DNA from: Deltaproteobacteria bacterium
GTDB taxonomy: Bacteria; UBA10199; JACPAL01
NCBI GenBank assembly: GCA_016180855.1
Contig: JACPAL010000018.1
Coordinates: forward strand, 17,066 to 81,065
Length of the DNA stretch: 64,000 nt
Direction of reading: 5' to 3'
Shown: one piece after another, positions 1-64,000 of the stretch
Position numbering within the stretch: the first letter of the stretch is position 1
Layout: each line of letters starts with the position of its first letter
Made by a program: the position numbers and the translations under genes
Notes under the pieces: generated by a model
Seen by the model: the letters and a program-made list of their open reading frames with translations, nothing else
Told to the model about the DNA's origin: nothing
The model's database searches: none

Positions 1-60
1 GTGTCGACTTTCCATGGTCGACGTGGGCAATAATGGAGAAATTGCGGATAAGCTCTAAGG

Positions 61-270
61 TCACATTGGAGACTTCCCATTAGTCCATGGGAATTGATCA
101 AGAAAACTGATCTGGCCGGGAAGGGTCTGATTGTTCTTTTCAAGAACCAGATCGATTCCCTGGCGAATATATTCCGCAATCGGAACCTTCGTCTTCACAT
201 GGAGAAGCTTGAGCTTCTCATTCTGTTCCGGAGTGATATAGATCGTCGTGGTTACTTTCTTACGCGGCAT
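61..270 (-). CDS. ribbon-helix-helix (CopG/antitoxin-like) DNA-binding protein, 69 aa
   Basis: ATG at 270-268 follows directly after the SPOR gene stop (TAA 275-273). The N-terminus KKVTTTIYITPEQNEKLKLL is a typical RHH strand-helix signature. Another minus-strand ORF starts near 17 and runs off the window. Confidence 0.5.
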   Translation of the reverse strand: MPRKKVTTTIYITPEQNEKLKLLHVKTKVPIAEYIRQGIDLVLEKNNQTLPGQISFLDQFPWTNGKSPM

Positions 271-272
271 CT

Positions 273-965
273 TTAAATCCTCGAGGAGACAATCAGCGCA
301 TCCGTCTTTTCCTTGCCTTTGAATTTCTGGAGGAAACCCTGTGCCTCCTCCTTGGTCACAAAACGTCCAATACGAACGCGGTACCAGGTCCCCTTTTTGG
401 GGACCTCCGCGACCATCATAAAGCTCGAATATCCCTTTCCTTTCCATTGGGCAACCGCCTTCATCGCCTCATCGGCAGCACGGTAGGATCCAACCTGGAT
501 CGAAAACTGCCCAACCTCCTCCTGTTTGGCCGGTTCAATCACCCTGGGCCTCTCCGGAGTCGGCATGACAATCGGCTCAACCTTTTCCGGTTTTTCCGGG
601 GCCGGGACGATAATCGGCACAGTCCTCTCATCCGTCATTTCACGAATCTTGTTTTCATACTCCTGAGCCGTCATTCCTGACGGCTTGACCCGAACCGCCC
701 CCCTTTCCTTTTTGGCATCATCAAGGAGCTCCCGGGGGAAGGTATAATCAACCTTCTTTTCGCTATTTTCTCCGGAGGCAGATAACTGTTTTTCCTGGGA
801 GGTCTTGGCAATTTCCCGATTTCCTCCAATGAGGTCGGGACCGTAGCGAGCCCCAAGGTAGAAAACGAAGAAGAGGGTGACCAGTTCAATCAGGATGAGC
901 GTTACAAACTGCCCAAACGTAAATTTGCAAAAATAATCCTCGAGGTCTTTGGAAAACTCAGTCAT
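273..965 (-). CDS. SPOR-domain (septal peptidoglycan-binding) protein with N-terminal TM helix
   Basis: C-terminal FSIQVGSYR...GTWYRVRIGRF...EEAQGFLQKF matches the SPOR fold. It has an N-terminal hydrophobic anchor and lies downstream of argS, as dedD/ftsN-like genes often do. Confidence 0.7.
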   Translation of the reverse strand: MTEFSKDLEDYFCKFTFGQFVTLILIELVTLFFVFYLGARYGPDLIGGNREIAKTSQEKQLSASGENSEKKVDYTFPRELLDDAKKERGAVRVKPSGMTAQEYENKIREMTDERTVPIIVPAPEKPEKVEPIVMPTPERPRVIEPAKQEEVGQFSIQVGSYRAADEAMKAVAQWKGKGYSSFMMVAEVPKKGTWYRVRIGRFVTKEEAQGFLQKFKGKEKTDALIVSSRI

Positions 966-2616
966 GTCTCATCTCGGAGGGAGCTGAAACTCCCATTAAT
1001 TTCAAGCCGTTCGCGATGGTTCGCTTGAGAATGCGGCATAAATACAGTTTCACGCGTGTGGTGTCAATATCGCTTCCGACAACCTGATACCGGAAGTCGA
1101 GCTTCGCTTTGGCGTAATAGGCCTGAAAGGCCTGGGACAGTTCCAGAAGATAGAAAGGAATTCGATGGGGTTCCAGAAGAGAGGCGGCACGAGAGACTTC
1201 GTCTGGAAATTTGTGGAGAAGTCGTATCAGTTCTATCTCTTCCGGAAGATCAAGGTGGGAGAGATCAAGATCTGCGGGAATCTTCCCGATCCCCTTCTCC
1301 TCTGCCTTTCGGAAGAGACTGGCAAGCCGGGCATGGGCATACTGAACATAATAAACGGGATTTTCCTGGCTCTCTTTTTTGGCGAGATCAAGATCGAAGT
1401 CTAGATGGGATTCGGCAGCCCTCATGAGAAGGAAAAATCGGAAGGCGTCTCTGCCAACTTCTTCCAAGACCTCTTCCGCCGTCACAAAAGTACCGCCCCT
1501 CTTGGACATCTTCACCGCCTCGTTCCCTCGCTTGATTCGAACATACTGATAAAGAACGACCTCAATCTTCGTCGCATCATACCCCAGACTCTGTAAGGCC
1601 GCCTTGATGCGTGGCACATGACCATGATGATTAGAGCCCCAAATGTCGATGATTCGGTCGTAACCACGCCCATACTTGCCAGTATGGTAGGCAATATCAT
1701 TGGCAAAATAGGTAGGCCGCCCATCCGAACGGACCAGAACGCACTCACGATCCTCAAGAAATTCGTCCTGCGTCGCAAGCCACAACGCCCCCTCCTTCTC
1801 AACAGTGACCCCTTTTTTCTTGAGATCCTGAAGAATGTTCCCCGTTTTCTCTGAAAGAACCTCCTTTTCATGAACCCAGGAATCAAACTCGATCCCCATC
1901 CCGTCACAGGTCCGTCGGATCTCTTGCAAAAGAAGCTCTATCCCGAGTTTCCCCAAAAGGCCGGCTGCCTCCGTCTCTTTTTTCTCCTGAATTAACCGAT
2001 CGACGGCAGTGCCAATACTTTTTTTTGCCTCATGAGCCAGTTGATCAACATGAACTCCCTGGTATTGCTGTTCACCCAAGGAGACTCCCCACCCGGCCGT
2101 TAAAATGCTGGCGCCGAGCTTGTCAATCTGCCCTCCCACATCGTTGACATAGTATTCGCGAGTCACCTGATAGCCGGTCGCTTCGAACAGTGAGGCAATC
2201 GCATCCCCTAGCGGCCCTCCACGAGCGTTCCCAATATGAACCGGCCCTGTCGGGTTCGCACTCACAAATTCGACAAGAACCTTTTGTCCCTTCCCCACCT
2301 CCGAACAGCCAAACGAATCCCCTCGAGACTCGATCTCTTTTAGTGAATCCCGCCAGGCGTTCTTGAAAAAGGTGAAGTTGATAAATCCGGGGCCGGCCAC
2401 CTCAACCTTTTCGAGAAGATTCCATCCTTTCGCACGAATCATGGCAACAAGTTCGTCCGCAACCGCCTTGGGATTCTTCTTTTCCTGTTTTCCTAAAAGA
2501 AGGGCGAGGTTAGTGGACAGTTCGCCATGCTCTTTGACTTTCGGACTCTCAATCTCAAAAGGGAGCGATGTTTTTGGAAAAACATCTTGAAGAAACCGGC
2601 GAAGCTTCTCTCTCAT
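958..2616 (-). CDS. argS: arginine--tRNA ligase
   Basis: Class I HIGH-like PTGPVHIGNARGG and KMSK (KMSKRGG) motifs; 552 aa. Confidence 0.92.
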   Translation of the reverse strand: MREKLRRFLQDVFPKTSLPFEIESPKVKEHGELSTNLALLLGKQEKKNPKAVADELVAMIRAKGWNLLEKVEVAGPGFINFTFFKNAWRDSLKEIESRGDSFGCSEVGKGQKVLVEFVSANPTGPVHIGNARGGPLGDAIASLFEATGYQVTREYYVNDVGGQIDKLGASILTAGWGVSLGEQQYQGVHVDQLAHEAKKSIGTAVDRLIQEKKETEAAGLLGKLGIELLLQEIRRTCDGMGIEFDSWVHEKEVLSEKTGNILQDLKKKGVTVEKEGALWLATQDEFLEDRECVLVRSDGRPTYFANDIAYHTGKYGRGYDRIIDIWGSNHHGHVPRIKAALQSLGYDATKIEVVLYQYVRIKRGNEAVKMSKRGGTFVTAEEVLEEVGRDAFRFFLLMRAAESHLDFDLDLAKKESQENPVYYVQYAHARLASLFRKAEEKGIGKIPADLDLSHLDLPEEIELIRLLHKFPDEVSRAASLLEPHRIPFYLLELSQAFQAYYAKAKLDFRYQVVGSDIDTTRVKLYLCRILKRTIANGLKLMGVSAPSEMRHD

Positions 2617-3986
2617 TATTTTACCCGCTTGAACGACCCAAACGGCTTGAGTCTTTTCTTAACCGACGGATCCGTAATAACAAAGGTCTTCCTTTCACCG
2701 GAATGAAGATACTTTCGGATGACCCGTTCAAGATCCTCACGGGTGAGAACGCTTATTTTGTGCTGAAACTCTTCGAGGTAGTTCTCCGGATATCCCAGAA
2801 GATCAAGTCGGGCGAGATCCTTGACGAGCTGAAACGACGTTTCATAACTGAAAAAGAAGGAACGAAGAATCGAGCTCTTGGCACGATCCAGCTCCTCTTC
2901 GGTAATCTCCGGCCTTTGTACAAATTGTGTCAGCATCTCATCAAGTAATTGCAATACCTCACCTGTCTGTTCTGCTGCCGTCTGTGTCGCAACGTAGAAC
3001 ATTCCAGGCTCCTTCTCAAAGGTCCATTCGGACCAGATGCCATACGCCTTCCCCTCCTTGACACGAACTCTGTCCCCTAAGCGCGAACTGAGACTCCCAC
3101 TTCCCCCAAGGATATAATTCATGACCATCAGGGCAAAACGATCGGGATCGCTTCGATCCGTTCCCAGATGACCGGTGAGAATTGTCGATTGGGTCAGTCC
3201 TTTTTGAACCAGAAGCCAATTTTCCTTTTTAAACTTTTTTTCAACCGGTGGACAGGAAGGAAGCGGAGAAGAAACGGGCTTCCAGCCTGCCGTTTGCATT
3301 TTTAAAATTCGGGTCAATTCCAACTTCGAAAAATCGCCGCTGGCCGCTACAATCATTCTGTCAGGACCTATCAACTCACGATGAGTGCGGATCAGATCGT
3401 CACGGCGAATCTTTTTAAGAGACCGAACCGTTGGGCGCCGTCCGAACGGATTTTTGGACCCGTAGATTATTTTCGGAAAACGGCGAAAGGCCATCCCCAT
3501 GGGCTTTTCCGCCTCCCGAGACAACGCCTCAATTTTTCTCTTTCGGACGGTTTCCACTTCCTGGGATTCGAAGGCAGGTTCCCTTAACAATTCAAAAAGG
3601 ATGGCCAATCCGTTCTCCAAGTCCTTGCTCAGGAGCTTAAGGGAGATCTGGGCAAACTCCTTTTCAGTCCCCATCTCGAGACTTGCCCCCATGAATTCGA
3701 GCCGCTCCTCTATCTCTTTGGACCTGTTTTTAAGACTACCACTGGCCCGAAGCGCCCCATAAGTCAGTGAGACCAGCCCTTCCTTTCCAGCGGGATCTCC
3801 CAAACTCCCTCCCCTCACATAAATCTGGATCTCAGCGGTCGGCAGCGTCGCATCGGTCATGATAAACAACTTCATCCCGGAAGGAAGGGTCTCTCTTTCG
3901 GGTTTCGGAGGGACGAAGAAAGGAGTTTCAGCAGAGAGATTGGCGGAAAAAAGAAAAAGAAGAATGAGGGAAAGTTGTTTTATCAT
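2616..3986 (-). CDS. M16 family peptidase, probable non-catalytic subunit (no HxxEH), secreted
   Basis: Signal peptide and insulinase-like domain architecture. Start/stop-overlapped with the upstream HxxEH M16 gene. Confidence 0.75.
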   Translation of the reverse strand: MIKQLSLILLFLFSANLSAETPFFVPPKPERETLPSGMKLFIMTDATLPTAEIQIYVRGGSLGDPAGKEGLVSLTYGALRASGSLKNRSKEIEERLEFMGASLEMGTEKEFAQISLKLLSKDLENGLAILFELLREPAFESQEVETVRKRKIEALSREAEKPMGMAFRRFPKIIYGSKNPFGRRPTVRSLKKIRRDDLIRTHRELIGPDRMIVAASGDFSKLELTRILKMQTAGWKPVSSPLPSCPPVEKKFKKENWLLVQKGLTQSTILTGHLGTDRSDPDRFALMVMNYILGGSGSLSSRLGDRVRVKEGKAYGIWSEWTFEKEPGMFYVATQTAAEQTGEVLQLLDEMLTQFVQRPEITEEELDRAKSSILRSFFFSYETSFQLVKDLARLDLLGYPENYLEEFQHKISVLTREDLERVIRKYLHSGERKTFVITDPSVKKRLKPFGSFKRVK

Positions 3987-5296
3987 CTCATGATCCCCAC
4001 AATGCGTGGCGGGCTACAAAGATATTTTTGACTCACACGAACAATTTCCTCACGAGTGATCCCCTGAATAACATCCGTGTAGGTTTTGAGATATTGCCAG
4101 TCACCAGCGGCAATCTCAAAAAAAGAGAGCCGCCAGGCAAGATCCTCATTGGTCTTCAGACCCCAGACCATTTCGACAAGCAGCCGGTTAATCGCCCGCT
4201 GGACCTCCTGCTCTGTCGGCCCCGTCGCACAAAAATTTTTCATCGCTTCATCAAAGAGTTGCAACGCCTTTTCGGGAGAGGTTCCCGTCAGCGGCTCAAT
4301 CTCCACAAAGAAAAGATTCGGCCCACGATTCCCCGGAAACTGGGTTGATGCCTCTACCTCAGAGGCCACTTTCTCATCCAAGATCAGGGATCGATAAAGG
4401 CGTGATCCCCTCCCCTCTCCCAAGATCTGATGGATCAGATCAAACACATAATCATCACGATCGGGCAGTGGGGGCTTCAAGTAACCGATCTGTATCCGCG
4501 ATCCGTTCCCTCCCTCCACTTCAAAAGAGAGACCCTTTTCAAAGGCATGCTTTTTAAACACGGTCTCTTTCTGCAATGGCCTTGATGGAATCTTGCCGAA
4601 GGTCTCTTGAAGGATCTTTTTTGCCTCTTCAAGGGAGAACTTTCCAACGATGACACCCACCGCGTTGGCAGGATGATAGTGACTCTCCCAAAAGGAGCGA
4701 AGATCGTCCAGAGTAATCCTCTTTAAATCCTCGGGATAACCAAGGACAGGCCACTCAAACGGGGTATCGGCAAATGCCTTTTCGACAAATTCCTCCGCCA
4801 GTCTCCCATGAGGATTGTTATCAACCCTCATCCGGCGTTCCTCCAGGATGACATTCCTCTCTCGATCAAAATCACGAAAGACCGGATGAAATATTCTTTG
4901 CGATTCGATCTCCGCCCAAAACCGAAGTTTGTCCGACGGGAAACTGACCATGTAGCTGGTCATGTCCCGAGAGGTGGTTGCATTGAATTCCTTTCCCCCC
5001 TCTCTTTCAATCAACTGGACAAGCCCCTTCTCATCCAAACTCTCGGTTCCCTTAAACGCCATATGCTCCACGAAATGGGCAAGACCTGTCTTTCCTTTCT
5101 CCTCATCCATTCCACCGACACGAAAGCGGATATAGGAGGTGAAAATCGGAGCCTCCCCCCTTGGCAGAAGCAAAAATTTCATTCCATTCCGAAGTTCGAA
5201 TTCAACCACCCGATCGAGATCGGTGGCAGAAAATGAAGAAAGGCTGATGAGACAAAAAATGGCAATGAAAACAGACCGGATCTGCATGAGAATCAA
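3983..5296 (-). CDS. M16 family zinc peptidase (pitrilysin-like), secreted
   Basis: Inverted zinc motif HFVEH (HxxEH) near the N-terminus, followed by a downstream Glu. Signal peptide present. Confidence 0.85.
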   Translation of the reverse strand: MILMQIRSVFIAIFCLISLSSFSATDLDRVVEFELRNGMKFLLLPRGEAPIFTSYIRFRVGGMDEEKGKTGLAHFVEHMAFKGTESLDEKGLVQLIEREGGKEFNATTSRDMTSYMVSFPSDKLRFWAEIESQRIFHPVFRDFDRERNVILEERRMRVDNNPHGRLAEEFVEKAFADTPFEWPVLGYPEDLKRITLDDLRSFWESHYHPANAVGVIVGKFSLEEAKKILQETFGKIPSRPLQKETVFKKHAFEKGLSFEVEGGNGSRIQIGYLKPPLPDRDDYVFDLIHQILGEGRGSRLYRSLILDEKVASEVEASTQFPGNRGPNLFFVEIEPLTGTSPEKALQLFDEAMKNFCATGPTEQEVQRAINRLLVEMVWGLKTNEDLAWRLSFFEIAAGDWQYLKTYTDVIQGITREEIVRVSQKYLCSPPRIVGIMR

Positions 5297-5377
5297 TATC
5301 TTTAATGATTTGTTTCTGATTCTTCAAGGAAAGACAGGGACCTATTTTATATTAAATTATATATAATTATAATTCTC

Positions 5378-5404
5378 TTGACATATTTTATTCATTTTAT
5401 AGCC
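5378..5404 (+). promoter_or_regulatory. candidate sigma70-type promoter in AT-rich region upstream of the small ORF and shc
   Basis: TTGACA at 5378-5383 followed by a TATAGC / TAGCCT -10-like hexamer with 14-16 nt spacing. Imperfect spacing. Confidence 0.25.
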
Positions 5405-5482
5405 TAATTTTACCTAGTCATAGCGATCCAAGGCTATTTCGAAGGTCTTAAGACTCCCTTTCGGGGGAAAAGGAGGCTTCAA

Positions 5483-5680
5483 GTGACCCAAAAAGAGCGC
5501 TGGCTTCGTGACCTCTGTATTGAGATTGCCATCGGCAACATCGGCGGTGATCGCTTTAACGATCTCCTCATGAAGACAGGCATTCTTTTGGACGAACGTG
5601 AGTGGGATACTGCCAACAAAATCCTGGGTCAGTCTGAGATTCTCATGAATCTCGTTGATACACCTCCTCCCCCCTGCTAA
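5483..5680 (+). CDS. hypothetical small protein (65 aa) upstream of shc
   Basis: GTG start preceded by AAGGAGG at 5469-5475 with 7-nt spacing. No recognisable domain. Confidence 0.35.
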   Translation: MTQKERWLRDLCIEIAIGNIGGDRFNDLLMKTGILLDEREWDTANKILGQSEILMNLVDTPPPPC

Positions 5681-5692
5681 AAGCACCATCCG

Positions 5693-7684
5693 GTGAAAAC
5701 GAGTCCCGCTAAAAATCAGGAACCCTTTTCCTTTGAAGAAGCGGTTTTTAAGGCGAGGGAGGCACTGCTTTCGGATCAATCCCCTAAAGGATACTGGTGG
5801 TACACCCTTGAGGCGAATGAGACGATTGGGGCCGGCTTCATCCAGCTGATGCATTTTTTAGGTGATGTCGATGCCGAGGTCGAAAAGGGTCTCGCCAGAA
5901 GAATTCTATCGGAACAGCGGCAAGACGGCTCTTGGGCCATTTTTTACGGAGGGCCAGCGGATCTTTCGACATCGATTGAATGCTATTTTGCCCTCCGTCT
6001 TGCCGGCCATTCTCCGGATGAGCCGGCGCTGGAACGTACAAGACTGTTTATTCTCTCTCACGGTGGGCTTGAGAGGGTTCGGGTTTTCACCAAAATTCAT
6101 CTGGCGCTTTTTGGGTTGATTACATGGGCGAAGTGCCCCTCAATGCCGCTCTGGTTTATCCACCTGCCCCACTGGCTTGGAATTTCAATCTATGAATTCT
6201 CCAGTTGGGCAAGGGCATCGATTGTACCACTGTTAATTATCCTGGATCGAAAACCAGTCAGGCCTCTTTCTTTTGATCTGAAGGAGCTTAAAGTATCCCC
6301 TCCCTTACTCTCTCCCCTTAAAATAAGGGGAGGGATGGGGAGGGGATATCAGTTTCCATGGAGGAACTTTTTCCTTCTTTTAGACAAAATCTTCAAAGCT
6401 ACGGAAAAACTTCCTTTTCATCCCGGTAAACAACATTTTCTAAAGAAATGTGAGGAATGGATCAGACGTCATATCGAAAGGACGGAAGATATCTACCCCG
6501 CAATGGCCTATGCCGCCTTGGCCATGAAGGCGCTTGGGTATCCCAATAGTGATCCAACAATCCAGAAGGCGTTAGCAGGCCTTAGACGATTTCAACAAAG
6601 TCACCGGGGCACTGACTTACCGATGGTAAGTGATAAGTCGGTAGGGGGCGGAGCCCCCTCCGAGTATCTTATCCATCAACAGTGTTGCATCTCCCCCCTA
6701 TGGGATACCCCCTGGGCCTGTCATGCCCTCTTGGAATCGGGCCTTCCGGCCGACGACCCCCATCTGAAAAGGGCCGCAAAATTTCTCATTTCAAAACAGA
6801 TTGTGGACTTTCATGGCGACTGGTCCCTCAAAAACAGCAGCGCCAAACCAGGTGGTTGGGCGTTTGAGTTTCAAAATGACTATTTTCCCGATGTCGACGA
6901 CACGATTGAAATCCTCCGCTTCATGAAAAGGGTCGATCTGCCGGTATCAGAGAAGAAGGGGACAATCGATCGGGGGCTTGAATGGCTCCTCTCCATGCAA
7001 TCAAAAAACGGTGGTTGGGCCGCATTTGACAAGAACAATCTTTCTACCTGGGTCAACAAGATTCCATTCTCCGATCACGGGGCCTGCCTCGACCCGCCAA
7101 CCCCGGATATCACGGGTCGAATGATTGAATTGTTGGTCTTGTTTAATTATTCAAAGGAGGATCCAGTCATCCAAAACAGCTTGAATTTTTTGTTTAAAAC
7201 CCAGGAACCGAATGGATCCTGGAGGGGGCGATGGGGGGTCAATTACCTTTACGGAACCTGGTGTGTCGTTCAGGGACTCGCCATGATCCACGATGAAAAA
7301 ACAGGGCTCGCGATTGGCCGCGCGATACGCTGGCTCCAGTCGGTCCAGAACCCGGATGGCGGTTGGGGAGAATCCTGCCTTTCAGACAAGGAAAATCGGT
7401 ATCTCCCCTTAGAGGTTTCAGTTCCTTCTCAAACCGCCTGGGCCGTCATGACCCTGATCGCCGCCGGCAAAAGAAGTTCCGAGTCGTGTCGCCGCGGAAT
7501 TGATTTTCTTATTGCCTCACAAACAGCCGACGGCCGATGGGAGGAAAGACACTTTACAGGAACGGGATTCCCGGGACATTTCTACATCCGCTATCACGGC
7601 TACCGACAGTATTTTCCGCTGCTCGCGTTGGGGAAATATCGAACGGACAAAAGAGAGCTGAAAACTATCGCTTGTCCGGCTTGA
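5693..7684 (+). CDS. shc: squalene-hopene cyclase
   Basis: DVDDT (DxDDTA) catalytic motif, repeated QW motifs (GGW/GSW) and CxSPLWDT. 663 aa. Confidence 0.9.
   Translation: MKTSPAKNQEPFSFEEAVFKAREALLSDQSPKGYWWYTLEANETIGAGFIQLMHFLGDVDAEVEKGLARRILSEQRQDGSWAIFYGGPADLSTSIECYFALRLAGHSPDEPALERTRLFILSHGGLERVRVFTKIHLALFGLITWAKCPSMPLWFIHLPHWLGISIYEFSSWARASIVPLLIILDRKPVRPLSFDLKELKVSPPLLSPLKIRGGMGRGYQFPWRNFFLLLDKIFKATEKLPFHPGKQHFLKKCEEWIRRHIERTEDIYPAMAYAALAMKALGYPNSDPTIQKALAGLRRFQQSHRGTDLPMVSDKSVGGGAPSEYLIHQQCCISPLWDTPWACHALLESGLPADDPHLKRAAKFLISKQIVDFHGDWSLKNSSAKPGGWAFEFQNDYFPDVDDTIEILRFMKRVDLPVSEKKGTIDRGLEWLLSMQSKNGGWAAFDKNNLSTWVNKIPFSDHGACLDPPTPDITGRMIELLVLFNYSKEDPVIQNSLNFLFKTQEPNGSWRGRWGVNYLYGTWCVVQGLAMIHDEKTGLAIGRAIRWLQSVQNPDGGWGESCLSDKENRYLPLEVSVPSQTAWAVMTLIAAGKRSSESCRRGIDFLIASQTADGRWEERHFTGTGFPGHFYIRYHGYRQYFPLLALGKYRTDKRELKTIACPA
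6294..6348. repeat. GC-palindromic element (TTAA-centred subtype) inserted in-frame in shc
   Basis: atcccctcccttactctctccccttaaaataaggggagggatggggaggggat. Encodes VSPPLLSPLKIRGGMGRG. Confidence 0.65.
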
Positions 7685-7901
7685 TTCGGATCTCAATGGT
7701 TAAACCCTGCAGCGCCTTCCGAATCTCTTTATGGAGATCGACCCGTCGTAAGAAGTTTGAGAATTCTCGGGCAATCCGATTGGCAATCTCCTGCTTTCTC
7801 TGCTGAGCCTGCTTTGAAATGTATCCCTTGATCCCCTCTTCGGTGATCAGGGCGGCCCCTAACCCTGTACGAAGTATCTTTTCAAGCGCACCCATTCTCA
7901 A
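7665..7901 (-). CDS. hypothetical small helical protein (78 aa)
   Basis: ORF in operon position after the SRPBCC gene. Its 3' end overlaps the shc stop by 20 nt. No recognised family. Confidence 0.35.
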   Translation of the reverse strand: MRMGALEKILRTGLGAALITEEGIKGYISKQAQQRKQEIANRIAREFSNFLRRVDLHKEIRKALQGLTIEIRIKPDKR

Positions 7902-8310
7902 TTCTTTCCTTGAAACGTCTGAGCATGCCGGGAAGATTGGAGCCGATGAGTTTAGAGGTAATCATCGAAGGGACAAAAATGCCAAAATCGATATCGACGG
8001 AATAGGTCGCCTCTGTCTTGCCATTCTTCTCCTTGAGAGACCACCCTCCATCATTCTTTTTAAAAAAATCCCCTTTGAGCAAACTCCAGGCCACTTTCTT
8101 CCCAGGGGTGCCGCTAACTTTAAGCGAATAATTAATCTTCTTTATAACCTGGATCTCAAACTCCACCTCAAGTGAGTTCCCTTTCTTAGAAAGGAGGGAG
8201 GCCTCTTTCACGTCCGGCAGAAAATCGGGGTATTTCTCAAAATCCATGATAATGTCGTAAACGGTCTTGGCAGGGGCCTCGATGAAGATTGTTTCAGACG
8301 CTTGCGTCAT
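7882..8310 (-). CDS. SRPBCC (polyketide cyclase/START-like) family protein
   Basis: About 140 aa with the typical N-terminal IEAPAKTVYDII...FEKYPDFLP pattern of this family. Confidence 0.6.
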   Translation of the reverse strand: MTQASETIFIEAPAKTVYDIIMDFEKYPDFLPDVKEASLLSKKGNSLEVEFEIQVIKKINYSLKVSGTPGKKVAWSLLKGDFFKKNDGGWSLKEKNGKTEATYSVDIDFGIFVPSMITSKLIGSNLPGMLRRFKERIENGCA

Positions 8311-9263
8311 TAGAATACCGGCTTGATATCAAAATGATGTTCCGTTTCAATGTAACGAACGGTCCCTGTCTTTGATCGCATGACGATGGAATGCGTCTTG
8401 GCGCCACCTGCACGGAATCGCACCCCTTTTAAGAAGTCACCTGTCGTTACTCCCGTCGCAGCAAACATGACATTGTCTCCGGCCAGTTCATCAATCGTAT
8501 AAACCTTGTTAAAGTCGGAAATCCCCATCTTTCTGGCCCTCTCCATTTCGCTATCATTTCGGAATTTGAGTATCGCCTGGATCTCTCCGCCAACACATTT
8601 TAAGGCAGCGGCTGAAATAACCCCCTCAGGAGCCCCACCGGTCCCCATGAGGACATCAATACCACTTTGACGCCAGCAAGTTGCCAGCGCCGCCGAGACA
8701 TCACCATCAGGGATCAGACGGATCCGTGCCCCCGCCTCTCTCACCCTGCGAATCAGCTCCTCATGACGTGGCCGCTCCAGAATAATAACGGTCAGATCGC
8801 TCACCATGCATTTTTTCTTCTTGGCAATCTCCTTAAGATTCCACTCCGGCGATTGTGTAATGTCGATAACTCCCTTCGCCTCAGGCCCAACGGCCAGTTT
8901 TTCCATGTAGGTATCGGGGGCATGGAGAAAATCACCATGGGACGCCAGGGCAATGACGGAGAGGGCATTGGGTCCTCCCTTGGCGGTCAGGGTGGTTCCC
9001 TCAAGCGGATCAAGGGCAATATCAACATGGGGACCGTTTCCTATCCCGACCTTTTCACCGATGTAGAGCATCGGGGCCTCATCCCGTTCCCCCTCTCCAA
9101 TAACAACCGTTCCCTGAAAGGCAATCGAGTTGAGAGCCCGTCGCATCGCATCGACAGCCGCCTGGTCCGCAGCGTCGTTATCGCCCCTTCCCATAAGACG
9201 CGCCGCCGAGAGGGCGGCCGCTTCCGTTGCCCGAACCACTTCCAATGCAAGATTTCTGTCCAT
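8310..9263 (-). CDS. glpX: class II fructose-1,6-bisphosphatase
   Basis: Full-length similarity to GlpX, including LEVVRATEAAAL...GRGDNDAAD. Confidence 0.85.
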   Translation of the reverse strand: MDRNLALEVVRATEAAALSAARLMGRGDNDAADQAAVDAMRRALNSIAFQGTVVIGEGERDEAPMLYIGEKVGIGNGPHVDIALDPLEGTTLTAKGGPNALSVIALASHGDFLHAPDTYMEKLAVGPEAKGVIDITQSPEWNLKEIAKKKKCMVSDLTVIILERPRHEELIRRVREAGARIRLIPDGDVSAALATCWRQSGIDVLMGTGGAPEGVISAAALKCVGGEIQAILKFRNDSEMERARKMGISDFNKVYTIDELAGDNVMFAATGVTTGDFLKGVRFRAGGAKTHSIVMRSKTGTVRYIETEHHFDIKPVF

Positions 9264-9276
9264 AAATCCTCGCTTG

Positions 9277-9564
9277 CTATTTAGCAGGATGATTAACCTT
9301 CTCTTTTAATTCCTTACCCGCCTTGAAAAAAGGAACCCGCCTCTCCCCTAAAGTGACTTTCGTCCCGAGCTTCGGGTTGCGGCCGAGACGGGGAGGTCGG
9401 ACCCTCACCTCAAAGGTGCCGAATCCCCTCAACTCTACACGATTCCCTTTCCGCAGGGCGCCCGTCATCAGGTCAAAAAATTCGTTCACCACCTTTTCCA
9501 TCTCTTTATAGGATATATTTGGAACCTTTTCCGTCAGACATTGCACCAGATCACTCTTCGTCAT
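9277..9564 (-). CDS. ihfB: integration host factor subunit (HU family), likely beta
   Basis: GFGTFEVRVRPPRLGRNPKLG...VPFFKAGKEL arm motif. Lies downstream of rpsA as in E. coli rpsA-ihfB. Confidence 0.75.
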   Translation of the reverse strand: MTKSDLVQCLTEKVPNISYKEMEKVVNEFFDLMTGALRKGNRVELRGFGTFEVRVRPPRLGRNPKLGTKVTLGERRVPFFKAGKELKEKVNHPAK

Positions 9565-9582
9565 TTCACGCCTCCTTGCCTT

Positions 9583-10419
9583 TCAATAGAGGTAAACAAA
9601 CTGGCCTGTTACCGCCTGCCCACTTTTTCCCAAAGGCGGGATCTTGTCAATCGCTTCTCCAAGGACCTTCTCTATCCAATTCCTGTCATCAATGGAAGGA
9701 TAGAAAACATCGGGCTCCCCTTCAATGCCAGAAAGCCTTGCGGCGACCTCAATCGCCAAGGGGAGGTTGCCTATTTCATCAATCAGTCCCAACTCCTTCG
9801 CCTCTTCTCCCGTGTAAATTCGACCATCGGCAATCTGCTCCACCTTTTGCGCCGGCAATGCTCGGCCCTCGGCCACCGCCTTCATAAATTGGTGATGCAT
9901 CTTTTTTAAGACCTCCTCGAGGTAGGCCTTCTCCTCCGGACTCATCGTCCGAATCGAAGAACCGGCATCTTTGAGCGACCCGCTCTTGAGCGTCATCGGA
10001 TGGATCTTTGCCCAACGGAGCAGCTCCTCCATGTTGACATACTCCATCCGGACTCCAATGCTACCGGTCACGGTTCCCGCATTCGCAAAAATTTTGTGAG
10101 AGGGAAGCGCCAGATAATACCCCCCAGACGCCGCGACACTGCCAAAAGAGGCAACGACCTTTTTGGACTCGCGGAGCTTCTTGACCGCTTCATGAATTTC
10201 CTGGGAAGCGCCTACCGTCCCGCCTGGCGAATCGACCCTGAGGACTACCGCCTTGACCTTCTCCTCTTTCCGCAACAATTCCAATCTTCGCACAACCGGA
10301 TCGGGCTCAAAAATCCCCCCCGTTATTTTCACCACCGCCAAGTTGCCACTGTCAGGGGAATAAATAAGAAAGAAGCCGGCTGCCAACGCCAACAGTAAAA
10401 TCCAGCGTAATCGTTTCAT
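9583..10419 (-). CDS. sppA: signal peptide peptidase SppA (36K type)
   Basis: N-terminal TM helix, catalytic-Ser region VASFGSVAASGGYYLA and ClpP/crotonase fold. Confidence 0.8.
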   Translation of the reverse strand: MKRLRWILLLALAAGFFLIYSPDSGNLAVVKITGGIFEPDPVVRRLELLRKEEKVKAVVLRVDSPGGTVGASQEIHEAVKKLRESKKVVASFGSVAASGGYYLALPSHKIFANAGTVTGSIGVRMEYVNMEELLRWAKIHPMTLKSGSLKDAGSSIRTMSPEEKAYLEEVLKKMHHQFMKAVAEGRALPAQKVEQIADGRIYTGEEAKELGLIDEIGNLPLAIEVAARLSGIEGEPDVFYPSIDDRNWIEKVLGEAIDKIPPLGKSGQAVTGQFVYLY

Positions 10420-11993
10420 CGTTTGGAACGTTTCTCTGACCCCGCAACAACCATCCCCAACAAGATTTTACGATCTCTCTCGTCTAGCGAATGGACAATG
10501 ACAGAAAGTGTATCCCCCAACTGAGGTAATGTCCCCTCATCCGTTGGATCACGTTCAATGAACCCCTCTATTTTTTCCTCAAGCTCCGCCGCAATGCCAC
10601 GGTCACCGACCCAGACGACCTTTCCTTCATGCTTTGTCCCAATCGCATACTGCTCACGAACACGCGGCCAGGGATCTTCAGACAACTGCTTGATCCCGAG
10701 CGACGTCCTTTCCGCCTCCTGATCCATATTCAGAACAACCGCCTCCACCTCCGTCCCCTTGGGATAAAGGTCAGCCAGCGGGCGGGCCGGGCGGACCGAT
10801 CGAATATCCGATATATGGACCAATCCATCCACCTCAGGGGCCAAGCCGACGAAGATACCAAAGTCAGTGATGCTTCGAACCGGCCCCCGGACCGTCGAAC
10901 CAATAGGGTACTTTTCGGCAATAACTTTCCATGGATTTTCGTGGATCTGTTTCATCCCCAGCGAGATCCTTCTGGAAGAGAGATCCATGTCCAAAATAAC
11001 AACCTCCACCGTATCACCAAGGTTAACTATCTTTGAGGGATGCTTCGCCTTACGGCTCCAGCTCATCTCAGAAACATGGATCAGACCTTCCACACCCGGC
11101 TGCAGTTCCGTAAAGGCACCGTAGTCTGTCACATTCACAATCTTTCCCTTGACCCGTGAACCGATCGGATACTTTTCAAAAACATCGGCCCATGGATCGG
11201 GCGTTGTCTGTTTCAACCCGAGTGACACACGGCCGTTGTCAGGATCAATCTTGAGAATTTTGACTGTTATCTCCTGCCCCACCTGAAGCAGTTCCGAGGG
11301 ATGTCCAACCCTTCCCCAGCTCATATCAGTCACATGAAGAAGACCGTCAATCCCGCCTAAGTCGACAAAGGCACCATAATCGGTCAGATTTTTAATAACA
11401 CCTGAGATCGTCTGTCCCTCTTTAAGATTCTGAAGGACGTCCTGCCTGGCAAAATCCTTGTTCTTTTCGAGCAATGTCCGGCGTGAAACAATGACATTCC
11501 CCTTCCTCTTGTTCAATTTAATAATCTTGAATTTGAATTTCTTACCCAGAAGGCGATCCAGGCTTCCGCTCGGCCTTACATCAATCTGGGAGGCCGGGAG
11601 AAACGCCTTCACACCGATATCAACGGAGAGCCCCCCTTTGACCTTGCACAAAACGTTCCCCTCAATCGTTCCATCACTTTCAAATATCTCCTCCAACTGA
11701 TCCCAGATCTTGTAGGAAGCAGCTTTCTCTCTGGAAAGAATGGCAAGACCATCATCCGTATCAAGTTTTTCGAGATAAACCTCAAGCGAATCACCGACCT
11801 GGAATGGGACCACCCCGTTGGAATCCTTCAGTTCATAGAGGGGGACAAGCCCCTCCAGCTTAAAACCAAAGTCAACAATCGCATAATCTTTTGTTAGGCT
11901 GATGATCTGACCCTGAACGATATCTCCCTGAAGTGGAATCTCCTTTTGAAAACTCTTTTCGAGCAGCGAGGCAAAATCTTCTTCTTCAACCAT
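10416..11993 (-). CDS. rpsA: 30S ribosomal protein S1
   Basis: Six S1 RNA-binding repeats. 525 aa. Confidence 0.9.
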   Translation of the reverse strand: MVEEEDFASLLEKSFQKEIPLQGDIVQGQIISLTKDYAIVDFGFKLEGLVPLYELKDSNGVVPFQVGDSLEVYLEKLDTDDGLAILSREKAASYKIWDQLEEIFESDGTIEGNVLCKVKGGLSVDIGVKAFLPASQIDVRPSGSLDRLLGKKFKFKIIKLNKRKGNVIVSRRTLLEKNKDFARQDVLQNLKEGQTISGVIKNLTDYGAFVDLGGIDGLLHVTDMSWGRVGHPSELLQVGQEITVKILKIDPDNGRVSLGLKQTTPDPWADVFEKYPIGSRVKGKIVNVTDYGAFTELQPGVEGLIHVSEMSWSRKAKHPSKIVNLGDTVEVVILDMDLSSRRISLGMKQIHENPWKVIAEKYPIGSTVRGPVRSITDFGIFVGLAPEVDGLVHISDIRSVRPARPLADLYPKGTEVEAVVLNMDQEAERTSLGIKQLSEDPWPRVREQYAIGTKHEGKVVWVGDRGIAAELEEKIEGFIERDPTDEGTLPQLGDTLSVIVHSLDERDRKILLGMVVAGSEKRSKR

Positions 11994-12063
11994 AGGGGTC
12001 GGGGGTGTAGTACATGGCCCCCCTGCTTGTCAAAGAGTTTTTCCCTCTTTTTCAAGAGGTTAA

Positions 12064-13332
12064 TTAACTTGTAAGCTTGATCGAGACCCCTATCGATTTC
12101 ATGAGGGAGAAGAATTCCGGCAACGATGTTTTGATACAGTCCGTATCGTTGACCCTGGTCCTCCCAGGGGCAACCGTTCCCAAGATAGCGAGGGACATCG
12201 CAACCCGGTGATCCCCTAATGAATCTCCCTTGGCTCCATAAAGCCGCCCTTCTCCCTCGATGCTGAACCCCTCTTTATATTCGGTCATCGGAATACCAAA
12301 TTTTGGGAGCTCATGGATCAGTGCCTCAATCCGATCGGTCTCCTTAATCCGGAGCTCCTTCATATCACGAAAAGAGCTTTTCCCTTCGGCGCAGGCAGCC
12401 GCCACGGCCAAGATCGGCACTTCATCAATCAGGCTCGGAACAATCTTCCCCCCAACATGAGTCGCCCGCAATCGACAAGGAGTAACAACAAGATCCGCCA
12501 CCGGTTCGCCACAAAGATATTTCTCGTGATCAATCCGGATCTCCGCCCCCATTTTTTTAAGAACCGTTAAAAATCCGGTACGGGTTGGGTTTAAGCAGAC
12601 TTTCTTAATCGTAAGCCGAGTGAATCGGTCTGGATTGATCAACGCCGCAACGGTAAAAAAGGCGGCTGAAGAGGGATCTCCCGGAATGATCAGGCGCCTC
12701 CGACCAGGTGACCGCTTGAAGAACCGGCTCATTCGTTCCGTATGATCCCTCGTTTTTATCTTCTCTTTAACTGTGACCTTGACCCCCGCCGTCCTTCCCG
12801 CGAGCAGGATGGCAGACTTCACCTGGGCGGAAGGGACCGGTAGGTTATAGTGAATCCCCTTAAGATCTCCCCCCACCACTTCAATATGGCGCTCCCCTTC
12901 AATAAAAAAAGGGTGAAACTTCGCCCCCATCCGCCGGAGAGGCTCTATGACCCTCTCCATCGGCCGTCGGTTTAAAGACCGGTCACCGGTGAGAATGGAA
13001 CGGAACGGTAACGCAGCCAGTACCCCCATCATGAGTCTCATCGTCGTCCCGGAGTTGCCGCAGTAGAGAATCTTGCGTGGCGCACGAAGCTCTTCGCTCC
13101 TCTTTCCTTTGACGATCCAGTCACCACTCTTGAGGCAACGAAGGAAAACACCGAGCTCCTCAAAAATCCGGACAGTTCGTAAAACATCTTCTGATTCGAG
13201 AAGATTCCGGATGACGGTCGTGCCGGGAGTCAGAGAGGCAAAAATGACCGCTCGGTGTGAAATCGATTTGTCTCCCGGCAACCGGATTTGCCCCCGGAGG
13301 GGGCCAGACGGCTTGATGACAAGCAACTCCAT
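12064..13332 (-). CDS. aroA: 3-phosphoshikimate 1-carboxyvinyltransferase (EPSP synthase)
   Basis: LPGDKSISHRAVIFASL N-terminal motif. 422 aa. Confidence 0.9.
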   Translation of the reverse strand: MELLVIKPSGPLRGQIRLPGDKSISHRAVIFASLTPGTTVIRNLLESEDVLRTVRIFEELGVFLRCLKSGDWIVKGKRSEELRAPRKILYCGNSGTTMRLMMGVLAALPFRSILTGDRSLNRRPMERVIEPLRRMGAKFHPFFIEGERHIEVVGGDLKGIHYNLPVPSAQVKSAILLAGRTAGVKVTVKEKIKTRDHTERMSRFFKRSPGRRRLIIPGDPSSAAFFTVAALINPDRFTRLTIKKVCLNPTRTGFLTVLKKMGAEIRIDHEKYLCGEPVADLVVTPCRLRATHVGGKIVPSLIDEVPILAVAAACAEGKSSFRDMKELRIKETDRIEALIHELPKFGIPMTEYKEGFSIEGEGRLYGAKGDSLGDHRVAMSLAILGTVAPGRTRVNDTDCIKTSLPEFFSLMKSIGVSIKLTS

Positions 13333-14178
13333 CTAGTATTTTTTCCTCATCGCCTGTCCCAAAGAAAGCCAGTGAAGAAGCCTTGATCTCTCTCCTCTTT
13401 CGATCATTCCAGCCAATTGATCCAGCTCCTTCTTAAATCTCACCATCGCCTGCCTGATCGATCCGCGGTTGGAGAGGAAAATATCAGCCCACATGACGGG
13501 CGAGCTGGCTGCAATCCTCGTGGTATCCCGAAGACCACCAAAGGCAAACCGGACCGCATCATGAGTTCCACAGAGACGCCCTATCGCCATCACAAGGGCG
13601 TAGGCCGCCACATGGGGAAGATGGGAAAGGTAGGCAAGCCATCGATCATGCTTTCCTGATTCCATCAATTCTACTTCCGCACCTAAAGAACGCCAGAGTT
13701 GTCGAACCGTCTTCCGATCCTCCGGCCTTGTTTCCGGAAGCGGCGTAAGAAGACAGAGACGGTTTTTAAACAACTGAGGATCCCCTGCGATCGCCCCCTC
13801 CTTCTCCCGCCCGGCAATCGGATGGGTACCAATGAATCGTAGATGTCGCCTCCTCGCCACCTTAACAATCGCCCCCTTGGTACTCCCGACATCGATAATG
13901 AGGGGGCCTTGGGGAAGGAGCCTCAGATAACTCTCAACCGACTTGACCGGCGTTGCAAGAATGATGAGATCCTGTGAGGCAAGAGAAAGATGAAGGAGAT
14001 CCCGATCTCTCTTCAGGCGAAAGCCCCTTGAGATCGCCTTGCGCCGAAAGGCAATCTTCAAGTTTTGAGGTTTTATGTCGACCCCCACGATCGGAATCTT
14101 TTTTAGTCTTCGCAACCCCAGGGCGATCGAGGTGCCGATCTGCCCCATGCCGACAATGATGATGCGAGAGCTCTTCAC
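13333..14178 (-). CDS. tyrA: prephenate/arogenate dehydrogenase
   Basis: Rossmann motif IIIVGMGQIGTSIALGL. Start chosen as the GTG at 14178-14176, which forms a GTGA overlap with the pheA stop. The ORF track extends to 14307 but would then overlap pheA by 133 nt. Confidence 0.75.
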   Translation of the reverse strand: MKSSRIIIVGMGQIGTSIALGLRRLKKIPIVGVDIKPQNLKIAFRRKAISRGFRLKRDRDLLHLSLASQDLIILATPVKSVESYLRLLPQGPLIIDVGSTKGAIVKVARRRHLRFIGTHPIAGREKEGAIAGDPQLFKNRLCLLTPLPETRPEDRKTVRQLWRSLGAEVELMESGKHDRWLAYLSHLPHVAAYALVMAIGRLCGTHDAVRFAFGGLRDTTRIAASSPVMWADIFLSNRGSIRQAMVRFKKELDQLAGMIERGERSRLLHWLSLGQAMRKKY

Positions 14179-15251
14179 ACGGTCGCCTTGGGGTAGGAGC
14201 CCAACACTTTTACAAAGAGACAGTACTGATCGAGTTCCTTCAATGCCTTCTGGAGTCGTTTCTCTTCGAGATGCCCGTCCATATCGAGATAGAAGATATA
14301 CTCCCAAACCTTCTTCTTCAGGGGACGCGACTCAATTTTTGTGAGGTTGATCTTGTTCCGATAAAACGGCTCGAGCATCCGGTAAAGAACTCCCACCTGA
14401 TCCTTGACCGAAAAAAGGATCGAGGTTTTGTCGCTCCCGGTCATACCGGGATTCTTACGTCCCAAAACCAGGAAGCGGGTCATGTTGTTCGGATTGTCCT
14501 CAATATGCCGCTCCGCAATCTTCAGACGGTAAACATGGGCCGCCTCCTCGCTCGCAATCGCCCCGGACCTGGAATCCTCGGCGGCCCGGGCCGCGGCGCG
14601 GGCCGTGCTCTCCACCTCAACGATCGGCGTGTTGGAAAATTTGTCTTCGAGCCAGGGACGACATTGGGCAACCGCCTGGGGGTGGGAATAAATTCTTTGA
14701 ACCCCCCGGGTGCCCCCCGTAACAGTCAAAAAGTGGTGGGCAATCGGAAGGACAATCTCAGCACCAATTTTGAGCGAAGAATCCTGAAAACGGTCCAGAG
14801 TGGCACCCACCACCCCCTCCGTCGAGTTCTCAATCGGGACAACGCCACATTCGGTCCGTTTATTTTCCACCTCTTCAAAGACGCGTGAGATAGAGGTCAT
14901 CGGGATCATCTCGCAGGAACGTCCAAAGTGCCGAAGGGCCGCCATATGCGTAAATGTCGCCTCCGGACCGAGGTAGGCGACCTTCATCGGGGCATGGAGG
15001 GAACGGGAGGCGGAAATAATCTCACTGAACACGGAAGGGATCGCACGGGTCGGGAACGGCCCTTTGTTTCTTTTTTTAAGGCGCTCCATGAGCAATTTTT
15101 CGCGGTGGGGGGTATAAAACTCCTCCCGGCTCGTTTTCTTGGCCTTCCCAACCTTCAGAACAATCCCGGCCCTCCGGTTGAGGAGTTTTAAGAATTGAGC
15201 GTCGAGCGCATCAATCTGGCGTCGAAGTCGTTCCAGCTCATTTTTTGGCAC
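14175..15251 (-). CDS. pheA: chorismate mutase / prephenate dehydratase (P-protein)
   Basis: N-terminal chorismate-mutase helices (LRRQIDALDAQFLKLLNRRA), a prephenate dehydratase domain and a C-terminal ACT domain. Confidence 0.85.
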   Translation of the reverse strand: MPKNELERLRRQIDALDAQFLKLLNRRAGIVLKVGKAKKTSREEFYTPHREKLLMERLKKRNKGPFPTRAIPSVFSEIISASRSLHAPMKVAYLGPEATFTHMAALRHFGRSCEMIPMTSISRVFEEVENKRTECGVVPIENSTEGVVGATLDRFQDSSLKIGAEIVLPIAHHFLTVTGGTRGVQRIYSHPQAVAQCRPWLEDKFSNTPIVEVESTARAAARAAEDSRSGAIASEEAAHVYRLKIAERHIEDNPNNMTRFLVLGRKNPGMTGSDKTSILFSVKDQVGVLYRMLEPFYRNKINLTKIESRPLKKKVWEYIFYLDMDGHLEEKRLQKALKELDQYCLFVKVLGSYPKATV

Positions 15252-15354
15252 GGGATCAAACTAGGAGAAACGTCCTGAAAAATCAAAGAAAAATGAACGG
15301 CCCGTGCGCTATCTTTTTAACGAGTTTTGTTGCCATTTCTTTTGAGTCCTCCTA

Positions 15355-16251
15355 ATGAGTCCCATCAAAGTGATGTCACTTAAAGAAGAACTCGAGGAGA
15401 TGCAAAATAACGTCGCCCTCTATAAGGCAAGCGATGAGAGACATCTTCATATGGAAGGGCCTGACGCGACCGATTATCTCCAAAGAATGGTCACAAATGA
15501 GGTCAAGACCCAGCCGATCGGCGAGGGACGTCACAACGCCCTGCTCGATCGAAAAGGTCATCCCCTCTCCCTCTTCTTTTTGATTAGGCTCTCCGAAAAC
15601 TTGTATCATCTGATTACACCACCCCAACTTAAGGAAAAGACCGCAGGGCTCTTGAAGAAATATAAGGTGATTGAGCGGTTTGAGATCAAAGATGTGAGTC
15701 AGGAGTGGGGGATTTATTGGGTAGTGGGATCTCCCGTGCCACCCGCTCTTCTGCCTGCTATTTGGCAAGAAACCATTTACAAAATCCCCGTTCGCAAAAT
15801 TCTCTATCCCAAAAATAACCCCCCTCCACTGGGAGATCTCCCTTCTGTTTCCAGACAGGCAATTGACCTCTTAAGGATGGAGGCGGGGATCCCGGAATAC
15901 GGTGTTGATATCGATGAGACGCATATTCTTCTGGAGGCCAATCTGGAGCATTGCTATAAGCGACAAAAAGGATGCTACCCCGGTCAGGAGGTGATCGAAA
16001 GAATATTGGCTTACGGTAAGGGACAGACACCGAAAAAACTTGTCACCCTGCTTGTAGAAGGAGAACGGGAGATACCCCCTAAGACAGCGATCTGGACGGC
16101 TGATAATCAAAAAGCAGGCGAAACAACCTCGGCCCTCTTTAACCCTTTAAAAAATGAGACCGTCGTCCTTGCCTACTTGGAGAATAAGTATCTTCCCCAA
16201 AGCAAGCTACATTTTGAGGATGGAACCTCTACAAAACTGCCCAGATGCTAG
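15355..16251 (+). CDS. ygfZ: YgfZ/GcvT-like folate-binding protein
   Basis: Signature KGCYPGQE near the C-terminal third, plus an aminomethyltransferase-like fold. Confidence 0.6.
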   Translation: MSPIKVMSLKEELEEMQNNVALYKASDERHLHMEGPDATDYLQRMVTNEVKTQPIGEGRHNALLDRKGHPLSLFFLIRLSENLYHLITPPQLKEKTAGLLKKYKVIERFEIKDVSQEWGIYWVVGSPVPPALLPAIWQETIYKIPVRKILYPKNNPPPLGDLPSVSRQAIDLLRMEAGIPEYGVDIDETHILLEANLEHCYKRQKGCYPGQEVIERILAYGKGQTPKKLVTLLVEGEREIPPKTAIWTADNQKAGETTSALFNPLKNETVVLAYLENKYLPQSKLHFEDGTSTKLPRC

Positions 16252-16347
16252 GCGCCCGCGAGCCAAAGACCGGAGCGTACTTGGCTGGTACGTGAGGATC
16301 TTTGGCGAGAGGGCAACAACGCAGATGGGCAGTTTTTAGAGGTTTTC
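16249..16347. repeat. family-1 related element (core gcgcccgc...ccggagcgtact...ggtacgtgagga...gcgggcaac...cagatgggcagtttttagagg) lacking TIRs
   Basis: Shares about 80 bp of core with 32905-33030 and the reverse complement of 47866-47970. Exactly spans the ygfZ-stop to PLP-enzyme-stop gap. Confidence 0.75.
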
Positions 16348-17633
16348 TAAACCACTTCCAACGCACGCTCTAGATCCATGATAATATCATCGGGATCCTC
16401 CAGACCGACGGAGAGGCGAATCCCGTTTGAATCAACACCACGGCGCCTCTTCTCCTCCTCCGGCAAACCGGAGTGGGTCATCGAAAACGGGTTTTCAGCA
16501 TCCCTGGCGATCTTGTCGATGAATCGCTCTGCCGCATGGTCATCCTTTCCCTTCAGCACAAAATAGATCATGCTGCCGGGGGCAAAGTTCCCGTGAAAGT
16601 CAGTCATCTGGGAGCGGGCCAGATCGGCCTGCGGAAAATCGGAAAGGCCTGGATAGAATACGGACCTGACCTTGGAATGATCTTTGAGGAAGGAGGCGAC
16701 CTTCATCGCCACCTCCTGTTGCTGTTTCATCCGAAGCTCCAGGGTGGAGAGTCCGTAGACCAAAATCGGCCAGGCATTTTTGGGAGAAAGCACACCGCCG
16801 AAATCCTTTCGAAAAAGGAGCAACGCATTTTCATGCTCCTCCGAGCCGACAACCGCCCCTCCCATGTCGGTCCCGAATCCGCCGATATCCTTTGTGAGGC
16901 TATGGGCCACAAGATCAACCCCCAGGGAGAGCGGTCTCTGACAGAAAGGGGTTGCAAAGGTGTTATCGATAATAAGAACGATTTTATGATCCTTCTCCCT
17001 CTTTTGATTGGCCCGATCGGCCACCTTGTGGAGCGCACGAATATCAACAAGACGAAGATTCGGATTGAGAGGACTCTCAAAATAGATCACGCGCGTCTTG
17101 TCGTTGATTGCTGATTCGTACCCCTCGCTTGTCAGATCGACAAACCGGACCTTGATCCCCAATCTTGGAAACCAATTCGTAAAAAGACTGTAAGTGCATC
17201 CATACAGAATATCGTTGGCAAGGATCTCATCCCCCGCCTTCAAATTCACCAAACAGGCGGCCGCCACCGCCGCCATTCCGGAGGCAAACGCCACCGCCAT
17301 TTCCGCCCCCTCGGCAAAGGCAAGATTCTCCTCGAGCATCCCGCGGGTCGGTTCATCAAGGCGGTCATAGATGTAGATCGGCAGATGCCTCTTCTGCGGT
17401 GTCTGATCACAGGCAAATTCAAAAAAGCCCTTGGCCCCCCGCTGTGAGGTGTCAAGCCGGAACGCCGTCGAGGCCGTCAAGGGTGGAATGACATGATGGC
17501 GATACTCCCACTTCTTGGAGTGAAACTTGCCGTGAATAAGATGGGTCGCCTTTTTATAAGGACGCCGATCGGATAGATCCTTCTTCTCCCCCGACATGCA
17601 GCCGGACGTAGCAGGAATCAATTCTTCTGACAA
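16347..17633 (-). CDS. Cys/Met-metabolism PLP-dependent enzyme (O-acetylhomoserine sulfhydrylase / methionine gamma-lyase family)
   Basis: PLP-lysine region VAHSLTKDIGG and trans-sulfuration fold. An N-terminal extension of about 60 aa means the true start may be an internal Met. Confidence 0.7.
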   Translation of the reverse strand: MSEELIPATSGCMSGEKKDLSDRRPYKKATHLIHGKFHSKKWEYRHHVIPPLTASTAFRLDTSQRGAKGFFEFACDQTPQKRHLPIYIYDRLDEPTRGMLEENLAFAEGAEMAVAFASGMAAVAAACLVNLKAGDEILANDILYGCTYSLFTNWFPRLGIKVRFVDLTSEGYESAINDKTRVIYFESPLNPNLRLVDIRALHKVADRANQKREKDHKIVLIIDNTFATPFCQRPLSLGVDLVAHSLTKDIGGFGTDMGGAVVGSEEHENALLLFRKDFGGVLSPKNAWPILVYGLSTLELRMKQQQEVAMKVASFLKDHSKVRSVFYPGLSDFPQADLARSQMTDFHGNFAPGSMIYFVLKGKDDHAAERFIDKIARDAENPFSMTHSGLPEEEKRRRGVDSNGIRLSVGLEDPDDIIMDLERALEVV

Positions 17634-17646
17634 CCCATTTGACAGG

Positions 17647-17804
17647 GTTATGGGGTGTGTTGAAAAATGGCTTTTGTGGACTGTTCAAAAATGCCCAGCT
17701 GCAAGACACCCCGAGGAGCCGCGACGCAGGCGTACTTGAGGGTACGTCGAGGAGCCGGCGACGAGGGGAACGCAGCAGATGGCATTTTTCAACAGTCCCT
17801 TATG
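17647..17804. repeat. family-2 MITE-like element with about 20-bp TIRs (GGGGACTGTTGAAAAATGCC) and TTATG flanks
   Basis: Near-identical to 37496-37626 apart from a 26-bp internal insertion. Fills the gap between the PLP-enzyme start and the recG stop. Confidence 0.8.
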
Positions 17805-17828
17805 CTTGCCGGTGGAGTCGCCCTCTTT

Positions 17829-20063
17829 TCATCCAACATCGGACAGGGCGAGTCTCTCCTTCCATCGTCGAAGGAGTTCCTGCTTAAGCAGGGAATGCGA
17901 CAGAAGCCCCGGGTCGTTGTCGATTAACTGAAACGCCTCTTCGCGGGCGACTTTTAAAATCGGATAGTCCCGAAGCAGATTGGCCACACGAAGATCCGGC
18001 AGCCCTGATTGGCGCGTCCCCAGAAAATCCCCCGCCCCACGGATCTTTAAATCCTCCTCGGCGATCCGGAAACCGTCATTCGTCGCGCACATCACCTCAA
18101 GACGGCGGTAGGCATTCTCTGTCTTGCGGTAGTCGCTCACCAGGAGACAGCTCCCGGCCTTCACCCCCCTCCCAATCCTGCCCCGCAACTGATGAAGCTG
18201 CGATAGCCCGAACCGATCGGCATGTTCGATCACCATGAGTGTTGCGTTGGGGACATCGACACCGACTTCAATGACGGTCGTGGAGACGAGAAGATCGACC
18301 TCTCCGGCACGAAACTTCCTGAAAATAGTCTCCTTCTCATCGGCCACAATCCGTCCATGAAGGAGCGCAATACGGTGTTCCGGAAGGATCTTCTTCAACT
18401 CCTCACACATCTGCGTCGCGTCCTTGAGTGCCAGTTTCTCGCTCTCTTCAATGAGGGGATAGACGACATACCCCTGCTCCTTCCGCTCCAGGGCCTCACG
18501 AATTATACCGTAGAGCATCCCGCGGTTTCGTGACTCAATAATCTGGGTTCTCGTCGGCTGTCGTCCCGGCGGCATCTCATCAATAATGGAGAGATCAAGA
18601 TCCCCATAAACGGTCATCGCAAGCGTGCGGGGGATCGGTGTTGCGGTCATCACAAGCACATCCGGAACAAGCGATCCCTCCTCCCCCTTCTGACGGAGCG
18701 CCATTCGTTGCAACACACCAAAGCGGTGTTGCTCATCAATAATCACGAGACCCAACTTTGCAAACTGCACCCCGTCTGAAATCAGGGCATGAGTCCCGAT
18801 AACGAGTGAAAAGAGGCCACGCCGGATGCGGGAGCGATTCCGTTCCTTCTCCAAGGCGGTCTGCGATCCGAGCAAGAGACCAGCCGGAATCTTGAACGGG
18901 GCGAGAATTTTCTGGGCGGTCCGGCAGTGCTGTTCGGCCAAGATTTCGGTTGGGGCCATCAAGGCAACCTGATAACCGTTTTCAATCGCCGCCACCGCGG
19001 CCAGGAGGGAGACGATCGTTTTGCCGCTGCCGACATCCCCCTGCAGAAGCCGGTTCATCGGGGCACCCCTCCCCATATCAGAGTAAATTTCATTGAGGGC
19101 CTGTCTCTGCGCCTTTGTGAGATCGAACGGCAGCTGGCCTTGCCAATCCGCCCGTCTTGTCTCTTCGATGGTAAAGGGGATCCCCGGCTCGCCTCTCGCC
19201 TGACGTCTCTTCAGGGCGAGTCCCAGTTCCATCAGGAAAAACTCCTCAAAAATTTCGCGGTAATGCCCGGCGGAACGGCCATTGTTCAACTCCTCCACAG
19301 AGGAATCCGGCGCTGGAAAATGAATCCCATAGAGTGCCTCCTTCTTGGGAACAAGCCGACGCCTTGTCCTTAGTTCTTCCGGGAGTGGATCTGAAAAGGA
19401 GGCCCGTTCGAAACAGTTTCGGATCACTTTACGAACTGTTTTTTGTCCCAATCCGGAAATTTGTGAATAGGTCGGGATAATCCCTGGCGCAGCCACCTCG
19501 TCTAGAAGATCCGCCTCCAGCAACTCCACCTGGGGATGCACAAATTGAGGTTCGCCGCGATAAAGGGTCACCTCACCGGAGACGAGTAGCGCTTGTCCCT
19601 TTTGAAACCGCCCCTTCATCTGTTGGGGATAAAAATGAAACCATTTGAGGGAGACCGCCCCCGTCTCGTCCCCCAGAAGAACCTCAAAGAGCCTCCTCTT
19701 GCTTCGGCCAAAGAACAGAAGCCCCGACGACAGGACGCGCCCGACAACGGACGCCTGCCCCACTTTGAGGTTTCGTATCGATTCGAGCCTACTCCGATCC
19801 AGATATTTGTAGGGGAAAAAATAGAGGAGATCCTCTGCCGTCTGGATCCCCTTTTGGAGAAAGAGCTCCGCAATCCTCGGCCCCACACCAGGGATAAACC
19901 GGATTGGAATCTCTGCTATGTTATGGGACGGCCGGCTTGGAGGGAGCGGAACTGGGGCTCGTCCCGGTGAGGGATTGACGTTCAAGGATCTTGAACTCGA
20001 CGCGACGGTTCCGGGCCCTTCCCTCTTCCGTATCATTGGTATCTCTCGGTTCAGATTCACCAT
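17829..20063 (-). CDS. recG: ATP-dependent DNA helicase RecG
   Basis: Walker A GDVGSGKT, DEQH box, TATPIPRT and QLRGRIGRG motifs. The annotated ATG (20063) overlaps the upstream ompA-like gene by 143 nt, so the true start may be internal (ATG 20036 or TTG about 19985). Confidence 0.85.
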   Translation of the reverse strand: MVNLNREIPMIRKREGPGTVASSSRSLNVNPSPGRAPVPLPPSRPSHNIAEIPIRFIPGVGPRIAELFLQKGIQTAEDLLYFFPYKYLDRSRLESIRNLKVGQASVVGRVLSSGLLFFGRSKRRLFEVLLGDETGAVSLKWFHFYPQQMKGRFQKGQALLVSGEVTLYRGEPQFVHPQVELLEADLLDEVAAPGIIPTYSQISGLGQKTVRKVIRNCFERASFSDPLPEELRTRRRLVPKKEALYGIHFPAPDSSVEELNNGRSAGHYREIFEEFFLMELGLALKRRQARGEPGIPFTIEETRRADWQGQLPFDLTKAQRQALNEIYSDMGRGAPMNRLLQGDVGSGKTIVSLLAAVAAIENGYQVALMAPTEILAEQHCRTAQKILAPFKIPAGLLLGSQTALEKERNRSRIRRGLFSLVIGTHALISDGVQFAKLGLVIIDEQHRFGVLQRMALRQKGEEGSLVPDVLVMTATPIPRTLAMTVYGDLDLSIIDEMPPGRQPTRTQIIESRNRGMLYGIIREALERKEQGYVVYPLIEESEKLALKDATQMCEELKKILPEHRIALLHGRIVADEKETIFRKFRAGEVDLLVSTTVIEVGVDVPNATLMVIEHADRFGLSQLHQLRGRIGRGVKAGSCLLVSDYRKTENAYRRLEVMCATNDGFRIAEEDLKIRGAGDFLGTRQSGLPDLRVANLLRDYPILKVAREEAFQLIDNDPGLLSHSLLKQELLRRWKERLALSDVG

Positions 20064-21330
20064 ACCCTTTGGCGGTCAGACGACCCTCTTGAACACCATG
20101 GTCAACGAGAAAGCGCTTCACCGCCTCAGCACGCTTCCCCGACAGTTTAAGGTTGTAAGTCTCATCTCCCTTGTTGTCTGTATGCCCACCGATTTCTACC
20201 TTAAGGATTTCAGGATGGTTCTTCAAGGTCTCAATAATCGCATCGAGGATATCCTGTGAGACCTCGCGAATCGACTCCTTCCCATGTTCAAAGTGGATCT
20301 TCTTCTTGATCTCAATCTCCTTCTCGCCGATCTCAACGAGGGACGATTCCGCAGGGGGAGGTGGGGGGGGCGGAGGTGTCGCCTCCACTTTCGGTTCCTT
20401 TTTTTGGGCGACCTTCTTTTTTCTTGTCTGACCTTGGGTATAGGCAACTCCCCCAATGATTCGATAGAACGGACTGCCATAGCTGTTAATGACACCCGCA
20501 GTGACTCCGGCTGAAAGGGCGAGCCCTGGCAAAGGTGGAATCCTGAAACGGATGCCACCCCCTCCTTCGAGCGGCGACTCCGATTCACGATCATACGGTC
20601 TCTTCAAGAGAAAGGAGCTATTGAGCTCGCCGATGAGATCAATCCAGTCAACGGTCTTGATCTTCAACCCGACTCCGATCGGGATGTAATCGTCCCTCTC
20701 GGTCACGGTACCCGGGAAAATAAATCCACTCCGGGCCATCAGTCCCAGATTGAACGACATCTCAGCCCTGTCAAGAAACTCACCATCCAGAACAAGCAGA
20801 CCGCCTCCCGAGAAGGTTCCATCCGCCGCAAATTGATCCTCATTCCCTGTCGGGATCGAAAGGATCGGCACAATCGCAAAACCGACATCATAATCCTTGA
20901 GGTCCACCAATCGGAATTTCATCTGAATGCGAAGATCCCCCAGACCGCGACTCGTCGTTCGTGTGACGTTGTTACTGTCGGCGGTCAGACGGGTGAGGCT
21001 CGTTGCATCATTAAAGAGGACGACCGGCAGGACAACACTAAACTCCAGCCAATCGGTCAAACCAGCCGCAACGCCGATGTCCGTCATCCAGAGATTGTCG
21101 ACCATCGGGACATTGGTCACCCCTCGAAGGAGCGGCTGATGGGCATAGTTGATCCCGACCCCGCCGTGAAACTGCCACTGTCCAAGCCCGCGCGATGAGA
21201 GAACCGAAAAGTAGGAGCCCGGCCCGATCGATGGTTTGAAATTTTCGACCGAAGCGCCGATATCAGCCCAGGAAAATCGGGCCAGCAAGAGGAGAAGAGG
21301 CAAAGTACGGATCACCCGTCGATGAGGCAT
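19921..21330 (-). CDS. OmpA-family outer-membrane protein (N-terminal beta-barrel, poly-Pro linker, C-terminal OmpA_C peptidoglycan-binding domain)
   Basis: Signal peptide, P8 linker and C-terminal motif NLKLSGKRAEAVKRFL...RRVEF. Confidence 0.75.
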   Translation of the reverse strand: MPHRRVIRTLPLLLLLARFSWADIGASVENFKPSIGPGSYFSVLSSRGLGQWQFHGGVGINYAHQPLLRGVTNVPMVDNLWMTDIGVAAGLTDWLEFSVVLPVVLFNDATSLTRLTADSNNVTRTTSRGLGDLRIQMKFRLVDLKDYDVGFAIVPILSIPTGNEDQFAADGTFSGGGLLVLDGEFLDRAEMSFNLGLMARSGFIFPGTVTERDDYIPIGVGLKIKTVDWIDLIGELNSSFLLKRPYDRESESPLEGGGGIRFRIPPLPGLALSAGVTAGVINSYGSPFYRIIGGVAYTQGQTRKKKVAQKKEPKVEATPPPPPPPPAESSLVEIGEKEIEIKKKIHFEHGKESIREVSQDILDAIIETLKNHPEILKVEIGGHTDNKGDETYNLKLSGKRAEAVKRFLVDHGVQEGRLTAKGYGESEPRDTNDTEEGRARNRRVEFKILERQSLTGTSPSSAPSKPAVP

Positions 21331-21371
21331 GTCGGCCTGTTTCTAGCAGGGGAAAAATAAAAAACAAGAAT

Positions 21372-21716
21372 TTAAAATTCGAAGGCCGGACGTGGCCGAT
21401 GGGCCTTTGTCAGCATCCTGTTAGCCCCTGACTCCTTCCTGTAACAGCTGGAGAGGAACAGCGATGATCTACTGAAGCAGTTCATTGTTATCCGCCTCCG
21501 CCAGAAAACCCTGCCGTCTTGCGGAAGGGAGCTCCATTTTTTGGATCTCTCCCGCTTTTTCTCTTCGATAATCTGCAGCAGATAATTCACATTCTGCTCG
21601 TTTAACGACTTAAGGAGTCGACGCGCCCCTTCAATGATCGGCTCCTCACCTCTGCATCTGGTAACAACCTTCATTTTCATGAACGGTAGGATAAGGGACC
21701 CGTCACTCCAAATCAA
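21372..21716 (-). pseudogene. in-frame-deleted remnant of a second small-protein + nucleotidyltransferase module
   Basis: The N-terminal MKMKVVTRCRGEEPIIEGARRLLKSLNEQ is paralogous to the 75-aa ORF at 22187-22414 (MKIVTKRKGRENPIEDARILQKTLNQ). It is fused directly to NVNYLLQIIEEKKRERSKK, which is paralogous to the C-terminal tail DINYLLRIIEEENREKSKK of the 168-aa NTase. Confidence 0.45.
21395..21424. repeat. solo family-1 terminal repeat (gatgggcctttgtcagcatcctgTTAG)
   Basis: Matches the right end of the 47841-47995 copy. No left partner found. Confidence 0.55.
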
Positions 21717-21737
21717 ACCTTCCTCGCGATCGGGCCC

Positions 21738-22244
21738 CTACTTTTTCGATTTCTCACGATTCTCTTCTTCAATGATCCTGAGGAGGTAGTTGATATCCAT
21801 TTTGTCCGACGGACGGATCGTGTTTTTAGTTCTGATCAATGTCTGTTTTCCAACAACGGGAATCCTCACACCATCAAGCTCTACCCATTGAAGGGACCGT
21901 TTTGCCTCGTCAAAAGTGACCCCGCATGCAGAAGCTAACAAATCAACTACGTACTCGTCTCCAATCCTAACCACTGTGTATCGTTGGACATCATCATCCT
22001 CAATCTCATGTGCGGCATTATCTGGTAAATGACCCATCGCCTCTTTGATTTTTTTTATATTTTCTGTCGAAGGATCAACGAGCAGATCGATATCTTTTGT
22101 GGTGCGAGCAGCACCGTGCAGGATAACGGCAAATCCGCCAATAACGGCGTATTTTGCCCCACGCTCGTTTAGGTATCGGCAAAGATCTACAAGGTCTTCA
22201 AGCTTCGGCGCACGTGAGTTCTTGCGATCATTTTGGTCATCCAT
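21738..22244 (-). CDS. nucleotidyltransferase-fold protein (MNT/AbiEii-like)
   Basis: VIGGFAVILHGAARTTKDIDLLV matches the pol-beta NTase hG[GS]...D[IL]D pattern. 168 aa. Confidence 0.5.
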   Translation of the reverse strand: MDDQNDRKNSRAPKLEDLVDLCRYLNERGAKYAVIGGFAVILHGAARTTKDIDLLVDPSTENIKKIKEAMGHLPDNAAHEIEDDDVQRYTVVRIGDEYVVDLLASACGVTFDEAKRSLQWVELDGVRIPVVGKQTLIRTKNTIRPSDKMDINYLLRIIEEENREKSKK

Positions 22245-22414
22245 TCGTCCGCTTCCTCAAATGTTTTGAATCGATAGACTCCTCTTGGAACAAGGGCATC
22301 ACCACGAATCTGATTCAGTGTTTTCTGCAAGATCCGCGCATCTTCAATCGGGTTTTCACGACCCTTTCGCTTGGTCACAATCTTCATCGTCATGTCCAGA
22401 GAATAAGGTAGCAC
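22187..22414 (-). CDS. small partner protein (75 aa) of the nucleotidyltransferase, possible antitoxin-like component
   Basis: Sits immediately upstream of the NTase and overlaps it by 58 nt. A paralogous N-terminal segment survives in the downstream remnant, which argues that it is a real gene. Confidence 0.4.
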   Translation of the reverse strand: MLPYSLDMTMKIVTKRKGRENPIEDARILQKTLNQIRGDALVPRGVYRFKTFEEADEWMTKMIARTHVRRSLKTL

Positions 22415-22424
22415 CTCTTCGAAG

Positions 22425-24074
22425 TCAAACCTTCCTCGCCATCGGGTGCCTCCGTCCCATTCCGAACGCCTTTGAGGTCACTCGAATGCCAGGCGCTGCC
22501 TGGCGCCGCTTGTATTCATTCTGGTCGACACGACGGATAACCCAACGAACTGTCATTTTTGGGAAACCAAGCGCGACGATTTCATCCTCTGACTTCTGTT
22601 CTTCAACATAAGCCTTCAAAATCGAATCCAAAACCTCATAAGGAGGGAGGGTATCCTGATCGGTCTGATTTGGCCTAAGCTCGGCTGTCGGGGCCTTGGC
22701 AAAAATTCTCTCAGGGATAACCTCCTGCCTTCTGTTGATCCAACGAGAGAGCTGATAGACCATCTGCTTTGGAAGATCGGAAAGTGCGGCCAGTCCGCCA
22801 CTCATATCACCGTAGAGGGTACAATAACCGACCGCCAACTCTGATTTGTTACCCGTCGTCAAGACCAGGTAACCATGACGATTGGAAAGGGTCATGAGGA
22901 GATTACCGCGAATCCGTGCCTGAAGGTTTTCATCCGCAAGATCGGGAGATTTGTCCACACGCCGGAACAGTTGACGATAGGAGCGGTAAACCGAGTTAAT
23001 GGAAATCAGTTGTGATGAAATCCCCAGATTTTTGATCAGTTTTTTTGCATCCTCAAGGCTCTCATGACCGGTATAAGGAGACGGCATGACAACACCGAGG
23101 ACATTCTTTGGCCCCAACGCCTTTGCCGCTAGCGTTGCTGTGAGCGCCGAATCAATCCCTCCGGAAATCCCCAGCGCCACCTTTTTGAAACCACATTTTT
23201 TGGCATAATCCCTGATTCCTAACAGGAGGGCATGAAAGAGCGATTCCAAATCTTCCATCGCCTCCAATTCCCCCTCGCCCCCATTGGGGGGATTTTGCAT
23301 ATCGACAATCACCAGGTCCTCCTGAAACGCCTTCCCGCTGGCGATCACCTCCCCTTGCGCACTGATGGCAAGGGATCTCCCATCAAAAACAAGCTCATCA
23401 TTTCCGCCGACAAGATTTACAAAAAAGAGGGGGAGGCGGTGTCGGACCGCATGGGCACGAAGAAGCTCCTCCCTCATCTTCTCCTTCCCTACGGAATAAG
23501 GGGAGCAGGAGAGATTTAAAAAAAAATCCGCGCCGGATTTGGCCTGTTCTTCCAAAGGGTCTTTGGAATAAAGACGCCTCTGCCAAAGCCGCTCGTCGCT
23601 CCAGTAGTCTTCACAAATGGAGATCCCTATCTTTTGATGCCAAGACCAGAGACCGGTTTCGGTCCCCGGTTCAAAATAGCGGGTCTCGTCAAAGACATCA
23701 TAGCTCGGCAGAAGATTCTTGAAGTAGTGTCCACGAATCTGCCCCCCCTCCAGGAGGGCCGCCGCATTAAAGAGAGATTTTCCACTCCCTCCCCGGTTCC
23801 TCTCCAGATACCCGACAACGACAGCAATCCCGGTGGCTGAGGAGGCTATGAGATCCAACGCCTGGAGATTTTTTTCGATGAACGACGGCCTCTCCAGAAG
23901 ATCACGTGGCGGATAACCGGTCGTTGTCATCTCCGGAAAGGCGATCAGATCAACTTTTTTTTCTTTCGCACGATGGACGAAAGAGACAACCTTCTTAACC
24001 GTGGCCTGAAAATCGCCAATCCTCGTGTTGATCTGGGCCAGTGCTATTTTCACAAAACACCTGATGCCTTCCAA
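22425..24074 (-). CDS. nadE: glutamine-dependent NAD+ synthetase
   Basis: N-terminal nitrilase/CN-hydrolase domain plus NAD synthetase P-loop GISGGIDSALTATLAA. Confidence 0.9.
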   Translation of the reverse strand: MEGIRCFVKIALAQINTRIGDFQATVKKVVSFVHRAKEKKVDLIAFPEMTTTGYPPRDLLERPSFIEKNLQALDLIASSATGIAVVVGYLERNRGGSGKSLFNAAALLEGGQIRGHYFKNLLPSYDVFDETRYFEPGTETGLWSWHQKIGISICEDYWSDERLWQRRLYSKDPLEEQAKSGADFFLNLSCSPYSVGKEKMREELLRAHAVRHRLPLFFVNLVGGNDELVFDGRSLAISAQGEVIASGKAFQEDLVIVDMQNPPNGGEGELEAMEDLESLFHALLLGIRDYAKKCGFKKVALGISGGIDSALTATLAAKALGPKNVLGVVMPSPYTGHESLEDAKKLIKNLGISSQLISINSVYRSYRQLFRRVDKSPDLADENLQARIRGNLLMTLSNRHGYLVLTTGNKSELAVGYCTLYGDMSGGLAALSDLPKQMVYQLSRWINRRQEVIPERIFAKAPTAELRPNQTDQDTLPPYEVLDSILKAYVEEQKSEDEIVALGFPKMTVRWVIRRVDQNEYKRRQAAPGIRVTSKAFGMGRRHPMARKV

Positions 24075-25084
24075 TGCCTGATCTGCCTTGTTCCAAAACC
24101 AAGTGATCTAAGAATTTTAACGTTGTCCCTCCCCATAGTGGGAAGTTTCTTTCTCCTGGAAACCCCGCACGCCTCTCCAACATCAAAAACAGGTGAGAGG
24201 CAAAAATCAAATTTTCTCTCCAAACGCTCCCACTCATTCATTCGCCGGGAACTAAAAATTTTGGCAAGCCCCGTTCCATGTCTCTGCCTCACTCTGTTGA
24301 CTCCCTGACCAATGGCACCCGAAAAATTTCTGATAAATTTGGGCTCCAGGGGGGCAAAGGCGATATGCCGCTGATCTTTGGTTTTATACACACGATAATG
24401 GGGGAGTTTTTTTAGGGGGTTAATAACCCCCTCAGAAGAACAACCGGTTGCCCGGTACAGACACGCCATCTCTTTTCCCGATTCTTCCAGAGAAATGTCC
24501 AACCATTCCCCGCGGCCTGTCCGCTGGCGCCCCAGCAAGGCGGCTAGAATGCTTGAGACCGCCCGATAACCAGCCACCAGATCGGTGATCTGAAAATCGG
24601 GGATCACCGGCTTTCCCTTCGCATCATGAATCAGAGAGAGAAGCCCTGAAAGGGCAAGATAATTCAGGTCATGACCCGCCAGGCGTCTGTTCCGCCCCTT
24701 TTGTCCACTGCCACTAATAGAGCAAAGAATGATCCGCCGATGAGACCGCCGAAGGTTCCGATAAGAAAGATCCAGTTTTGCGAGTATCCCGGGTCGAAAA
24801 TTTTCAATGAGAACATCCGCACGCCGGACCAGTTTCTCAAAGATTTTTTTCCCGCAGGGATGTTTGAGGTTCAGTGTCAAAAACTCCTTTCCCTCGTGAA
24901 GCTCCTGAAAATGCCCCAGATCGACAAATTCCTTTCCCCCGGTCAGGGCACGGTAGTAGTCACCCACATCCGGTTGTTCCACCTTGATGACGCGAGCACC
25001 AAGCCTTTTAAGAAGAAGAGAGGCAAAACCACCCGGAAGGAGGCGGGAGATGTCGATAACCGTAATGCCCTTGAGAGGTTTCAA
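24050..25084 (-). CDS. CoA-transferase family III (CaiB/BaiF-like) protein
   Basis: LKGITVIDISRLLPGGFASLLL...VIKVEQP N-terminal signature. Start set to the TTG at 25084, which forms a TTGA overlap with the SCP2 gene stop. The ORF track runs to 25219. Confidence 0.7.
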   Translation of the reverse strand: MKPLKGITVIDISRLLPGGFASLLLKRLGARVIKVEQPDVGDYYRALTGGKEFVDLGHFQELHEGKEFLTLNLKHPCGKKIFEKLVRRADVLIENFRPGILAKLDLSYRNLRRSHRRIILCSISGSGQKGRNRRLAGHDLNYLALSGLLSLIHDAKGKPVIPDFQITDLVAGYRAVSSILAALLGRQRTGRGEWLDISLEESGKEMACLYRATGCSSEGVINPLKKLPHYRVYKTKDQRHIAFAPLEPKFIRNFSGAIGQGVNRVRQRHGTGLAKIFSSRRMNEWERLERKFDFCLSPVFDVGEACGVSRRKKLPTMGRDNVKILRSLGFGTRQIRHWKASGVL

Positions 25085-25401
25085 AAAATTTTTTGTAGCT
25101 TGAGGGCCTGTCCCATATTCCCCTGGACCTTGAGCTTGCCCGTCATAAAGGCCATTTGGGGGTTGAGCTGACCCGAGATCATTTTTAAAAAGTTTTCGTC
25201 GGAGATCTTGATCGTACACGTCGCCTTGTCAGAGATCCCTGACTGAATCGTTCCCCCCGGCACAGTCAAATCAAGGGTCCAACAACCACCCTGATCTCCC
25301 GAAATATCAAACTGATAGATCGCGTTGATTTGAGAGAGGCTCTCCCTCCTCGTCTCAAGATTTTGGGGGATCTGTTTCTCAAAATATTCCTTTGGTGTCA
25401 T
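25081..25401 (-). CDS. SCP2 sterol-binding-domain protein
   Basis: C-terminal MAFMTGKLKVQGNMGQALKL motif typical of SCP-2. Confidence 0.7.
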   Translation of the reverse strand: MTPKEYFEKQIPQNLETRRESLSQINAIYQFDISGDQGGCWTLDLTVPGGTIQSGISDKATCTIKISDENFLKMISGQLNPQMAFMTGKLKVQGNMGQALKLQKIF

Positions 25402-25418
25402 ACATCCTCCTTAAAAAG

Positions 25419-25799
25419 TCAGGCCAGTCCTGCTTGTTTTTCGGCCATCTCGCCCAAATAGGGGACCTTCCACCGCTCCCCCTGGTACGCCTTGATCATT
25501 GAAATAATCCAGAGGACCATGGCCAGTAGGACAAGAAACGGAATCAAGAGGCCGAACGTCCAACCCAAAAATCCGGCAACCAACCCCATCATCCACGAAA
25601 GAATCGCCAGAAAAAAATAGGAGGCCCAAAAGCAGAGCGACAGAAGAAGGGACTGCCAAACATGAAATTGGATCTCCTTGTTCTCCTTCTCCAGAAACAT
25701 GAAGACGAGACTGGTGAATGGACTAGCAATATAACAAAGCATACCGGCAATATTTGGCGCCAGACCGGTCCCCTTGGTTCCCTCAATCCCACTCGACAT
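25419..25799 (-). CDS. DUF4870-family small membrane protein
   Basis: NIAGMLCYIASPFTSLVFMFLEKENKEIQFHVWQS signature and three TM helices. Confidence 0.55.
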   Translation of the reverse strand: MSSGIEGTKGTGLAPNIAGMLCYIASPFTSLVFMFLEKENKEIQFHVWQSLLLSLCFWASYFFLAILSWMMGLVAGFLGWTFGLLIPFLVLLAMVLWIISMIKAYQGERWKVPYLGEMAEKQAGLA

Positions 25800-25810
25800 A
25801 TAGGTCCACC

Positions 25811-27571
25811 CTATTCCCTGTAAAGTTGCGACAGGACATCCTTGTACTTCTCACTCACAAACCTTCTCTTCACCTTGAGCGTTGGGGTCAACTCTCCCGA
25901 CTCCTGGCTGAAATCTCCCTCCAAAATGGCAAATTTTTTGATCGTTTCAAAACTTGCCAATTTTCTGTTCTTCTCTTCAATTGATTTCTGGATCAAGGCG
26001 TAAATCTTAGGATGCCGGGTCAGTTCACTAAAATCGCCAAATGAAATTCCTGTGGAATGCGCATACTTCTCCACCTGATCACGATTGAGCGTCACGAGGG
26101 CCGAGAGGTACTTCCGTTTGTCCCCATGAACAACGACCTGACTGATGTAAGGAACCATTTTGAGTATGTTCTCAATATTCTGCGGTGCTACATTCTTCCC
26201 GCCAGCCGTTACAATGATATCCTTCTTCCGATCGGTAATTTTTAGGAAGCCATCCATATCAAATTCACCAATATCCCCCGTGTGAAACCAGCCGTCTGGT
26301 GTCAACACCTCACGGGTCGCCTCCGGTTTTTTGTAGTACCCCTGAAAAATCACCGGTCCACGAACCAGAATTTCGCCATCGGGGGCGATCTTCTCCTCAA
26401 CCCCCTCAACCACCGGCCCCACAAAACCAAACTTGAAGCCGTCTGGCCGATTGCAGTTGATCGCTGCCGTTGTCTCCGTAAGACCATACCCTTCGAGGAT
26501 CAGAATCCCGGCCGCGTCGAAAAATTCACCGATCTCCTGGGAGAGCGGTGCTCCTCCTGAAATCGTAAAGAGAACCCTCCCGCCCAACCGGGCCTTGAGC
26601 TTCTTAAAGACAAGGAGAGAGGCAAGCTTATGTTGGAATTGCAAAAGAAGGGGAAGTCGCTTTCTCTGCTGACGACGCTGACTCACGTCACGCCCAACGG
26701 AGGTGGCCCAGTGGAAGATCCACTGCTTGAGCTTGGAGCCTGATTTGACCTGCGCATGAATCCGTTCGTAGACCTTTTCGAAAATCCTTGGCACCGCCAC
26801 AAAGAAGTGCGGCCGAATCTCGGCCAGATTATCAACCAGCTTCTCAATGCTTTCCGCATAGGCCTGAACAAATCCAACCTTCAGATGGAAGAACTGGAGG
26901 GCACGAGCCACAATATGGGCGAGCGGCAAAAAGAGAAGGCTCTCATAATTTTGTTCGATCTTGAGAACCTTTTCCAGAGACCCTACCTCAGCCATAAAAT
27001 TTTTGTGGGTCAGGATCACTCCCTTGGGATTACCGGTCGTCCCGGAGGTATAAACATAAGTGGCCACATCGGTGGACTTGATCTGCTCAACCCCTTTTCT
27101 CCAGGAGGCCTGATCCCCCCTCTGGATCATGATCTCCGACCAGGTCACGACTGATTTTCCTGACGATTGGCCGGAAATGAGCAAGACCGAAACTGTTTTG
27201 TTCTCGGAACGAACCTTCTTCAGGAGATCGAGATTTTCGACAATTACAACCCCCGCCTCCGAATCTTTAATAATATAAGCGGCCTGCTCCACGGTGTTGG
27301 ACTGGTAAATCGGGACCGTAATCGCACCGATGGAGAGGATTCCTAAATCGGATAAGGTCCATTCCACCCGGGTGGAGGAATAAAGGGCAACGGCATCCCC
27401 TTTTTTAACCCCGATCGACTGAAGACCACAGCCAATCTTCATGACCCGCTCTGCAGCCTCAATCCAGGAAAGTGCCTTCCAGACCTCTCCCTCCTTGTAC
27501 CGAAAACAGGGCTTGCTTTTCAACAACTCGGCGGTTTTTAGAAATATCTGGACAAGATTTCGCTCCGACAT
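25811..27571 (-). CDS. long-chain-fatty-acid--CoA ligase (AMP-binding)
   Basis: AMP-binding motif YTSGTTGNPKGV and a FadD-like C-terminus. Confidence 0.8.
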   Translation of the reverse strand: MSERNLVQIFLKTAELLKSKPCFRYKEGEVWKALSWIEAAERVMKIGCGLQSIGVKKGDAVALYSSTRVEWTLSDLGILSIGAITVPIYQSNTVEQAAYIIKDSEAGVVIVENLDLLKKVRSENKTVSVLLISGQSSGKSVVTWSEIMIQRGDQASWRKGVEQIKSTDVATYVYTSGTTGNPKGVILTHKNFMAEVGSLEKVLKIEQNYESLLFLPLAHIVARALQFFHLKVGFVQAYAESIEKLVDNLAEIRPHFFVAVPRIFEKVYERIHAQVKSGSKLKQWIFHWATSVGRDVSQRRQQRKRLPLLLQFQHKLASLLVFKKLKARLGGRVLFTISGGAPLSQEIGEFFDAAGILILEGYGLTETTAAINCNRPDGFKFGFVGPVVEGVEEKIAPDGEILVRGPVIFQGYYKKPEATREVLTPDGWFHTGDIGEFDMDGFLKITDRKKDIIVTAGGKNVAPQNIENILKMVPYISQVVVHGDKRKYLSALVTLNRDQVEKYAHSTGISFGDFSELTRHPKIYALIQKSIEEKNRKLASFETIKKFAILEGDFSQESGELTPTLKVKRRFVSEKYKDVLSQLYRE

Positions 27572-27620
27572 CGGACCAATTTATAGGGTTGTCACACAAG
27601 GTTGTCTAGGGGAATTTAGC

Positions 27621-27690
27621 CCTCTCCCCTTGGCCTGCCCTGAGCGAACCTGTCCTGAGCATCGTCGAAGGAGCCGAAGGGCGGGTGAGG
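27621..27690. repeat. family-3 GC-rich palindromic element (C-rich left arm, G-rich right arm, core cctgagc...gtcctgagc...gtcgaagga), intergenic prototype
   Basis: ccctctccccttggcctgccctgagcgaacctgtcctgagcatcgtcgaaggagccgaagggcgggtgagggg, between the yraN stop and the fadD-like start. Confidence 0.7.
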
Positions 27691-27697
27691 GGAAAAA

Positions 27698-28084
27698 TTA
27701 GTACCCCCACTGCAACAGAAACAGATCCGGGACCCATTCGCAGAAGGGGGGTGTTTTTTCAAAATCGACAATGATCAAGGCAAAGGAACCGGCTTGGTCA
27801 ACAATCTTTTTCGAGGCGTAATACTGCTGGGCAACACGTGAAATATGAAGCTGTTTCGGATACGGTACGAGCTCATAAGGTGAGACCCCTTCAAGAGAGC
27901 GACGACTCTTGACCTCTACAAAATAAAGGGCCTTCTCTTTTTCGGCAATCAAGTCGATCTCGCCTAAACGACATCGATAATTTCGTTCCCTAATCTGAAA
28001 ACCCCGGTTTTTGAGGAACTGAACCGCCTCCTCTTCCCCTTCCCTCCCCAGCTTTTTCTTTAAGAAATCCGGTTGCATGTTCAT
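27698..28084 (-). CDS. yraN: YraN-family (UPF0102) putative endonuclease
   Basis: GEEEAVQFLKNRGFQIRERNYRCRLGEIDLIA...YFVEVKSRR signature. Confidence 0.7.
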   Translation of the reverse strand: MNMQPDFLKKKLGREGEEEAVQFLKNRGFQIRERNYRCRLGEIDLIAEKEKALYFVEVKSRRSLEGVSPYELVPYPKQLHISRVAQQYYASKKIVDQAGSFALIIVDFEKTPPFCEWVPDLFLLQWGY

Positions 28085-28112
28085 TTGATCCTTGCTAGCA
28101 GGACAATCCTCT

Positions 28113-28304
28113 ATGGCAAGGATTTGTCATTACTGCAACAAAAGGCGGCTCGTTGGCAACAACGTCAGCCATGCCAACAACAAGACCAAAAAGGTCTCTT
28201 ATCCCAATCTTCAGCGGGTTCGGGCTCTGATTGAAGGGGCCGTTCGGAAGGTCTATGCCTGTACGCGTTGCATTCGCTCTGGATCTGTTCAGAAGGCAGC
28301 CTGA
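28113..28304 (+). CDS. rpmB: 50S ribosomal protein L28
   Basis: [27 protein letters not shown]. Start taken at the internal ATG 28113 rather than the upstream ORF start 28092. Confidence 0.85.
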
Positions 28305-28698
28305 GCAAGCCAGCTCAATTTAGCATGTGAAAATGAGTGCCGTTGGTGAAATCTCTTTTTGACCGATAACCAGTCAACGGAGTTGTACTCTACCCCTTGG
28401 CGACCGAGTGGAAGGAGCGATACCTCAACCCGTTTCTCTTGGCCAGAATGAAGCGTGAATGTAAACCCAAGAGAAAAACCGGCGGCAGAGAGGTTTTTGG
28501 AATAAGAGAGAACCAAAAGTGCGATAAGGACTGTTAAGAAAACGATCGGTCGACGGGACATGTTCCTTGTAGGAGCAAAGAACATGCCAACAGCCGTTTG
28601 CTAACCGTCCAATAAGTCTCTATTTTTTAAGACAAATTTGAACCACCTCCAAAAAATGGGGAGAAGAGTCCCAAAACAGAGGGCCAGAAGACCTTAGC

Positions 28699-28758
28699 AG
28701 TCTGTTGACAAAGGGGTTTGAAAGAACGAAGTAGATGGGCCTTTGTCAACATCCTGTT
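28699..28758. repeat. internally deleted family-1 mini-element (about 60 bp) with degenerate TIRs and TTAG flanks on both sides
   Basis: ccTTAGcagtctgttgacaaagg ... gtagatgggcctttgtcaacatcctgTTAGg. Confidence 0.6.
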
Positions 28759-28775
28759 AGGAGGAGAGATTATTT

Positions 28776-29153
28776 TTACTCTCCAATAAGCTTCAAACCA
28801 ACACCACTGGCAAGCAAGACGCCGCTGGTGATAAGAGTTGCCTCATTAATACCACTCACACCTTTTCTGTTAATGAAAATGAGCAATCCAGCCGCAGCGA
28901 CCGTAACGACATCTCCCACGATTACCATAACGTTCTTCTTCTTCCGTTCCGGATCTGTCTCCTTCTTGTACTTCCAGACATTGGCGGCCAACCCGACGAC
29001 GGCCGAGGCAATGCCGATGTAACGAGTCCATTTTGCAAGCCGGTCAAGATAAATGGCACTTTGGCCAAAACTTCTGCTCGCTGTTACCTGCGATACGGCT
29101 GAAGTGGCCCACAGGCCTGGTGTCGCCAAGGCGGCAACGTAACCGATATCCAT
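28776..29153 (-). CDS. hypothetical small membrane protein (125 aa)
   Basis: Three or four hydrophobic helices, positioned downstream of rel. Confidence 0.35.
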   Translation of the reverse strand: MDIGYVAALATPGLWATSAVSQVTASRSFGQSAIYLDRLAKWTRYIGIASAVVGLAANVWKYKKETDPERKKKNVMVIVGDVVTVAAAGLLIFINRKGVSGINEATLITSGVLLASGVGLKLIGE

Positions 29154-29252
29154 ATTCCCCCCTTTTGTTGATGGAAACTGCTCTGCAGAGTCCCCCTCTG
29201 CAAATTTTTCACGCGGAGGATCGATTAAAATTTAGGTTGGTTGCTAAAAAAA

Positions 29253-31412
29253 TCAGGATCTCACACGATCGACCGAGATGACACCTCTGACCTTCTCGAG
29301 CGCCTTCATGAGATGATGAAGGTGACCCAAATCCTGGATACCAACCTCAAAGGTGTTCATCGATTTTTGGTCACCAATCGAGTAGCAGGTCGCCTGGGTG
29401 ATGTTAACCCCTTCTGCAGAGATCGATTTGCTGATCTCCGCCAACAATCCCGGTTTGTCGACGCAAACAACACGAATCTTGGTGGAGATCGGAACCTTCT
29501 CCTTCAAGTCCCAGGAGACCGGTATCCGTCGTGCCGGGTCGGTCGCCAAGACCTTGCTACAGGAGATCGAGTGAACCTTCACCCCCTGTCCACGTGTGAT
29601 AAAGCCGACAATGGAATCCCCGGGAATCGGATTGCAACATTTTCCAAGCGAAACAAGGATGTCATCCTGACCATCCACACGAACGACCCCCTTTGACTTG
29701 AGAAAACCTTTTTTGATCAGCTGAAAAAGCCGTGATTCCTTATCCTCTTCCCCCTCCTTGGCCGTTACCAGTTTTTCGGGTGGGACCAACGCTGAGACAA
29801 CTTGGAAAGGGGTGATCCGGCCATAACCGACCATCGTCTGAAGATGTTCCAGATTCTTGTACCCCTTCTCGCAAAGCAGCTTCTCAAAAGCCACCCCCTT
29901 GAAAAAAGGAGGGCTCTCGAGTCCATGCCGCACAAATTCCCTCTCCAGAAGATCACGCCCCAAGCCGCTCACCCTTTCTATCTGCTCTTCACGAATGAAC
30001 TGACGGATCTTCGCCTTGGCCCGTGAGGTTCCAACAAACTTGAGCCAGTCCTTGGAAGGCTTGTGGCCGGAACTCGTCAGGACCTCCACGGTGTCACCAC
30101 TTCGGAGCTGGTAGCGGAGCGGAACGATCCGTCCGTTGACACGCGCCCCGACACATTGATGCCCGACATGCGTGTGGACCGCGTAGGCAAAATCGACGGG
30201 GGTCGAGCCACGAGGGAATTCCTTCAGATCCCCCTTGGGAGTAAAAACATAAACATCATTCTGAAAGAGATCGAGCTTGACGGTGTCCAGGTATTCAGCC
30301 GGATCGGACAACTCCTTCTGCCACTCCATGAAACGACGGATCCAGCGAAACTTCACCTCATCCTTCGTATCAATTTCTCCTCCCTCCTTGTATCTCCAGT
30401 GAGAGGCGATGCCCCATTCCGCTATCTCGTCCATCTCTTTGGTACGAATCTGAAACTCCATCCTCTGACCTTTTGCATCAATCACGGTGGTATGAAGCGA
30501 CTGATAATTGTTGATCTTGGGAATCCCGATATAGTCCTTGAAACGTCCGGGGACAGGCCTCCAGAGATAATGAATGACGCCCAGGGTCTCATAACACTGG
30601 GGGATCGTCTCCACGATAACACGGAACGCAATCACATCATGCATCTGATCAAAGGTAATCGACTGCTGCTCCATCTTTCGATAAATACTATAGAGGTGCT
30701 TGACGCGCCCCTTGATATCGGCATGAATTCCGTACTCGAGCATTTTCTTTGTCAGGAGTTCGTGAATCTCTCCCATGAAAGAGGTGCTCTTCTTCTCCAG
30801 CTCATCAACCCTGTCTTTTAAATCCCCCCAGACATCCGGCTTCAGATAGCGAAGGCTCAAATTTTCAAGCTCGGAACGGACCTCCTGGATCCCCAACCGG
30901 GCCGCAATCGGGGCATAAATGTCGAGCGTTTCCTGGGCGATCTTGATCTGTCTCTCCTCGGAAAGAAAATTGAGCGTCCTCATGTTATGCAATCGGTCCG
31001 CCAATTTGACGAGGATAACACGAATATCCTCCGCCATCGCCATGAACATCTTTCTGAAGTTCTCGGCCTGTTTCTCCTCTTTGGAGACGAAATTGATCTG
31101 GGAGAGTTTTGTGACACCGTCCACAAGGCGGGCGATCGTCTTGCCGAAAAGCTGTCGGACTTCGTCCAGCGTGACAAAGGTATCCTCCACCGTGTCGTGG
31201 AGAAGGCCTGTCGCAATCGACGGGGCGTCCAGACGCATCTTGGCCAGAATCGAGGCTACCTCAAGCGGGTGGATGAGATACGGCTCACCTGACATCCGGA
31301 GCTGCCCCTGATGAACCTTGGCTGAAAAAACGTACGCCTTGCGGATGAGATCCAGGTCCGCTTCGGGGTTATAGGAATGGAGCTCATCCAGGATGTCTTC
31401 CAGACGGATCAT
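29253..31412 (-). CDS. rel: bifunctional (p)ppGpp synthetase/hydrolase
   Basis: N-terminal HD domain (HPLEV), a RelA/SpoT synthetase domain, then TGS and ACT domains. 719 aa. ATGA overlap with gmk. Confidence 0.9.
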   Translation of the reverse strand: MIRLEDILDELHSYNPEADLDLIRKAYVFSAKVHQGQLRMSGEPYLIHPLEVASILAKMRLDAPSIATGLLHDTVEDTFVTLDEVRQLFGKTIARLVDGVTKLSQINFVSKEEKQAENFRKMFMAMAEDIRVILVKLADRLHNMRTLNFLSEERQIKIAQETLDIYAPIAARLGIQEVRSELENLSLRYLKPDVWGDLKDRVDELEKKSTSFMGEIHELLTKKMLEYGIHADIKGRVKHLYSIYRKMEQQSITFDQMHDVIAFRVIVETIPQCYETLGVIHYLWRPVPGRFKDYIGIPKINNYQSLHTTVIDAKGQRMEFQIRTKEMDEIAEWGIASHWRYKEGGEIDTKDEVKFRWIRRFMEWQKELSDPAEYLDTVKLDLFQNDVYVFTPKGDLKEFPRGSTPVDFAYAVHTHVGHQCVGARVNGRIVPLRYQLRSGDTVEVLTSSGHKPSKDWLKFVGTSRAKAKIRQFIREEQIERVSGLGRDLLEREFVRHGLESPPFFKGVAFEKLLCEKGYKNLEHLQTMVGYGRITPFQVVSALVPPEKLVTAKEGEEDKESRLFQLIKKGFLKSKGVVRVDGQDDILVSLGKCCNPIPGDSIVGFITRGQGVKVHSISCSKVLATDPARRIPVSWDLKEKVPISTKIRVVCVDKPGLLAEISKSISAEGVNITQATCYSIGDQKSMNTFEVGIQDLGHLHHLMKALEKVRGVISVDRVRS

Positions 31413-31984
31413 AGTTTGCGGAGCGCCTTTTCAAGCACCTTTTGAGTCTCCCGAAAGGCGTTCTCCAGATCATCGTTGATGATAACACAATCAAACTTTT
31501 CTTTCTCTCTCATTTCAACGGCAGCCGCCTCAAGCCGCCTCTTGAGCGACGCCTCCGGTTCGGTCCGACGACTCCGAAGCCGCCGTTCCAGAACGGCCTG
31601 TGACGGCGGACTCAAAAAAACGAGACAACTCTCCGGGTAGTTCTTTTTAAAGGTCAGTGCCCCGCGTACATCGATATCCAGGACAATAATCTTCCCGTTC
31701 TGTTGGGCCTTTTCCAAAGCGGCTCGGGGCGTTCCATACAGATAACCATGGACCTCCTCTGACTCGAAAAATTCGCGTCGGTCCTTCATCTCCTTGAATT
31801 TTTCTTGGCTCACAAAATAATAATCAACCCCCTCCTTCTCTCCGGGTCGGGGCGGACGGGTTGTCACCGAGATGGAAGGAACGGTATTCGGAATCTCATT
31901 CAGAATTTTACGGACGAGGGTCGTCTTGCCGGTGCCGGAAGGGGCCGAAATAACAAAAAAGAGTCCTGATTTTTCCCTACTCAA
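31409..31984 (-). CDS. gmk: guanylate kinase
   Basis: P-loop SAPSGTGKTT. 191 aa. Confidence 0.9.
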   Translation of the reverse strand: MSREKSGLFFVISAPSGTGKTTLVRKILNEIPNTVPSISVTTRPPRPGEKEGVDYYFVSQEKFKEMKDRREFFESEEVHGYLYGTPRAALEKAQQNGKIIVLDIDVRGALTFKKNYPESCLVFLSPPSQAVLERRLRSRRTEPEASLKRRLEAAAVEMREKEKFDCVIINDDLENAFRETQKVLEKALRKL

Positions 31985-32837
31985 CGTTCTGGACCTGTTC
32001 TTTAATTCTCTCCAGCTCCGTCTTGAAATCGATCACGCGATGAATCAACTTTGGCCCGACCACTTTCGATCCCAGCGTGTTGATCTCGCGTCCCATCTCC
32101 TGCATGAGAAAATCAAGACGCCTCCCCTTCACGCCTGAAGATCGTAGGGCAGATTGAAACTGGGCGAGGTGACTTTCAAGACGTACAATCTCCTCCGTCA
32201 CATCAGCCCGATTCGCAGCGATTGCCGCCCCCTCCGCAATTTTTTCGTCCGGCAACGTGGTGATATCTTTTAATCGCTGAGCGACCTTCATACGATGTCG
32301 ATGCTGGTTGAAGCCGGCCTCTTTCTCGATCGCCGAGAGAGACCGGCGCAGGACCAAAAGTTTAGCAGAAAACCATTTTCGGAGATGCTCCCCTTCCCTC
32401 TTTCTCATCTTTCGAAGACGACCCAACGCCTCATCAACAACCCGGCCAAGAGGGACCCTCAATCGAGCCGTCTCCTCCCCGCCACCGGATGAAAAGGAAG
32501 AGGTTTGCCCATAAAAGGCAACGAGGTCCGCAACCTGAATGGGACCATTCAGGTGTAGCTCCTTCTGAAACCGCTTCAAAAGACGATAGGATCTCTTGAG
32601 CGCCTCAAAAGCCGACCGCTCACGACTGACGATCTCCTCCTTGATATAAAGATCAATCTTCCCCCTCTGAAACCGGCGTTTCACCCTCTCGATAATGTCC
32701 TGCTCCAGAAGGGCAATCTTTCCGGGGAGCCTGATCGACACCTCACAAAACCGGTGATTGACCGACTTCACCTCGACGGAATAAACCGCCTCTCCCGCCG
32801 CTCCTCGTGAGGAACCGTACCCCGTCATTGATTGCAT
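31977..32837 (-). CDS. yicC: YicC-family stress-induced protein
   Basis: N-terminal MQSMTGYG and conserved yicC-gmk-rel arrangement. Confidence 0.8.
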   Translation of the reverse strand: MQSMTGYGSSRGAAGEAVYSVEVKSVNHRFCEVSIRLPGKIALLEQDIIERVKRRFQRGKIDLYIKEEIVSRERSAFEALKRSYRLLKRFQKELHLNGPIQVADLVAFYGQTSSFSSGGGEETARLRVPLGRVVDEALGRLRKMRKREGEHLRKWFSAKLLVLRRSLSAIEKEAGFNQHRHRMKVAQRLKDITTLPDEKIAEGAAIAANRADVTEEIVRLESHLAQFQSALRSSGVKGRRLDFLMQEMGREINTLGSKVVGPKLIHRVIDFKTELERIKEQVQNVE

Positions 32838-32904
32838 AAGGGAACCTCTAATAATTCAAATTTTCGGCACCTCGAAAAACGGCCCAGCGGTTCGACAAGC
32901 TCAC

Positions 32905-33030
32905 CCTCCTGAGCAAAGTCGAAGGAATGCAAGGCGCCCGCAAGGCCGCGACCGGAGCGTACTTTCGTGGTACGTGAGGACGCGGACGAAGCGGGCAACA
33001 CAGCAGATGGGTAGTTTTTAGAGGTGCCCA
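32905..33030. repeat. family-1 related element with 5' cctgagcaaagtcgaagga module
   Basis: Core alignment to 16253-16345 and 47866-47970. Located upstream of yicC. Confidence 0.75.
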
Positions 33031-33033
33031 TAA

Positions 33034-33690
33034 CTACTCCAGTTTGAGTTTGGTCGACCCCAGCAAAACAACATCCCCTTTCTGAAGGAGCCGTGACTCG
33101 ACCTCAGCGCCATTCACAAAGGTTCCATTTTTACTCACCAAATCCAGAATTCCGACTCCAAGGTCATCATAGAAGATCATGGCGTGGAGACGAGAGATCG
33201 AGGAATCGGCGAGTGTTACATCCCCTTTTCGTTCAAACGCCCCCAACTTTTCGCCCTCACCCACTACCGCCCCCCTCTCCTTGTGAAATTGGGTACTGAC
33301 ATAACTCATGACCACCTTTTTGGAGACATCATCAAGACTGATGTTTGGACTTGAACTGAAAACCCGTGTCTTCTCCGTGTCGTTCAGAGATCTCCCCAAC
33401 GCACGACAACACCCTTTTTCAAGGGTAATCACCTCTCCCTTGTTCTTCCCCTCAACGACCTGAAATTGTATCGCAGGCCCGGCTGCTCCAGAGGCCTGAA
33501 ATAACTGTGTCTCTTCAAAACCGGTCGCCAATTGCTGGGATTCCTCAAGAAGAAGTGTCGGGATTCCCTCTCGAACAGGGAAGCTCAACTGACAGCTGCG
33601 ACAGCCAAGCTTCTCAGTCCCCGCCTCAAATTCCAACCGACCCTTGCATCGGGGACAGGCAAGGATGGAAAGGAGCTCCCGTTGAACCAT
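33034..33690 (-). CDS. Trm112-like zinc-ribbon (DUF343) fused to a C-terminal FHA domain
   Basis: N-terminal LSILACPRCKGRL...GCRSC zinc ribbon. C-terminal FHA signature GRS...ISRLHAMI...LDLVSKNGTFVNG. Confidence 0.65.
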   Translation of the reverse strand: MVQRELLSILACPRCKGRLEFEAGTEKLGCRSCQLSFPVREGIPTLLLEESQQLATGFEETQLFQASGAAGPAIQFQVVEGKNKGEVITLEKGCCRALGRSLNDTEKTRVFSSSPNISLDDVSKKVVMSYVSTQFHKERGAVVGEGEKLGAFERKGDVTLADSSISRLHAMIFYDDLGVGILDLVSKNGTFVNGAEVESRLLQKGDVVLLGSTKLKLE

Positions 33691-33699
33691 AAAATAAGA

Positions 33700-34242
33700 C
33701 TATTCTATCTTTAAGGGGCCTTTGTAACGCTTGTTATAATCCTGAATCACTCGGGTCGTTATATCATCCTTCGATTGGGCGTAAAGAACGGCATCCTGAG
33801 AGGTCTCCACAATAAGGTCATACCCCTCCTTCTTCCCGATCTCCTCACACAACACCCTCAGATTTTTTATGATGGAGACGGTCAACTGGGCCTCCTTCTG
33901 CGCAATCTCCTGGCGATAGTTGGCAAAATTCTTCTGTAAATCGATTAGCTTCTGATTAAACTCCTCCTCCTTGGTCTTGAGGGTCTCGGGGGAGAGAACA
34001 ATTCTCTGTTTGGAAAGACTATCCTGCATTTTTTTAAGCTCATCCTGCTGAAGATCGAGCTTTTTCTGTTTCGCATCAAACTCTCTCTTTAAATCCTCCT
34101 TGGCCTTCTTTCCCTGTTCCACCTTGTTCAACGCCTCCTGGATGCTGACTGTCGCAATCTTCACAGCCCCCGCCGAATGAACCGGCACCGCCATGAGAAA
34201 GGCCAACAAGAGAGCCGTCACACCCGACACCTTAACTGACAT
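33700..34242 (-). CDS. skp: periplasmic chaperone Skp (OmpH family)
   Basis: Signal peptide plus long coiled-coil arms rich in K/E/Q. RBS AGGAGG upstream. Confidence 0.75.
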   Translation of the reverse strand: MSVKVSGVTALLLAFLMAVPVHSAGAVKIATVSIQEALNKVEQGKKAKEDLKREFDAKQKKLDLQQDELKKMQDSLSKQRIVLSPETLKTKEEEFNQKLIDLQKNFANYRQEIAQKEAQLTVSIIKNLRVLCEEIGKKEGYDLIVETSQDAVLYAQSKDDITTRVIQDYNKRYKGPLKIE

Positions 34243-34317
34243 ATCCCGCCTCCTTTTTTTAAATAATAGGGGGTTATACGGCGTTCGTTTTCAAGATGAC
34301 AAGGGGAATGTTTGAAA

Positions 34318-34360
34318 AATCAGGCGTGCTCGTCAGGGATGTTCTATTAAATCAGCACGA
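34318..34360 (-). terminator. possible intrinsic terminator downstream of the 584-aa gene
   Basis: Minus-strand stem cgtgct / agcacg spanning the stop codon, followed by cctgaTTTTT. The loop is large (about 22 nt), so this is weak. Confidence 0.3.
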
Positions 34361-36087
34361 TCAACCAGCATCGTAGCAAAAACGTCACCCGTTTGAGGCC
34401 CTTCTCTTGTCGCAATACCGGACAGATAGGCAATAATTTTTCTTGTATTCCAACCACGCTGACGGAGAGAAGTAACGATTGCTGGAAGATTTTCATAGGC
34501 CAAATAGGTCCGCCAGAGTGAATGGGTCGCCAAATAAGACAAAAAAGAGACCCTCTCTTGCTCAGGGGGGAAGTCCCATCGGAGGGAGGCAACCGCCTCG
34601 GGAAGGACCTTACAGGCCTCTGCGGCCATTCTTCCGCTAAACCGAATGAGGTGGGCCAGAAGGGATGCGGATCCCTGTGCGGTCAATCCACCGGCCTTCA
34701 ATCCAGGAATAGTTTCCGGCAAGACCTTCAAGACCCTCCCCCGATCCTCGGCCGCCTGTCCCTCAAGGCTCGTCATAACGGCCTCGATTTCTTTCGGTCT
34801 CCACCCGACCTGCCTCATCACAAACATGAGGCTTGGAATCCTTTCGATCGTATTGATCTCGGCATTCGCCCGACGATACGCCTCTACAACGGATCTGGCC
34901 CTCTCCGGCCTCACACCCGCGACCACCATGGAGAGCCCATAAAAATCGAGCCCCATCGCTTCTGAAGATCTCGTGGCAAGAACCTGTTCAGCGTGGGGAG
35001 CAATCTGGTCCGGATGGAGTCCTTTCTCCATCAACCAGGGTGCCGCTGAAAGTACCTCATCCGCATCCTTCCCGAACTTTTTCAAAATGCGATTGGTCAG
35101 GTTCCAGGCCTGTCTCCTCAAGACCCATTGTTCTTTTGCCGTAAACGGATTGGCCACCTTGAAATCATAGCCTTTCTCACGCCGCTTTCTGTTTTCGAGC
35201 TGGTGGATCAGAAACGGAACGGCCCGATAATACCGCTCCAACGAGAATCCGTCCCGGCCTAAAACAGAAAGAAGGAGACCCCTATTTTCATCACGCGAAA
35301 AACCCCTTCGCACCAGAACAGAGGCAGCTAATTTCAACTCCTCAATCGCCTGCGGCTCATTTTTGAGGAGAAGGGTCAGGACCCGGATCATCTCCTCATC
35401 AGAGAGTCCGGCTCGTACCAAATCCGGCACAACCTCAAACGCGATCCCTCGTTGGTCCTTCAGATCATTTGAGAGCCGGAGGAGGGTGTTTTCAACCGCC
35501 ACGGGTGAAAGGCCCGCCCCACGCAGAGAGGCAGGGGCCCCACTGAGGGTAAGCGATGTCGAATCCAGGGGAGGGGTCAGTCCCTGAACTAACTTTTCCA
35601 GCACTACCGTGATACGGAGCGGCTCCAATCCACCCTGATGAAGCTCCAGCGCCGCCCGAAGCGCCAATTGATAGAGCTCCTCCCGATCATGACCGACCGC
35701 CTTTTGATCAACAATTTCACGAAAGCGATCAATGTTGACAACTGAAAATCCGGCATCGTCAATAAGGGAACGGGCAATCTCCCTTTTCATACCTCCAAAA
35801 CTTGCATCGAGATTTTCACCCGCTGGATCAAGGCGATGGAATCTTTTTAAGTGTTCAATCCGTTTTGGGTCAAAAAGCGGCTTTTTCCCGAACGTCTCAC
35901 GCGCCTTATTGACCTGCGACATGAGCTCCCACATCTCGAGAGAGGAGGATGCATCGAGATCATAGTGGGCAACAACCTCTCCTCCCTCCGCCTCCCGGAT
36001 AGACCCATCGTGGTCTTTGTCGATGCCATTAAAATCAGAAAGTAGTTCACTAAAACCCTGAATCTTATGAAGATCTCGAATGGCCAT
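34333..36087 (-). CDS. hypothetical 584-aa protein with N-terminal canonical EF-hand loop and degenerate helical repeats
   Basis: DKDHDGSIREAE fits the 12-residue EF-hand loop exactly (D1, D3, D5, G6, I8, E12). Later modules of the form L..G[FW]s..E.. recur about every 20-40 aa (e.g. GLSDEEMIRVL, GFSRDENRGLL, GFSLERYYRAV, GWRPKEIEAV, GWNTRKIIAY). No signal peptide. Confidence 0.6.
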   Translation of the reverse strand: MAIRDLHKIQGFSELLSDFNGIDKDHDGSIREAEGGEVVAHYDLDASSSLEMWELMSQVNKARETFGKKPLFDPKRIEHLKRFHRLDPAGENLDASFGGMKREIARSLIDDAGFSVVNIDRFREIVDQKAVGHDREELYQLALRAALELHQGGLEPLRITVVLEKLVQGLTPPLDSTSLTLSGAPASLRGAGLSPVAVENTLLRLSNDLKDQRGIAFEVVPDLVRAGLSDEEMIRVLTLLLKNEPQAIEELKLAASVLVRRGFSRDENRGLLLSVLGRDGFSLERYYRAVPFLIHQLENRKRREKGYDFKVANPFTAKEQWVLRRQAWNLTNRILKKFGKDADEVLSAAPWLMEKGLHPDQIAPHAEQVLATRSSEAMGLDFYGLSMVVAGVRPERARSVVEAYRRANAEINTIERIPSLMFVMRQVGWRPKEIEAVMTSLEGQAAEDRGRVLKVLPETIPGLKAGGLTAQGSASLLAHLIRFSGRMAAEACKVLPEAVASLRWDFPPEQERVSFLSYLATHSLWRTYLAYENLPAIVTSLRQRGWNTRKIIAYLSGIATREGPQTGDVFATMLVDRADLIEHP

Positions 36088-36112
36088 ATTTTTACCCTCT
36101 CTGGACTACTAT

Positions 36113-36165
36113 AGTATTTCCACTTTTAGCGGATACGACTGTACCCGCTAAAAGTTAGAAATACT
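36113..36165. promoter_or_regulatory. 20-bp imperfect palindrome (core perfect 11-bp IR acttttagcgg-N12-ccgctaaaagt) in AT-rich divergent promoter region
   Basis: agtatttccacttttagcgg atacgactgtac ccgctaaaagttagaaatact. Lies 26-78 nt upstream of the 584-aa gene start and about 150 nt upstream of the 380-aa gene. Confidence 0.45.
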
Positions 36166-36316
36166 TATGGTTTATCAACAAAAATGTACTAACCGAAAGC
36201 TGATCAATCATACATACGTTATCGTCTGGATCACACGCAAGGTTTCCTTAAATTTTGCTTATTTTGGTTATTCCTAAACCGAAACTTTTTAAGTCAACCA
36301 CCGATAATCCCTAAGG

Positions 36317-43106: not shown

Positions 43107-45766
43107 AGGTTCCGATAGGTTTCCGAGAGGCGTTCTACCTTCTCGACGTTGGTTCTCTGTTTTTGCCGCTCCTCCGCCACAAGTTCAGGGTCAGCATGAT
43201 TCAAAAAACCAGGGTCGGATAATTTTTTATGGAGTCGATCTCCAAGCTCGTTCAGCTTCTGAATCTCCTTTTCAAGGCGCTTCTTCTCCGTTTCAAGATC
43301 GACAAGTCCTTCCAGTGGGAGATAGAGATCCAACCGGCCGAGTGAATAGTGGGCCATTTTTTTTGAAACTGGTTTTGCGGAGACAAACTGGAGACTGCAG
43401 GAACGCGTCATCTTTTCTATCATCCCCTTTTCCCCTTCCAGCCAATGCCTCTCCTCCCTCTCCTCAACAGACAGGATCGGCTGAATCTCCTGGGCAGCCT
43501 GAATCCCATTCTCACCACGCAATGTCCGAAGTGCCGTCACAATCTCCATCAATCTTTCAACACGCCTTGGCTCTCCCTCAAAGTCCCATTGTTTGGGAGT
43601 CGGAAAAGATTCTATTCCGATCGATAGCCCTTCTTTCTGATTTAAAAACTGACAGATCTCCTCCGTGATAAACGGCATGAATGGATGAAGGGCCCGGAGG
43701 GTTTCATCCAGAATCTCGGAGAAGACCGACTGATTCAACCGAACCTTGGAGAACTCCAGATACCAGTCACACAAGGTGTGCCAAAAAAAGTCATAAAGTT
43801 CCTTCGCCGCCTCATCAAAACGATACCCCTCGATTCCCCTTGTTATTTTTGCGAGTGAAGAGGCCCACTTCTGCAAAATCCATTGATCATAGTCGCTTAA
43901 GATCTCGCGAGAGATCTCCTGAGGCGGCAGGCTCACAAAAAAACGCGCCGCGTTCCAGATCTTGTTACAGAAGTTCCGATACCCCTCAATCACGGGCTCG
44001 GAGAGCTTCACATCACGACCGGGCACCGCCAGGACCGCCAACGTAAAACGAAAGGCATCCGTACCAAATTGATCCATGATCGTGAGCGGATCAATGACAT
44101 TTCCCTTCGACTTGCTCATCTTCTGTCCCTGCGCGTCACGCACGAGGGCATGGATATAAATATCCTTAAAAGGAACCTCCCCCATAAACTCAAGCCCCAT
44201 CATCATCATCCGGGCGACCCAGAAAAAAATGATATCGAAGCCCGTAATCAGAACCGATGTGGGGTAAAAGGTCTTAAGCTCCTCTGTCTGGTCCGGCCAA
44301 CCGAGTGTAGAAAAGGGCCAGAGGGCGGAGGAGAACCAGGTATCGAGAACATCGGAATCTTGCTCAAGTTCGGTCGAGCCGCAGGTGGGACATTTTTTAG
44401 GTATATCACGGGAAACAATAGGAGGACATATCCCCCCCTTCCCCCCCCTTAATTTAAGGGAGGGGATACAGTACCACGCCGGAATCCGATGCCCCCACCA
44501 GATCTGACGTGAAACACACCAATCTTTAATCTCACCCATCCAGTTCGCGTAGGTCTTTGTCCAATTGTCCGGAAAGAATCGTGCCTTTCCATCCTGAACC
44601 GCTTGAAGCGCCTTTTCCGCGAGTGGCTTTGTTTTTACAAACCACTGCATCGAAAGATACGGTTCCACAACAGTTCGACAGCGATAACAATGGCCAACCG
44701 AGAGCTTGTGCGGTTCAACCTTTTCAAGAAACCCTTGCTGCTCCAGCTCTTCGACAATCTTTTTTCGGCATTCGAAACGATCCAACCCCTGAAAGGAGAC
44801 CGCGTTTTCGTTCATCCTCCCTTCATCCGTAAAAATATTAATACGAGGGAGCTTATGGTCGTTTCCAAAAATGAAATCGTTGAAGTCATGGGCCGGGGTT
44901 ACTTTAACCGCACCCGTCCCAAACTCCTTGTCAACACGAGGGTCAGAAATAATAGGGATCTCCCGATTGACTAAAGGCAATAATAGTTTTTTACCAATAA
45001 GACCTTTATACCGTTCATCTTCAGGGTGAACCGCAACGGCGGTATCTCCAAGCATCGTTTCAGGACGCGTGGTGGCCACCCTCACCCCCACCCCCTCTCC
45101 CGCCCTTCGGCATGGCTCAGGGAAGGCCAAGGGGAGAGGAGAGGCAAATGGGTAGCGAACAAACCACAAATGCCCATTCGTCTCATGATGCTCTACCTCC
45201 AGATCGGAAAGCGCCGTCTTGCAACGAGGACACCAGTTGATGAGATAGAGATCACGGTAGATCAGCCCCTTGTTGTAAAGACGGACAAACGCCTCACGCA
45301 CGGCGCGCGAGAGCCCCTCATCCATCGTAAACCGTTCGCGCTTCCAGTCACAGGAGGCCCCCAATCTTTTTAGTTGATGAATGATCTGTCCACCCGACTG
45401 CCCCTTCCATTCCCAAACCTTTTCAATGAAGCGTTCCCTTCCCAAATCCTGTCGTTTCTTCCCCTCCTTGGCTATGTCACGCTCTACAACGTTCTGCGTC
45501 GCAATGCCGGCATGATCAGTCCCCGGCATCCAGAGGACATTGAACCCTTTCATCCGTTTGTAGCGGGCAAGGATGTCCTGGAGGGTGTTGTTCAGGGCAT
45601 GCCCCATATGAAGCGAGCCCGTGACGTTCGGTGGCGGGATCACCATACAAAATGGGGGTTTGGATGATTTTGGCTCTGCATGGAAGTAGCCTTCCTTGAG
45701 CCAGACTTCTGACCATCGTCTCTCAACTTCATGCGGCTCGTACGCCTTGGGGAGTTCCCTCTTCAT
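43103..45766 (-). CDS. valS: valine--tRNA ligase
   Basis: HMGH and KMSKS motifs, plus a C-terminal coiled coil. 887 aa. Contains two in-frame palindromic element insertions (see repeats). Confidence 0.95.
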   Translation of the reverse strand: MKRELPKAYEPHEVERRWSEVWLKEGYFHAEPKSSKPPFCMVIPPPNVTGSLHMGHALNNTLQDILARYKRMKGFNVLWMPGTDHAGIATQNVVERDIAKEGKKRQDLGRERFIEKVWEWKGQSGGQIIHQLKRLGASCDWKRERFTMDEGLSRAVREAFVRLYNKGLIYRDLYLINWCPRCKTALSDLEVEHHETNGHLWFVRYPFASPLPLAFPEPCRRAGEGVGVRVATTRPETMLGDTAVAVHPEDERYKGLIGKKLLLPLVNREIPIISDPRVDKEFGTGAVKVTPAHDFNDFIFGNDHKLPRINIFTDEGRMNENAVSFQGLDRFECRKKIVEELEQQGFLEKVEPHKLSVGHCYRCRTVVEPYLSMQWFVKTKPLAEKALQAVQDGKARFFPDNWTKTYANWMGEIKDWCVSRQIWWGHRIPAWYCIPSLKLRGGKGGICPPIVSRDIPKKCPTCGSTELEQDSDVLDTWFSSALWPFSTLGWPDQTEELKTFYPTSVLITGFDIIFFWVARMMMMGLEFMGEVPFKDIYIHALVRDAQGQKMSKSKGNVIDPLTIMDQFGTDAFRFTLAVLAVPGRDVKLSEPVIEGYRNFCNKIWNAARFFVSLPPQEISREILSDYDQWILQKWASSLAKITRGIEGYRFDEAAKELYDFFWHTLCDWYLEFSKVRLNQSVFSEILDETLRALHPFMPFITEEICQFLNQKEGLSIGIESFPTPKQWDFEGEPRRVERLMEIVTALRTLRGENGIQAAQEIQPILSVEEREERHWLEGEKGMIEKMTRSCSLQFVSAKPVSKKMAHYSLGRLDLYLPLEGLVDLETEKKRLEKEIQKLNELGDRLHKKLSDPGFLNHADPELVAEERQKQRTNVEKVERLSETYRNL
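44431..44470. repeat. GC-palindromic element (TTAA-centred subtype) inserted in-frame in valS
   Basis: atccccccccttccccccccccttaatttaagggaggggat. Encodes PSLKLRGGKGG, the same SLK[IL]RGG peptide as the shc copy. Confidence 0.65.
45066..45134. repeat. family-3 palindromic element (short form) inserted in-frame in valS
   Basis: The reverse complement cctctcctctccccttggccttccctgagc..ccgaagggcgggagaggggg aligns with 27621-27690. Encodes PLPLAFPEPCRRAGEGVGV in a variable ValS loop. Confidence 0.65.
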
Positions 45767-45793
45767 GAGAATCAGGACTTAGAAAAAAATGGA

Positions 45794-46615
45794 CTAAATT
45801 GCACGAAACTTTTTATCAGCAACGATCCTGAGCCCCTTCAAGGTCAGAAACGGCTCCAGCTTTTGAATGGTCCGACACTCCTTGGCAATCAAGGTGGCGA
45901 ATCCACCAGTCGCTATCACTGCCGTTTTCATACCAAGCTCCTTCTGAATGAGCCCTACCAGCCGATCGACGAGACCGGCGTATCCATAATAAACGCCTCC
46001 CTGGATACACTCCCTCGTCTGCCTCCCAATAACCCGCTTCGGTTTTGCAATTGAAACGAGCGGTAGCTTGGCTGTCTTCTCATGTAACGCCTCAAGGCAG
46101 ATTCGTAAGCCAGGAACGATCGGTCCACCAAGGTATTCCCCCTGCGCTGAAACGACATCCAAGGTCGTCGCAGTCCCGAAATCAATGATGATAATGGGAA
46201 CGGTCTTTAAATCCCCCCTCGCCCCCCTTTGACTTGTCCTGAGCCCTGTCGAAGGACAAAGGGGGGTTGGGGGGATTTTCCATGCCGCAACTGCATTCGC
46301 AATCCGATCGGCCCCCACTTCTGACGGTTTTTTTGTCTTAAACCTGATCGGCAGTTTTGTCCTGGATGTCACAAACAGAGGCTCAACTCCAAATTTCTTT
46401 CTGAGAAGAAGACGGAACGGTTTATCCAGTCGGGGGACAACACTTGCCACGACAACGCAATTAACTTGCGAGATCCAAAGTTTCCGCAAAAGGGAGAGCC
46501 CCTTGTGGGTCTCAAAACGACGATGCCACCGGAGCCGCTCCCCCTCAAATAGGCCGACGACAATATTTGTATTGCCTACATCAATGGCGAGAATCTTTCT
46601 CTTCCCCTCACCCAC
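45794..46615 (-). CDS. coaX: type III pantothenate kinase
   Basis: ILAIDVGNTN and IIIIDFGTATT phosphate motifs. About 20-25 aa longer than typical because of a palindromic in-frame insertion. Confidence 0.85.
   Translation of the reverse strand: MGEGKRKILAIDVGNTNIVVGLFEGERLRWHRRFETHKGLSLLRKLWISQVNCVVVASVVPRLDKPFRLLLRKKFGVEPLFVTSRTKLPIRFKTKKPSEVGADRIANAVAAWKIPPTPLCPSTGLRTSQRGARGDLKTVPIIIIDFGTATTLDVVSAQGEYLGGPIVPGLRICLEALHEKTAKLPLVSIAKPKRVIGRQTRECIQGGVYYGYAGLVDRLVGLIQKELGMKTAVIATGGFATLIAKECRTIQKLEPFLTLKGLRIVADKKFRAI
46211..46277. repeat. family-3 palindromic element inserted in-frame in coaX
   Basis: atcccccctcgccccccttt-gacttgtcctgagccctgtcgaaggacaa-aggggggttggggggat. Encodes IPPTPLCPSTGLRTSQRGARGD between conserved CoaX segments. 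Confidence 0.7.
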
Positions 46616-47183
46616 AAAGGTCTCCTTGAAGGGCCATCATCTTTTCCAGCAGCTTATCCAAGATTTTTTCCCGATCAAAGGTCTTCCCCGTTTCTATCTT
46701 GAGCGATGTCGCAGTGTTACGCACCTCTGGTGAAAAATCGTCCAGATCGGTATTCACATTAATTCCAACCCCGCAGACAACCCATCGTATCCTCTCTCCC
46801 TCCGAACTCATTTCGCAGAGGATCCCTGCCACTTTCTTGTCATGAATTAAAAGATCATTAGGCGCTTTGATCCGGAGCCCATCAGCAATATACTGCCGTA
46901 AAAGATCCTCAACAACAAAGGCGATCTTGGGGGTGATCTTTACGGCATCGGAGGGTGGACGATTGGGGCGAAGCAAAAAAGAGAGATACAGATTTTTCCC
47001 GGCAGGTGATTCCCATTTCCTCCCTTCACGACCCCGTCCCACCGTCTGATGATCCGCCATGACAACGAGCCGTTCCGCCTCTCCTGCCCTCGCCCGGCGG
47101 ATCACCTCTTCGTTTGTGGAATCGATTGAGGAGAACCGGAGCACCCTAAAGTTCCACTTGTTTTCTGTTTTCATCTGATCCAC
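46608..47183 (-). CDS. birA: biotin--[acetyl-CoA-carboxylase] ligase (no N-terminal HTH)
   Basis: ADHQTVGRGREGRKWESPAGKNLYLS biotin-binding loop. 8-nt overlap with coaX. Confidence 0.8.
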   Translation of the reverse strand: MDQMKTENKWNFRVLRFSSIDSTNEEVIRRARAGEAERLVVMADHQTVGRGREGRKWESPAGKNLYLSFLLRPNRPPSDAVKITPKIAFVVEDLLRQYIADGLRIKAPNDLLIHDKKVAGILCEMSSEGERIRWVVCGVGINVNTDLDDFSPEVRNTATSLKIETGKTFDREKILDKLLEKMMALQGDLCG

Positions 47184-47185
47184 AA

Positions 47186-47842
47186 TTGCCCTTACTTATG
47201 ACAAGTCATCCTTCTCGTAAAGTGTTCCTGCTGTTGGGTGCATTGTATCTAGTCGTCGGTTTTTCGCTCGGGCAGACCTCAATCCCCTCCTCCTGCGGAA
47301 CCGATACGACAAGTCAGGCAGGAAGCGGTACCTCCTCTTCGAACTCGGGAGGAAGTTCAGGGAGTTCACTAACACTCACAAGTGATGACATTACAAGCGG
47401 CGGAACAATCGCCTCCACCTTTGCAATGACCGATTGCATGGGAGGCAACCAGTCTCCCCATCTCGCCTGGTCAGGTACCCTCCCCTCCGGAACCTTGAGT
47501 CTTGCCGTGACCGTAATTGACACAAGCTTTAACAACGCCGTTCACTGGCTCCTTTACAACATCCCAACCACGTCAACGACGCTTTCGAGAAACAGTTCTC
47601 CGAGTGAAATCTCAAATACAACCCGCGAGGTGCAGAATGTCTACGGGGATATCGATTACGGCGGCCCTTGCCCGCCGACCGGCGAGAGCCATACCTACCA
47701 GTTTACAGTTTGGGCGCTTGATGTTGCCGACCTCATGAACGTCTCCGGTTTCAACGCCAACAGCGGCTCCTCCGCCTACTCGCTGCTCCAGGAGCATGAC
47801 TTGGCATCGGCCAGTTTCAACGCCACTTTCGTTGGCCCTTAA
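47186..47842 (+). CDS. YbhB/YbcL (PEBP-family) protein with N-terminal signal/lipoprotein-like anchor and Ser/Thr-rich linker
   Basis: GGNQSPHLAW, HWLLYNIP and YGGPCPP...HTYQFTVWAL PEBP motifs. Confidence 0.75.
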   Translation: MPLLMTSHPSRKVFLLLGALYLVVGFSLGQTSIPSSCGTDTTSQAGSGTSSSNSGGSSGSSLTLTSDDITSGGTIASTFAMTDCMGGNQSPHLAWSGTLPSGTLSLAVTVIDTSFNNAVHWLLYNIPTTSTTLSRNSSPSEISNTTREVQNVYGDIDYGGPCPPTGESHTYQFTVWALDVADLMNVSGFNANSGSSAYSLLQEHDLASASFNATFVGP

Positions 47843-47995
47843 CAGGATAGCGACAAAGGCCCATCTACTGCGGGCTTCGACTGAGCTCAGCCGAAGTCTT
47901 GCCCGCTTCAACCGCAATCCTCACGTACCGGTAAAGTACGCTCCGGTTGCGGCCTTGCGGGCGCCTTGCATCTGGACCTTTGTCGCTATCCTGTT
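47841..47995. repeat. family-1 MITE-like element, full copy with 17-bp perfect TIRs CAGGATAGCGACAAAGG and TTAA/TTAT flanks
   Basis: aacaggatagcgacaaaggcc at the left end and ggacctttgtcgctatcctgtt at the right. Fills the convergent PEBP / Na-Pi transporter gap exactly and supplies part of both stop codons. Confidence 0.8.
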
Positions 47996-49637
47996 ATTCG
48001 ATTTCTTTTCCCGGCATCGAGGACTTCACAATCATCATAAGCTTCGTATTGACCCGGCGAAAATTAGAGAGAAGATCAAGGTGGATCGAACTCGTTTCAA
48101 ACGCCTCCTTGATCCCCCTGTGCAATCTCTGGAGATGGCCCTCGCGATAACGGCTCTCCAATTCCTCCAGATGTTTTTCGTGACGCACAATTTTGCGCGC
48201 CAGAGATTCATCCTCCGTCGTCAGGGTCGAGAGGGCGAGTTGAAAGTTTTCCAGGACCTTGCTGTGTAAATCCTGGATCTCTTTCCAACCCTCGCCTGAG
48301 AAAACTCGTCCCTTATGGATCTTCTTCTGGGCCAGCTCCAGAATATTCTTGTTGATGATATCACCGATCTCTTCAAAATCACTCGTCATCGCGACCAGGC
48401 TGAGTTCCAGGCGTCCCTGCTCGGGATTGATTGCCTCCTGTGAAATTTTTGCAAGATAGAATTTAATCTCCCGATCCAGGATATCCACCTTATCGTCCTT
48501 CTCCTCGATCATTTCGATCAGCAACGGATCATCCTTCTCAAAGACTTCGATCAGGTCACGAAACATCTCACAGGCAATCTCTCCCATCCGAAGAATTTCG
48601 CGTTTTACATTGGCAAACGCCAGAGCGGGAGAGTCAGTGGCATCCTCCGAAAGATACTTCGGCCCAAAAAGGTCCTCGCCGGGAGGTGGAATCGGAACCA
48701 CCTTCCGGATTATCCAGGCACCCTGACGGATGAAAGGAAGAAAAAAGACAGAAAGGGCGAGGTTAAAACAGACATGGGATAAGGCAATCTGACCAGCCAC
48801 ATTTCCTGACAAGGAGAGAAGCGAGGATAACCACTCAACCCCCTTGACTGTATTGGCAAGAAAAACAAGGGCAACAGAGGCACCACTCAATTTAAAAAAC
48901 AGATGGGCAAGTGCCACCTGCCTCGCCGGAGCCCCACCACGCGCCCCGTGTAGAAAGGTCATGGCACACGTCCCAACATTCGCCCCCAAGACAAGAGGAA
49001 CGGCATGGGACATATCAATGACCTGGGAGAGCGCCATCGCAATCGTGAGTCCCAGGGTTGTCGCACTATTTTGAACCAGGGCCGTGAATCCAATTGCCAA
49101 AAGAAAACTGTAGGAAGGTTTTTCCGATAAGAGATTAAAAATTTCGACCAAAAAGTGATTTTCACGAAGGGGAGTCGTGATCTGAACCATCAACTGCATC
49201 CCCAAAAAAACAAAGCCAAAGCCCATCACAATCATACTGAGGTAGCGGATTTTTTTACTCTTAAAAAAAATCTCGATAAAGATTCCCGTCACAAGCATGA
49301 GGAGGGCATACTCCGCCACCTGCCGGATCGAAAGCAGGATGACGACGAACGCAGTCCCAATATCCGCCCCGAGGATCACCCCCATCGCCTGCTGGAGAGA
49401 AAGGACACCGCTTGTTGCAAATCCGATCAGCATAACGGTTGTCGCAACGGAGCTTTGCAGAATGAGGGTCACAAGAACACCGGTCAAGAGGGCCGAAAAT
49501 CGGTTCTCGGTGAGCGCTGAAACAAGCCGCCTCAACCGATTACCTGCCAGGAGCTGGATTCCGATGCGCGATTGGCGAATTCCATAAATGAAAATGGCAA
49601 TCGCCCCCAGAAAAGAAATAAGCGAGAAGGATGTCAA
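47994..49637 (-). CDS. Na/Pi-cotransporter II-related protein with C-terminal PhoU domains
   Basis: Duplicated NptA membrane repeats plus C-terminal PhoU-like helices. Confidence 0.8.
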   Translation of the reverse strand: MTSFSLISFLGAIAIFIYGIRQSRIGIQLLAGNRLRRLVSALTENRFSALLTGVLVTLILQSSVATTVMLIGFATSGVLSLQQAMGVILGADIGTAFVVILLSIRQVAEYALLMLVTGIFIEIFFKSKKIRYLSMIVMGFGFVFLGMQLMVQITTPLRENHFLVEIFNLLSEKPSYSFLLAIGFTALVQNSATTLGLTIAMALSQVIDMSHAVPLVLGANVGTCAMTFLHGARGGAPARQVALAHLFFKLSGASVALVFLANTVKGVEWLSSLLSLSGNVAGQIALSHVCFNLALSVFFLPFIRQGAWIIRKVVPIPPPGEDLFGPKYLSEDATDSPALAFANVKREILRMGEIACEMFRDLIEVFEKDDPLLIEMIEEKDDKVDILDREIKFYLAKISQEAINPEQGRLELSLVAMTSDFEEIGDIINKNILELAQKKIHKGRVFSGEGWKEIQDLHSKVLENFQLALSTLTTEDESLARKIVRHEKHLEELESRYREGHLQRLHRGIKEAFETSSIHLDLLSNFRRVNTKLMMIVKSSMPGKEIE

Positions 49638-49650
49638 AGAGATCTCCTCT

Positions 49651-52614
49651 TTAGGAAGCTAAAGGTAGTGCCTCAGCCAACCTCACAGAAACAATCTTTG
49701 AAATGCCCGCCTCCTCCATCGTGACGCCATAAAGGCGGTGGCATTGCTCCATGGTCCTCCGGTTGTGCGTAATCAGGATGAACTGGGAGCGCGGAAGAAT
49801 CTCGGAGAGAAGTTTATGAAAGCGTTCCACATTGGTATCATCCAGAGGGGCATCCACTTCATCCAGAATACAAAAGGGTGATGGTTTAACTAAAAATATT
49901 GAGAAAATAAACGCAACGGCCGACATCGCCTTCTCTCCTCCCGACAAGAGACCGATGTGGGAGAGTTTTTTACCCGGCGGCTGGACAAAAAGATCCATCC
50001 CCTGGGAGGCTCCATCCTCCGACTCCGTTAAGCGGAGTTCGGCCGAACCACCACGGAAAAGCCTCGGGAAAAGCGCCTTGAACTTTTCATTGACCAAGAC
50101 AAACGTCTCCTCAAATCGCTTTCGGGTCATCTGGTTGATCTTCTGTATCGCCTTCTCAAGGGCGAGAAGAGACTGTTCGAGGTCTTCCGTCTGCCGCCCC
50201 AAAAATTCCTGGCGTTCCCGAAGCGCCTCATATTCCGGGATGGCCCCCAGATTGACATCCCCAAGCTTTTCAAGACGTGCCTTAAGTTCCGACAGGTTTT
50301 TCTCTTCCAGAGAACGATCGATCGGCACTGCCTCCTCCCCAAAAGCAACTTCCGTTAGCGAGGTGTTATATTTTTCAAAAATCTGTTCACCCATGTGGCG
50401 AAGATCTCCCTCCAGACGTGACAACGTAACACGCAAGTCCCCTGTATGACTCCTGGCGAGATCGTACTCTTTTCGGAGAGTGCGAGTCCTGGCCTCCTCC
50501 TCTTCCAATGTACGGGAAATCGCCTGATGCTCCTTGCGGATCTGATCGGCAGAAAGGGTTAAGGCCTCTACTTTTCCCTGCAAAACAGCCCTCTCCGCCT
50601 GCTCGCTCTCTTTCTCTTCCTGTAGTCTGTTGATTTTTTCTTCGGCGCGCCGGAGGGCCTCTTCCACTTCCTGTAACCTTTTCAGTTCTTTGGTGAGATG
50701 CTCTCCCTCCTTGTCCAGAGAGATTTTTTTGATATCCTCTTCATGTTTCCTCCGGTTTAAATCCTCCAAGTCAAGCGAGAGCTCCGAAAGGGTTCCTTCA
50801 AACTGGCTCACGCTATCCTCCTTCAAACTGATCTCCTCTTCCAGGCGGGCGACCTCGATTCGAAGCTCCCGGATCTCCCTCTTCTTTTCCAAAAGCATCT
50901 TACCTGGCAATCCGGCGGATCCCCCGCTCACAACACCGAACGGATCGACCACCTCTCCCTCTAAAGTAACAAGCGTTTTGTGGTGACCATTCGACCGCCA
51001 AAGATCGATCGCCTTATCAAGATTTTGAACAAGAATGACATCTCCCAAAAGATACTGACCTACCTTCAAGGTATCGGCTTTCAACTTCACCAGGTCCAGC
51101 AGTGGGCCAATGACACCCGACTCCTGGTAGGGAAACGGATTTTCCTCTTTCTCACGGATATCAAGCGCAATGAAGGTGCTCCGTCCCGAGGCCTGTGACT
51201 TCAGGAAAGAGACCGCCTCCAAACCTTCTTCATGGCTTTTGACAATAACATACTGAAGTTTTTCCCCTAGCGCCGCGCTGACGGCCATCTCATACTCCTG
51301 GGGCGAATCAACGTAATCCGCAACAACCCCAAGGACCCCGGACGATGTGCTCCCCTCCCTCTTGGCCCTAAGGATGTTACGCACCCCTTCCTGATAACCT
51401 TCAAAATTTCTTTCAAGATCAACAAGAGATTTGAAGCGTGACCTTTTCAGGCTGATCTCTTCACGACGAATCGCCAACTCCTTTTCGAGAACCTCTTTCC
51501 TCTCTTTTCCGGAGGCAATCCTCGCCCGAAGCTCCTCCATCTCATGATGCACGGAAGAGGAATCGCTTCTCAAAATCTCGAGCTGCTGAGCGATACGGCC
51601 TACCTCTTGCCTGATTTTCTCTCCCTCCTGCAGAATCTGGGTCGACGAGGCCTTCTCCTCCTCGAGGCGTTTCTTCTCACGAAGCTGAAACTCCTCCTTC
51701 GCCTGTAAAAGTTTCAGGCGACTTGTTGCCTCGAAAAGGGCCTCTTGTCTGCGGTTCAGCTCCCGATCTTTCTCCAAAAGCTGAAGACGTGCCGACTCCT
51801 GGCTGGCGTCAAGTGCGGAGATCCTGGTCTGCGATTCCAGCTCACGCCGGTTCCAATCAGAGAGCAAACTTTCCAACTCCCCTTTCTCCGTATTCGCCTC
51901 CCGGTAACGAAGACTCGCTAATTTCAAATCAAGACTTTTGACCTCCTCCTTGAGCTGCCGATATTTTTCCGCCTTCTTGACCTGCCGATCGAGCGAGCCA
52001 ATCTGGCGTTGCACTTCCACCAGAATATCCTTCAGACGGGCAAGATTCTGGCGTGTGGCCTCCATTTTCCGGACTGCCGCCTCCTTACGCGCCTTGAATT
52101 TTGAGACACCAGCCGCCTCTTCAATGAGCAGACGACGATCCTCCGGCTTGGCATTAATTGCAAAATCGATTCTGCCCTGCTCGATGACGGAATAGGCGCG
52201 ATGCCCAACGCCGGTTCCAAGAAAAAGGTTGATGATATCCCGAAGCCGGCAGGGGATCTTGTTGATCAAATACTCGCTCTCTCCATCGCGAAAGAGACGC
52301 CGGGTAATCGTAATTTCTGAAAATTCCGTGTAGGGAGCTGGTGCAATCCCATCTTCTGTCGAAAAGGTGAGTGAAACCTCCGCCATGTTAATCGGCGGCC
52401 GGGTTTGAGATCCGTTAAAGATGACATCTTCCATACCGCGACCACGCAGACTCTTGGCGCTCATCTCCCCCATCACCCACCGGATCGCATCAACAATGTT
52501 TGATTTTCCGCAGCCGTTCGGCCCGACAATCCCGATCAATGGGGAATCGAAGTCAATAATCGTAGGGTCGACAAAAGACTTAAACCCTACCATTTCTAAT
52601 TTCTTAATCTGCAT
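49651..52614 (-). CDS. smc: chromosome segregation protein SMC
   Basis: Walker A GPNGCGKSN, long coiled coils, a hinge, and C-terminal LSGGEKAMSAVAFIFSIF...ILDEVDAPLD. Confidence 0.9.
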   Translation of the reverse strand: MQIKKLEMVGFKSFVDPTIIDFDSPLIGIVGPNGCGKSNIVDAIRWVMGEMSAKSLRGRGMEDVIFNGSQTRPPINMAEVSLTFSTEDGIAPAPYTEFSEITITRRLFRDGESEYLINKIPCRLRDIINLFLGTGVGHRAYSVIEQGRIDFAINAKPEDRRLLIEEAAGVSKFKARKEAAVRKMEATRQNLARLKDILVEVQRQIGSLDRQVKKAEKYRQLKEEVKSLDLKLASLRYREANTEKGELESLLSDWNRRELESQTRISALDASQESARLQLLEKDRELNRRQEALFEATSRLKLLQAKEEFQLREKKRLEEEKASSTQILQEGEKIRQEVGRIAQQLEILRSDSSSVHHEMEELRARIASGKERKEVLEKELAIRREEISLKRSRFKSLVDLERNFEGYQEGVRNILRAKREGSTSSGVLGVVADYVDSPQEYEMAVSAALGEKLQYVIVKSHEEGLEAVSFLKSQASGRSTFIALDIREKEENPFPYQESGVIGPLLDLVKLKADTLKVGQYLLGDVILVQNLDKAIDLWRSNGHHKTLVTLEGEVVDPFGVVSGGSAGLPGKMLLEKKREIRELRIEVARLEEEISLKEDSVSQFEGTLSELSLDLEDLNRRKHEEDIKKISLDKEGEHLTKELKRLQEVEEALRRAEEKINRLQEEKESEQAERAVLQGKVEALTLSADQIRKEHQAISRTLEEEEARTRTLRKEYDLARSHTGDLRVTLSRLEGDLRHMGEQIFEKYNTSLTEVAFGEEAVPIDRSLEEKNLSELKARLEKLGDVNLGAIPEYEALRERQEFLGRQTEDLEQSLLALEKAIQKINQMTRKRFEETFVLVNEKFKALFPRLFRGGSAELRLTESEDGASQGMDLFVQPPGKKLSHIGLLSGGEKAMSAVAFIFSIFLVKPSPFCILDEVDAPLDDTNVERFHKLLSEILPRSQFILITHNRRTMEQCHRLYGVTMEEAGISKIVSVRLAEALPLAS

Positions 52615-52713
52615 CTTTCGATATGCCCAATAGCCCTAAATTTTCAAGCACTTAGGATGGTAACATAGGCCATTAGGGGTGTAAAGGTGAAATTGTATGG
52701 TCACGACAATATG

Positions 52714-55350
52714 TCAGTTTGCCTTCTCCTTGAGTGACGCGTGTGCCGCGGCAAGACGGGCAATCGGGACACGGTAGGGAGAGCAACTGACATAATGAAG
52801 CCCCACCTCGTGAAAAAACTGGATTGAGTCGGGATCACCACCATGCTCTCCGCAAATGCCGATCTTGAGGCCTGGACGTGCCTTCCTCCCCTTCTCGATC
52901 GCAATCCGGACAAGTTCACCGACCCCCTGAACATCGATCGATACAAACGGATTTTTTGGAAAAACCCCATGGTCGACATAGAACGGCAGGAAGCCAGCCG
53001 CATCATCGCGCGAAATACCAAAAGTCGTTTGTGTCAGATCATTCGTCCCGAAGGAAAAGAAATCGGCAACCGTGGCAATCTCATCCGCGGTCAACGCCGC
53101 ACGCGGGAGCTCAATCATCGTTCCGACCAGATAGGGACATTTGATCTTTCTGCGATTTAAGACATCCTGGCAGACCTGTTCCGCCTCTTCCCTCATCCGC
53201 TTGAGCTCTTCCACATGACCCACTAACGGAATCATAATCTCGGGATAGACAGTAACCCCTTCACAAGTAAGGTCGGCTGCCGCCTCCATGATCGCCTCCA
53301 CCTGCATCCGGTAGATCTCGGGATAGGTGACACCGAGTCGGCAACCACGGTGCCCCAGCATCGGATTCGCCTCATGCAACACCTCGGCCTGAACCTTGAT
53401 TTTGGAAACAGAGACCCCAATTCGACGGGCCAGATCTTCCAATTCCCGATCGGTCTTCGGAATAAACTCGTGCAGAGGCGGATCAAGCAAGCGGATCGTT
53501 ACCGGAAAACCCTCCATCGCCTTTAAAATGCCCTTGAAGTCCGCGCGCTGGATCGGAAGCAGTTTGGCAAGCGCCTTCTCGCGCTCTCCCCTCTCCTGCG
53601 CAAGAATCATCTCACGCACAATATCAATACGGTCCGGATCAAAAAACATATGCTCTGTCCGGCACAGGCCGATTCCTTCAGCACCAAAGGAACGTGCCAC
53701 CGCAGAGTCATGCGGCGTATCGGCATTGGTCCGTATCTTAAGCCTTCGGTATTTGTCAGCCCACTTCATCAAGATTCCGAAATCACCGGAAAGATCCGGC
53801 TTGGTGGTCGGGACCCGTCCCCAAATCACCTCTCCGGTTGAACCATTCAAGGTAAGCCAGTCTCCCTTTCGAACCTGACGATTCCCGATCTGAACCTGAT
53901 CCGCCAAAAACTCGATTTCGGTGCAACCGGAGACACAGCATTTTCCCATTCCCCGAGCGACAACGGCGGCATGGGAGGTCATCCCACCCCGCGCCGTCAA
54001 GATTCCTTCTGCGACATGCATCCCGTGAATATCCTCCGGTGACGTCTCCTGACGGACCAGGATCACCTTTTCCCCCCTGCCAACCCATTCCTGCGCCTCA
54101 TCCGCAGTCAGGACCACGCGCCCTACGGCAGCTCCCGGTGAGGCGGGCAAACCGTTGGCCAAAACCTCCTTGGGGGCGTTCGGATCCAGCGTGGGATGAA
54201 GGAGCTGATCCAATTGGGCGGGCGCGACACGCAAAATCGCCTCCGGTTCCGTAATCAAACCTTCCGAAACCATCTCGACCGCTATCCGGACAGCCGCATG
54301 AGCCGTTCTTTTTCCGGATCGGGTTTGAAGCATCCAGACCTTGCCGTTCTGGATTGTAAATTCAATATCCTGCATCTCACGATAATGCCTCTCCAGCCGC
54401 TCCTGAATCTGGAACAATTCACGATAGGCAGCCGGCATCACCTTCTCAAGGGAGTTCGCCGTCCCGTTAATAGAATGCGGCGTACGAATCCCGGCAACAA
54501 CATCTTCCCCTTGCGCATTCACAAGGTACTCACCAAAAAACTTTTTCTCACCGGTCGCGGGATCGCGTGTAAAGGCAACACCGGTGGCACAATCGTTCCC
54601 CCTATTTCCGAAAACCATCGCCTGAACATTGACCGCAGTCCCCCAATGTTCGGGGTATTGATGAATTCTGCGATATTCAATCGCACGACGGCTGTTCCAC
54701 GACTTAAAGACGGCACCGACCGCTCCCCATAACTGGAGCCACGGATCGGACGGAAATTCCTGCTTCAGTTCCTTTTTTACAAGGGAGAGAAAAGAGCCGG
54801 TCAGCTCTTCCAGATCGTTCAGGTCGAGCTCCGTATCAAGTCGGACCCCCTTCTTCTTCTTTTTGGCATCGAGAAGCGCCTCAAAATGCTCGTGACCGAG
54901 ACCAAGGACCACATCCGAATACATCTCGATAAAGCGGCGATAGCTGTCAAAAGCGAACCGGCGATTCTTTGTCCTCCGTGCAAGTCCCTCAACGGTCCTC
55001 TCGTTTAGGCCCAGATTGAGAATCGTGTCCATCATGCCTGGCATACTGACACGAGCACCGGAACGAACCGACAATAATAGAGGATTTTCAACAGAGCCAA
55101 ACTGACCTCCCATCACCTCCTCAACTCGTGAAAGGCCCCTCTTGACCTCCTTTTCCAGGCTGTCGGGAAATCTCCCGCCGTTACGGAAGTATTCCGTACA
55201 AAGCTCCGTCGTAATCGTAAAACCGGCCGGGACAGGAATTCCCAAATTGACCATCTCGGCCAGACCTGCCCCCTTGCCTCCCAGAAGCTCCTTCTGTTTG
55301 CCGTCTCCATCGGCATGGCCAGCACCAAAAAAATAGACCTCTTTTGCCAT
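52714..55350 (-). CDS. ppdK: pyruvate, phosphate dikinase
   Basis: PEP-utilizer and PPDK domains. Start at ATG 55350 (MAKEVYFF), which is preceded by GGGGG. The ORF track begins 13 codons upstream. Confidence 0.9.
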   Translation of the reverse strand: MAKEVYFFGAGHADGDGKQKELLGGKGAGLAEMVNLGIPVPAGFTITTELCTEYFRNGGRFPDSLEKEVKRGLSRVEEVMGGQFGSVENPLLLSVRSGARVSMPGMMDTILNLGLNERTVEGLARRTKNRRFAFDSYRRFIEMYSDVVLGLGHEHFEALLDAKKKKKGVRLDTELDLNDLEELTGSFLSLVKKELKQEFPSDPWLQLWGAVGAVFKSWNSRRAIEYRRIHQYPEHWGTAVNVQAMVFGNRGNDCATGVAFTRDPATGEKKFFGEYLVNAQGEDVVAGIRTPHSINGTANSLEKVMPAAYRELFQIQERLERHYREMQDIEFTIQNGKVWMLQTRSGKRTAHAAVRIAVEMVSEGLITEPEAILRVAPAQLDQLLHPTLDPNAPKEVLANGLPASPGAAVGRVVLTADEAQEWVGRGEKVILVRQETSPEDIHGMHVAEGILTARGGMTSHAAVVARGMGKCCVSGCTEIEFLADQVQIGNRQVRKGDWLTLNGSTGEVIWGRVPTTKPDLSGDFGILMKWADKYRRLKIRTNADTPHDSAVARSFGAEGIGLCRTEHMFFDPDRIDIVREMILAQERGEREKALAKLLPIQRADFKGILKAMEGFPVTIRLLDPPLHEFIPKTDRELEDLARRIGVSVSKIKVQAEVLHEANPMLGHRGCRLGVTYPEIYRMQVEAIMEAAADLTCEGVTVYPEIMIPLVGHVEELKRMREEAEQVCQDVLNRRKIKCPYLVGTMIELPRAALTADEIATVADFFSFGTNDLTQTTFGISRDDAAGFLPFYVDHGVFPKNPFVSIDVQGVGELVRIAIEKGRKARPGLKIGICGEHGGDPDSIQFFHEVGLHYVSCSPYRVPIARLAAAHASLKEKAN

Positions 55351-55406
55351 AACACCCCCCCTTTTTTTTGAAATTCGTCCTCTCTTCAATCAAAACCTCT
55401 CAAGAA

Positions 55407-56810
55407 TTACAACGGCTTTTTAAACCGTTCCTGCAGGTAGCAATCAACCTGATCAATTGCAATCCGGTCCTGCCCCATCGAGTCCCGATCCCGTACCGTC
55501 ACCTTGTGATCCGTCTCGGAGTCAAAATCACAGGTGACACAAAACGGGGTGCCAACCTCATCCTGTCTTCGGTAGCGTTTACCGATAGAACCGGTGTCAT
55601 CATACTGGACACGCCATCTTCCAGACAGCTCCCGGGTTATTTCACGCGACCTTTGCATGAGGGAATCTTTGCGGGACAGTGGCAACACAGCAACCTGAAT
55701 CGGGGCCAGGTGATAGGGAATACGAAGCAACATCTCGGTCTCCTTCACACTTTCGGTCGTCGTGGTTCTTCCCCCTTGAATCTCCTCATAGGCGTTCAAA
55801 AGACAAATCAGGACCGTCCGGGTTAACCCAAAAGTCGGCTCAACAACATGCGGAAAAAACCGCTCTTGTGTCACCGTATCGGTGTACTTCAAGTCCTTGC
55901 CTGATTTCTCAGAGTGATTCTTGAGATCGAAATCAGTCCGATAGGCAAGGCCGAAGAGCTCCTTCCATCCCATCGGGGTTTCATACTCAATATCAACCGT
56001 GCGGCTCGAATAATGGGACAATTCGTCTTTGGTGTGCTCACGCACCCTGAGCTTACCAGGATTCAATCCCAATTCACGCGTCCAGGCCCACATCTCCTCC
56101 AGCCAGTATTCAAACCACTTCTGCCATTCCTGGGGAGGAACAAAATATTCAAACTCCTGCAGATCAAATTCGAGTGTCCGAAAGGTAAAATTTCCCGGAG
56201 TGATCTCATTTCGAAAAACCTTGCCGGAGGCGGCAATTCCAAAAGGGAGCCGCATCCGCATCGACTCGGCAATCGTCCGAAAATTGACAAACATCCCCTG
56301 AGCCAGCTCTCCCCGCAGATAAACGGCTGACTGCTCCCCTTCGAGGACTCCCAAAGAGGTTTTAAACAACAGGTTAAAAATCCGGGCCGGTGTAAACTGG
56401 CGCATCCCACAATGAGGACAGGCGATTTTGAGTTCCAAAATCAGCTGGTCCAACTCCTGAATCGATTTCCCCTCGACCTTGACCGAAGGATTCTTCTCCT
56501 CAATGAGATGGTCGGCTCGATAGCGCTTTTTGCACTGCTTGCAGTCAACCTGGGCATCATTGAAATTGGCAACATGACCGGAAGCGACCCAGACATTGGG
56601 ATTCATGAGAATAGCAGGATCAATGCCAACCATATCGGACCGGCTCTCAACAAAACGTCTCCACCAGGCCTGCTCGATGTTCCTTTTCAGCTGAATACCG
56701 AGGGGACCGTAATCCCAGGAGTTGGCTAGCCCCCCATAAATCTCTGATCCCGGGAAGATGAATCCGCGACGCTTGGAGAGTGAAACCAGCTTTTCCAGTG
56801 TAACGGCCAT
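55407..56810 (-). CDS. glyQS: glycine--tRNA ligase (alpha2 dimeric type)
   Basis: RRGFIFPGSEIYGGLANSWDYGPLG...LKRNIEQAWW N-terminal signature. 467 aa. Confidence 0.88.
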   Translation of the reverse strand: MAVTLEKLVSLSKRRGFIFPGSEIYGGLANSWDYGPLGIQLKRNIEQAWWRRFVESRSDMVGIDPAILMNPNVWVASGHVANFNDAQVDCKQCKKRYRADHLIEEKNPSVKVEGKSIQELDQLILELKIACPHCGMRQFTPARIFNLLFKTSLGVLEGEQSAVYLRGELAQGMFVNFRTIAESMRMRLPFGIAASGKVFRNEITPGNFTFRTLEFDLQEFEYFVPPQEWQKWFEYWLEEMWAWTRELGLNPGKLRVREHTKDELSHYSSRTVDIEYETPMGWKELFGLAYRTDFDLKNHSEKSGKDLKYTDTVTQERFFPHVVEPTFGLTRTVLICLLNAYEEIQGGRTTTTESVKETEMLLRIPYHLAPIQVAVLPLSRKDSLMQRSREITRELSGRWRVQYDDTGSIGKRYRRQDEVGTPFCVTCDFDSETDHKVTVRDRDSMGQDRIAIDQVDCYLQERFKKPL

Positions 56811-56893
56811 ACCCTTCCTTCTTACAAAGCCGGTTTATTCTTGGCAATCAGATTACTTATTGCTTTTTAAGGGCCCCTCCTTATAATTTTTAC

Positions 56894-57997
56894 GTGCCAC
56901 TGATTCGGGGGACTCTTTCAGCGCTAATCATATGCCTTGTTCTCGTCTCCTGTGGAGGCGCTGTAAAGGATGAGCGAGGCAAGAAGGGTTCACTTTTTCA
57001 GAGGAGGGAAAAGAAACCTATTTCGGTTGCTACCCTCCGGGTGGCCGCCAAGGAGATCCCGTTTGTCTTGAAGGCAAAGGGCAAGACAGAGGTCTCGGAC
57101 AAATTCCAGGTCAAGGCGCCTGAAGTGACGAGTCGTGTTGCGGAGATTTACGTTGAAGAGGGACAAAGCGTGGAAAAGGAGTCCCCCCTCCTCCGGTTCG
57201 ATGATGAACCGCTTCGCGAAAAACTGGAGCTCCTCCGAACGGAACAGGAGGAGGCGGAGAAAGGACTCGAAGATGCACGTTACCTCGATAAAAACAAGGA
57301 GCGGTTGCTAGCCGCCGAAAAAATGATTCAAGAAGAAGCGGACGGGCTCGATGAAAGGATCCAAAAATATGAATCAACCCTCGAAAGGGTCAAAGCGGAA
57401 ATCACCTCTTACGAGAAACAGATCACCTTGACGGAGGTTAAAGCGCCTATTGCCGGGCTCATCACGAAGAGGGATGTTTCCGTCGGAGAAAAAACGGAGA
57501 AAGACAAGTTGATCCTTGAAGTCGTACTGATTGAGCCGTTGCGTTTCATTTTTGATGCCCCCCTGGAGGTTGTCACCTCAATGAAAATCGGAGACCCGAT
57601 CCCGGTTGTCTTTTCCTCACTCAAGAAGAAAGAGTTTGTCGGCGCGATTACCACTGTTGGAGCAGAGGCGGGGGCGGGAGGCGACGTGCAGGTCAAACTC
57701 CTCCTCCCCAACCAAACCCAGGAATTGAAGGGTGAGGTTGAGGGCGAGATCAACTACCCCACATCGATCAAGGAGAAGGTCATTCTGATTCCCTCACAAG
57801 CGTTGCTCAAGACAGAACGCTCCACCTATGTTTTCAAAATAGTGGATAAAAAGGCAAAGCGTGTTCCGATCGGAACCGCCGGAGAGCATGGAGGGGAAGT
57901 GATCGTCACGCGAGGTCTTGAGGAGGGGGATGTTGTAATCACCTCTCCAATTCAAAATCTGAAGGACGGTTCGCTTGTCGAGATGCAATCATCATAG
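56894..57997 (+). CDS. efflux membrane-fusion (HlyD/RND adaptor) lipoprotein, orphan
   Basis: GTG start with lipobox LVLVSCGG. Biotin-lipoyl, coiled-coil and beta-barrel MFP layout. No pump gene adjacent. Confidence 0.7.
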   Translation: MPLIRGTLSALIICLVLVSCGGAVKDERGKKGSLFQRREKKPISVATLRVAAKEIPFVLKAKGKTEVSDKFQVKAPEVTSRVAEIYVEEGQSVEKESPLLRFDDEPLREKLELLRTEQEEAEKGLEDARYLDKNKERLLAAEKMIQEEADGLDERIQKYESTLERVKAEITSYEKQITLTEVKAPIAGLITKRDVSVGEKTEKDKLILEVVLIEPLRFIFDAPLEVVTSMKIGDPIPVVFSSLKKKEFVGAITTVGAEAGAGGDVQVKLLLPNQTQELKGEVEGEINYPTSIKEKVILIPSQALLKTERSTYVFKIVDKKAKRVPIGTAGEHGGEVIVTRGLEEGDVVITSPIQNLKDGSLVEMQSS

Positions 57998-58700
57998 AAC
58001 ATTCCTCCTAATACTGGCGATCTGCCTCTCCTGGGTCCCTCCGCTTTTAGGGGAGTGGAAAGAGATCGGACCAACCCTTAACTATCAGCTTGTCCAAAAA
58101 GATTTCCCCATTCATCTTTTCAAAATTGATCCTAAACAATGGTCGCTCGACATCCTTGTCGCCTCCCATTATGGGATGACGACCCTGACTGCCAAGGAAT
58201 TCCGCGAAAAAAGCCGTGCCACCCTCGTTATTAACGGCGGCTTCTTCAATGAACATTTTAAATCACTTGGGCTTCTGGTTCGAAAAAGTGAGATTATTAA
58301 TCCACTGCGAAAGGCCGACTGGGGAATTTTTCAGGTTCAGGAGAAGACCGCTTCCATTATCCACCGCAAGGAATGGACCGGGCTTGGTGTCATCACGGCG
58401 ATTCAGGTTGGTCCACGCCTTTTGATCAGCGGGAAAATTCCTTTTTTCAAACCGGAGCAAAATCCCCATCGACGCTCCGCCGTTGGAATAACAGAAACAG
58501 GAGAAATCGTCATCGCCCTCTCCGAGAGCCCCCTCTATCTGAGTTCGTGGGCCAAGATCCTGCAACAATGGGCGGTCTCTGCCTTGAGCCTTGATGGCGG
58601 AGGCTCGTCTCAACTATCAGCAACGCTCCCTGGATTTTCACTGGAAGTTTCGGGAACGACGGGGGTTCCCAACGTTGTAGCGATATTCCAAAAAAACTAA
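57975..58700 (+). CDS. phosphodiester glycosidase (DUF2233) family protein
   Basis: LDGGGSSQL signature and an N-terminal signal peptide. Confidence 0.65.
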   Translation: MSRCNHHRTFLLILAICLSWVPPLLGEWKEIGPTLNYQLVQKDFPIHLFKIDPKQWSLDILVASHYGMTTLTAKEFREKSRATLVINGGFFNEHFKSLGLLVRKSEIINPLRKADWGIFQVQEKTASIIHRKEWTGLGVITAIQVGPRLLISGKIPFFKPEQNPHRRSAVGITETGEIVIALSESPLYLSSWAKILQQWAVSALSLDGGGSSQLSATLPGFSLEVSGTTGVPNVVAIFQKN

Positions 58701-59734
58701 ATTCCGGCAATCCTATCAGGCCTCCCGCCTGGCATAGGTAGCGTGTTGTCTCTTAAAAATTCTAAGAATGCCCTATATCCTCTCCTAAGAATACGTTCTG
58801 TAGTGAAATCATAGGGACCCTCTACTCGTGGCTGCCCCGGGAAATATTTCGCCCACCCAGGAGCACCTCTACAGACAGTCCTCCCTCTATCAACAACAGG
58901 AAAAAGATGACTCGGCCTGACGGTGCCATAAAGAAGTGCTTCGCCCAATCCCCAAGCATAAACGGCAGCAGCATCATTTTGTGGACTGATCCCTGTTCCA
59001 CAGCCAGAGCACGCATCCGCATAAGCTCTATTTCCACGAACAAGGATCTCAGCCTTTGCCGGAATAACGGGAAACTCCCTTCTAGGAAATTTCCTCTTAA
59101 TAATTCGATCGAGTGCCACTTCAGCATCGGCGGTAGTCCTAAACCTCTTCTCCATGATCGCAAGTGCCATCTCACGACCAGTCATCGGAGCTCTCTTTTC
59201 CGCCAACTCGCGGAGCCTTGTCTCTAAATAGATTGCGTTGAGACGGGAGCTATCGTTGAATTGGATGATCGCCCGAACTTCATCCGGCACGCCGCCAATA
59301 CCCTTCAAATATCTTTCGGCAATCATCGTCAGGCGGGCCGTTCGGCTCATCCTTCGACCTTCCCCTTTGACAATCTGAGAAGCGCTCCTCACTGGTACTG
59401 ACCGTGTAATAGCCGGTGCCGTGTACCTCACTCCTAGGTTGCGTTCAGTCATCCGTTTTATCGGCATCGGTACAGCTGCCACTCGGCTAGACCTGACGTA
59501 GGCATCTGGGTCAAAATCGACCCGTGGCCTAAAGGCCGATCGTATAAGCCTTCCAGCAGCCACACCTGCCAGTGCATAGAACCCTGATACGATTGATGTC
59601 CTAATAAAATGGTTGTCCCAATTGTATCCACTAAAGACATTGAAGGCACTCGGTTCAGGTGCAGGAGGAGGTTCACTAAATAATGGCCCTTTAAGGTGTA
59701 AATAATTAGGGGGTGATATGAATGGTGTTATCAT
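58697..59734 (-). CDS. hypothetical 345-aa protein adjacent to islet
   Basis: No confident family. Weak DACSG...H pattern reminiscent of NlpC/P60-type Cys peptidases. Confidence 0.4.
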   Translation of the reverse strand: MITPFISPPNYLHLKGPLFSEPPPAPEPSAFNVFSGYNWDNHFIRTSIVSGFYALAGVAAGRLIRSAFRPRVDFDPDAYVRSSRVAAVPMPIKRMTERNLGVRYTAPAITRSVPVRSASQIVKGEGRRMSRTARLTMIAERYLKGIGGVPDEVRAIIQFNDSSRLNAIYLETRLRELAEKRAPMTGREMALAIMEKRFRTTADAEVALDRIIKRKFPRREFPVIPAKAEILVRGNRAYADACSGCGTGISPQNDAAAVYAWGLGEALLYGTVRPSHLFPVVDRGRTVCRGAPGWAKYFPGQPRVEGPYDFTTERILRRGYRAFLEFLRDNTLPMPGGRPDRIAGI

Positions 59735-59846
59735 TTTGTTCTCCTCGCTGTTTTGCTTATCGGCTTTGTCACTTAAAAGTTGCTTAAGCCTATGTTCCTT
59801 TTTTAAATGGTCTTTAATCGGTTGGGAGGGGACTATAACTAGAGCT

Positions 59847-59946
59847 AACCACTCATCGAATCGAGAAATTCCTTGTTGGTCTTTGCGTTCTGCATCTTGT
59901 CGGTCAAGAACTCCATCGCATCGACCACGTTAAGCGGTTGCAGGAC
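59847..59946 (-). pseudogene. displaced duplicate of the last 33 codons of rho
   Basis: 100 bp identical to 62825-62924, encoding [33 protein letters not shown]. About 12 nt of residual similarity (HLNR versus HLDRK) continue upstream, then the sequence is unrelated. Confidence 0.65.
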
Positions 59947-62824
59947 ACGATTCAAATGAGTAACCGTTCTACTCAGAGAGCCCACAATAACCAGGGATCG
60001 GACCGCTGTTTCCGTCAGGATCAATACAGGTTTCCGTCGGAAGACAGTCAATATCGCTCGAATCAATTCTGCCTGCCCTTGTTGGATCGCAGATGTACTC
60101 CTGCACGGAATAAATAGTACGGCCATAACTTAATCTCGAGTGACAAGAATCAGCATAAATAAATGATTGATCTAGACTATCATGTACTGTCAACGTCACG
60201 GAACCTCCAATCCCTGGCATCATTCCACCATCGCTATCATCACAGCTAAAGGTAATACCTTCGTCAATTTCCTCATTGCAGTTGTCATCCCGGCCATCCA
60301 GCCGTTCGAGTTCTATACCGGGGTTTGTAGAAGCTCTATTATCGTCACAATCCCCACCCCCAAAGGAACAAATAGAAAGTATCCCATCCGAGACCATAGC
60401 CATATTCAGGTCGCAATAGTTATCACGATCATCATCACAACCCTCATCAACTCTCCCATTACAATCATTATCAGTATTGTCGCAGATTTCAGGGGCATAA
60501 ACACAATCTGGTTCACCTAAATCAATCTGTACCACGGCTACCCTCTCCGAAGAAGTCGATGGCCCGACAAAGCGGACCTGCCATCCAAGACCTGTCGTAC
60601 ATGTTTCGCCAGGAAGGATAAAACCATCAAAAAGGTCATCCCTCCAATCCTCGCGAGAGTTGGGGCTACAATCAAGCAAATAGGTATGGCGGCCATTCTC
60701 GTCTGTTGTACATCTCAAGAAAAGAACGCCGATCGTTGCAAAATCAAAAGAATACAGATTTTCGAGACGAGATTGATCTGCAGAAAGGATGGCATCCATA
60801 ATTATCATGCGATCATAACCAAGGGGCTCCCTGTATTCAACGGATAGGGTGTCACAAGGTTCCGTGACGAAGCGTTCTGCCCGGTAATCGTGAACGACGC
60901 CACTGGTCAGGGCATTATCTACTTCAAGCTGGATACATTGAGGATCGGTACTACCAGCTTCAACGGCCCCCAAGAGATCGGGGAGAGCAGAAGATAAACC
61001 AGCCTCCATCTCCAACCACCCCAATTTTTCCTTATAAGCACAGTTAAAATGGCCATGGCCAGGGTAGGCAGCCATCGTATCAAAGGGGTCCCCATAATCC
61101 GACCTCTCAAGACAACTCCCCCCAAAGACCGACTCGCCACAATCGAGGTCATGCGCATGATTCAAACCTAAGACATGCCCCCCTTCATGAAGGATAGTTT
61201 CATCATCAAAATGGTTACGCCCCATCGTGATGGTGTGCAAGGCAACCAACCCATCATCCGTGGGCCACTCATGCCTCCCTAAATATCTGCCATTGCCTGC
61301 AGCGGTAGGATACAAAAGAAGCCAATCATAATTGGCAAAGTTCACCTGATCCTCACAGAGACGGATCATAGTTGGAATGATAAGACCAGAAGAGATCGAC
61401 GGTCGCGTGCTATCTGCATAGGCCTCACAAACATCAAATCCTATGGAAAACTGACCAAAGGAAAGTTCTCTGAAGCTCTCTTCGGCCGATCTTGTCTCAC
61501 GATCAACCGTCGCCCGATCACTGATCGCCGCCTCATAAGGATCATTTTGCCAATGAACATACAAAACAATCCCTCTGGCGCCAGGACCCACTGATAAATT
61601 CACTAAGCTCCGAAATTCGTCTGGAAGAGTTTCATCGCTCAAGATAGTGGGATCGTTTAAATCCACTAAAGAATAACTCTGCAACACAGCCCCCATTTCC
61701 AATAACATTACAGCAAGGGAATTCATCTCAACAAAATTCATATCGGCGAGGAAGGTCGTGTCGAGATGAGCAAAGGCTACCGGGTCGCTAAATTGACTCT
61801 TAAAACTTTCATAGAAAGCAGTGGCTGCTTTGCCCACCTCAGAACACCAATTTTCCCCTTCAAGTTGCCTGAAAAACGCCATCTGATCTGAAATCAGATC
61901 AAGTAATTTCCCCTCCCCGATGAACTTTTCATAAAGCGCAGGACTTAAGTTCCCAACCCTTAAGATCGCTTGCTCAAGTTGCTCGAGTCTTTGGGGCCAT
62001 ACCAGCTTGAACTCCTCACGAAACAGTTGATTAACAAGACGAGGCGCCCGATGACTAAAATTCGCAATCGCTATTTTGGCCAAATCAGACTCGCTTTCTT
62101 TAATCAAATCCCCTTTCAGAACAGAAAGAATCTTGGCTATTTCATTGATCTTCGATACTTCCGGGGTACATTGAACTGATCCAAACTCAATAAGATCTTT
62201 TGATAGAAGTTGCTCCAGTTCCGCTGCCTCACAAAGGGCAATTTCTCTGGATAGACCAACGCTGTCCATCTCCTCTTCCAACGATTTTCGGGATTCACGA
62301 AGAACGGTGAGAAAATTTTCCATCGCCAGTTTTCCGCCCATTAACTTTTTCATCTCTTCCTCAATTCTTCTCCCCTCAATAATAAAAAGAAGAATCATCT
62401 CATTATCGAGAATCGCTCCTTCTTCCATCAGTCGCATCATCTCTGACTCTTTTTCCAGTAATCCCTGGATTCCTGACTCGACCTCTACCAGTCTCTTTTC
62501 AACTTCATCTTGTTTGAAGCGGACGGTTTCAAGGCGGGAGGATATCAGAGAGAGGGGGGGGGTACCCTCCGGCGGAAAGGGGCAGCTAAACGCCCAAAGT
62601 TGGTTTGGCAGGGAGAAAACAAACAGGAGAACAACCAGGATCGGTATGTTGCGTGGCATAATCACCTCCCGTGAATGGTAGATATGCCATATTCATGCCA
62701 AATTCTGATTGTATAAAACTAGGTGATCAACTTTATGAAACTATTGTTAAATCTGAGTGTGGTCTTGTCTCTTTGTGAAGAGTAAAACGAGAAATGAAGT
62801 TCTGGTGAAAGAAAGTCTATTCTC
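59947..62824 (-). mobile_element. AT-rich single-gene islet inserted at the 3' end of rho, bounded by 100-bp direct repeats; no integrase present
   Basis: Perfect direct repeats at 59847-59946 and 62825-62924. The interior GC is about 44% against about 53% in the flanks. It carries only the metalloprotease gene and its AT-rich promoter. Confidence 0.5.
59969..62665 (-). CDS. secreted metzincin-like zinc metalloprotease with N-terminal coiled-coil region and C-terminal MopE-like Cys/Asp-rich repeats
   Basis: Signal peptide, HEGGHVLGLNHAHD (HExxHxxGxxH) and repeats such as CDDNRASTNPGIELERLDGRDDNCNEEIDEG. RBS GGGAGGTGA upstream. AT-rich (about 44% GC) relative to the flanks. Confidence 0.75.
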   Translation of the reverse strand: MIMPRNIPILVVLLFVFSLPNQLWAFSCPFPPEGTPPLSLISSRLETVRFKQDEVEKRLVEVESGIQGLLEKESEMMRLMEEGAILDNEMILLFIIEGRRIEEEMKKLMGGKLAMENFLTVLRESRKSLEEEMDSVGLSREIALCEAAELEQLLSKDLIEFGSVQCTPEVSKINEIAKILSVLKGDLIKESESDLAKIAIANFSHRAPRLVNQLFREEFKLVWPQRLEQLEQAILRVGNLSPALYEKFIGEGKLLDLISDQMAFFRQLEGENWCSEVGKAATAFYESFKSQFSDPVAFAHLDTTFLADMNFVEMNSLAVMLLEMGAVLQSYSLVDLNDPTILSDETLPDEFRSLVNLSVGPGARGIVLYVHWQNDPYEAAISDRATVDRETRSAEESFRELSFGQFSIGFDVCEAYADSTRPSISSGLIIPTMIRLCEDQVNFANYDWLLLYPTAAGNGRYLGRHEWPTDDGLVALHTITMGRNHFDDETILHEGGHVLGLNHAHDLDCGESVFGGSCLERSDYGDPFDTMAAYPGHGHFNCAYKEKLGWLEMEAGLSSALPDLLGAVEAGSTDPQCIQLEVDNALTSGVVHDYRAERFVTEPCDTLSVEYREPLGYDRMIIMDAILSADQSRLENLYSFDFATIGVLFLRCTTDENGRHTYLLDCSPNSREDWRDDLFDGFILPGETCTTGLGWQVRFVGPSTSSERVAVVQIDLGEPDCVYAPEICDNTDNDCNGRVDEGCDDDRDNYCDLNMAMVSDGILSICSFGGGDCDDNRASTNPGIELERLDGRDDNCNEEIDEGITFSCDDSDGGMMPGIGGSVTLTVHDSLDQSFIYADSCHSRLSYGRTIYSVQEYICDPTRAGRIDSSDIDCLPTETCIDPDGNSGPIPGYCGLSE

Positions 62825-64000: not shown

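What the first reader, a model, noticed from the sequence alone, without database searches (positions are those of the whole stretch)
6294..6348. GC-rich palindromic element inserted in-frame in squalene-hopene cyclase (RPE-like)
A 55-bp near-perfect palindrome (tcccctccc...ccccTTAAaaTAAgggg...gggaggggat) lies inside shc and is translated as VSPPLLSPLKIRGGMGRG, in a loop that varies in length among SHCs. The same palindrome type, with the same encoded core peptide SLK[IL]RGG, occurs in valS at 44431-44470. Rickettsia palindromic elements behave this way but are rarely documented elsewhere. A second smaller palindrome (cttaccgatggtaag..agggggcggagccccct, about 6615-6661) may be another insertion, encoding an extra roughly 13 aa before the IHQQCCISPLWDT motif.
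Basis: seen in the sequence. Interest (0 to 1): 0.7.

Follow-up and report, generated by a model that had tools for sequence, protein, structure and literature searches.

The report
Palindromic repeat translated inside housekeeping genes
A 55-base C-rich/G-rich palindromic repeat sits in frame inside the squalene-hopene cyclase gene and is read as a floppy proline/glycine loop; it belongs to a repeat family for which I found no prior description, which also sits inside other essential genes here and in bacteria of many phyla and their viruses.

Summary
Window 6294-6348 is an imperfect two-tier palindrome and the most stable 70-nt hairpin in the window. It lies in frame in shc and encodes VSPPLLSPLKIRGGMGRG in a loop that AlphaFold models with low confidence.

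It is not isolated. valS holds a related copy at 44428-44468. coaX holds a canonical copy at 46208-46279. A second, partly palindromic C/G-rich insert lies in valS at about 45086-45145, and an intergenic relative at 27622-27698.

A 99%-identical strain differs from the window by only two indels in about 14 kb. Both lie inside these elements, and both are multiples of three.

The family consensus is AAAT-C6-N2-4-C6-TTT-loop-AAA-G6-N2-4-G6-ATTT. It recurs in Nitrospirota, Thermodesulfobacteriota, Methylomirabilota, Nitrospinota, cyanobacteria and viral contigs. About a quarter of sampled copies lie inside conserved genes such as RecJ, LeuRS, CobN, CbiG and GcvPB.

Copies at the same site in orthologous valS and gcvPB genes keep their synonymous positions while the surrounding codons are saturated.

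Best reading: a small trans-mobilised palindromic repeat, RPE/REP-like in behaviour but a member of neither family, that survives only in tolerant protein loops. The mobilising enzyme is unknown. I found no Rfam match and no paper describing it.

The parts
6294..6348 (.). E1: two-tier C-arm/G-arm palindromic element ('TAT...ATA' subfamily), in frame in shc. It encodes residues ~201-219, VSPPLLSPLKIRGGMGRG(Y).
   Evidence: structure and frame. Family HMM E=0.03. 80% identical to an independent metagenome copy, L317. The right arm plus 12 native nt is deleted in strain L001. AF2 pLDDT is below 50 at residues 205-221.
5693..7684 (+). Host gene: squalene-hopene cyclase (shc).
6615..6675 (.). Second hairpin pair in the hypervariable SHC loop 2 (residues ~308-327). 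Not a detectable family member; status as an insertion unresolved.
   Evidence: DNA fold z=-6.58. No other copy in the window. Not found by the HMM. Orthologue L122 has a canonical element in this loop. pLDDT is below 50 at residues 315-322.
44428..44468 (.). E2: decayed copy of the same 'TAT' subfamily, in frame in valS between two Cys codons (IPSLKLRGGKGGI). It lacks 9 nt of the C arm relative to the copies at the same site in L221 and L222.
   Evidence: (E=8e-4).
43103..45766 (-). Host gene: valS (valine-tRNA ligase). It carries the E2 element and a second, family-B insert.
45086..45145 (.). valS site 2: 'family B' insert (CTCTCCCCTTGGCCT.CCCTGAGC...CCGAAGGGCGGG.GAGGGG) read as ASPLPLAFPEPCRRAGEGVG. 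It is grouped with the others by sequence similarity to the copy at 27622-27698, not by a stable fold of its own. It is not found by the family HMM.
   Evidence: It shares arms and core with the copy at 27622-27698. DNA fold z=-0.03, no better than shuffles.
45105..45128 (.). 24-nt inner segment holding the CCTGAGC-N4-CCGAAGG module. Present in the window, absent in the 98.8%-identical strain L124.
   Evidence: (the only indel in 4.7 kb).
46208..46279 (.). E3: canonical family copy (AAATCCCCCCTCGCCCCCCTTT...AAAGGGGGGTTGGGGGGATTT), in frame in coaX (KIPPTPLCPSTGLRTSQRGARGDL).
   Evidence: HMM E=7e-11. Second most stable hairpin in the window. DNA z=-4.24. Orthologues of 241-254 aa lack it.
46233..46259 (.). 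Module CTTGTCCTGAGCCCTGTCGAAGGACAA nested in the loop of E3.
   Evidence: Orthologue P0244 has the simple element without the module at the same loop. L115 shows the same nesting in another genome.
45794..46615 (-). Host gene: coaX (type III pantothenate kinase).
27622..27698 (.). Intergenic 'family B' copy with one CCTGAGC..CGAAGG module nested inside another.
   Evidence: The fold alone is not significant (z=-1.5).

Best explanation
E1 is one copy of a small (about 40-55 bp), non-coding-by-origin palindromic repeat family. Each copy has a C-rich 5' arm and a G-rich 3' arm, usually two C blocks and two G blocks around a TTT/TTA-loop-AAA/TAA centre, closed by (A)AAT...ATT(T) or TAT...ATA ends.

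Copies are made by some trans-acting machinery that has not been identified, and they land anywhere in the genome. Because the unit is a palindrome, it reads as Pro/Ser/Leu codons followed by Lys/Arg/Gly codons on either strand. Its loop leaves one to three frames open.

Copies that land in an open frame, in a surface loop that tolerates 13-24 extra disordered residues, are kept by selection on the host gene and are translated. The rest are purged. Resident copies then decay, and in this lineage they do so by in-frame deletions.

Shown here: the repeat family, its in-frame position, the lineage-specific presence, strain-level polymorphism, genome-specific subfamilies, and the wide taxonomic spread.

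Inferred, not shown: mobility as the copying process, translation of the insert, and neutrality for the host protein.
For: 1. Repeat family. An HMM built from 23 copies in other genomes finds the coaX copy (E=7e-11), the valS copy (E=8e-4) and the shc copy (E=0.03). The best hit in 20 shuffled windows is E=8.8. E1 is 80% identical to an unrelated metagenome copy.

2. Insertion rather than native loop. SHC, ValRS and CoaX orthologues mostly lack the segments. CoaX is 273 aa here against 241-254 aa elsewhere.

3. Recent copying. The shc gene of L122 carries three copies. Two of them are near-identical and share genome-specific spacers. In shc loop 1, L123 reads the element in a different frame from the window and L122 (direct reading of the codons printed), which suggests at least two separate insertions in that loop.

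4. Polymorphism. The only two indels in about 13.9 kb shared with strain GCA_016202325.1 are 36 nt and 24 nt, and both lie inside elements.

5. Generality. 27 of 120 pattern hits lie in long ORFs, as do 7 of 27 extra hits that the search pattern did not select. Host genes have Pfam domains on both sides of the insert or spanning it: radical SAM, CbiG, RecJ, CobN and LeuRS. Weaker cases are GH3, where the only domain lies upstream of the insert, and CoA-transferase, where it lies downstream. GcvPB is a further host, named by reading the ORF translation rather than by a domain search.

6. Tolerance. AF2 gives pLDDT below 50 exactly over the insert, at residues 205-221, while the overall fold is confident (pLDDT 84, pTM 0.86).

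7. Frame filter. The E1 core CCCCTTAAAATAAGGGG has stop codons in two of its three frames (direct reading). The same subfamily gives the same peptide, IPPQPPLKLRGGEGG, in both valS and gcvPB.
Against: - No transposase or RAYT-like gene is in the window (Pfam on about 30 further ORFs).
- No target-site duplication longer than the AT that the search pattern required could be seen.
- No clean filled-versus-empty site pair was found, so mobility is inferred, not demonstrated.
- The ATC...GAT lengths of intragenic copies, read from the coordinates, are not a constant multiple of three. This argues against simple cut-and-paste with a fixed duplication.
- Copies at the same site in orthologues are much more conserved at synonymous positions than their host genes, and the family is nearly identical across phyla. 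A purely neutral, decaying parasite does not predict either result.
- The structurally solved SHC of Alicyclobacillus has a compositionally similar loop (VPPRRRGAKGGGGW) at the same place. Its DNA could not be examined.
Confidence: 0.6

Rival explanations
1. The hairpin is a functional nucleic-acid module kept by selection on its DNA or RNA structure. It could be a binding or processing site for a conserved protein, a transcription or translation pause site, or a self-correcting cruciform. On this view its presence in coding sequence is maintained, not merely tolerated. This reading is compatible with an origin by mobility.
For: - valS copies at the same site in L221 and L222 are 43/48 nt identical, against 68% for the rest of the gene (p=5e-4). 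Four-fold third positions match at 8/9 against 35% (p=0.0014). Three of the five differences lie in the 3-nt loop; the other two lie in the G-side spacer and the outer stem.
- The gcvPB pair gives the same result: 42/48 against 67%, and 9/10 against 32% (p=2.6e-4).
- The valS copy of L222 differs from the canonical copy elsewhere in the same gene but shares its quirks with the L221 and window copies, which supports orthology.
- Positions 3-4 of the flanks (AA...TT) were not required by the search pattern, yet are 80-90% conserved.
- Spacers are complementary more often than shuffled pairings: 7 of 34 against 1.5 expected, with 0 of 2000 shuffles reaching 7.
Against: - The window's own lineage is deleting arms: 9 nt in valS, 36 nt in shc and 24 nt in valS site 2.
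- Most spacers (27 of 34) are not complementary.
- Intergenic copies show no clear positional bias: convergent 12, divergent 11, by a crude ORF caller.
- The counts rest on only 9-10 synonymous sites per case.
- Gene conversion from other copies, or arm-to-arm correction within the palindrome, could give the same conservation without any function.
Confidence: 0.25
2. The copies are intrinsic (bidirectional) transcription terminators or mRNA-stabilising hairpins that look alike by convergence. The in-gene ones would be accidental look-alikes or captured terminators.
For: Canonical copies are strong GC hairpins flanked by AAA(A)T and ATTT(T). In viral contig L216 they form arrays in the gaps between same-strand genes.
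Against: - The two-block architecture, the TTT-loop-AAA centre and even whole spacer variants (TCA/AT) recur across phyla, which is too specific for convergence.
- The window copies E1 and E3 are not followed by a T run and are not called terminator-like.
- About a quarter of copies are inside genes.
- As many copies lie between divergent genes as between convergent genes.
Confidence: 0.1
3. The peptide is a native, compositionally biased SHC loop (Pro then Gly/Arg), and the DNA palindromy is a by-product of CCN and GGN codons.
For: A. acidocaldarius SHC has VPPRRRGAKGGGGW at the aligned loop. Pro and Gly codons are partly complementary to each other.
Against: - Palindromy includes third codon positions and the Leu/Lys/Ile loop.
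- The same DNA occurs in other genes, on both strands, and in intergenic DNA.
- Most SHC orthologues have a different loop.
- The structure is far beyond dinucleotide shuffles.
Confidence: 0.03
4. Assembly or sequencing artefact, such as poly-G artefacts or chimeric joins in metagenome-assembled genomes.
For: The window and many hits come from metagenome assemblies, and homopolymer G/C runs are error-prone.
Against: - The same element at the same site appears in independent assemblies: NCBI MAG L001/L124 and a 100%-identical CoaX from a Logan assembly.
- Copies occur in isolate genomes (Nostoc strains, Baaleninema PCC 7105).
- The reading frame is preserved through every intragenic copy.
Confidence: 0.02

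Closest known systems
Rickettsia palindromic elements (RPE; Ogata et al. 2000, as summarised in PMC2229807)
   Same: Both are repeated palindromic DNA found in intergenic regions and fused in frame inside conserved housekeeping genes, including tRNA-related enzymes. Insertions at the same site are shared by related species. Insert-coded peptides fall in tolerant parts of the protein.
   Different: RPEs are 105-146 bp and described as Rickettsia-specific (PMC2229807). This family is 40-55 bp and built from C and G blocks. It occurs in at least six bacterial phyla and in viral contigs. No sequence comparison with RPE consensus sequences could be run.
REP / REPIN elements and their intragenic copies (GTAG- and CGTC-tagged palindromes; PMC3733652, PMC3116915)
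   Same: Both are 20-40 bp GC-rich imperfect palindromes in many copies per genome. Some REP copies lie inside genes, including tRNA synthetase and DNA repair genes. Both are presumed to be mobilised in trans.
   Different: The window copies have no GTAG or CGTC tag at either end (direct reading). No RAYT gene is nearby. In this window most copies are intragenic, whereas REPs are mainly extragenic. REP families are usually species-specific, but this consensus is shared across phyla.
Bacterial MITEs with open reading frames (Correia 107-bp form, ERIC, YPAL; PMC2229807, PMC10969869)
   Same: Both are non-autonomous repeats forming long stem-loops, sometimes fused in frame to host ORFs.
   Different: MITEs are about 100-300 bp, with terminal inverted repeats around a non-palindromic core, and usually have TA or longer target duplications. 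Here the whole unit is the palindrome, and no duplication beyond AT was detectable.
Small dispersed repeats (SDR) of Nostoc (Elhai et al. 2008, Genome Res 18:1484; recalled from memory, the paper is not held)
   Same: The 21-27 nt CCTGAGC-N-CGAAGG module found nested in hairpin loops resembles the reported habit of very small repeats of inserting into other repeats. It even nests inside another copy of itself at 27622-27698.
   Different: No sequence comparison was possible. The SDRs were described in cyanobacteria, and the module here is in an uncultured 'Deltaproteobacteria' MAG.

Membership tests
Rickettsia palindromic elements (RPE) | Repeated palindromic DNA present in several copies per genome | tested here: met
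   Copies in shc, valS and coaX plus an intergenic relative.
Rickettsia palindromic elements (RPE) | Copies fused in frame inside conserved protein genes | tested here: met
   Translation itself is not testable with these tools.
Rickettsia palindromic elements (RPE) | Length 105-146 bp and restriction to Rickettsia (PMC2229807) | tested here: not met
   The elements are 40-72 bp. The host is an uncultured 'Deltaproteobacteria bacterium' MAG. The family occurs in many phyla.
Rickettsia palindromic elements (RPE) | Sequence similarity to RPE-1..8 consensus sequences | not tested
REP / REPIN (RAYT-associated) | Short GC-rich imperfect palindrome repeated in the genome | tested here: met
REP / REPIN (RAYT-associated) | GTAG or CGTC tetranucleotide at one end (PMC3733652) | tested here: not met
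   The ends are TAT/ATA or AAAT/ATTT, with no GTAG or CGTC at either end of E1, E2 or E3.
REP / REPIN (RAYT-associated) | Association with a RAYT (IS200/IS605-type Y1 transposase) gene in the genome | tested here: inconclusive
   No such gene was found among the window ORFs scanned with Pfam or among the genes called on L001 and L122. The rest of the genome was not available.
MITE | Terminal inverted repeats around a distinct core, with a target-site duplication | tested here: not met
   The whole unit is one hairpin. Flank complementarity fades by position 5-6, and no direct repeat longer than 2 nt is present.
Intrinsic terminator | GC-rich stem-loop directly followed by a T run | tested here: not met
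   E1 and E3 are not called terminator-like. Many canonical copies elsewhere do end in ATTTT, so the feature is met for part of the family only.
Any curated RNA family (Rfam 15) | Match to a covariance model | tested here: not met
   There were no hits at gathering threshold in the window and no hits at E<=0.01 in five loci rich in copies.

The most novel reading that the evidence does not exclude
The C-block/G-block hairpin is a conserved functional nucleic-acid module that is shared, or exchanged, across bacterial phyla and their viruses and is actively maintained at the nucleotide level. It would be recognised by a still unidentified, widely distributed protein, or would act as a structural pause or processing signal. 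It can be embedded in essential coding sequence, so one stretch of DNA would serve both as a protein loop and as a structured signal.
Probability: 0.25. Interest if true: 0.8.

Novelty: new variant of a known kind. Interest (0 to 1): 0.66.

Why it matters
In-frame palindromic repeats in essential genes are best known from Rickettsia and have been treated as an oddity of reduced genomes. Here the same behaviour appears in free-living, uncultured groundwater and sediment lineages, with a much smaller unit. That unit's near-identical consensus spans Nitrospirota, Thermodesulfobacteriota, Methylomirabilota, Nitrospinota, cyanobacteria and viral contigs.

This has three consequences:
1. It explains a recurrent class of Pro/Gly-rich 'PP.PPF.KGG.GG' insertions and spurious small ORFs in metagenome protein catalogues.
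2. It provides natural markers of permissive loops in enzymes such as SHC, ValRS, LeuRS, RecJ and CobN.
3. It raises a testable question: why are copies at the same site in orthologous genes conserved at synonymous sites when the host gene is saturated? The candidate answers are function, self-correction of palindrome arms, or continuing conversion.

Identifying the enzyme that copies a 42-bp hairpin across phyla would be of interest for mobile-element biology.

Tried and rejected
- Exact look-up of the SHC protein in the contig index found nothing, probably because the gene callers chose a different start codon.
- Simple exact patterns in the window (ATCCCCTCCC with one mismatch; CCCCTT..AAGGGG) were not enriched over shuffles. 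Window copies are too diverged for such patterns, so a profile was needed.
- Literature searches for element sequences and for encoded peptides returned nothing.
- Concept searches returned only RPE, REP and MITE papers.
- The Elhai 2008 SDR paper is not held.
- Rfam gave no match.
- Target-site duplication: none detectable beyond the AT enforced by the search pattern.
- Terminator reading for the window copies: not supported. The positional analysis of intergenic copies was crude and showed no convergent-gene bias.
- The second palindrome (6615-6661) could not be tied to any family.
- Metagenome scan for the 'TAT' subfamily: it was dominated by other, related high-copy repeats carrying the same CCTCCCCTTA..TAAGGGGAGG hairpin. 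Only a few full two-tier relatives of E1 were recovered.
- A covariance model was not built. MAFFT alignment A3 was out of register, so a hand-registered HMM was used instead.
Full report
**1. The observation**

Window 6294-6348 reads TATCCCCTCCCTTACTCTCTCCCCTTAAAATAAGGGGAGGGATGGGGAGGGGATA. It is an imperfect two-tier palindrome. An outer stem (ATCCCCTCCC/GGGAGGGGAT) and an inner stem (CTCTCCCCTTA/TAAGGGGAGGG) enclose a 3-nt loop.

I folded every 70-nt window of the 64-kb sequence. This one is the most stable of all, at -44.6 kcal/mol against a mean of -14.1 and sd of 5.1. As single-stranded DNA the z-score against dinucleotide shuffles is -4.83, and 0 of 200 shuffles fold as well.

It lies inside ORF 5693..7684(+), a squalene-hopene cyclase (E=1.4e-143 to PDB 1gsz). 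It is read in frame as VSPPLLSPLKIRGGMGRG.

**2. Other copies in the window**

- The second most stable hairpin in the window is at 46208-46279, in frame in coaX (KIPPTPLCPSTGLRTSQRGARGDL).
- valS also carries a second, partly palindromic C/G-rich insert at about 45086-45145 (ASPLPLAFPEPCRRAGEGVG). Its own fold is no better than shuffles (z=-0.03). I group it with the others by sequence similarity to the intergenic copy below.
- An intergenic relative lies at 27622-27698.

The unit is a palindrome with the C arm first. It therefore reads as a C arm followed by a G arm on both strands, which gives Pro/Ser/Leu and then Lys/Arg/Gly. This is why shc (+ strand) and valS (- strand) share the SLK[IL]RGG core.

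The E1 centre CCCCTTAAAATAAGGGG has stop codons in two of its three frames, so only one frame can survive inside a gene.

**3. Insertions, not native loops**

- *SHC.* In a 20-sequence alignment, most orthologues have an unrelated loop of 10-22 residues at this place.
- *ValRS site 1.* Some relatives read YC-DKK-CPPIV or YC-EKEV-CPPIV. Others (P0125, P0126, P0131) carry the element between the same two Cys residues.
- *ValRS site 2.* This is a length-variable loop before VATTRPE.
- *CoaX.* The protein is 273 aa here against 241-254 aa in relatives. One relative (P0244) has a simple KIPPGPPFSKGG element at the same loop.
- *Structure.* AlphaFold2 on the SHC alignment gives a confident fold (mean pLDDT 84, pTM 0.86). 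pLDDT falls below 50 at residues 205-221, which is the element, and at 315-322, the second variable loop.

**4. Strain-level polymorphism**

Two contigs of MAG GCA_016202325.1 (L001, L124) are 98.8-99.5% identical to the window over about 13.9 kb. They differ from it by only two indels.

- One is a 36-nt deletion that removes the right arm of E1 together with the native codons YQFPW. It is bounded by an AGG microhomology.
- The other is a 24-nt difference inside valS site 2, which removes the inner CCTGAGC..CGAAGG segment.

Both lie inside elements and both are multiples of three. Outgroups keep an F-[PS]-[LW]-x-N-F-F motif at the shc site, so that event is a deletion in the other strain. In this lineage, then, resident copies are being eroded in frame.

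**5. Evidence for copying**

The shc gene of L122 (GCA_016180845.1, 64% identical protein) carries three full elements in three loops. Two of them are near-identical and share genome-specific features (ATCTCCCCCC-TTCG-CCCCCCTCTTT...AAAGAGGGGGG-TT-GGGGGGGGAT).

L123 has a canonical copy in loop 1, but reads it in a different frame from the window and L122 (codons printed). This suggests at least two independent insertions in the same loop.

**6. The family is very wide**

Almost all hits are the same unit, (A)AAT-C6-N2-4-C6-TTT-N2-5-AAA-G6-N2-4-G6-ATT(T). They come from Nitrospirota, Thermodesulfobacteriota/Syntrophales, Methylomirabilota, Nitrospinota, Acidobacteriota and others. Cyanobacteria carry a two-hairpin version. 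The symmetry, the unit length and the AA/TT at flank positions 3-4 were not imposed by the search pattern.

*Profile search.* An HMM built from 23 of these copies, none from the window's lineage, gave these results:

| Target | E-value |
|---|---|
| coaX copy (window) | 7e-11 |
| valS copy (window) | 8e-4 |
| E1, shc (window) | 0.03 |
| L123 copy | 3e-15 |
| L122 copies | about 1e-9 |
| Best hit in 20 shuffled windows | 8.8 |

E1 is a diverged 'TAT...ATA, TTA-loop-TAA' subfamily member. It is 80% identical to an independent metagenome copy, L317.

*Viral contigs.* The pattern scan returned 96 viral-contig loci; the HMM found 92 copies in 48 of them, with arrays between genes in L216 and L152.

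*Databases and literature.* No Rfam family matches. No paper in the library contains the sequences or the encoded peptides.

**7. Intragenic copies are a general property**

27 of 120 pattern hits are spanned by long ORFs. So are 7 of 27 additional HMM hits that the pattern did not select.

Host genes with Pfam domains on both sides of the insert or spanning it are a radical SAM enzyme, CbiG, RecJ, CobN and the LeuRS editing domain. GH3 and CoA-transferase III are weaker cases, with the single matched domain lying upstream and downstream of the insert respectively. GcvPB is another host; I named it from the ORF translation, not from a domain search. Several genes carry two or three copies.

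**8. An unexpected result: nucleotide-level conservation**

The valS site-1 copy sits at exactly the same codon boundary (TGT|ATC...ATA|TGT) in the window, L221 and L222. Their ValRS proteins are only 68-74% identical to one another.

| Comparison | Element, nt identical | Rest of gene | p | Four-fold 3rd positions, element | Four-fold 3rd positions, rest | p |
|---|---|---|---|---|---|---|
| valS, L221 vs L222 | 43/48 | 68% | 5e-4 | 8/9 | 35% | 0.0014 |
| valS, L221 vs window | 36/39 | 66% | 1.3e-4 | 7/8 | 30% | 0.0013 |
| gcvPB, L272 vs L273 | 42/48 | 67% | 0.0013 | 9/10 | 32% | 2.6e-4 |

The valS rows are, and the gcvPB row is. Three of the five L221/L222 differences fall in the 3-nt loop; the other two fall in the G-side spacer and the outer stem.

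L222 also has a canonical copy elsewhere in valS that differs from its site-1 copy. The site-1 copies therefore look orthologous rather than freshly inserted.

Possible causes are selection on the hairpin, arm-to-arm correction within the palindrome, conversion from other copies, or site-specific re-insertion. I cannot separate these with the data at hand. The number of sites per case is small.

**9. A nested module**

CCTGAGC-N2-8-CGAAGG occurs four times in the window against 0.03 expected. Three of the four lie inside larger elements:
- In the loop of the coaX element.
- In valS site 2, where it is the part missing in the other strain.
- At 27654, nested inside another copy of itself.

The fourth copy is at 32908. 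The same nesting occurs in L115 from an unrelated genome. This recalls the small dispersed repeats described in Nostoc, but that comparison rests on memory because the paper is not held.

**10. Mechanism**

I commit to a small repeat copied in trans that survives only in open frames in tolerant loops (confidence 0.6).

What is shown:
- The repeat family.
- In-frame residence in genes.
- Lineage-specific presence.
- Genome-specific subfamilies.
- Strain polymorphism.

What is inferred:
- The copying process itself.
- Translation of the insert.
- Near-neutrality for the host protein.

Against a simple transposon:
- No transposase is in the window.
- No target duplication is detectable.
- Lengths of intragenic copies, read from the coordinates, are not a fixed multiple of three.
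- The synonymous-site conservation in section 8 is not expected of a neutral parasite.

The main rival is that the hairpin itself is functional (0.25). It is compatible with a mobile origin.

A terminator role is plausible for some intergenic copies, which have A-run/T-run flanks. It does not fit the window copies, and the crude context counts give it no support.

**11. Comparison with known families**

In behaviour this matches RPEs and intragenic REPs (PMC2229807, PMC3733652). By membership it fails several defining features:
- RPE size and host range.
- The GTAG/CGTC tag of REPs.
- The architecture and target duplication of MITEs.

I rate it a new variant of a known kind.

**12. The second palindrome**

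The structure at 6615-6661 is real (z=-6.58). It lies in a loop that is hypervariable among SHCs and holds a true element in L122. It has no other copy in the window and no profile match. Whether it is an insertion stays open.

**13. A caveat from the solved structure**

The solved Alicyclobacillus SHC has VPPRRRGAKGGGGW at the aligned loop 1. Its DNA could not be inspected.

Noticed in passing
window 16230-16340, 17680-17800, 32930-33025, 47860-47990; outer stem also at 37523-37542 / 37603-37622: A different intergenic repeat family of about 100 nt that forms long hairpins (...GCCCAG.TGC...GGAGCGTAC-loop-GTACGTGAGGA...GCAGATGGGCA...). Some copies are enclosed by GGACTGTTCAAAAATGCC / GGCATTTTTCAACAGTCC. 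All copies lie between genes. There was no Rfam hit at gathering threshold.
   Followed up: partly
window 27654-27671, 32908-32925, 45104-45121(-), 46238-46255: A short module, CCTGAGC-N4-5-(G/C)(T/C)CGAAGG, is present four times against 0.03 expected. Three of the four copies sit inside larger C/G-rich elements, once nested inside another copy of itself. The copy in valS is absent from a 98.8%-identical strain.
   Followed up: partly
L122 10594-10648, 10877-10934, 11409-11467: The shc gene of a related MAG (GCA_016180845.1) carries three family elements in three different loops. Two of them are near-identical to each other.
   Followed up: yes
L216 650-830, 2239-2478, 4410-4528, 6083-6248; L152 973-4750: IMG/VR viral contigs carry arrays of 3-5 tandem half and full elements in the gaps between same-strand genes. 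Several inner hairpins lie between one outer C arm and one outer G arm.
   Followed up: partly
L003, L013, L026, L112 and other cyanobacterial loci (for example L112 2360-2423): Cyanobacteria carry a conserved two-hairpin version of about 64 nt: GATCCCCCCTAACCCCCCTTAAAAAGGGGGGAACCGGAATCAAAGTCCCCCTTTTTAAGGGGGATTTAGGG. It is mostly outside long ORFs.
   Followed up: no
metagenome loci L226-L343 (ERZ1643246-51 assemblies) and human-gut contigs L224, L225, L227, L235: Very high-copy repeats of the form TATCCC(C/T)TCC-[small variable hairpin with compensatory changes]-(A/C)CCTCCCCTTAC(C/A)ATAAGGGGAGG. They share the left end and inner hairpin of E1 but lack a right outer arm. They may be a related superfamily.
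   Followed up: no
PDB 1gsz chain A residues ~197-216, aligned to window SHC residues ~200-222: The solved A. acidocaldarius SHC has VPPRRRGAKGGGGW at the same loop, just before the region aligned to the helix at residues 223-238 of the model. The composition recalls an element-coded peptide.
   Followed up: no
L040 2676-2723 and L046 5198-5245: Two contigs of one MAG carry the same element with identical 12-nt flanks in opposite orientation. This suggests that in that genome the hairpin is part of a larger repeated unit.
   Followed up: no
window 52714-55389(-): The pyruvate phosphate dikinase ORF matches Pfam PPDK_N in three stretches, and its PEP-utilizers_C match spans about 60 more residues than the profile. 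It may hold further lineage-specific inserts.
   Followed up: no

What the first reader, a model, noticed from the sequence alone, without database searches (positions are those of the whole stretch)
44431..44470. Same TTAA-centred GC palindrome inserted in-frame in valS, encoding PSLKLRGGKGG
atccccccccttccccccccccTTAAtttAAgggaggggat sits between the conserved WYC and CPTCG zinc-knuckle residues of ValS. It adds about 15 aa whose core matches the shc insertion peptide. Two independent essential genes carrying the same translated repeat argues for a mobile protein-coding palindromic element, not coincidence.
Basis: seen in the sequence. Interest (0 to 1): 0.65.

Follow-up and report, generated by a model that had tools for sequence, protein, structure and literature searches.

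The report
Tiny palindromic repeat inside valS

Summary
On the coding (-) strand valS reads TGT|ATCCCCTCCCTTAAATTAAGGGGGGGGAAGGGGGGGATA|TGT. That puts 13 residues (IPSLKLRGGKGGI) between the two cysteines of the first CxxC zinc knuckle, where element-free orthologues have 1-4.

It belongs to a dispersed ~49-nt palindrome family, with metagenome consensus TAACCCCCCTTCATCCCCCCTTAAATTAAGGGGGGATGAAGGGGGGTTA. A profile built only from 26 metagenome copies hits the window exactly twice: shc (E=3e-9) and this valS site (E=1e-8). Most metagenome copies are intergenic, so this is not a protein-coding module. The shared PLK(L/I)RGG peptide is forced, because only one frame per strand lacks TAA stops and the C and G runs read as Pro and Gly in any frame.

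Related hairpin elements lie in valS a second time, in coaX, and in one intergenic spacer. The two valS elements are the only stretches of the AlphaFold model with pLDDT below 50. A 99% identical strain differs by only two indels, both inside elements and both multiples of three.

Unexpectedly, the same valS codon junction carries the element in orthologues of 62-67% identity that are not monophyletic. The element is also the most nucleotide-conserved stretch of the gene. The mobilising enzyme is unknown. I rate it a new member of the RPE/REP/MITE-like kind.

The parts
44429..44468 (-). valS element 1, the finding. A truncated TTAA-centred poly-C/poly-G palindrome, TATCCCC...CCCTTAATTTAAGGG...GGGGATA, read on the - strand as IPSLKLRGGKGGI between Cys433 and Cys447.
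   Evidence: The metagenome-only profile hits it at E=1.1e-8. AlphaFold pLDDT is below 50 at residues 436-444.
43103..45766 (-). valS, the host gene (valine-tRNA ligase, 887 aa).
   Evidence: Homologues. Match to 1GAX at E=1.5e-258.
6294..6348 (+). shc element. A full-length TTAA-type copy (55 nt), TATCCCCTCCCTTACTCTCTCCCCTTAAAATAAGGGGAGGGATGGGGAGGGGATA, read as SPPLLSPLKIRGGMGRG.
   Evidence: Profile hit at E=3.3e-9. It is the most stable 70-nt hairpin in the window (-44.6 kcal/mol against a mean of -14.1, sd 5.1). Fold z-score is -6.3.
6326..6361 (+). A 36-nt stretch (the G-rich arm plus 14 nt of flank) that is absent from the 99.2-99.5% identical strain GCA_016202325.1. The deletion is in frame and bounded by AGG microhomology.
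45085..45145 (-). valS element 2. A CCTCTCCCC...GGGAGAGGGG hairpin with a central CCTGAGCCATGCCGAAGG module, read as SPLPLAFPEPCRRAGEGVGV, at the entry to the editing domain.
   Evidence: pLDDT is below 50 at residues 218-224. It is an insertion relative to 1GAX.
45105..45129 (-). A 25-nt central module that the sister strain replaces with a single C, giving a 24-nt in-frame indel.
46209..46279 (-). coaX element. AAATCCCCCC..CCCCCCTTTGAC[TTGTCCTGAGCCCTGTCGAAGGACAA]AGGGGGG..GGGGGGATTT, read as IPPTPLCPSTGLRTSQRGARGDL inside type III pantothenate kinase.
   Evidence: It is the second most stable hairpin in the window (-41.6 kcal/mol). Orthologue L210 lacks it and L206 has a short version.
27620..27690 (.). 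An intergenic copy of the valS-2 type (CCCTCTCCCCTTGGCCTGCCCTGAGC...GCCGAAGGGCGGGTGAGGGG) with a further CCTGAGC..CGAAGG module nested in its loop.

Best explanation
The sequence is a partly decayed copy of a very small (~49 bp), non-autonomous palindromic repeat. The repeat has poly-C and poly-G arms around a TTAA-W-TTAA centre. It belongs to a family scattered through the genomes of several uncultured bacterial lineages, mostly between genes.

Copies that land in coding DNA survive only under three conditions (inferred):
- the length change keeps the frame;
- the one stop-free frame per strand is the one being read;
- the site is a surface loop.

C and G runs translate to Pro and Gly in every frame, so the product is a flexible Pro...Leu-Lys-Leu-Arg-Gly-Gly loop. 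Here that loop bulges out of the first CxxC zinc knuckle of ValRS without disturbing the fold. The peptide is a passenger, not the function.

After insertion, copies change mainly by in-frame slippage deletions within the hairpin. Symmetric, template-switch-like changes may keep the two arms matched.

Shown: family membership, in-frame insertion relative to orthologues, disordered-loop location, strain-level in-frame indels confined to elements, and patchy distribution on the ValS tree.

Inferred: that spread is by transposition or recombination using an enzyme supplied in trans, plausibly one that recognises hairpins or inverted repeats. No such enzyme was identified.
For: 1. Family. The scan for CCCCTTAAWWTAAGGGG returned at least 120 metagenome stretches. 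48 of about 70 listed hits share the extended arms TAACCCC...GGGGTTA, with a modal length of 49 nt. A profile built from these copies alone finds only the shc and valS elements in the window.

2. Copies also occur in frame in genuine genes elsewhere: YchF of a Doudnabacteria-like CPR bacterium, an amidohydrolase and a GT9 glycosyltransferase.

3. Insertion relative to orthologues. L210 reads TGC GAT AAA AAA TGT and L209 reads TGT GAA TGT, whereas the window, L081 and L082 carry TGT|ATC..ATA|TGT.

4. Only one frame per strand is open.

5. The only two stretches with pLDDT below 50 in the 887-aa model are the two valS elements.

6. Across 13.6 kb compared with a 99% identical strain, the only indels (24 and 36 nt) are inside elements and preserve the frame.

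7. Other loops of ValS, CoaX, Shc and HemW carry related hairpin types in a lineage-specific way.

8. The pattern matches published accounts of RPEs and in-frame MITEs (PMC10969869).
Against: - No transposase was found among the 20 poorly annotated ORFs of the window.
- No empty/filled pair or target-site duplication is available for the TTAA type. The invariant terminal TA could be either a duplication or part of the element.
- The canonical 49 nt is not a multiple of 3, so extra trimming must be assumed.
- The same junction is occupied in non-monophyletic ValS lineages (bearers monophyletic in 0 of 200 bootstraps).
- The element is 36/39 nt identical between the window and L081 while four-fold sites are saturated at 0.29 identity. 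A plain 'old neutral junk' model does not explain that.
Confidence: 0.7

Rival explanations
1. The hairpin is a functional nucleic-acid element kept by selection. It could be an mRNA structure that pauses translation between ValRS domains, a DNA site for a dimeric protein, or a hairpin/G-quadruplex switch. On this reading it was inserted once in an ancestor and retained.
For: - Between the window and L081 the element is the most conserved 16-codon window of the gene (0.94 against a mean of 0.67, sd 0.13), above the catalytic motifs. It is 36/39 nt identical (binomial P=1.3e-4) while four-fold sites are at 0.29.
- L082 shows a symmetric double change, TTAAATTAA to TTACTGTAA, that keeps the palindrome.
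- The junctions TGT|ATC and ATA|TGT are identical in three lineages.
Against: - The window's own copy has lost about 9-12 nt of one arm.
- The sister strain deleted the whole G arm of the shc copy in frame without harm to the ORF.
- Bearers are polyphyletic, so at least 5-6 clean losses would be needed.
- The CPR YchF pair shows no excess conservation (0.76-0.79 against a gene mean of 0.72).
- The symmetric change affects centre positions that cannot pair in a hairpin.
- Most family copies are intergenic, in unrelated contexts.
Confidence: 0.12
2. The element re-enters the same site repeatedly. This could be site-specific 'homing', or gene conversion of an older remnant by other genomic copies. 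The copies at the orthologous valS codon would then be younger than the genes that host them.
For: - Polyphyly of bearers with strong support: (P0006,P0008) 200/200, and (Q,P0002,P0003,P0004,P0007) 200/200.
- Element DNA is far more similar than the saturated synonymous sites.
- At the shc site, the window holds a TTAA-type copy but L213 holds the AAATCCCCCC..TTTTGCAAA type, which also occurs in the window's coaX.
- Nested modules sit exactly in hairpin loops.
- Insertion of REPINs into or beside existing REPINs is documented (PMC3116915).
Against: - No enzyme or target motif was identified.
- The tree is NJ on a single protein, so ValS gene transfer or tree error could mimic polyphyly.
- Selection for tolerated loops could concentrate independent hits, but it would not explain identical nucleotide junctions.
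Confidence: 0.15
3. The stretch is a lineage-specific protein loop selected for its peptide, for example a Pro/Gly linker that modulates the zinc knuckle. On this reading the palindrome is incidental to codon choice, or arose locally by template switching without any mobile family.
For: - This knuckle loop is length-variable in related ValS proteins.
- Template switching can create hairpins de novo (PMC8794818).
Against: - The same DNA occurs intergenically and in unrelated genes and phyla.
- Profile E-values are about 1e-8.
- G and C are kept at synonymous positions.
- The loop is predicted to be disordered.
Confidence: 0.03

Closest known systems
Rickettsia palindromic elements (RPE; Ogata et al. 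2000 Science 290:347, as summarised in PMC10969869)
   Same: - Dispersed palindromic repeats inserted in frame into unrelated housekeeping genes.
- The ORF is preserved and a conserved peptide is added at positions compatible with the fold.
- Copies are shared between related species and decay differentially.
   Different: - RPEs are about 100-150 bp, AT-rich and confined to Rickettsia. This element is about 49 bp with homopolymeric C/G arms and a TTAA centre.
- It occurs in an uncultured 'Deltaproteobacteria'-labelled groundwater lineage and in CPR bacteria, and is mostly intergenic outside this lineage.
- Sequence homology to RPEs was not compared.
REP/REPIN elements mobilised by RAYT transposases (PMC3116915, PMC3733652)
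   Same: - Short imperfect palindromes able to form hairpins in ssDNA or mRNA.
- High copy number, mostly extragenic, non-autonomous.
- A conserved asymmetry in the stem (TTCAT opposite AATAGA or ACAGA).
- Insertions into or next to existing copies.
   Different: - The termini are TAACCCC or TATCCCC, with no GTAG or CGTC tag.
- No RAYT gene was seen.
- Many copies in this lineage lie inside genes.
Bacterial MITEs that create in-frame fusions (ERIC, Anabaena MITEs; Delihas 2007 and Wolk 2010, cited in PMC10969869)
   Same: - Terminal inverted repeats and small size.
- Occasional intragenic, in-frame copies.
- The invariant terminal TA would fit an IS630/mariner-type TA duplication.
   Different: - At 49 bp it lies at or below the usual MITE size.
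- The whole element is one palindrome rather than inverted repeats flanking a core.
- No parent IS and no proven target-site duplication.
Small dispersed repeats (SDR) of heterocystous cyanobacteria (Elhai et al. 2008 Genome Res; from my own knowledge, named in PMC3116915)
   Same: Very small (about 20-30 nt) palindromic units that insert into one another and into genes. The 24-25-nt CCTGAGC..CGAAGG module nested in the hairpin loops, and polymorphic between strains, behaves this way.
   Different: Different taxa and different sequences. The SDR comparison rests on recall and was not tested here.
Coding palindromes in Nematomorpha mitochondrial genes (PMC6649704)
   Same: Perfect or near-perfect inverted repeats embedded in protein-coding genes, with both arms translated.
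   Different: The Nematomorpha case is mitochondrial and much longer (up to 284 bp). It was compared from the abstract only.

Membership tests
RPE-like in-frame palindromic repeat (functional class) | Multi-copy dispersed palindromic sequence. | tested here: met
   There are two TTAA-type copies and three related hairpin elements in the 64 kb window. At least 48 extended-arm copies occur in metagenomes. The profile gives E of about 1e-8.
RPE-like in-frame palindromic repeat (functional class) | Inserted in frame in conserved protein genes, which remain intact ORFs. | tested here: met
   This holds for valS, shc and coaX here, and for YchF, GT9 and an amidohydrolase elsewhere.
RPE-like in-frame palindromic repeat (functional class) | Insertion sites compatible with the protein fold (surface loops). 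| tested here: met
   The only segments of the AlphaFold2 model with pLDDT below 50 are 218-224 and 436-444, which are the two elements. Both are absent from 1GAX.
Rickettsia RPE families proper | About 100-150 bp, in Rickettsia, with sequence homology to RPE-1 to RPE-10. | tested here: not met
   The length is 40-55 nt and the host is not Rickettsia. Sequence homology was not compared directly.
REP/REPIN | Conserved GTAG or CGTC tag at one end (PMC3733652). | tested here: not met
   The termini are TAACCCC/GGGGTTA or TATCCCC/GGGGATA.
REP/REPIN | Linked RAYT (Y1 HUH transposase) gene in the genome. | not testable with these tools
   Only 64 kb of the genome is available. No transposase domain appeared in the 20 unannotated ORFs.
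REP/REPIN | Predominantly extragenic. | tested here: inconclusive
   Metagenome copies are mostly intergenic. In this lineage, however, about 13 of the 14 copies seen are inside genes.
MITE | Terminal inverted repeats. | tested here: met
   The whole element is an inverted repeat.
MITE | Target-site duplication shown by comparing filled and empty sites. | tested here: inconclusive
   A terminal TA...TA is always present, but no empty site is available for the canonical family. At valS, the empty orthologues (TGC GAT AAA AAA TGT and TGT GAA TGT) do not fit a simple TA duplication.
MITE | Cognate autonomous IS with matching ends. | not tested
   This needs complete genomes. None is present in the window.
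Intrinsic terminator | GC hairpin followed by a T run, located downstream of a gene. | tested here: not met
   The element lies inside an 887-codon ORF with no T tract.
Any Rfam RNA family | A covariance-model match. | tested here: not met
   The window has no hit at gathering score. Eight element-bearing loci give only sub-threshold miRNA-like hairpin noise.

The most novel reading that the evidence does not exclude
The element is not passive junk. One possibility is that it is re-targeted to, or re-copied into, exactly the same codon junction of an essential gene in separate lineages, a homing-like or conversion-driven 'self-renewing' coding palindrome. The other is that it is held by nucleotide-level selection as a functional mRNA or DNA structure. 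Either would explain why a disordered Pro/Gly loop is the most nucleotide-conserved stretch of valS between genomes whose synonymous sites are saturated. It would also define a cross-phylum family (CPR plus a 'delta'-like lineage, and present on viral contigs) of ultra-small mobile palindromes that write peptides into core enzymes.
Probability: 0.25. Interest if true: 0.75.

Novelty: new member of a known kind. Interest (0 to 1): 0.5.

Why it matters
In-frame 'selfish DNA' in core genes is textbook only for Rickettsia. Here the same phenomenon appears in free-living, uncultured groundwater bacteria and in CPR bacteria. It involves a much smaller element whose C/G arms suit it to protein loops, since they read as Pro/Gly in any frame.

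This affects three practical matters:
- annotation, because such repeats may also account for spurious 'hypothetical proteins' and odd indels in marker genes;
- phylogenomics, because indels in ValRS, YchF and similar proteins are not independent characters;
- how new surface loops arise in conserved enzymes.

The recurrence at the same site with very high DNA conservation offers a tractable case for testing whether palindromes persist through homing, gene conversion or template-switch self-repair.

Tried and rejected
- Rfam: no family for the window or for eight element-bearing loci.
- BLAST of the consensus against PLSDB plasmids: no hit, possibly because of low-complexity masking.
- Full-text search for the core sequence: only unrelated SARS-CoV-2 constructs.
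- Exact look-up of the window's ValS: not on record.
None carries a clear TTAA-type element; L012 has a partial resemblance.
- My first gapless C-rich/G-rich hairpin detector was too noisy and missed the shc and coaX elements.
- Dinucleotide-shuffle z-scores are uninformative for these elements, because the composition alone folds strongly.
- Transposase hunt among 20 unannotated ORFs: none found.
- Test for excess nucleotide conservation in a second gene and phylum (the CPR YchF pair): negative.
- Assembly artefact: rejected, because independent assemblies agree.
- Terminator, CRISPR repeat, and intein or intron: rejected. It lies inside an ORF, is not in an array, is too short, and is translated in frame in all relatives.
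Full report
**1. The observation**

Window 44430-44467 (+) reads ATCCCCCCCTTCCCCCCCCTTAATTTAAGGGAGGGGAT. Otherwise the description is correct.

The stretch lies in an 887-codon ORF on the minus strand (43103..45766). This ORF is valS: it matches T. thermophilus ValRS 1GAX at E=1.5e-258 and has thousands of homologues.

On the coding strand it reads TGT ATC CCC TCC CTT AAA TTA AGG GGG GGG AAG GGG GGG ATA TGT, which translates to C-IPSLKLRGGKGGI-C. That places 13 residues between the two cysteines of the first zinc knuckle (CEDC in 1GAX). The CPTC knuckle follows 12 residues later.

Of 120 ValS relatives, 97 have a 29-residue version of this region; the window has 39 residues. Element-free relatives read TGC GAT AAA AAA TGT (L210) or TGT GAA TGT (L209).

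**2. It is a copy of a dispersed repeat**

In the window, pairs of ATCCCC...GGGGAT 30-90 nt apart occur in shc (6295-6347), valS (44430-44467) and coaX (46211-46276), plus one unrelated match.

I scanned metagenome contigs for the shared core CCCCTTAAWWTAAGGGG.

- 48 of about 70 listed matches have the same extended C-rich and G-rich arms and the same ends. They form a family of modal length 49 nt: TAACCCCCCTTCATCCCCCCTTAAATTAAGGGGGGATGAAGGGGGGTTA. A second arm variant reads TAACCCCTCCTAACCTCCCC...GGGGAGGYNRGGTGGGGTTA.
- Many copies keep the same asymmetry in the stem, with TTCAT opposite AATAGA or ACAGA.
- A profile HMM built only from 26 of these metagenome copies finds exactly two significant hits in the 64-kb window: shc (E=3.3e-9) and the valS site (E=1.1e-8).
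- I found no match in Rfam, in plasmids or in the literature.

**3. It is not a protein-coding module**

Most metagenome copies are not inside long ORFs.

A few are in frame inside genuine genes: a YchF GTPase, an amidohydrolase and a GT9 glycosyltransferase. The YchF's closest named relatives are Candidatus Doudnabacteria, a CPR lineage. Most YchF orthologues lack the insert.

Translating the elements in all six frames shows that only one frame per strand is free of TAA stops. That frame always reads ...PPL(K/N)(L/I)RGG.... The arms read Pro and Gly in any frame. The peptide match between valS and shc therefore follows from the DNA and is not evidence that the peptide is selected.

**4. Related elements nearby**

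- A second hairpin element lies in valS (about 45085-45145, SPLPLAFPEPCRRAGEGVGV).
- Another lies in coaX (46209-46279).
- One is intergenic (27620-27690).

All three have C-rich and G-rich arms. They share a central module CCTGAGCC-N-TG-N-CGAAGG, which is nested once more inside the intergenic copy.

In a sliding fold of the whole window, the shc and coaX elements are the two most stable 70-nt hairpins: -44.6 and -41.6 kcal/mol against a mean of -14.1 (sd 5.1).

**5. Structure**

The AlphaFold2 model of the ValS (35-sequence alignment) has mean pLDDT 85.8 and pTM 0.81. It has only two segments with pLDDT below 50, residues 218-224 and 436-444. These fall exactly on the two elements. Both are insertions relative to 1GAX. 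They behave as extra, disordered surface loops.

**6. Recent dynamics**

A MAG from an independent assembly, GCA_016202325.1, is 98.7-99.5% identical over the 13.6 kb that could be compared. The only indels between it and the window are these:

- a 24-nt difference that removes the central module of valS element 2;
- a 36-nt deletion that removes the G arm of the shc element, bounded by AGG microhomology.

Both are multiples of three. The valS-1 and coaX elements are identical in the two strains. The elements are therefore the hot spots of structural change, selection keeps the frame, and loss of the hairpin in shc is tolerated.

**7. Deep distribution, which was unexpected**

ValS orthologues of 62-67% identity carry an element at the same junction.

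| Locus | Protein | Sequence at the junction |
|---|---|---|
| L081 | P0006 | TGT\|ATCCCTCCCCAACCCCCCCTTAAATTAAGGGGGGGAGAGGGGGGGATA\|TGT, an intact 49-nt palindrome |
| L082 | P0005 | the same, with a symmetric centre change to TTACTGTAA |
| L083 | P0011 | CCCTCTCCCGCAAGGGGAGAGGG |

In a bootstrapped NJ tree the bearers are not monophyletic (0 of 200 replicates). P0006 pairs with element-free P0008 (200/200). The window's ValS groups with element-free P0007 and with P0002-P0004 (200/200).

Between the window and L081:

- four-fold synonymous sites are saturated, at 0.29 identity;
- the element is 36/39 nt identical (binomial P=1.3e-4);
- the element is the single most conserved 16-codon window of the gene, at 0.94 against a mean of 0.67, above the catalytic motifs.

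The other sites behave similarly.

- coaX has a short element in L206 and none in L210.
- valS site 2 is occupied in L205, L206 and L209 but not in L081 or L083.
- The shc site in relatives of 64-66% identity holds PPTPPFAKGGKGG-type elements. In L213 the DNA is AAATCCCCCCACCCCCCCTTTTGCAAAGGGGGGCAAGGGGGGATTT. That is the subtype found in the window's coaX, not the TTAA subtype the window has in shc.
- Further loops of ValS and HemW carry yet other hairpin families in single lineages.

An independent test pair, CPR YchF, showed no excess conservation of the element.

**8. Interpretation**

The best-supported reading is a selfish, non-autonomous palindromic repeat tolerated as a Pro/Gly loop. 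It is filtered by frame, by stop codons and by loop location, and it decays by in-frame slippage.

What mobilises it is unknown.

- No transposase is present among the window's unannotated ORFs.
- The invariant terminal TA could be a TA target duplication, but the empty valS sites do not fit a simple TA duplication.
- The hairpin with a conserved internal asymmetry resembles the substrates of Y1 HUH transposases (REP/RAYT; PMC3116915). It lacks the GTAG or CGTC tags (PMC3733652).

The polyphyletic occupancy of one site, together with very high element identity, is not explained by neutral decay of one old insertion. Three explanations remain possible, and I could not separate them with the data in reach:

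- re-insertion or gene conversion into old remnants;
- nucleotide-level selection;
- template-switch 'self-correction' of quasipalindromes (PMC8794818).

**9. Comparison with known systems, and verdict**

In function this is the Rickettsia RPE phenomenon (PMC10969869), with features of REP/REPINs, MITEs and small dispersed repeats. It is not a member of those named families: the size, termini and hosts all differ.

I rate it a new member of a known kind, of moderate interest. A more novel reading, homing-like or functionally constrained coding palindromes, is not excluded.

Noticed in passing
window 16235-16335, 17690-17790, 32920-33020, 47885-47985: A second, unrelated repeat family of about 90 nt (...GCAAGGCGCCCGCAAGGCCGCGACCGGAGCGTACTT..GGTACGTGAGGA..GCGGGCAACA..). 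It has four intergenic copies, each a strong hairpin (-31 to -37 kcal/mol). It looks REP-like.
   Followed up: partly
window 27620-27690: An intergenic hairpin of the valS-2 type with a CCTGAGC..CGAAGG module nested inside another such module. It sits immediately next to a UPF0102/YraN-like nuclease gene (27698-28084).
   Followed up: partly
window 32908-32925: A solitary CCTGAGCAAAGTCGAAGG motif without C/G arms, adjacent to one of the 90-nt repeats. It may be a stray module or a chance match.
   Followed up: no
L214:393, L217:3092, L219:4323, L223:9091 (IMG/VR contigs): Canonical TAACCCC...TTAA...GGGGTTA elements occur on contigs classed as viral. This could be a route for spread between phyla, or host DNA in prophage calls.
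   Followed up: partly
L120 ORF around 7459; L209 (P0008) valS loop near Q residues 610-620; L209 hemW: Other well-populated hairpin repeat families are translated inside genes in these uncultured lineages. The peptides include DPRLRGDD/MDPRLRGDEGG, RFFRYAQNDK and SFHSARDDK. Several proteins carry two or three different elements.
   Followed up: no
L210 17300-17400 (HemW-like radical SAM gene): Two tandem CCCCCCTTT..CAAAGGGGGG elements (IPPGPPFSKWGV and SEIPPFSKGGKGGF) lie in one loop. The window's orthologue (38429-39619) lacks them.
   Followed up: partly
P0003/P0004 and P0025-P0028 (ValS relatives): These ValS proteins have lost the zinc-knuckle cysteines altogether (WYDKDGKGH..., WYGPDGE...). 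The knuckle that hosts the element is therefore itself dispensable in some lineages.
   Followed up: no
window 6331-6349 and 44430-44446 (- strand mRNA): By eye, the G-rich arms (GGGGAGGGATGGGGAGGGG and GGGGGGGGAAGGGGGGG) look like G-quadruplex motifs on the mRNA strand, which could compete with the hairpin. I did not run a G4 predictor or test this.
   Followed up: no
L083 7012-9925: Topoisomerase VI A/B genes (Spo11/TP6A_N and Topo-VIb) lie next to valS in a bacterial MAG related to the window's lineage.
   Followed up: no

What the first reader, a model, noticed from the sequence alone, without database searches (positions are those of the whole stretch)
45066..45134. Second, different palindromic element (family 3) in valS
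The reverse complement aligns with the intergenic element at 27621-27690 (ctccccttggcct.ccctgagc ... ccgaagggcggg.gaggg) but lacks its central 25 bp. It is translated as PLPLAFPEPCRRAGEGVGV, replacing a short variable loop before the conserved VATTRPET. valS therefore hosts two unrelated in-frame repeat insertions.
Basis: seen in the sequence. Interest (0 to 1): 0.55.

Follow-up and report, generated by a model that had tools for sequence, protein, structure and literature searches.

The report
Nested mini-repeat translated inside valS
The essential valyl-tRNA synthetase gene carries, in frame, a 61-base copy of a dispersed hairpin repeat with a 24-base mini-element nested inside it; the type of event is known, but the mini-element is widespread and may move on its own.

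Summary
On the valS coding strand, 45139-45092 matches the intergenic element 27621-27692 at 24/25 and 19/20 bases, against 0 matches in shuffles. It is read in frame as ASPLPLAFPEPCRRAGEGVGVR.

The missing centre is 24 nt, not 25, and the element spans 45079-45139.

It is a composite. A poly-C/poly-G hairpin repeat, widespread in bacteria, carries a 24-nt unit (GCCTTCCCTGAGCCATGCCGAAGG) in its loop. The intergenic copy has a second 24-nt unit nested inside the first. A 99%-identical strain has the valS hairpin without the unit, so sizes run 24, 48 and 72 nt.

The insertion lies in a beta-hairpin tip just before the conserved TTRPET motif. AlphaFold confidence there is below 50. Related ValS genes carry different palindromic repeats in this same loop, in both orientations, next to sisters with an empty loop.

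The 24-nt unit is sharply bounded. It occurs in over 100 viral-collection contigs and in plasmids of several phyla. Several filled/empty site pairs place it at hairpin tips.

In-frame repeats in genes are known (Rickettsia RPEs, intragenic REPs). The pan-bacterial nested 24-nt unit resembles cyanobacterial small dispersed repeats and may be undescribed. How it moves is unknown.

The parts
43103..45766 (-). valS (valine--tRNA ligase), 887 aa, host gene
   Evidence: Full-length match to T. thermophilus ValRS 1GAX, E = 1.5e-258. Orthologue search and alignment. Identical to P0121 / MBI2068179.1.
45079..45139 (-). Whole repeat-derived insertion in valS (61 nt). With the 6 preceding bases (GCCTCT, 45140-45145) it is read as ASPLPLAFPEPCRRAGEGVGVR, aa 208-229.
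   Evidence: AlphaFold pLDDT is below 50 at residues 214-224.
45131..45139 (-). C-rich arm of the host hairpin (CCTCTCCCC)
   Evidence: The same arm occurs in more than 120 genome loci.
45104..45127 (-). Nested 24-nt unit GCCTTCCCTGAGCCATGCCGAAGG. The indel register is ambiguous by one G. It encodes AFPEPCRR.
   Evidence: Absent from strain L001, present in strain L349. Matches the unit consensus.
45092..45101 (-). G-rich arm of the host hairpin (GGGAGAGGGG)
45079..45091 (-). G-rich tail (GTGGGGGTGAGGG), a second G-arm typical of this repeat superfamily
   Evidence: Same tail in the P0008 and P0009 ValS inserts and in the genome-scan loci.
27621..27692 (+). Intergenic copy of the same family (72 nt). 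It lies 6 nt after the stop of the UPF0102/YraN-like gene and upstream of an AMP-binding enzyme gene.
27649..27672 (+). Second 24-nt unit (CCTGTCCTGAGCATCGTCGAAGGA) nested in the loop of the first unit (27634-27648 plus 27673-27681)
44430..44467 (-). Second, unrelated in-frame palindromic repeat in valS (ATCCCCTCCCTTAAATTAAGGGGGGGGAAGGGGGGGAT), read within IPSLKLRGGKGGICPP
   Evidence: Matches 6293-6340. [quoted passage not shown]

Best explanation
The stretch is a copy of a non-coding dispersed hairpin repeat that landed in frame in valS. It persists there because the site is a permissive, disordered surface loop.

It has two layers:
1. A host hairpin, CCTCTCCCC-loop-GGGAGAGGGG followed by a G-rich tail. 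It belongs to a repeat superfamily found in many bacterial phyla.
2. A 24-nt unit, consensus (G)CYTGYCCTGAGC-N2-3-GYCGAAGGR. This is a short 5'-tagged hairpin that sits at the tip of the host hairpin.

The unit behaves as a discrete insertion:
- It has sharp borders.
- It is found in unrelated flanks.
- It nests inside copies of itself.
- It is present or absent between near-identical sequences.

The unit is 24 nt, or 8 codons. Like the host hairpin it is G+C-rich and has few stop codons. An insertion into a gene therefore usually adds a Pro/Gly/charged-rich loop instead of breaking the frame. Selection then keeps only insertions in loops that tolerate it.

Shown:
- Homology to the intergenic copy.
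- In-frame translation.
- The position of the loop.
- The strain polymorphism.
- Repeated colonisation of the loop in relatives.
- Bounded, nested units with filled and empty sites.

Inferred:
- The insert is neutral or merely tolerated.
- The unit moves as single-stranded DNA into exposed hairpin tips through a trans-acting enzyme, possibly of the HUH/RAYT type. Template switching or gene conversion between repeat copies are alternatives.
For: - Homology and significance.
- In-frame reading in an otherwise intact ValRS, E = 1.5e-258 to 1GAX, with the TTRPET motif preserved.
- Loop position. The insert lies between strands 191-207 and 227-232. The only extended low-confidence (pLDDT < 50) segments are 214-224, 436-444 and a short one at 552-556; the first two are the two insertions.
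- The loop is empty or short in many orthologues and varies from 0 to about 40 aa.
- Strain polymorphism. L001 (GCA_016202325.1) has CCCCTCGG|CGGGAGAGGGG. The window and L349 (GCA_016187815.1) carry the extra 24 nt.
- Element sizes of 24, 48 and 72 nt.
- Orthologue DNA at the same loop.
  - P0008 has the same hairpin in another reading frame.
  - P0009 has the two-hairpin form.
  - P0002 has the two-hairpin form in reverse orientation.
  - P0005 and P0014 have a GTAG-headed palindrome.
- These filled loops are interleaved with empty sisters in the ValS tree.
- The unit is enriched in the window: 6 hits against 0.37 expected.
- The unit occurs in 101 viral-collection loci with unrelated flanks and G+C from 0.41 to 0.72.
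- Unit borders. G at -1 in 78% and G at +1 in 98% of copies, with background composition beyond.
- A 5' tag, and covariation of the closing pair (138/152 paired against 100 expected).
- Filled/empty pairs in L129, L224, L182 vs L177/L190/L241, L163 vs L225, and L186.
- The unit is also in frame in coaX.
- It is in frame in an IS91-family transposase gene of a cultured Trichlorobacter lovleyi plasmid.
Against: - Only two copies of this exact family lie in the 64-kb window. The rest of the genome could not be scanned.
- No mobilising enzyme was found, either in the window ORFs examined or in a unit-rich contig.
- No target-site duplication is visible.
- Folding energies are not exceptional.
- The direction of the 24-nt change, gain or loss, is not resolved.
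- In L001 the 24-nt indel is accompanied by 3 of that strain's 4 private substitutions within about 65 nt. That pattern fits conversion or replacement by another repeat copy, or hairpin-templated mutation, as well as clean insertion or excision.
- All three strains are metagenome-assembled genomes, and repeats are where assemblies err.
- There is no direct evidence that the insert is translated or neutral.
Confidence: 0.8

Rival explanations
1. The 24-nt difference and the nested copies do not come from a mobile unit. They arise from hairpin-driven replication errors and gene conversion between dispersed repeat copies: slippage, deletion at hairpin bases, and quasi-palindrome templated mutation. 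On this view the 'unit' is simply the most conserved core of a large repeat superfamily.
For: - Three of L001's four private substitutions cluster with the indel. One of them lengthens the stem to 10 bp.
- The indel is flanked by GG/GGC microhomology.
- No target-site duplication and no enzyme were found.
Against: - The unit has sharp borders and sits in more than 100 unrelated flanks.
- Identical 23-25-nt filled/empty differences occur in several unrelated host sequences.
- A specific 24-nt sequence is conserved across genomes with G+C from 0.39 to 0.72 and across phyla. That requires a copied donor, not local slippage.
Confidence: 0.3
2. The insertion has been co-opted. The extra loop, or the mRNA hairpin, alters ValRS function. 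It might change editing-domain movement or tRNA contact, or cause translational pausing, and it would be kept by selection.
For: - The insert lies directly before the conserved TTRPET motif at the start of the editing domain.
- Several lineages keep inserts in this loop.
- The long allele is found in two of the three strains.
Against: - AlphaFold confidence over the insert is below 50.
- The inserts in relatives are unrelated in sequence, orientation and reading frame.
- Eight residues are dispensable between strains.
- Sister lineages have empty loops.
- The mRNA fold is not unusually stable.
Confidence: 0.1
3. Assembly artefact. The repeat was stitched into valS by a metagenome assembler.
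For: - The sequences come from metagenome-assembled genomes.
- One contig (L349) ends 14 nt after the element, as happens at repeats.
Against: - Three independent assemblies place a version of the element at the same codon, in frame.
- More distant orthologues from other samples also carry in-frame palindromes in the same loop.
- A cultured isolate's complete plasmid carries the unit in frame in a gene.
Confidence: 0.03
4. An ordinary lineage-specific low-complexity loop whose likeness to the intergenic sequence is compositional chance.
For: The loop is variable in length and Pro/Gly-rich in many ValRS.
Against: - Matches of 24/25 and 19/20 in the same order, against 0 hits in shuffles.
- The same arms and the same unit occur in hundreds of loci elsewhere.
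Confidence: 0.02

Closest known systems
Rickettsia palindromic elements (RPE; Ogata et al. 2000; summarised in PMC10969869)
   Same: Dispersed palindromic repeats with both intergenic and intragenic copies. They insert in frame in housekeeping genes at positions compatible with the protein fold, and they are translated as extra peptide segments.
   Different: RPEs are about 100-150 bp and are confined to Rickettsia and its relatives. This element is 48-72 nt and G+C-rich. It lies in a free-living Deltaproteobacteria-type lineage, and it is built from a hairpin plus a nested 24-nt unit. Sequence similarity to RPEs was not tested.
Tagged REPs (GTAG- and CGTC-tagged repetitive extragenic palindromes; Di Nocera et al. 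2013, PMC3733652)
   Same: Hairpins of 20-40 nt with an unpaired 5' tag. They are mostly extragenic and close to the 3' ends of genes, as the intergenic copy is here. Some copies lie in frame inside ORFs, including tRNA synthetase genes. The P0005 and P0014 ValS inserts do start with GTAG.
   Different: The tag of the 24-nt unit is GCYTG, not GTAG or CGTC. The stem contains a conserved TGAGC...GYCGAA core with only a 3-4-bp closing stem. No RAYT gene was seen. Nesting at hairpin tips is not a described REP feature.
Small dispersed repeats (SDR) of Nostoc (Elhai et al. 2008, Genome Res 18:1484). Cited in PMC3116915 and PMC2884548; details given here are from my own knowledge of the abstract.
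   Same: Units of 21-27 nt with a shared predicted hairpin. They are found inside other repeats and nested inside copies of themselves, and they are present or absent between related genomes. Related copies of the unit do occur in Nostoc, Anabaena and Planktothrix plasmids.
   Different: SDRs were described for cyanobacteria only. Here the unit is in a Deltaproteobacteria-type genome, in many other phyla and in viral-collection contigs, and it is translated inside essential genes. Identity with a named SDR family could not be checked because the paper is not held.
Prokaryotic MITEs that form in-frame fusions (ERIC, Correia/NEMIS, Coxiella QMITE; PMC10969869, PMC5896051)
   Same: Non-autonomous small repeats that can be read through as part of host ORFs.
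   Different: MITEs have terminal inverted repeats matching a parent IS and make target-site duplications. No duplication and no parent IS were found here, and the moving unit is only 24 nt.

Membership tests
Rickettsia palindromic elements (RPE) | Dispersed palindromic repeat with intergenic copies and in-frame copies inside conserved ORFs | tested here: met
Rickettsia palindromic elements (RPE) | Length of about 100-150 bp and membership of an RPE consensus family in Rickettsia | tested here: not met
   The element is 48-72 nt. The host is a Deltaproteobacteria-type metagenome-assembled genome. Sequence comparison with RPE consensus sequences was not done.
Rickettsia palindromic elements (RPE) | Insertion at a surface site compatible with the fold | tested here: met
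   The insert sits at a beta-hairpin tip with pLDDT below 50 over residues 214-224. It aligns to the E205/G206 turn of 1GAX.
REP / RAYT-associated tagged palindromes | Unpaired terminal tag fitting GTAG or CGTC | tested here: not met
   The 5' tag consensus of the unit is G-C-[C/T]-T-G-[C/T]. The host hairpin begins CCTCTCCCC.
REP / RAYT-associated tagged palindromes | Stem-loop of 20-40 nt supported by compensatory changes | tested here: inconclusive
   The closing pair covaries: C-G 73, T-A 29, T-G 23, G-C 8. The other stem positions were fixed by the search pattern. Fold z-scores are from 0.4 to -2.7.
REP / RAYT-associated tagged palindromes | A RAYT (Y1 HUH transposase) gene in the genome, flanked by the repeats | tested here: inconclusive
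   None was found among the window ORFs scanned or in the unit-rich contig L225. Only 64 kb of the genome was available.
MITE | Terminal inverted repeats | tested here: met
   Arms of 8-10 nt, CCTCTCCCC / GGGGAGAGG.
MITE | Target-site duplication flanking the insertion | tested here: not met
   No duplication appears in the filled/empty comparisons beyond an ambiguous single G.
MITE | A parent insertion sequence with the same ends | not tested
   No full genome was available and no IS with these ends was seen in the window.
Small dispersed repeats (SDR, Elhai 2008) | Unit length of 21-27 nt with sharp borders | tested here: met
   23-25 nt.
Small dispersed repeats (SDR, Elhai 2008) | Nested inside copies of itself or inside other repeats | tested here: met
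   Seen in the window at 27634-27681, in the coaX palindrome, and in L163, L186, L213 and L225.
Small dispersed repeats (SDR, Elhai 2008) | Presence or absence between closely related sequences | tested here: met
   Window and L349 against L001; paralogous sites in L129 and L224.
Small dispersed repeats (SDR, Elhai 2008) | Sequence identity with one of the named SDR1-8 families | not testable with these tools
   The paper is not held. Related copies do occur in Nostoc and Anabaena plasmids.

The most novel reading that the evidence does not exclude
The 24-nt tagged hairpin (G)CYTGYCCTGAGC-N3-GYCGAAGGR is a pan-bacterial mobile element in its own right, moved in trans, and among the smallest known. 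It inserts without target duplication into single-stranded hairpin tips, including its own, which builds 'Russian-doll' palindromes. Because it is exactly 8 codons long and has one stop-containing frame in six, it repeatedly adds 8-residue loops to essential proteins such as ValRS and CoaX. The valS site, polymorphic between 99%-identical strains, would be a live example.
Probability: 0.4. Interest if true: 0.8.

Novelty: new variant of a known kind. Interest (0 to 1): 0.6.

Why it matters
In-frame colonisation of essential genes by selfish repeats is a recognised but rarely documented route to new protein loops. Here one loop of ValRS has been colonised at least five times by different palindromic repeats. 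The innermost 24-nt unit differs between near-identical strains.

That gives a concrete, testable system for three questions:
- How do very small hairpin repeats move?
- Why do they target hairpin tips?
- How much do they contribute to indel variation in conserved proteins?

It also matters for annotation. These units generate many spurious 'hypothetical proteins' and break metagenome assemblies.

Tried and rejected
- Rfam. The whole window and five repeat-bearing loci gave nothing at gathering thresholds. The two elements at permissive E-values gave only weak generic miRNA-hairpin hits far below threshold.
- Literature. Full-text searches for the repeat sequences and for the encoded peptides found nothing relevant. 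The Elhai 2008 paper is not held.
- Mobilising enzyme. Pfam scans of ORFs next to the repeats and of the 58.5-64 kb region found housekeeping genes only. These were AMP-binding enzyme, YraN-like protein, BirA, CoaX, Rho and squalene-hopene cyclase. The unit-rich contig L225 is Mu-like, with MuA/MuB-type genes and no HUH enzyme.
- Empty allele of a phage gene. A scan with the flanks of the L152 group returned only the three filled copies.
- Empty copy of the Trichlorobacter IS91-family transposase gene. Only the same plasmid matched.
- Exceptional stability. Folding energies of the elements gave z from +0.4 to -2.7, mostly not significant.
- Intrinsic terminator at the intergenic copy. None was found.
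- Exact look-up of the window's ValS in the contig index found nothing. The cluster listing then showed an identical 887-aa protein, P0121.
- Hammerhead or kink-turn readings of the CUGAGC...GYCGAAGG core were considered from memory and dropped, because the defining extra nucleotides are absent and Rfam gave no support.
Full report
**1. The observation**

valS is the 887-aa ORF at 43103-45766 on the minus strand. It aligns end to end with Thermus thermophilus ValRS (1GAX, E = 1.5e-258).

On the coding strand the region reads ...TACCCATTTGCCTCT CCTCTCCCC TTG GCCTTCCCTGAGCCATGCCGAAGG GC GGGAGAGGGG GTGGGGGTGAGGG TGGCCACCACG....

Two blocks match the intergenic element:
- The 25-mer CCTCTCCCCTTGGCCTKCCCTGAGC.
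- The 20-mer GCCGAAGGGCGGGWGAGGGG.

Each occurs exactly twice in the window, at 27621-27692 (+) and in valS (-). None was expected in 100 shuffles. Identities are 24/25 and 19/20. blastn-short gives E = 1e-6 and 1e-3.

Three corrections apply:
- The copies are 72 and 48 nt between the same end points, so the difference is 24 nt, not 25.
- The repeat-derived part of valS is 45079-45139.
- Only 8-10 nt at the ends are truly palindromic, and predicted folding is no better than for shuffled sequence.

**2. Where it sits in the protein**

The insert is read as ASPLPLAFPEPCRRAGEGVGVR (aa 208-229), directly before the conserved VATTRPET.

- In the 1GAX alignment it falls in the turn of RYEVE-GGGF-IEIATVRPET.
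- In an AlphaFold model (mean pLDDT 83) it links strands 191-207 and 227-232.
- The only extended segments with pLDDT below 50 are 214-224 (this insert), 436-444 (the second insert) and a short one at 552-556.
- Orthologues have anything from no loop (IKY-GPLT-VATT) to about 40 residues here.

The site is a permissive hairpin tip.

**3. The second insertion**

IPSLKLRGGKGGICPP is encoded by ATCCCCTCCCTTAAATTAAGGGGGGGGAAGGGGGGGAT at 44430-44467. It matches the palindrome at 6293-6340. [quoted passage not shown]

**4. The element is composite, with a 24-nt quantum**

A relative with 99% nucleotide identity (L001, GCA_016202325.1) has only CCTCTCCCC-TCGGC-GGGAGAGGGG plus the tail at the same codons. 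The three forms are:

| Copy | Sequence | Length |
|---|---|---|
| L001 valS | CCCCTCGG\|CGGGAGAGGGG | 24 nt |
| Window valS | CCCCTTGG\|CCTTCCCTGAGCCATGCCGAAGGG\|CGGGAGAGGGG | 48 nt |
| Intergenic copy | the window form plus a further 24 nt (CCTGTCCTGAGCATCGTCGAAGGA, 27649-27672) in the loop of the first unit | 72 nt |

A third assembly (L349, GCA_016187815.1) has the 48-nt form.

The same kind of unit also lies:
- At the tip of another palindrome, in frame, in coaX (46233-46256).
- At 32889-32926, next to a different repeat.

The core pattern has 6 hits in the window against 0.37 expected.

**5. The host hairpin belongs to a widespread superfamily**

Most were Alphaproteobacteria. Planctomycetota, Acidobacteriota, Gammaproteobacteria, Betaproteobacteria and Myxococcota were also represented.

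The common plan is CCTCTCCCC-TTGYG-GGAGAGG-GTGCC-[variable second hairpin, often ...GAGCGAAGCGA...]-GGCGGGTGAGGGG.

**6. The same ValS loop has been colonised repeatedly**

DNA of orthologues shows the following:

| Orthologue | Content of the loop |
|---|---|
| P0008 | the simple hairpin plus tail, in another reading frame |
| P0009 | the two-hairpin form |
| P0002 | the two-hairpin form in reverse orientation |
| P0005, P0014 | a different palindrome starting GTAGGGGC...GCCCCTAC |
| P0003 | empty |

In a neighbour-joining tree the filled loops are interleaved with empty sisters. Examples are P0008 with P0006, P0014 with P0013, and P0002 with P0007.

This implies at least five independent gains, or many more losses. 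Orientation and frame differ, so what is shared is the permissive site, not an inherited insert.

**7. The 24-nt unit is a discrete, widespread entity**

*Metagenome scan.* The module was found inside other outer arms in contigs with G+C from 0.39 to 0.64. One contig holds both a filled and an empty site:
- Filled: CCCCCCTTGG|23 nt|GGGGTTTGGGGG.
- Empty: CCCCCCTTGGGGGGTTTGGGGG.

*Viral collection.* It holds 101 loci with CCTGCCCTGAGC-N2-3-GYCGAAGG in unrelated flanks.

*Borders.* Flank statistics show sharp edges. G occurs at -1 in 78% and G at +1 in 98% of copies, and composition is background beyond that.

*Structure.* With only the core fixed:
- A 5' tag G-C-Y-T-G-Y appears.
- The pair closing the stem covaries. 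Counts are C-G 73, T-A 29, T-G 23, G-C 8 and A-T 3, so 138 of 152 are paired against 100 expected.
- No pairing extends further out.

*Filled/empty pairs.* More were found:
- L224, at a hairpin tip.
- L182 against L177, L190 and L241.
- L163 against L225, a unit inside a unit.
- L186.

None shows a target duplication.

*Taxonomic spread.* The unit or close variants occur in plasmids of cultured Trichlorobacter, Methylomonas, Sphingobium, Variovorax, Treponema, Nostoc, Anabaena and Planktothrix.
- In T. lovleyi pIAE1 it is in frame (PALSVVEG) in an IS91-family transposase gene.
- It is absent from 5,426 E. coli genomes.
- It is essentially absent from cultured phages.

**8. Mechanism**

Shown:
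- A dispersed repeat is translated within an intact essential gene at a disordered loop.
- Its inner 24 nt are polymorphic between strains.

Inferred:
- The insert is a tolerated passenger.
- The unit's length of 8 codons and its lack of stops in five of six frames explain why it survives in genes. For the whole 61-nt element, four of six frames are open.
- The preference for hairpin tips, the 5' tag plus imperfect hairpin, and the absence of target duplication are what one expects of single-strand DNA transposition by an HUH-type enzyme, as for REP/RAYT. This comparison rests on my own knowledge. No such enzyme was found.

Caveat. In L001 the indel comes with 3 of that strain's 4 private substitutions within about 65 nt, and one of them lengthens the stem. 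Conversion by another repeat copy or hairpin-templated mutation is therefore a serious alternative, and gain versus loss is unresolved.

**9. Comparison with known systems**

The event type is known:
- RPEs in Rickettsia.
- Intragenic REPs, including some in tRNA synthetase genes.

The unit is not a GTAG- or CGTC-tagged REP, because the tag does not match. It is not a classical MITE, because there is no target duplication.

It behaves most like the small dispersed repeats of Nostoc: 21-27 nt, self-nesting and variably present. That comparison rests on my own knowledge of Elhai 2008, which is cited. Identity with a named SDR could not be checked.

No Rfam family matched. No paper in the searchable library matched the sequence.

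**10. Verdict**

As an in-frame repeat in valS, it is a new member of a known kind. Three things lift it to a new variant that merits follow-up:
- The nested, strain-polymorphic 24-nt unit.
- The unit's distribution across phyla.
- The repeated colonisation of one ValRS loop.

Noticed in passing
window 46209-46278 (unit at 46233-46256), inside coaX 45794-46615 (-): Type III pantothenate kinase carries an in-frame nested palindrome, AAATCCCCCC-TCG-CCCCCCTTTGA-[24-nt unit]-CAAAGGGGGG-TT-GGGGGGATTT. It adds about 20 residues (…PPTPLCPSTGLRTSQRGARGDL…) compared with orthologues in L138 and L142. It is identical in strain L001.
   Followed up: partly
window 6294-6348, inside ORF 5681-7681 (+): A squalene-hopene cyclase gene carries an in-frame palindrome, TATCCCCTCCC...GGGGAGGGGATA. 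It belongs to the same family as the second valS insertion.
   Followed up: partly
window 32889-32926, next to 32927-32980: Two unit cores lie in opposite orientation (GGTTCGACAAGCTCA / CTCCTGAGCAAAGTCGAAGGA). They abut a 54-nt repeat family that has other copies at 16245-16298 and 47918-47971.
   Followed up: no
window 47840-47996: A MITE-like 157-nt element with 24-nt inverted ends (TAACAGGATAGCGACAAAGGCCCA / TGGACCTTTGTCGCTATCCTGTTA). It contains a perfect palindrome, CTTCGACTGAGCTCAGCCGAAG, that resembles two fused unit cores. End-like copies lie at 21398 and 28734.
   Followed up: no
window 17653-17751 and 37500-37598: A 99-nt direct repeat, 98% identical, with internal GGGACTGTTCAAAAATGCC sub-repeats. 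A further copy lies at 40167. This is another dispersed repeat family.
   Followed up: no
window 59847-59946 and 62825-62924: An exact 100-nt duplication of the 3' end of the rho gene (62823-63968, -). The two copies bracket an 898-aa ORF (59969-62665, -) that has only a weak MopE-like metal-binding motif. It looks like an insertion that duplicated its target, or an assembly repeat.
   Followed up: partly
ValS orthologues, alignment A2 columns about 650-700 (P0003, P0004, P0005, P0006, P0008, P0014): A second variable region, in the anticodon-binding part of ValS, also carries peptides that look repeat-derived. Examples are VGAG..PRACP...GGHGGPPLR and ...RFFRYAQNDKNM. This suggests further in-frame repeat insertions in this clade.
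   Followed up: no
L350 (Trichlorobacter lovleyi plasmid pIAE1, NZ_CP058410.1) 4003-4028: The 24-nt unit sits in frame (PALSVVEG) near the C-terminus of an IS91-family Y2 transposase gene. That gene is present three times on the plasmid, beside qacEdelta1 and sul1.
   Followed up: partly
L349 (GCA_016187815.1, JACPIZ010000042.1) contig end: The contig ends 14 nt after the valS element. This fits these repeats breaking metagenome assemblies.
   Followed up: no
L225 (IMGVR_UViG contig), positions about 1-110 and 7980-8030: Stacks of three or four unit half-sites: (CCCTGAGC-CGTG)n ... (GGGAGTCGAAGG)n. This is multi-level self-nesting, in a Mu-like element that carries 7 units in 8.8 kb.
   Followed up: partly

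What the first reader, a model, noticed from the sequence alone, without database searches (positions are those of the whole stretch)
46211..46277. Family-3 palindrome inserted in-frame in coaX between the two phosphate-binding motifs
Poly-C and poly-G arms (cccccctcgcccccc / ggggggttgggggg) flank the core ttgtcctgagccctgtcgaaggacaa, which is shared with 27621-27690. The encoded roughly 22 aa (IPPTPLCPSTGLRTSQRGARGD) make this type III pantothenate kinase (273 aa) about 25 residues longer than typical, immediately before the DFGTATT motif. The module cctgagc(N3-5)gtcgaagga also appears at the edge of family-1 repeats (32907-32925, 37455-37470), so the repeat families are mosaic.
Basis: seen in the sequence. 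Interest (0 to 1): 0.6.

Follow-up and report, generated by a model that had tools for sequence, protein, structure and literature searches.

The report
Nested hairpin repeat inside coaX gene
A 66-base GC-rich hairpin repeat, made of one tiny repeat nested inside another, sits in frame in an essential coenzyme A gene and adds a floppy 22-residue loop; it resembles the Rickettsia "selfish DNA in genes" case but belongs to a much smaller repeat family found in many bacterial phyla and on viral contigs.

Summary
Window 46211-46276 is exactly 66 nt, in frame in coaX (45794-46615, minus strand). It encodes IPPTPLCPSTGLRTSQRGARGD between the GADR helix and the DFGTATT strand. It is the second most stable 80-nt hairpin in the window.

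Solved CoaX structures and all relatives at 47-59% identity lack the segment. The AlphaFold model keeps the PanK-III fold, and the insert is a low-confidence coil.

The element is composite. The base is a ~42-nt palindrome, ATC6-N3-C6-TTT-GAC-AAA-G6-N2-G6-AT. A Nitrospirae MAG has an intergenic copy with the same architecture and loop. A 21-nt module, TTGTCCTGAGCCCTGTCGAAG, sits in its loop, flanked by repeated GAC.

A sister module in neighbouring valS is a clean 24-nt in-frame presence/absence difference between strains 98.7% identical.

About one third to one half of copies lie inside long ORFs of real genes.

Best reading: a tolerated, probably selfish, in-frame repeat insertion in a permissive loop. 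The mobilising machinery is unknown. It is a new variant of a known kind (Rickettsia palindromic element-like).

The parts
45794..46615 (-). coaX (type III pantothenate kinase), 273 aa from a GTG start (NCBI aa). It is the host gene in a conserved PBP / birA-coaX-valS arrangement.
   Evidence: NCBIfam NF009855 scores 244 bits against a 233 cut-off. PDB PanK-III hits reach E 3e-48. The AF2 model has pLDDT 92.7, and Foldseek gives TMt 0.84-0.85 to 3djc, 2h3g and 2gtd. Synteny is seen in L002, L005 and L006.
46211..46276 (-). The 66-nt in-frame composite palindrome. It encodes residues 114-135, IPPTPLCPSTGLRTSQRGARGD.
   Evidence: It is absent from solved CoaX structures and from relatives at 47-59% identity. 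Four of its six reading frames are open, including all three on the coding strand.
46211..46230 (.). C-rich arm of the base palindrome, ATCCCCCCTCGCCCCCCTTT on the + strand.
   Evidence: Exact match to the arm pattern; 7 arm-pattern matches (3 distinct sites) against 1.8 expected with up to 3 mismatches. The C6-TCG-C6 arm, preceded by AAAT, also occurs in L026, L047, L083 and L091.
46231..46233 (.). First GAC. It is the left part of the base loop TTT-GAC-AAA and a possible 3-bp target duplication.
   Evidence: L067 has CCCCCCTTTGACAAAGGGGGG uninterrupted. GAC recurs at 46255-46257.
46234..46254 (.). Nested 21-nt module TTGTCCTGAGCCCTGTCGAAG (CCTGAGC-N3-GYCGAAG family).
   Evidence: It is 16/21 identical to the strain-polymorphic valS module CTTCCCTGAGCCATGCCGAAG.
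46255..46257 (.). Second GAC, a direct repeat of 46231-46233.
   Evidence: The analogous GGC...GGC repeats flank the valS module.
46258..46276 (.). G-rich arm of the base palindrome, AAAGGGGGGTTGGGGGGAT on the + strand.
45076..45145 (-). A second in-frame palindrome, in valS, encoding ASPLPLAFPEPCRRAGEGVGV. It has CT-rich and GA-rich arms with a nested CCTGAGCCATGCCGAAG module. The inner 24 nt (about 45105-45129) are absent in strain L204.
   Evidence: The 24-nt in-frame indel is seen against L204, which is 98.7% identical over 4.37 kb and whose valS is 879 aa against 887. The site is empty in the L005 valS.
44430..44467 (-). A third in-frame palindrome, in valS: ATCCCCCCCTTCCCCCCCCTTAATTTAAGGGAGGGGAT, encoding IPSLKLRGGKGGI inside the Cys-rich loop.
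23267..23295 (-). A short member, ATTCCCCCTCGCCCCCATTGGGGGGATTT, in nadE. It encodes NPPNGGEGE at the CN-hydrolase / NAD-synthase linker.
6294..6348 (+). A related palindrome, TATCCCCTCCC...GGGGAGGGGATA, in squalene-hopene cyclase, encoding VSPPLLSPLKIRGGMGRGY. It is the most stable hairpin in the window (-48.3 kcal/mol).
   Evidence: Whether it is an insertion is unclear, because A. acidocaldarius SHC has a VPPRRRGAKGGGG loop of similar length at the same place.
27621..27693 (.). An intergenic copy of the valS-site-1 family carrying a doubly nested module (GCCCTGAGC[GAACCTGTCCTGAGCATCGTCGAAGGA]GCCGAAGGGC).
   Evidence: It lies between an AMP-binding enzyme gene and a UPF0102 gene.

Best explanation
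The segment is a small, probably selfish, palindromic repeat that landed in frame in a permissive surface linker of CoaX and is tolerated there.

It is a composite of two nested elements. (1) The base is a ~42-nt hairpin, AT-C6-N3-C6-TTT-GAC-AAA-G6-N2-G6-AT. It belongs to a motif family, (A)AAT-C6-N2-3-C6-TTT-N3-AAA-G6 with or without N-G6-ATTT, that is spread over many bacterial phyla and viral contigs. (2) A 21-nt module of the CCTGAGC-N3-GYCGAAG family sits in the loop of that hairpin and is flanked by a repeated GAC.

The total length is 66 nt, and all three frames of the coding strand are free of stop codons. The gene therefore stays open, and the ribosome reads the hairpin into a 22-residue Pro/Gly/Arg-rich, probably disordered loop. 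That loop lies between helix 102-113 (GADR motif) and strand 141-146 (DFGTATT, the second phosphate motif). The ASKHA fold and all catalytic motifs are left intact.

Shown here: the insertion, its composite anatomy, family membership, strain-level gain or loss of a sister module, and a fold predicted to be preserved.

Inferred: neutrality or selfishness, translation through the hairpin, and mobility in trans by an enzyme that was not identified.
For: The insert is exactly 22 codons and is absent from solved CoaX structures and from relatives at 47-59% identity.

The AF2 model has pLDDT 92.7 and pTM 0.90. Only blocks 111-140 drop (76/55/66) and they are coil. The top structural matches are PanK-III at TMt 0.84-0.85.

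The same loop tolerates a much larger insert, about 40 aa, in Sorangium CoaX (P0022).

The base palindrome exists without the core. L067 reads AAATCCCCCCTTGCCCCCCTTTGACAAAGGGGGGATGGGGGGATTT, and L026 has the same C6-TCG-C6 arm.

Features the search pattern did not require were nonetheless conserved. An 'AT' prefix occurs in 88 of 127 viral copies, and the TTT-NNN-AAA loop is the most common form.

Of 130 genomic copies, 42 lie inside open frames of at least 200 aa, as do 63 of 125 viral copies. Of ten such ORFs scanned, nine carry Pfam domains: LeuRS, UvrA-like, RecJ, a radical SAM protein, CbiG/CobJ, GH3, an RlpA-like protein, a histidine kinase and a CHAT protein. They encode PPxxKGGxGG-type peptides.

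Within the window, further in-frame copies occur in valS (two), nadE and shc.

A sister 24-nt module in valS is present in the window strain and in L203 but absent in L204, which is 98.7% identical. The difference is in frame and is flanked by GGC repeats.

The orthologous CoaX loop in relatives carries other states of the same unit. L002 has ATC7GGC6TTTTTCAAAG6, identical to an intergenic Methylobacter copy (L059). L005 has the same unit in the opposite orientation. L007 keeps only a G6-ACGA-G5 arm. L006 is degenerate.
Against: No transposase or other mobilising gene was found. The one Y1-transposase-like gene seen next to copies (L076) has no homologue in the other ~320 loci.

The 3-bp flanking repeat is seen in only two cases, both in this genome, and was noticed after the fact.

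G-rich arms often coincide with natively Gly-rich loops. CoaX relatives end this linker in GG, GP or GA. The L005 valS has KDGKG where the window has RGGKGG. A. acidocaldarius SHC has PPRRRGAKGGGG. Part of an arm could therefore be native.

The valS indel rests on MAG assemblies, and another MAG of this population (L203) shows obvious assembly deletions of 251, 85 and 50 nt.

Expression, translation and activity of the CoaX protein were not tested.
Confidence: 0.78

Rival explanations
1. The palindrome arose in place. A natively Gly-rich (GGN-rich) loop seeded a quasi-palindrome that was completed by intrastrand template switching or hairpin-primed synthesis during replication, so nothing was inserted from elsewhere.
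For: G-run arms coincide with native Gly positions in CoaX, ValS and SHC loops. Pro (CCN) and Gly (GGN) codons are reverse complements, so PP...GG peptides are inherently palindromic. The symmetric form (two G runs) is what fold-back extension of the common asymmetric form (two C runs and one G run) would produce. The loop orientation differs between L002 and L005, as template switching can cause.
Against: Identical units, including non-coding details (AAAT prefix, TTT-NNN-AAA loop, 3-nt spacer), occur in intergenic DNA of unrelated phyla and on viral contigs. The L002 coaX unit is base-for-base identical to an intergenic Methylobacter copy. The nested 21-nt module has no relation to local coding sequence and recurs elsewhere. 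This rival may explain arm symmetrisation but not origin.
Confidence: 0.08
2. The hairpin is a functional cis-acting RNA or DNA structure inside the birA-coaX-valS operon. It could be a pause or partial terminator, an RNase processing site or an mRNA stabiliser, kept by selection to set the coaX:valS expression ratio.
For: It is an extremely stable hairpin (-40 to -44 kcal/mol) with near-perfect G:C arms despite lying in a coding region. Its A-rich and T-rich flanks (AAAT...ATTT) recall bidirectional terminators. Two more hairpins lie in the downstream valS.
Against: The consensus scan did not flag it as terminator-like, because only 3 U follow the stem. There is no Rfam family at the gathering threshold, and only generic hairpin matches appear far below it. 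In relatives the structure at this site is truncated, inverted or lost. Copies sit in unrelated loops of unrelated genes and intergenic DNA in many phyla, which fits a passenger better than a locus-specific regulator.
Confidence: 0.07
3. The encoded 22-residue loop is an adaptive addition to CoaX, for example a new interaction or regulatory surface, and the DNA palindrome is incidental.
For: The loop sits at the junction of the two ASKHA domains, next to the second phosphate motif. Other lineages (Sorangium) have also expanded this loop. The reading frame is kept in several strains.
Against: The loop has low pLDDT and no predicted secondary structure. The peptide is simply what the repeat encodes, and the same PPxxKGGxGG or RGxRGD strings appear in unrelated proteins. 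Relatives retain different fragments in different frames.
Confidence: 0.05
4. The insert is transcribed but not translated. Ribosomes hop from Lys113 (AAA) to the AAG two codons after the element (programmed bypassing), as with the palindromic 'byp' elements of Magnusiomyces mitochondria.
For: A very stable hairpin lies between AAA (46277-46279) and AAG, both Lys codons. Bypassing of palindromic inserts is documented in a mitochondrion (cited in PMC6649704).
Against: There is no stop codon or frameshift in the insert, so bypassing is not needed. The length is a multiple of 3, as expected for a translated insert. There is no evidence for the nascent-peptide or take-off signals that known bypassing needs.
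Confidence: 0.02

Closest known systems
Rickettsia palindromic elements (RPE; Ogata et al. 2000, 2002, as summarised in PMC10969869 and PMC6649704)
   Same: Both are dispersed palindromic repeats found in intergenic DNA and also inserted in frame into unrelated housekeeping genes. Both are translated into an extra peptide that is compatible with the host protein's fold. Copies decay over time in related lineages.
   Different: RPEs are ~100-150 bp and were described in Rickettsia; that they are AT-rich is from memory. This element is 66 nt (42-nt base plus 24-nt nested module) and GC-rich with homopolymer C6/G6 arms. Its base motif occurs across many phyla and on viral contigs. Sequence similarity to RPE consensus sequences was not tested.
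REP / REPIN elements with RAYT transposases (PMC3116915, PMC3733652)
   Same: Both are very short (20-40 nt) GC-rich imperfect palindromes present in many copies, sometimes as inverted doublets, and presumed to be mobilised in trans.
   Different: REPs are by definition extragenic and usually carry a GTAG or CGTC tag at one end. Here the termini are AAAT/ATTT, and 4-5 of the 6 copies in the window are inside genes. No RAYT association was seen.
Small dispersed repeats (SDR) of heterocystous cyanobacteria (Elhai et al. 2008, Genome Res 18:1484). The paper was not readable here, so its content is recalled from memory.
   Same: Both are mobile-looking units of only 21-27 nt that nest inside other repeats or hairpin loops. 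The nested 21-nt module (24 nt with its flanking repeat) and the many cyanobacterial hits of the base motif fit this description.
   Different: Identity with SDR1-8 could not be checked. The elements here also occur in Nitrospirota, Proteobacteria, Planctomycetes, Chloroflexota and viral contigs, and are documented here inside coding sequence.
Mobile GC clusters and 'byp' elements of yeast mitochondria (PMC4478555; Magnusiomyces bypassing as cited in PMC6649704)
   Same: Both are short GC-rich palindromic mobile elements that invade protein-coding genes.
   Different: Those are organellar, and in Magnusiomyces they are skipped by translational bypassing. Here the insert is in frame and stop-free, so it is presumably translated.
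Other bacterial repeats fused into ORFs (BRE of Bordetella, BOX/RUP/SPRITE, ERIC, Coxiella QMITE; PMC3184786, PMC10969869)
   Same: Small non-autonomous repeats occasionally lie internally in protein genes without breaking the frame.
   Different: Those are >80-100 bp and clade-specific. None is described in the papers read here as a C6/G6 hairpin or as a CCTGAGC...GTCGAAGG module.

Membership tests
Type III pantothenate kinase (CoaX), the host gene | Passes the curated equivalog model | tested here: met
   NF009855 scores 244 bits against a 233 cut-off, and TIGR00671 scores 192 against 58.
Type III pantothenate kinase (CoaX), the host gene | ASKHA motifs intact: DxGNT (first phosphate motif), GADR, DFGTATT (second phosphate motif), ATGG | tested here: met
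   D12, G14, N15, G101, D103, R104, D145, G147, T148, T151, T236, G237 and G238 are invariant columns and are present in the window protein.
Type III pantothenate kinase (CoaX), the host gene | PanK-III fold | tested here: met
   The AF2 model has pLDDT 92.7. Foldseek gives TMt 0.84-0.85 to 3djc, 2h3g, 9b78 and 2gtd.
Type III pantothenate kinase (CoaX), the host gene | Pantothenate kinase activity | not testable with these tools
   This needs an enzyme assay or complementation.
Rickettsia palindromic element (RPE) | Palindromic repeat present in several copies per genome | tested here: met
   At least 6 related copies occur in 64 kb.
Rickettsia palindromic element (RPE) | In-frame insertion in unrelated housekeeping ORFs, compatible with the fold | tested here: met
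   Copies lie in coaX, valS (two) and nadE. The AF2 model is preserved.
Rickettsia palindromic element (RPE) | Length ~100-150 bp | tested here: not met
   The element is 66 nt and its base unit ~42 nt. RPE sizes are taken from PMC3184786 and PMC10969869.
Rickettsia palindromic element (RPE) | Sequence similarity to RPE-1..10 consensus sequences; restriction to Rickettsia | not tested
   No RPE consensus was available. The host is a groundwater 'Deltaproteobacteria' MAG, and the base motif occurs in many phyla.
REP / REPIN | Short (20-40 nt) GC-rich imperfect palindrome in high copy number | tested here: inconclusive
   Size and palindromy fit. The genome-wide copy number in the source genome is unknown, because only 64 kb was seen.
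REP / REPIN | Extragenic location | tested here: not met
   Four or five of the six window copies are intragenic. Elsewhere 32-50% lie inside long ORFs.
REP / REPIN | GTAG or CGTC tag at one end (PMC3733652) | tested here: not met
   The termini are AAAT-C6 ... G6-ATTT.
REP / REPIN | Cognate RAYT (Y1 transposase) gene flanked by the repeats | tested here: inconclusive
   One Y1-like gene lies next to doublets in L076, but tblastn finds no homologue in 324 loci or in the window. Whole genomes were not searched.
MITE | Terminal inverted repeats | tested here: met
   The whole base element is an inverted repeat.
MITE | Target-site duplication | tested here: inconclusive
   For the base element, the flanking AT/AAAT is part of the palindrome. 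For the nested module, 3-bp repeats (GAC in coaX, GGC in valS) were seen in 2 of 2 copies in this genome but not in other genomes.
MITE | Related autonomous IS with matching ends | not tested
   No IS was seen among the window ORFs examined. The whole genome was not available.
Cyanobacterial SDR (Elhai 2008) | 21-27 nt unit nested in hairpin or repeat contexts | tested here: met
   A 21-nt module (24 nt with its flank) sits in the loop of the base palindrome. Double nesting is seen at 27621-27693.
Cyanobacterial SDR (Elhai 2008) | Sequence identity to SDR1-8 | not testable with these tools
   The paper is not held in the library.

The most novel reading that the evidence does not exclude
The base hairpin, (A)AAT-C6-N3-C6-TTT-N3-AAA-G6 with or without N-G6-ATTT, and the 21-nt CCTGAGC...GYCGAAG module may be members of undescribed, pan-bacterial and phage-borne families of ultra-small mobile DNA (20-45 nt). 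On this reading they transpose by an unknown, possibly hairpin-primed or single-stranded, mechanism. They would routinely seed Pro/Gly-rich loops (PPxxKGGxGG) into essential proteins across phyla. The coaX insert would then be a snapshot of two successive nested insertions.
Probability: 0.3. Interest if true: 0.75.

Novelty: new variant of a known kind. Interest (0 to 1): 0.55.

Why it matters
Stable secondary structures inside coding sequence are regarded as rare. A 2019 NAR paper (PMC6649704) lists only a few cases, with Rickettsia RPEs as the main bacterial one.

This work found a free-living groundwater bacterium carrying at least four in-frame GC-rich palindromes in housekeeping genes (coaX, valS twice, nadE) within 64 kb. 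The same ~30-45-nt hairpin motif is embedded in real genes in cyanobacteria, Nitrospirota and Proteobacteria, and also lies inside long ORFs on viral contigs.

If this is general, it would be a widespread and overlooked source of loop insertions in bacterial proteins. It would also cause annotation noise in the form of spurious 'PPLxKGG' ORFs. And it would pose a concrete problem in mobile-DNA biology: how sequences of 21-45 nt move, and what enzyme moves them.

The 24-nt strain polymorphism in valS offers a natural before-and-after pair. For CoaX itself the practical message is modest. The gene is very likely functional, and the insert marks a permissive site for loop engineering.

Tried and rejected
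1. Known RNA family. Rfam at the gathering threshold gave no hits over the whole window. Permissive scans of 46150-46340 and 27560-27760 gave only generic miRNA-precursor-like hairpin matches far below their cut-offs.

2. Intrinsic terminator. The consensus scan of 43000-47300 did not flag the element.

3. RAYT / Y1 transposase association. A Y1-like gene sits 236 nt from a palindrome doublet in L076. However, tblastn against 324 loci plus the window found only that gene itself, so I treat it as coincidence.

4. Is the composite (base plus core) itself a repeated unit? A metagenome scan for the 17-nt junction GTCGAAGGACAAAGGGG returned 75 loci. Most were chance matches, and none had the C6/G6 arms. 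It did show the module TTGTCCTGAGC-N3-GTCGAAGGACAA inside a different repeat family.

5. Literature. Searches for the DNA strings, the encoded peptides and related terms found no description of this motif. Elhai 2008 could not be opened.

6. Other indels between the window and MAG L203 (251, 85 and 50 nt). These are not palindromic, not multiples of three, and break genes in L203, so they are probably MAG assembly errors rather than element mobility.

7. The shc palindrome as a clean insertion. This is not supported, because A. acidocaldarius SHC has a similar-length Pro/Gly loop there.

8. Assembly artefact. This is rejected, because an identical insert is present in three other assemblies.
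Full report
**1. The observation**

The + strand at 46211-46276 reads ATCCCCCCTCGCCCCCCTTTGACTTGTCCTGAGCCCTGTCGAAGGACAAAGGGGGGTTGGGGGGAT. The repeat finder reports 23-nt arms at 46209-46231 and 46257-46279.

As RNA the coding strand folds at -40.3 kcal/mol. That is z = -3.86 against dinucleotide shuffles, and only 1 of 200 shuffles did as well. I folded every 80-nt window of the 64 kb in steps of 10 nt (mean -16.9, sd 5.6 kcal/mol). This site (-43.8) is the second most stable. The first (-48.3) is a related C/G-arm palindrome in the squalene-hopene cyclase gene.

One of those four lies inside valS and had not been noticed.

**2. The host gene and the exact insertion**

ORF 45794-46615 (minus strand, 273 aa from a GTG start) is a type III pantothenate kinase.
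- NCBIfam NF009855 scores 244 bits against a cut-off of 233, matched as two stretches.
- HMMER against PDB aligns CoaX of B. anthracis (2h3g) as query 8-118 to chain 2-124, and query 139-267 to chain 123-251. About 20 query residues therefore have no counterpart.
- Codon bookkeeping gives residues 114-135, IPPTPLCPSTGLRTSQRGARGD, equal to window 46211-46276, which is exactly 66 nt.
- Without those residues the linker between NAVA and IIIIDFG is AWK+LKTVP, 8 residues. That is the length seen in B. anthracis (GIHLYGSP) and in relatives P0006 and P0007.
- The insert lies after GADR (101-104) and 9 residues before D145 of DFGTATT.

The identical protein or DNA occurs in Logan contigs and in NCBI MAGs named 'Deltaproteobacteria bacterium' (MBI2500182.1, MBI4196640.1, MBI2068180.1; loci L001, L203, L204). 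It is therefore not an assembly artefact.

**3. Consequence for the protein**

I ran AlphaFold2 with a 71-sequence alignment. It gives pLDDT 92.7 and pTM 0.90. Ten-residue blocks score 93-98, apart from the two termini and blocks 111-140, which score 76, 55 and 66. That stretch is coil between helix 102-113 and strand 141-146. Foldseek places the model on PanK-III structures at TMt 0.84-0.85.

All invariant family positions are present. The same loop carries a much larger insert, about 40 residues, in Sorangium CoaX, so the site is permissive. The enzyme is thus predicted to be intact with an added floppy loop. Activity was not tested.

**4. The element is composite (nested)**

I scanned one genome per GTDB species for CCCCCC-N2-3-CCCCCC-TT-N0-30-AAGGGGGG. 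The matches share features the pattern did not demand:
- an (A)AAT prefix;
- a TTT-NNN-AAA loop;
- sometimes a second G run followed by ATTT.

A Nitrospirae MAG (L067) has AAATCCCCCCTTGCCCCCCTTTGACAAAGGGGGGATGGGGGGATTT in intergenic DNA. That matches the coaX element without 24 nt, apart from the short spacers between the C and G runs. A Deltaproteobacteria MAG (L026) has the same C6-TCG-C6 arm.

The coaX element is therefore a base palindrome whose loop TTT-GAC-AAA received TTGTCCTGAGCCCTGTCGAAG plus a second GAC: TTT[GAC]-21 nt-[GAC]AAA.

The intergenic copy at 27621-27693 and the valS copy at 45076-45145 belong to a sister family, CTCTCCCCTTGGCCTKCCCTGAGC...GCCGAAGGGCGGGWGAGGGG. The intergenic copy has a further module nested inside its module.

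**5. Evidence that the small module comes and goes**

Locus L204 comes from another MAG of the same population. It is 98.7% identical to the window over 4,370 nt, and its valS is 879 aa against 887 aa. The only indel in the pairwise alignment is 24 nt, in frame, in the loop of the valS palindrome:

- window: CTCTCCCCTT[GGC]CTTCCCTGAGCCATGCCGAAG[GGC]GGGAGAGG
- L204: CTCTCCCCTC-GGCGGGAGAGG

The 21-nt unit is 16/21 identical to the coaX module. Both are flanked by a 3-bp direct repeat, GGC in valS and GAC in coaX. This is either a recent insertion with a 3-bp target duplication or a precise deletion through that microhomology. Either way the module is unstable on a strain time scale.

One caveat applies. 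These are MAG assemblies, and a third one (L203) shows three clearly artefactual deletions elsewhere.

**6. The same loop in orthologues**

Relatives at 60-66% identity conserve the PBP / birA-coaX synteny, with valS downstream in L002 and L005. They show other states of the unit at this linker:

| Locus | State at the CoaX linker |
|---|---|
| L002 | ATCCCCCCCGGCCCCCCTTTTTCAAAGGGGGG (IPPGPPFSKGG); base-for-base identical to an intergenic copy in a Methylobacter MAG (L059) |
| L005 | the same unit in reverse orientation (PTLKKGGRGG) |
| L007 | only GGGGGGACGAGGGGGAAT (GGRGG) |
| L006 | degenerate |

More distant relatives (P0006-P0010) have ordinary linkers.

L002 and L007 are each other's closest relatives (79%), yet they differ in the orientation of the unit. 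Either this loop has been hit repeatedly, or one old palindrome has undergone loop inversion and differential arm loss. I cannot decide between these. Both fit a non-essential, decaying passenger and argue against a conserved function at this site.

**7. How general it is**

Within the window, further in-frame members lie in:
- valS at 44430-44467 (IPSLKLRGGKGGI);
- valS at 45076-45145;
- nadE at 23267-23295 (NPPNGGEGE, in the inter-domain linker);
- shc at 6294-6348.

The shc case is not clearly an insertion, because A. acidocaldarius SHC has a VPPRRRGAKGGGG loop of similar length at the same place.

Across the genome hits, 42 of 130 copies lie inside open frames of at least 200 aa, against 69% of random positions.

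Of ten host ORFs scanned, nine carry Pfam domains: LeuRS in Microcoleus, a UvrA-like protein, RecJ, a radical SAM protein, CbiG/CobJ (two copies), GH3, an RlpA/SPOR protein, a Chromatium hybrid kinase and a CHAT protein. The encoded peptides are of the type PPxxKGGxGG.

The elements are thus mostly intergenic and depleted in genes, but frequently tolerated inside them. In the coaX copy, 4 of 6 frames are stop-free, which helps.

**8. Mechanism**

Shown:
- insertion of repeat DNA in frame;
- nested architecture;
- family membership;
- strain-level indel of a sister module;
- a fold predicted to be preserved.

Inferred:
- the ribosome reads through the hairpin and makes a disordered 22-residue loop;
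- the element is selfish or neutral;
- both units are mobilised in trans.

I found no mobilising gene. A Y1-transposase-like gene next to palindrome doublets in L076 has no counterpart in the other loci. The common asymmetric form (two C runs and one G run) would yield the symmetric form by fold-back extension. I note this as a hint towards a single-stranded, hairpin-primed intermediate, but it is speculation.

**9. Rivals**

- Origin in place by quasi-palindrome template switching fits the coincidence of G arms with native Gly-rich loops. It cannot explain identical units in intergenic DNA of other phyla and of viral contigs.
- A regulatory hairpin is not supported. There is no U tract, no Rfam family, and the structure decays in relatives.
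- An adaptive loop is unsupported, given low pLDDT and a peptide dictated by the repeat.
- Translational bypassing is unnecessary, because the insert has no stop codon.
- An assembly artefact is excluded.

**10. Comparison with known systems**

It works like Rickettsia palindromic elements: in-frame selfish palindromes in housekeeping genes (PMC10969869, PMC6649704). It fails RPE's size criterion, and the host is not a Rickettsia.

It resembles REP/REPIN in size. However, it is largely intragenic in the window, lacks the GTAG/CGTC tag (PMC3733652) and shows no RAYT link.

The nested 21-nt module recalls, from memory, the 21-27-nt SDRs of Nostoc (Elhai 2008). That paper could not be read here.

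Text searches for the DNA strings and the encoded peptides found no description of this motif.

**11. Verdict**

For coaX itself it is an ordinary tolerated insertion. The interest lies in the element: a nested pair of ultra-small repeats from families that span phyla and viral contigs and that repeatedly sit inside essential genes.

- Novelty: new variant of a known kind.
- Interest: 0.55.

Noticed in passing
window 59847-59946 and 62825-62924: A perfect 100-nt direct repeat. The second copy is the 3' end of the rho gene (62823-63968, minus strand). The first lies just downstream of an 898-aa ORF (59969-62665) with only a weak MopE metal-binding motif. It looks as if a ~3-kb segment was inserted at the end of rho with duplication of 100 nt.
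   Followed up: partly
It has no Rfam match. CCTGAGC/GTCGAAGG-type modules abut some copies (32880-32926, 47875-47896).
   Followed up: partly
window 21398-21424, 28734-28760, 47971-47997: A third short repeat, GATGGGCCTTTGTCARCATCCTGTTAG. At 28695-28759 it forms an inverted pair.
   Followed up: no
L005 6400-6700 approx. (valS of a relative): A private in-frame palindrome, CCCCCTCTCCTTAACAAAGAGAGGGGGAGTTGAGGGAGAGGGG (PLSLTKRGGVEGEG), at a site that is empty in the window and in the L002 valS. This is another lineage-specific in-frame insertion. L002 has yet other palindromes (GTCCCGCC-ACGA-GGCGGGAC and GCCCTCTCCC-GCCAA-GGGGAGAGGGC) at valS site 1.
   Followed up: partly
L076 1071-1838 and 2075-2150, 3539-3610: In Dulcicalothrix desertica, two inverted doublets of the base palindrome lie 1.4 kb apart, next to a Y1 (IS200-like / RAYT-like) transposase gene. 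No such gene was found near copies in the other loci.
   Followed up: yes
window 51629-51879, 49340-49424, 48449-48498, compared with L203: MAG GCA_016187815.1 lacks 251, 85 and 50 nt that the window has, inside the SMC and Na/Pi-cotransporter genes. The lengths are not multiples of three, and the genes are split in that MAG. These are probably assembly errors in the MAG.
   Followed up: partly
window 46608-47183: birA is only 191 aa. It matches positions 4-164 of the 235-position ligase-domain model and lacks both the C-terminal part and the repressor domain. It overlaps the coaX start by 8 nt.
   Followed up: no
L128, L138, L139, L152, L161, L172, L186 (metagenome Ga0247841 and others): A separate multi-copy repeat, ...aagcgaggcaataaactttttgcagtccctggtccacTTGTCCTGAGCGNAGTCGAAGGACAAAGGGGGttaccagcagacggaaaaaagttt, contains the same hairpin module as the coaX core.
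   Followed up: no
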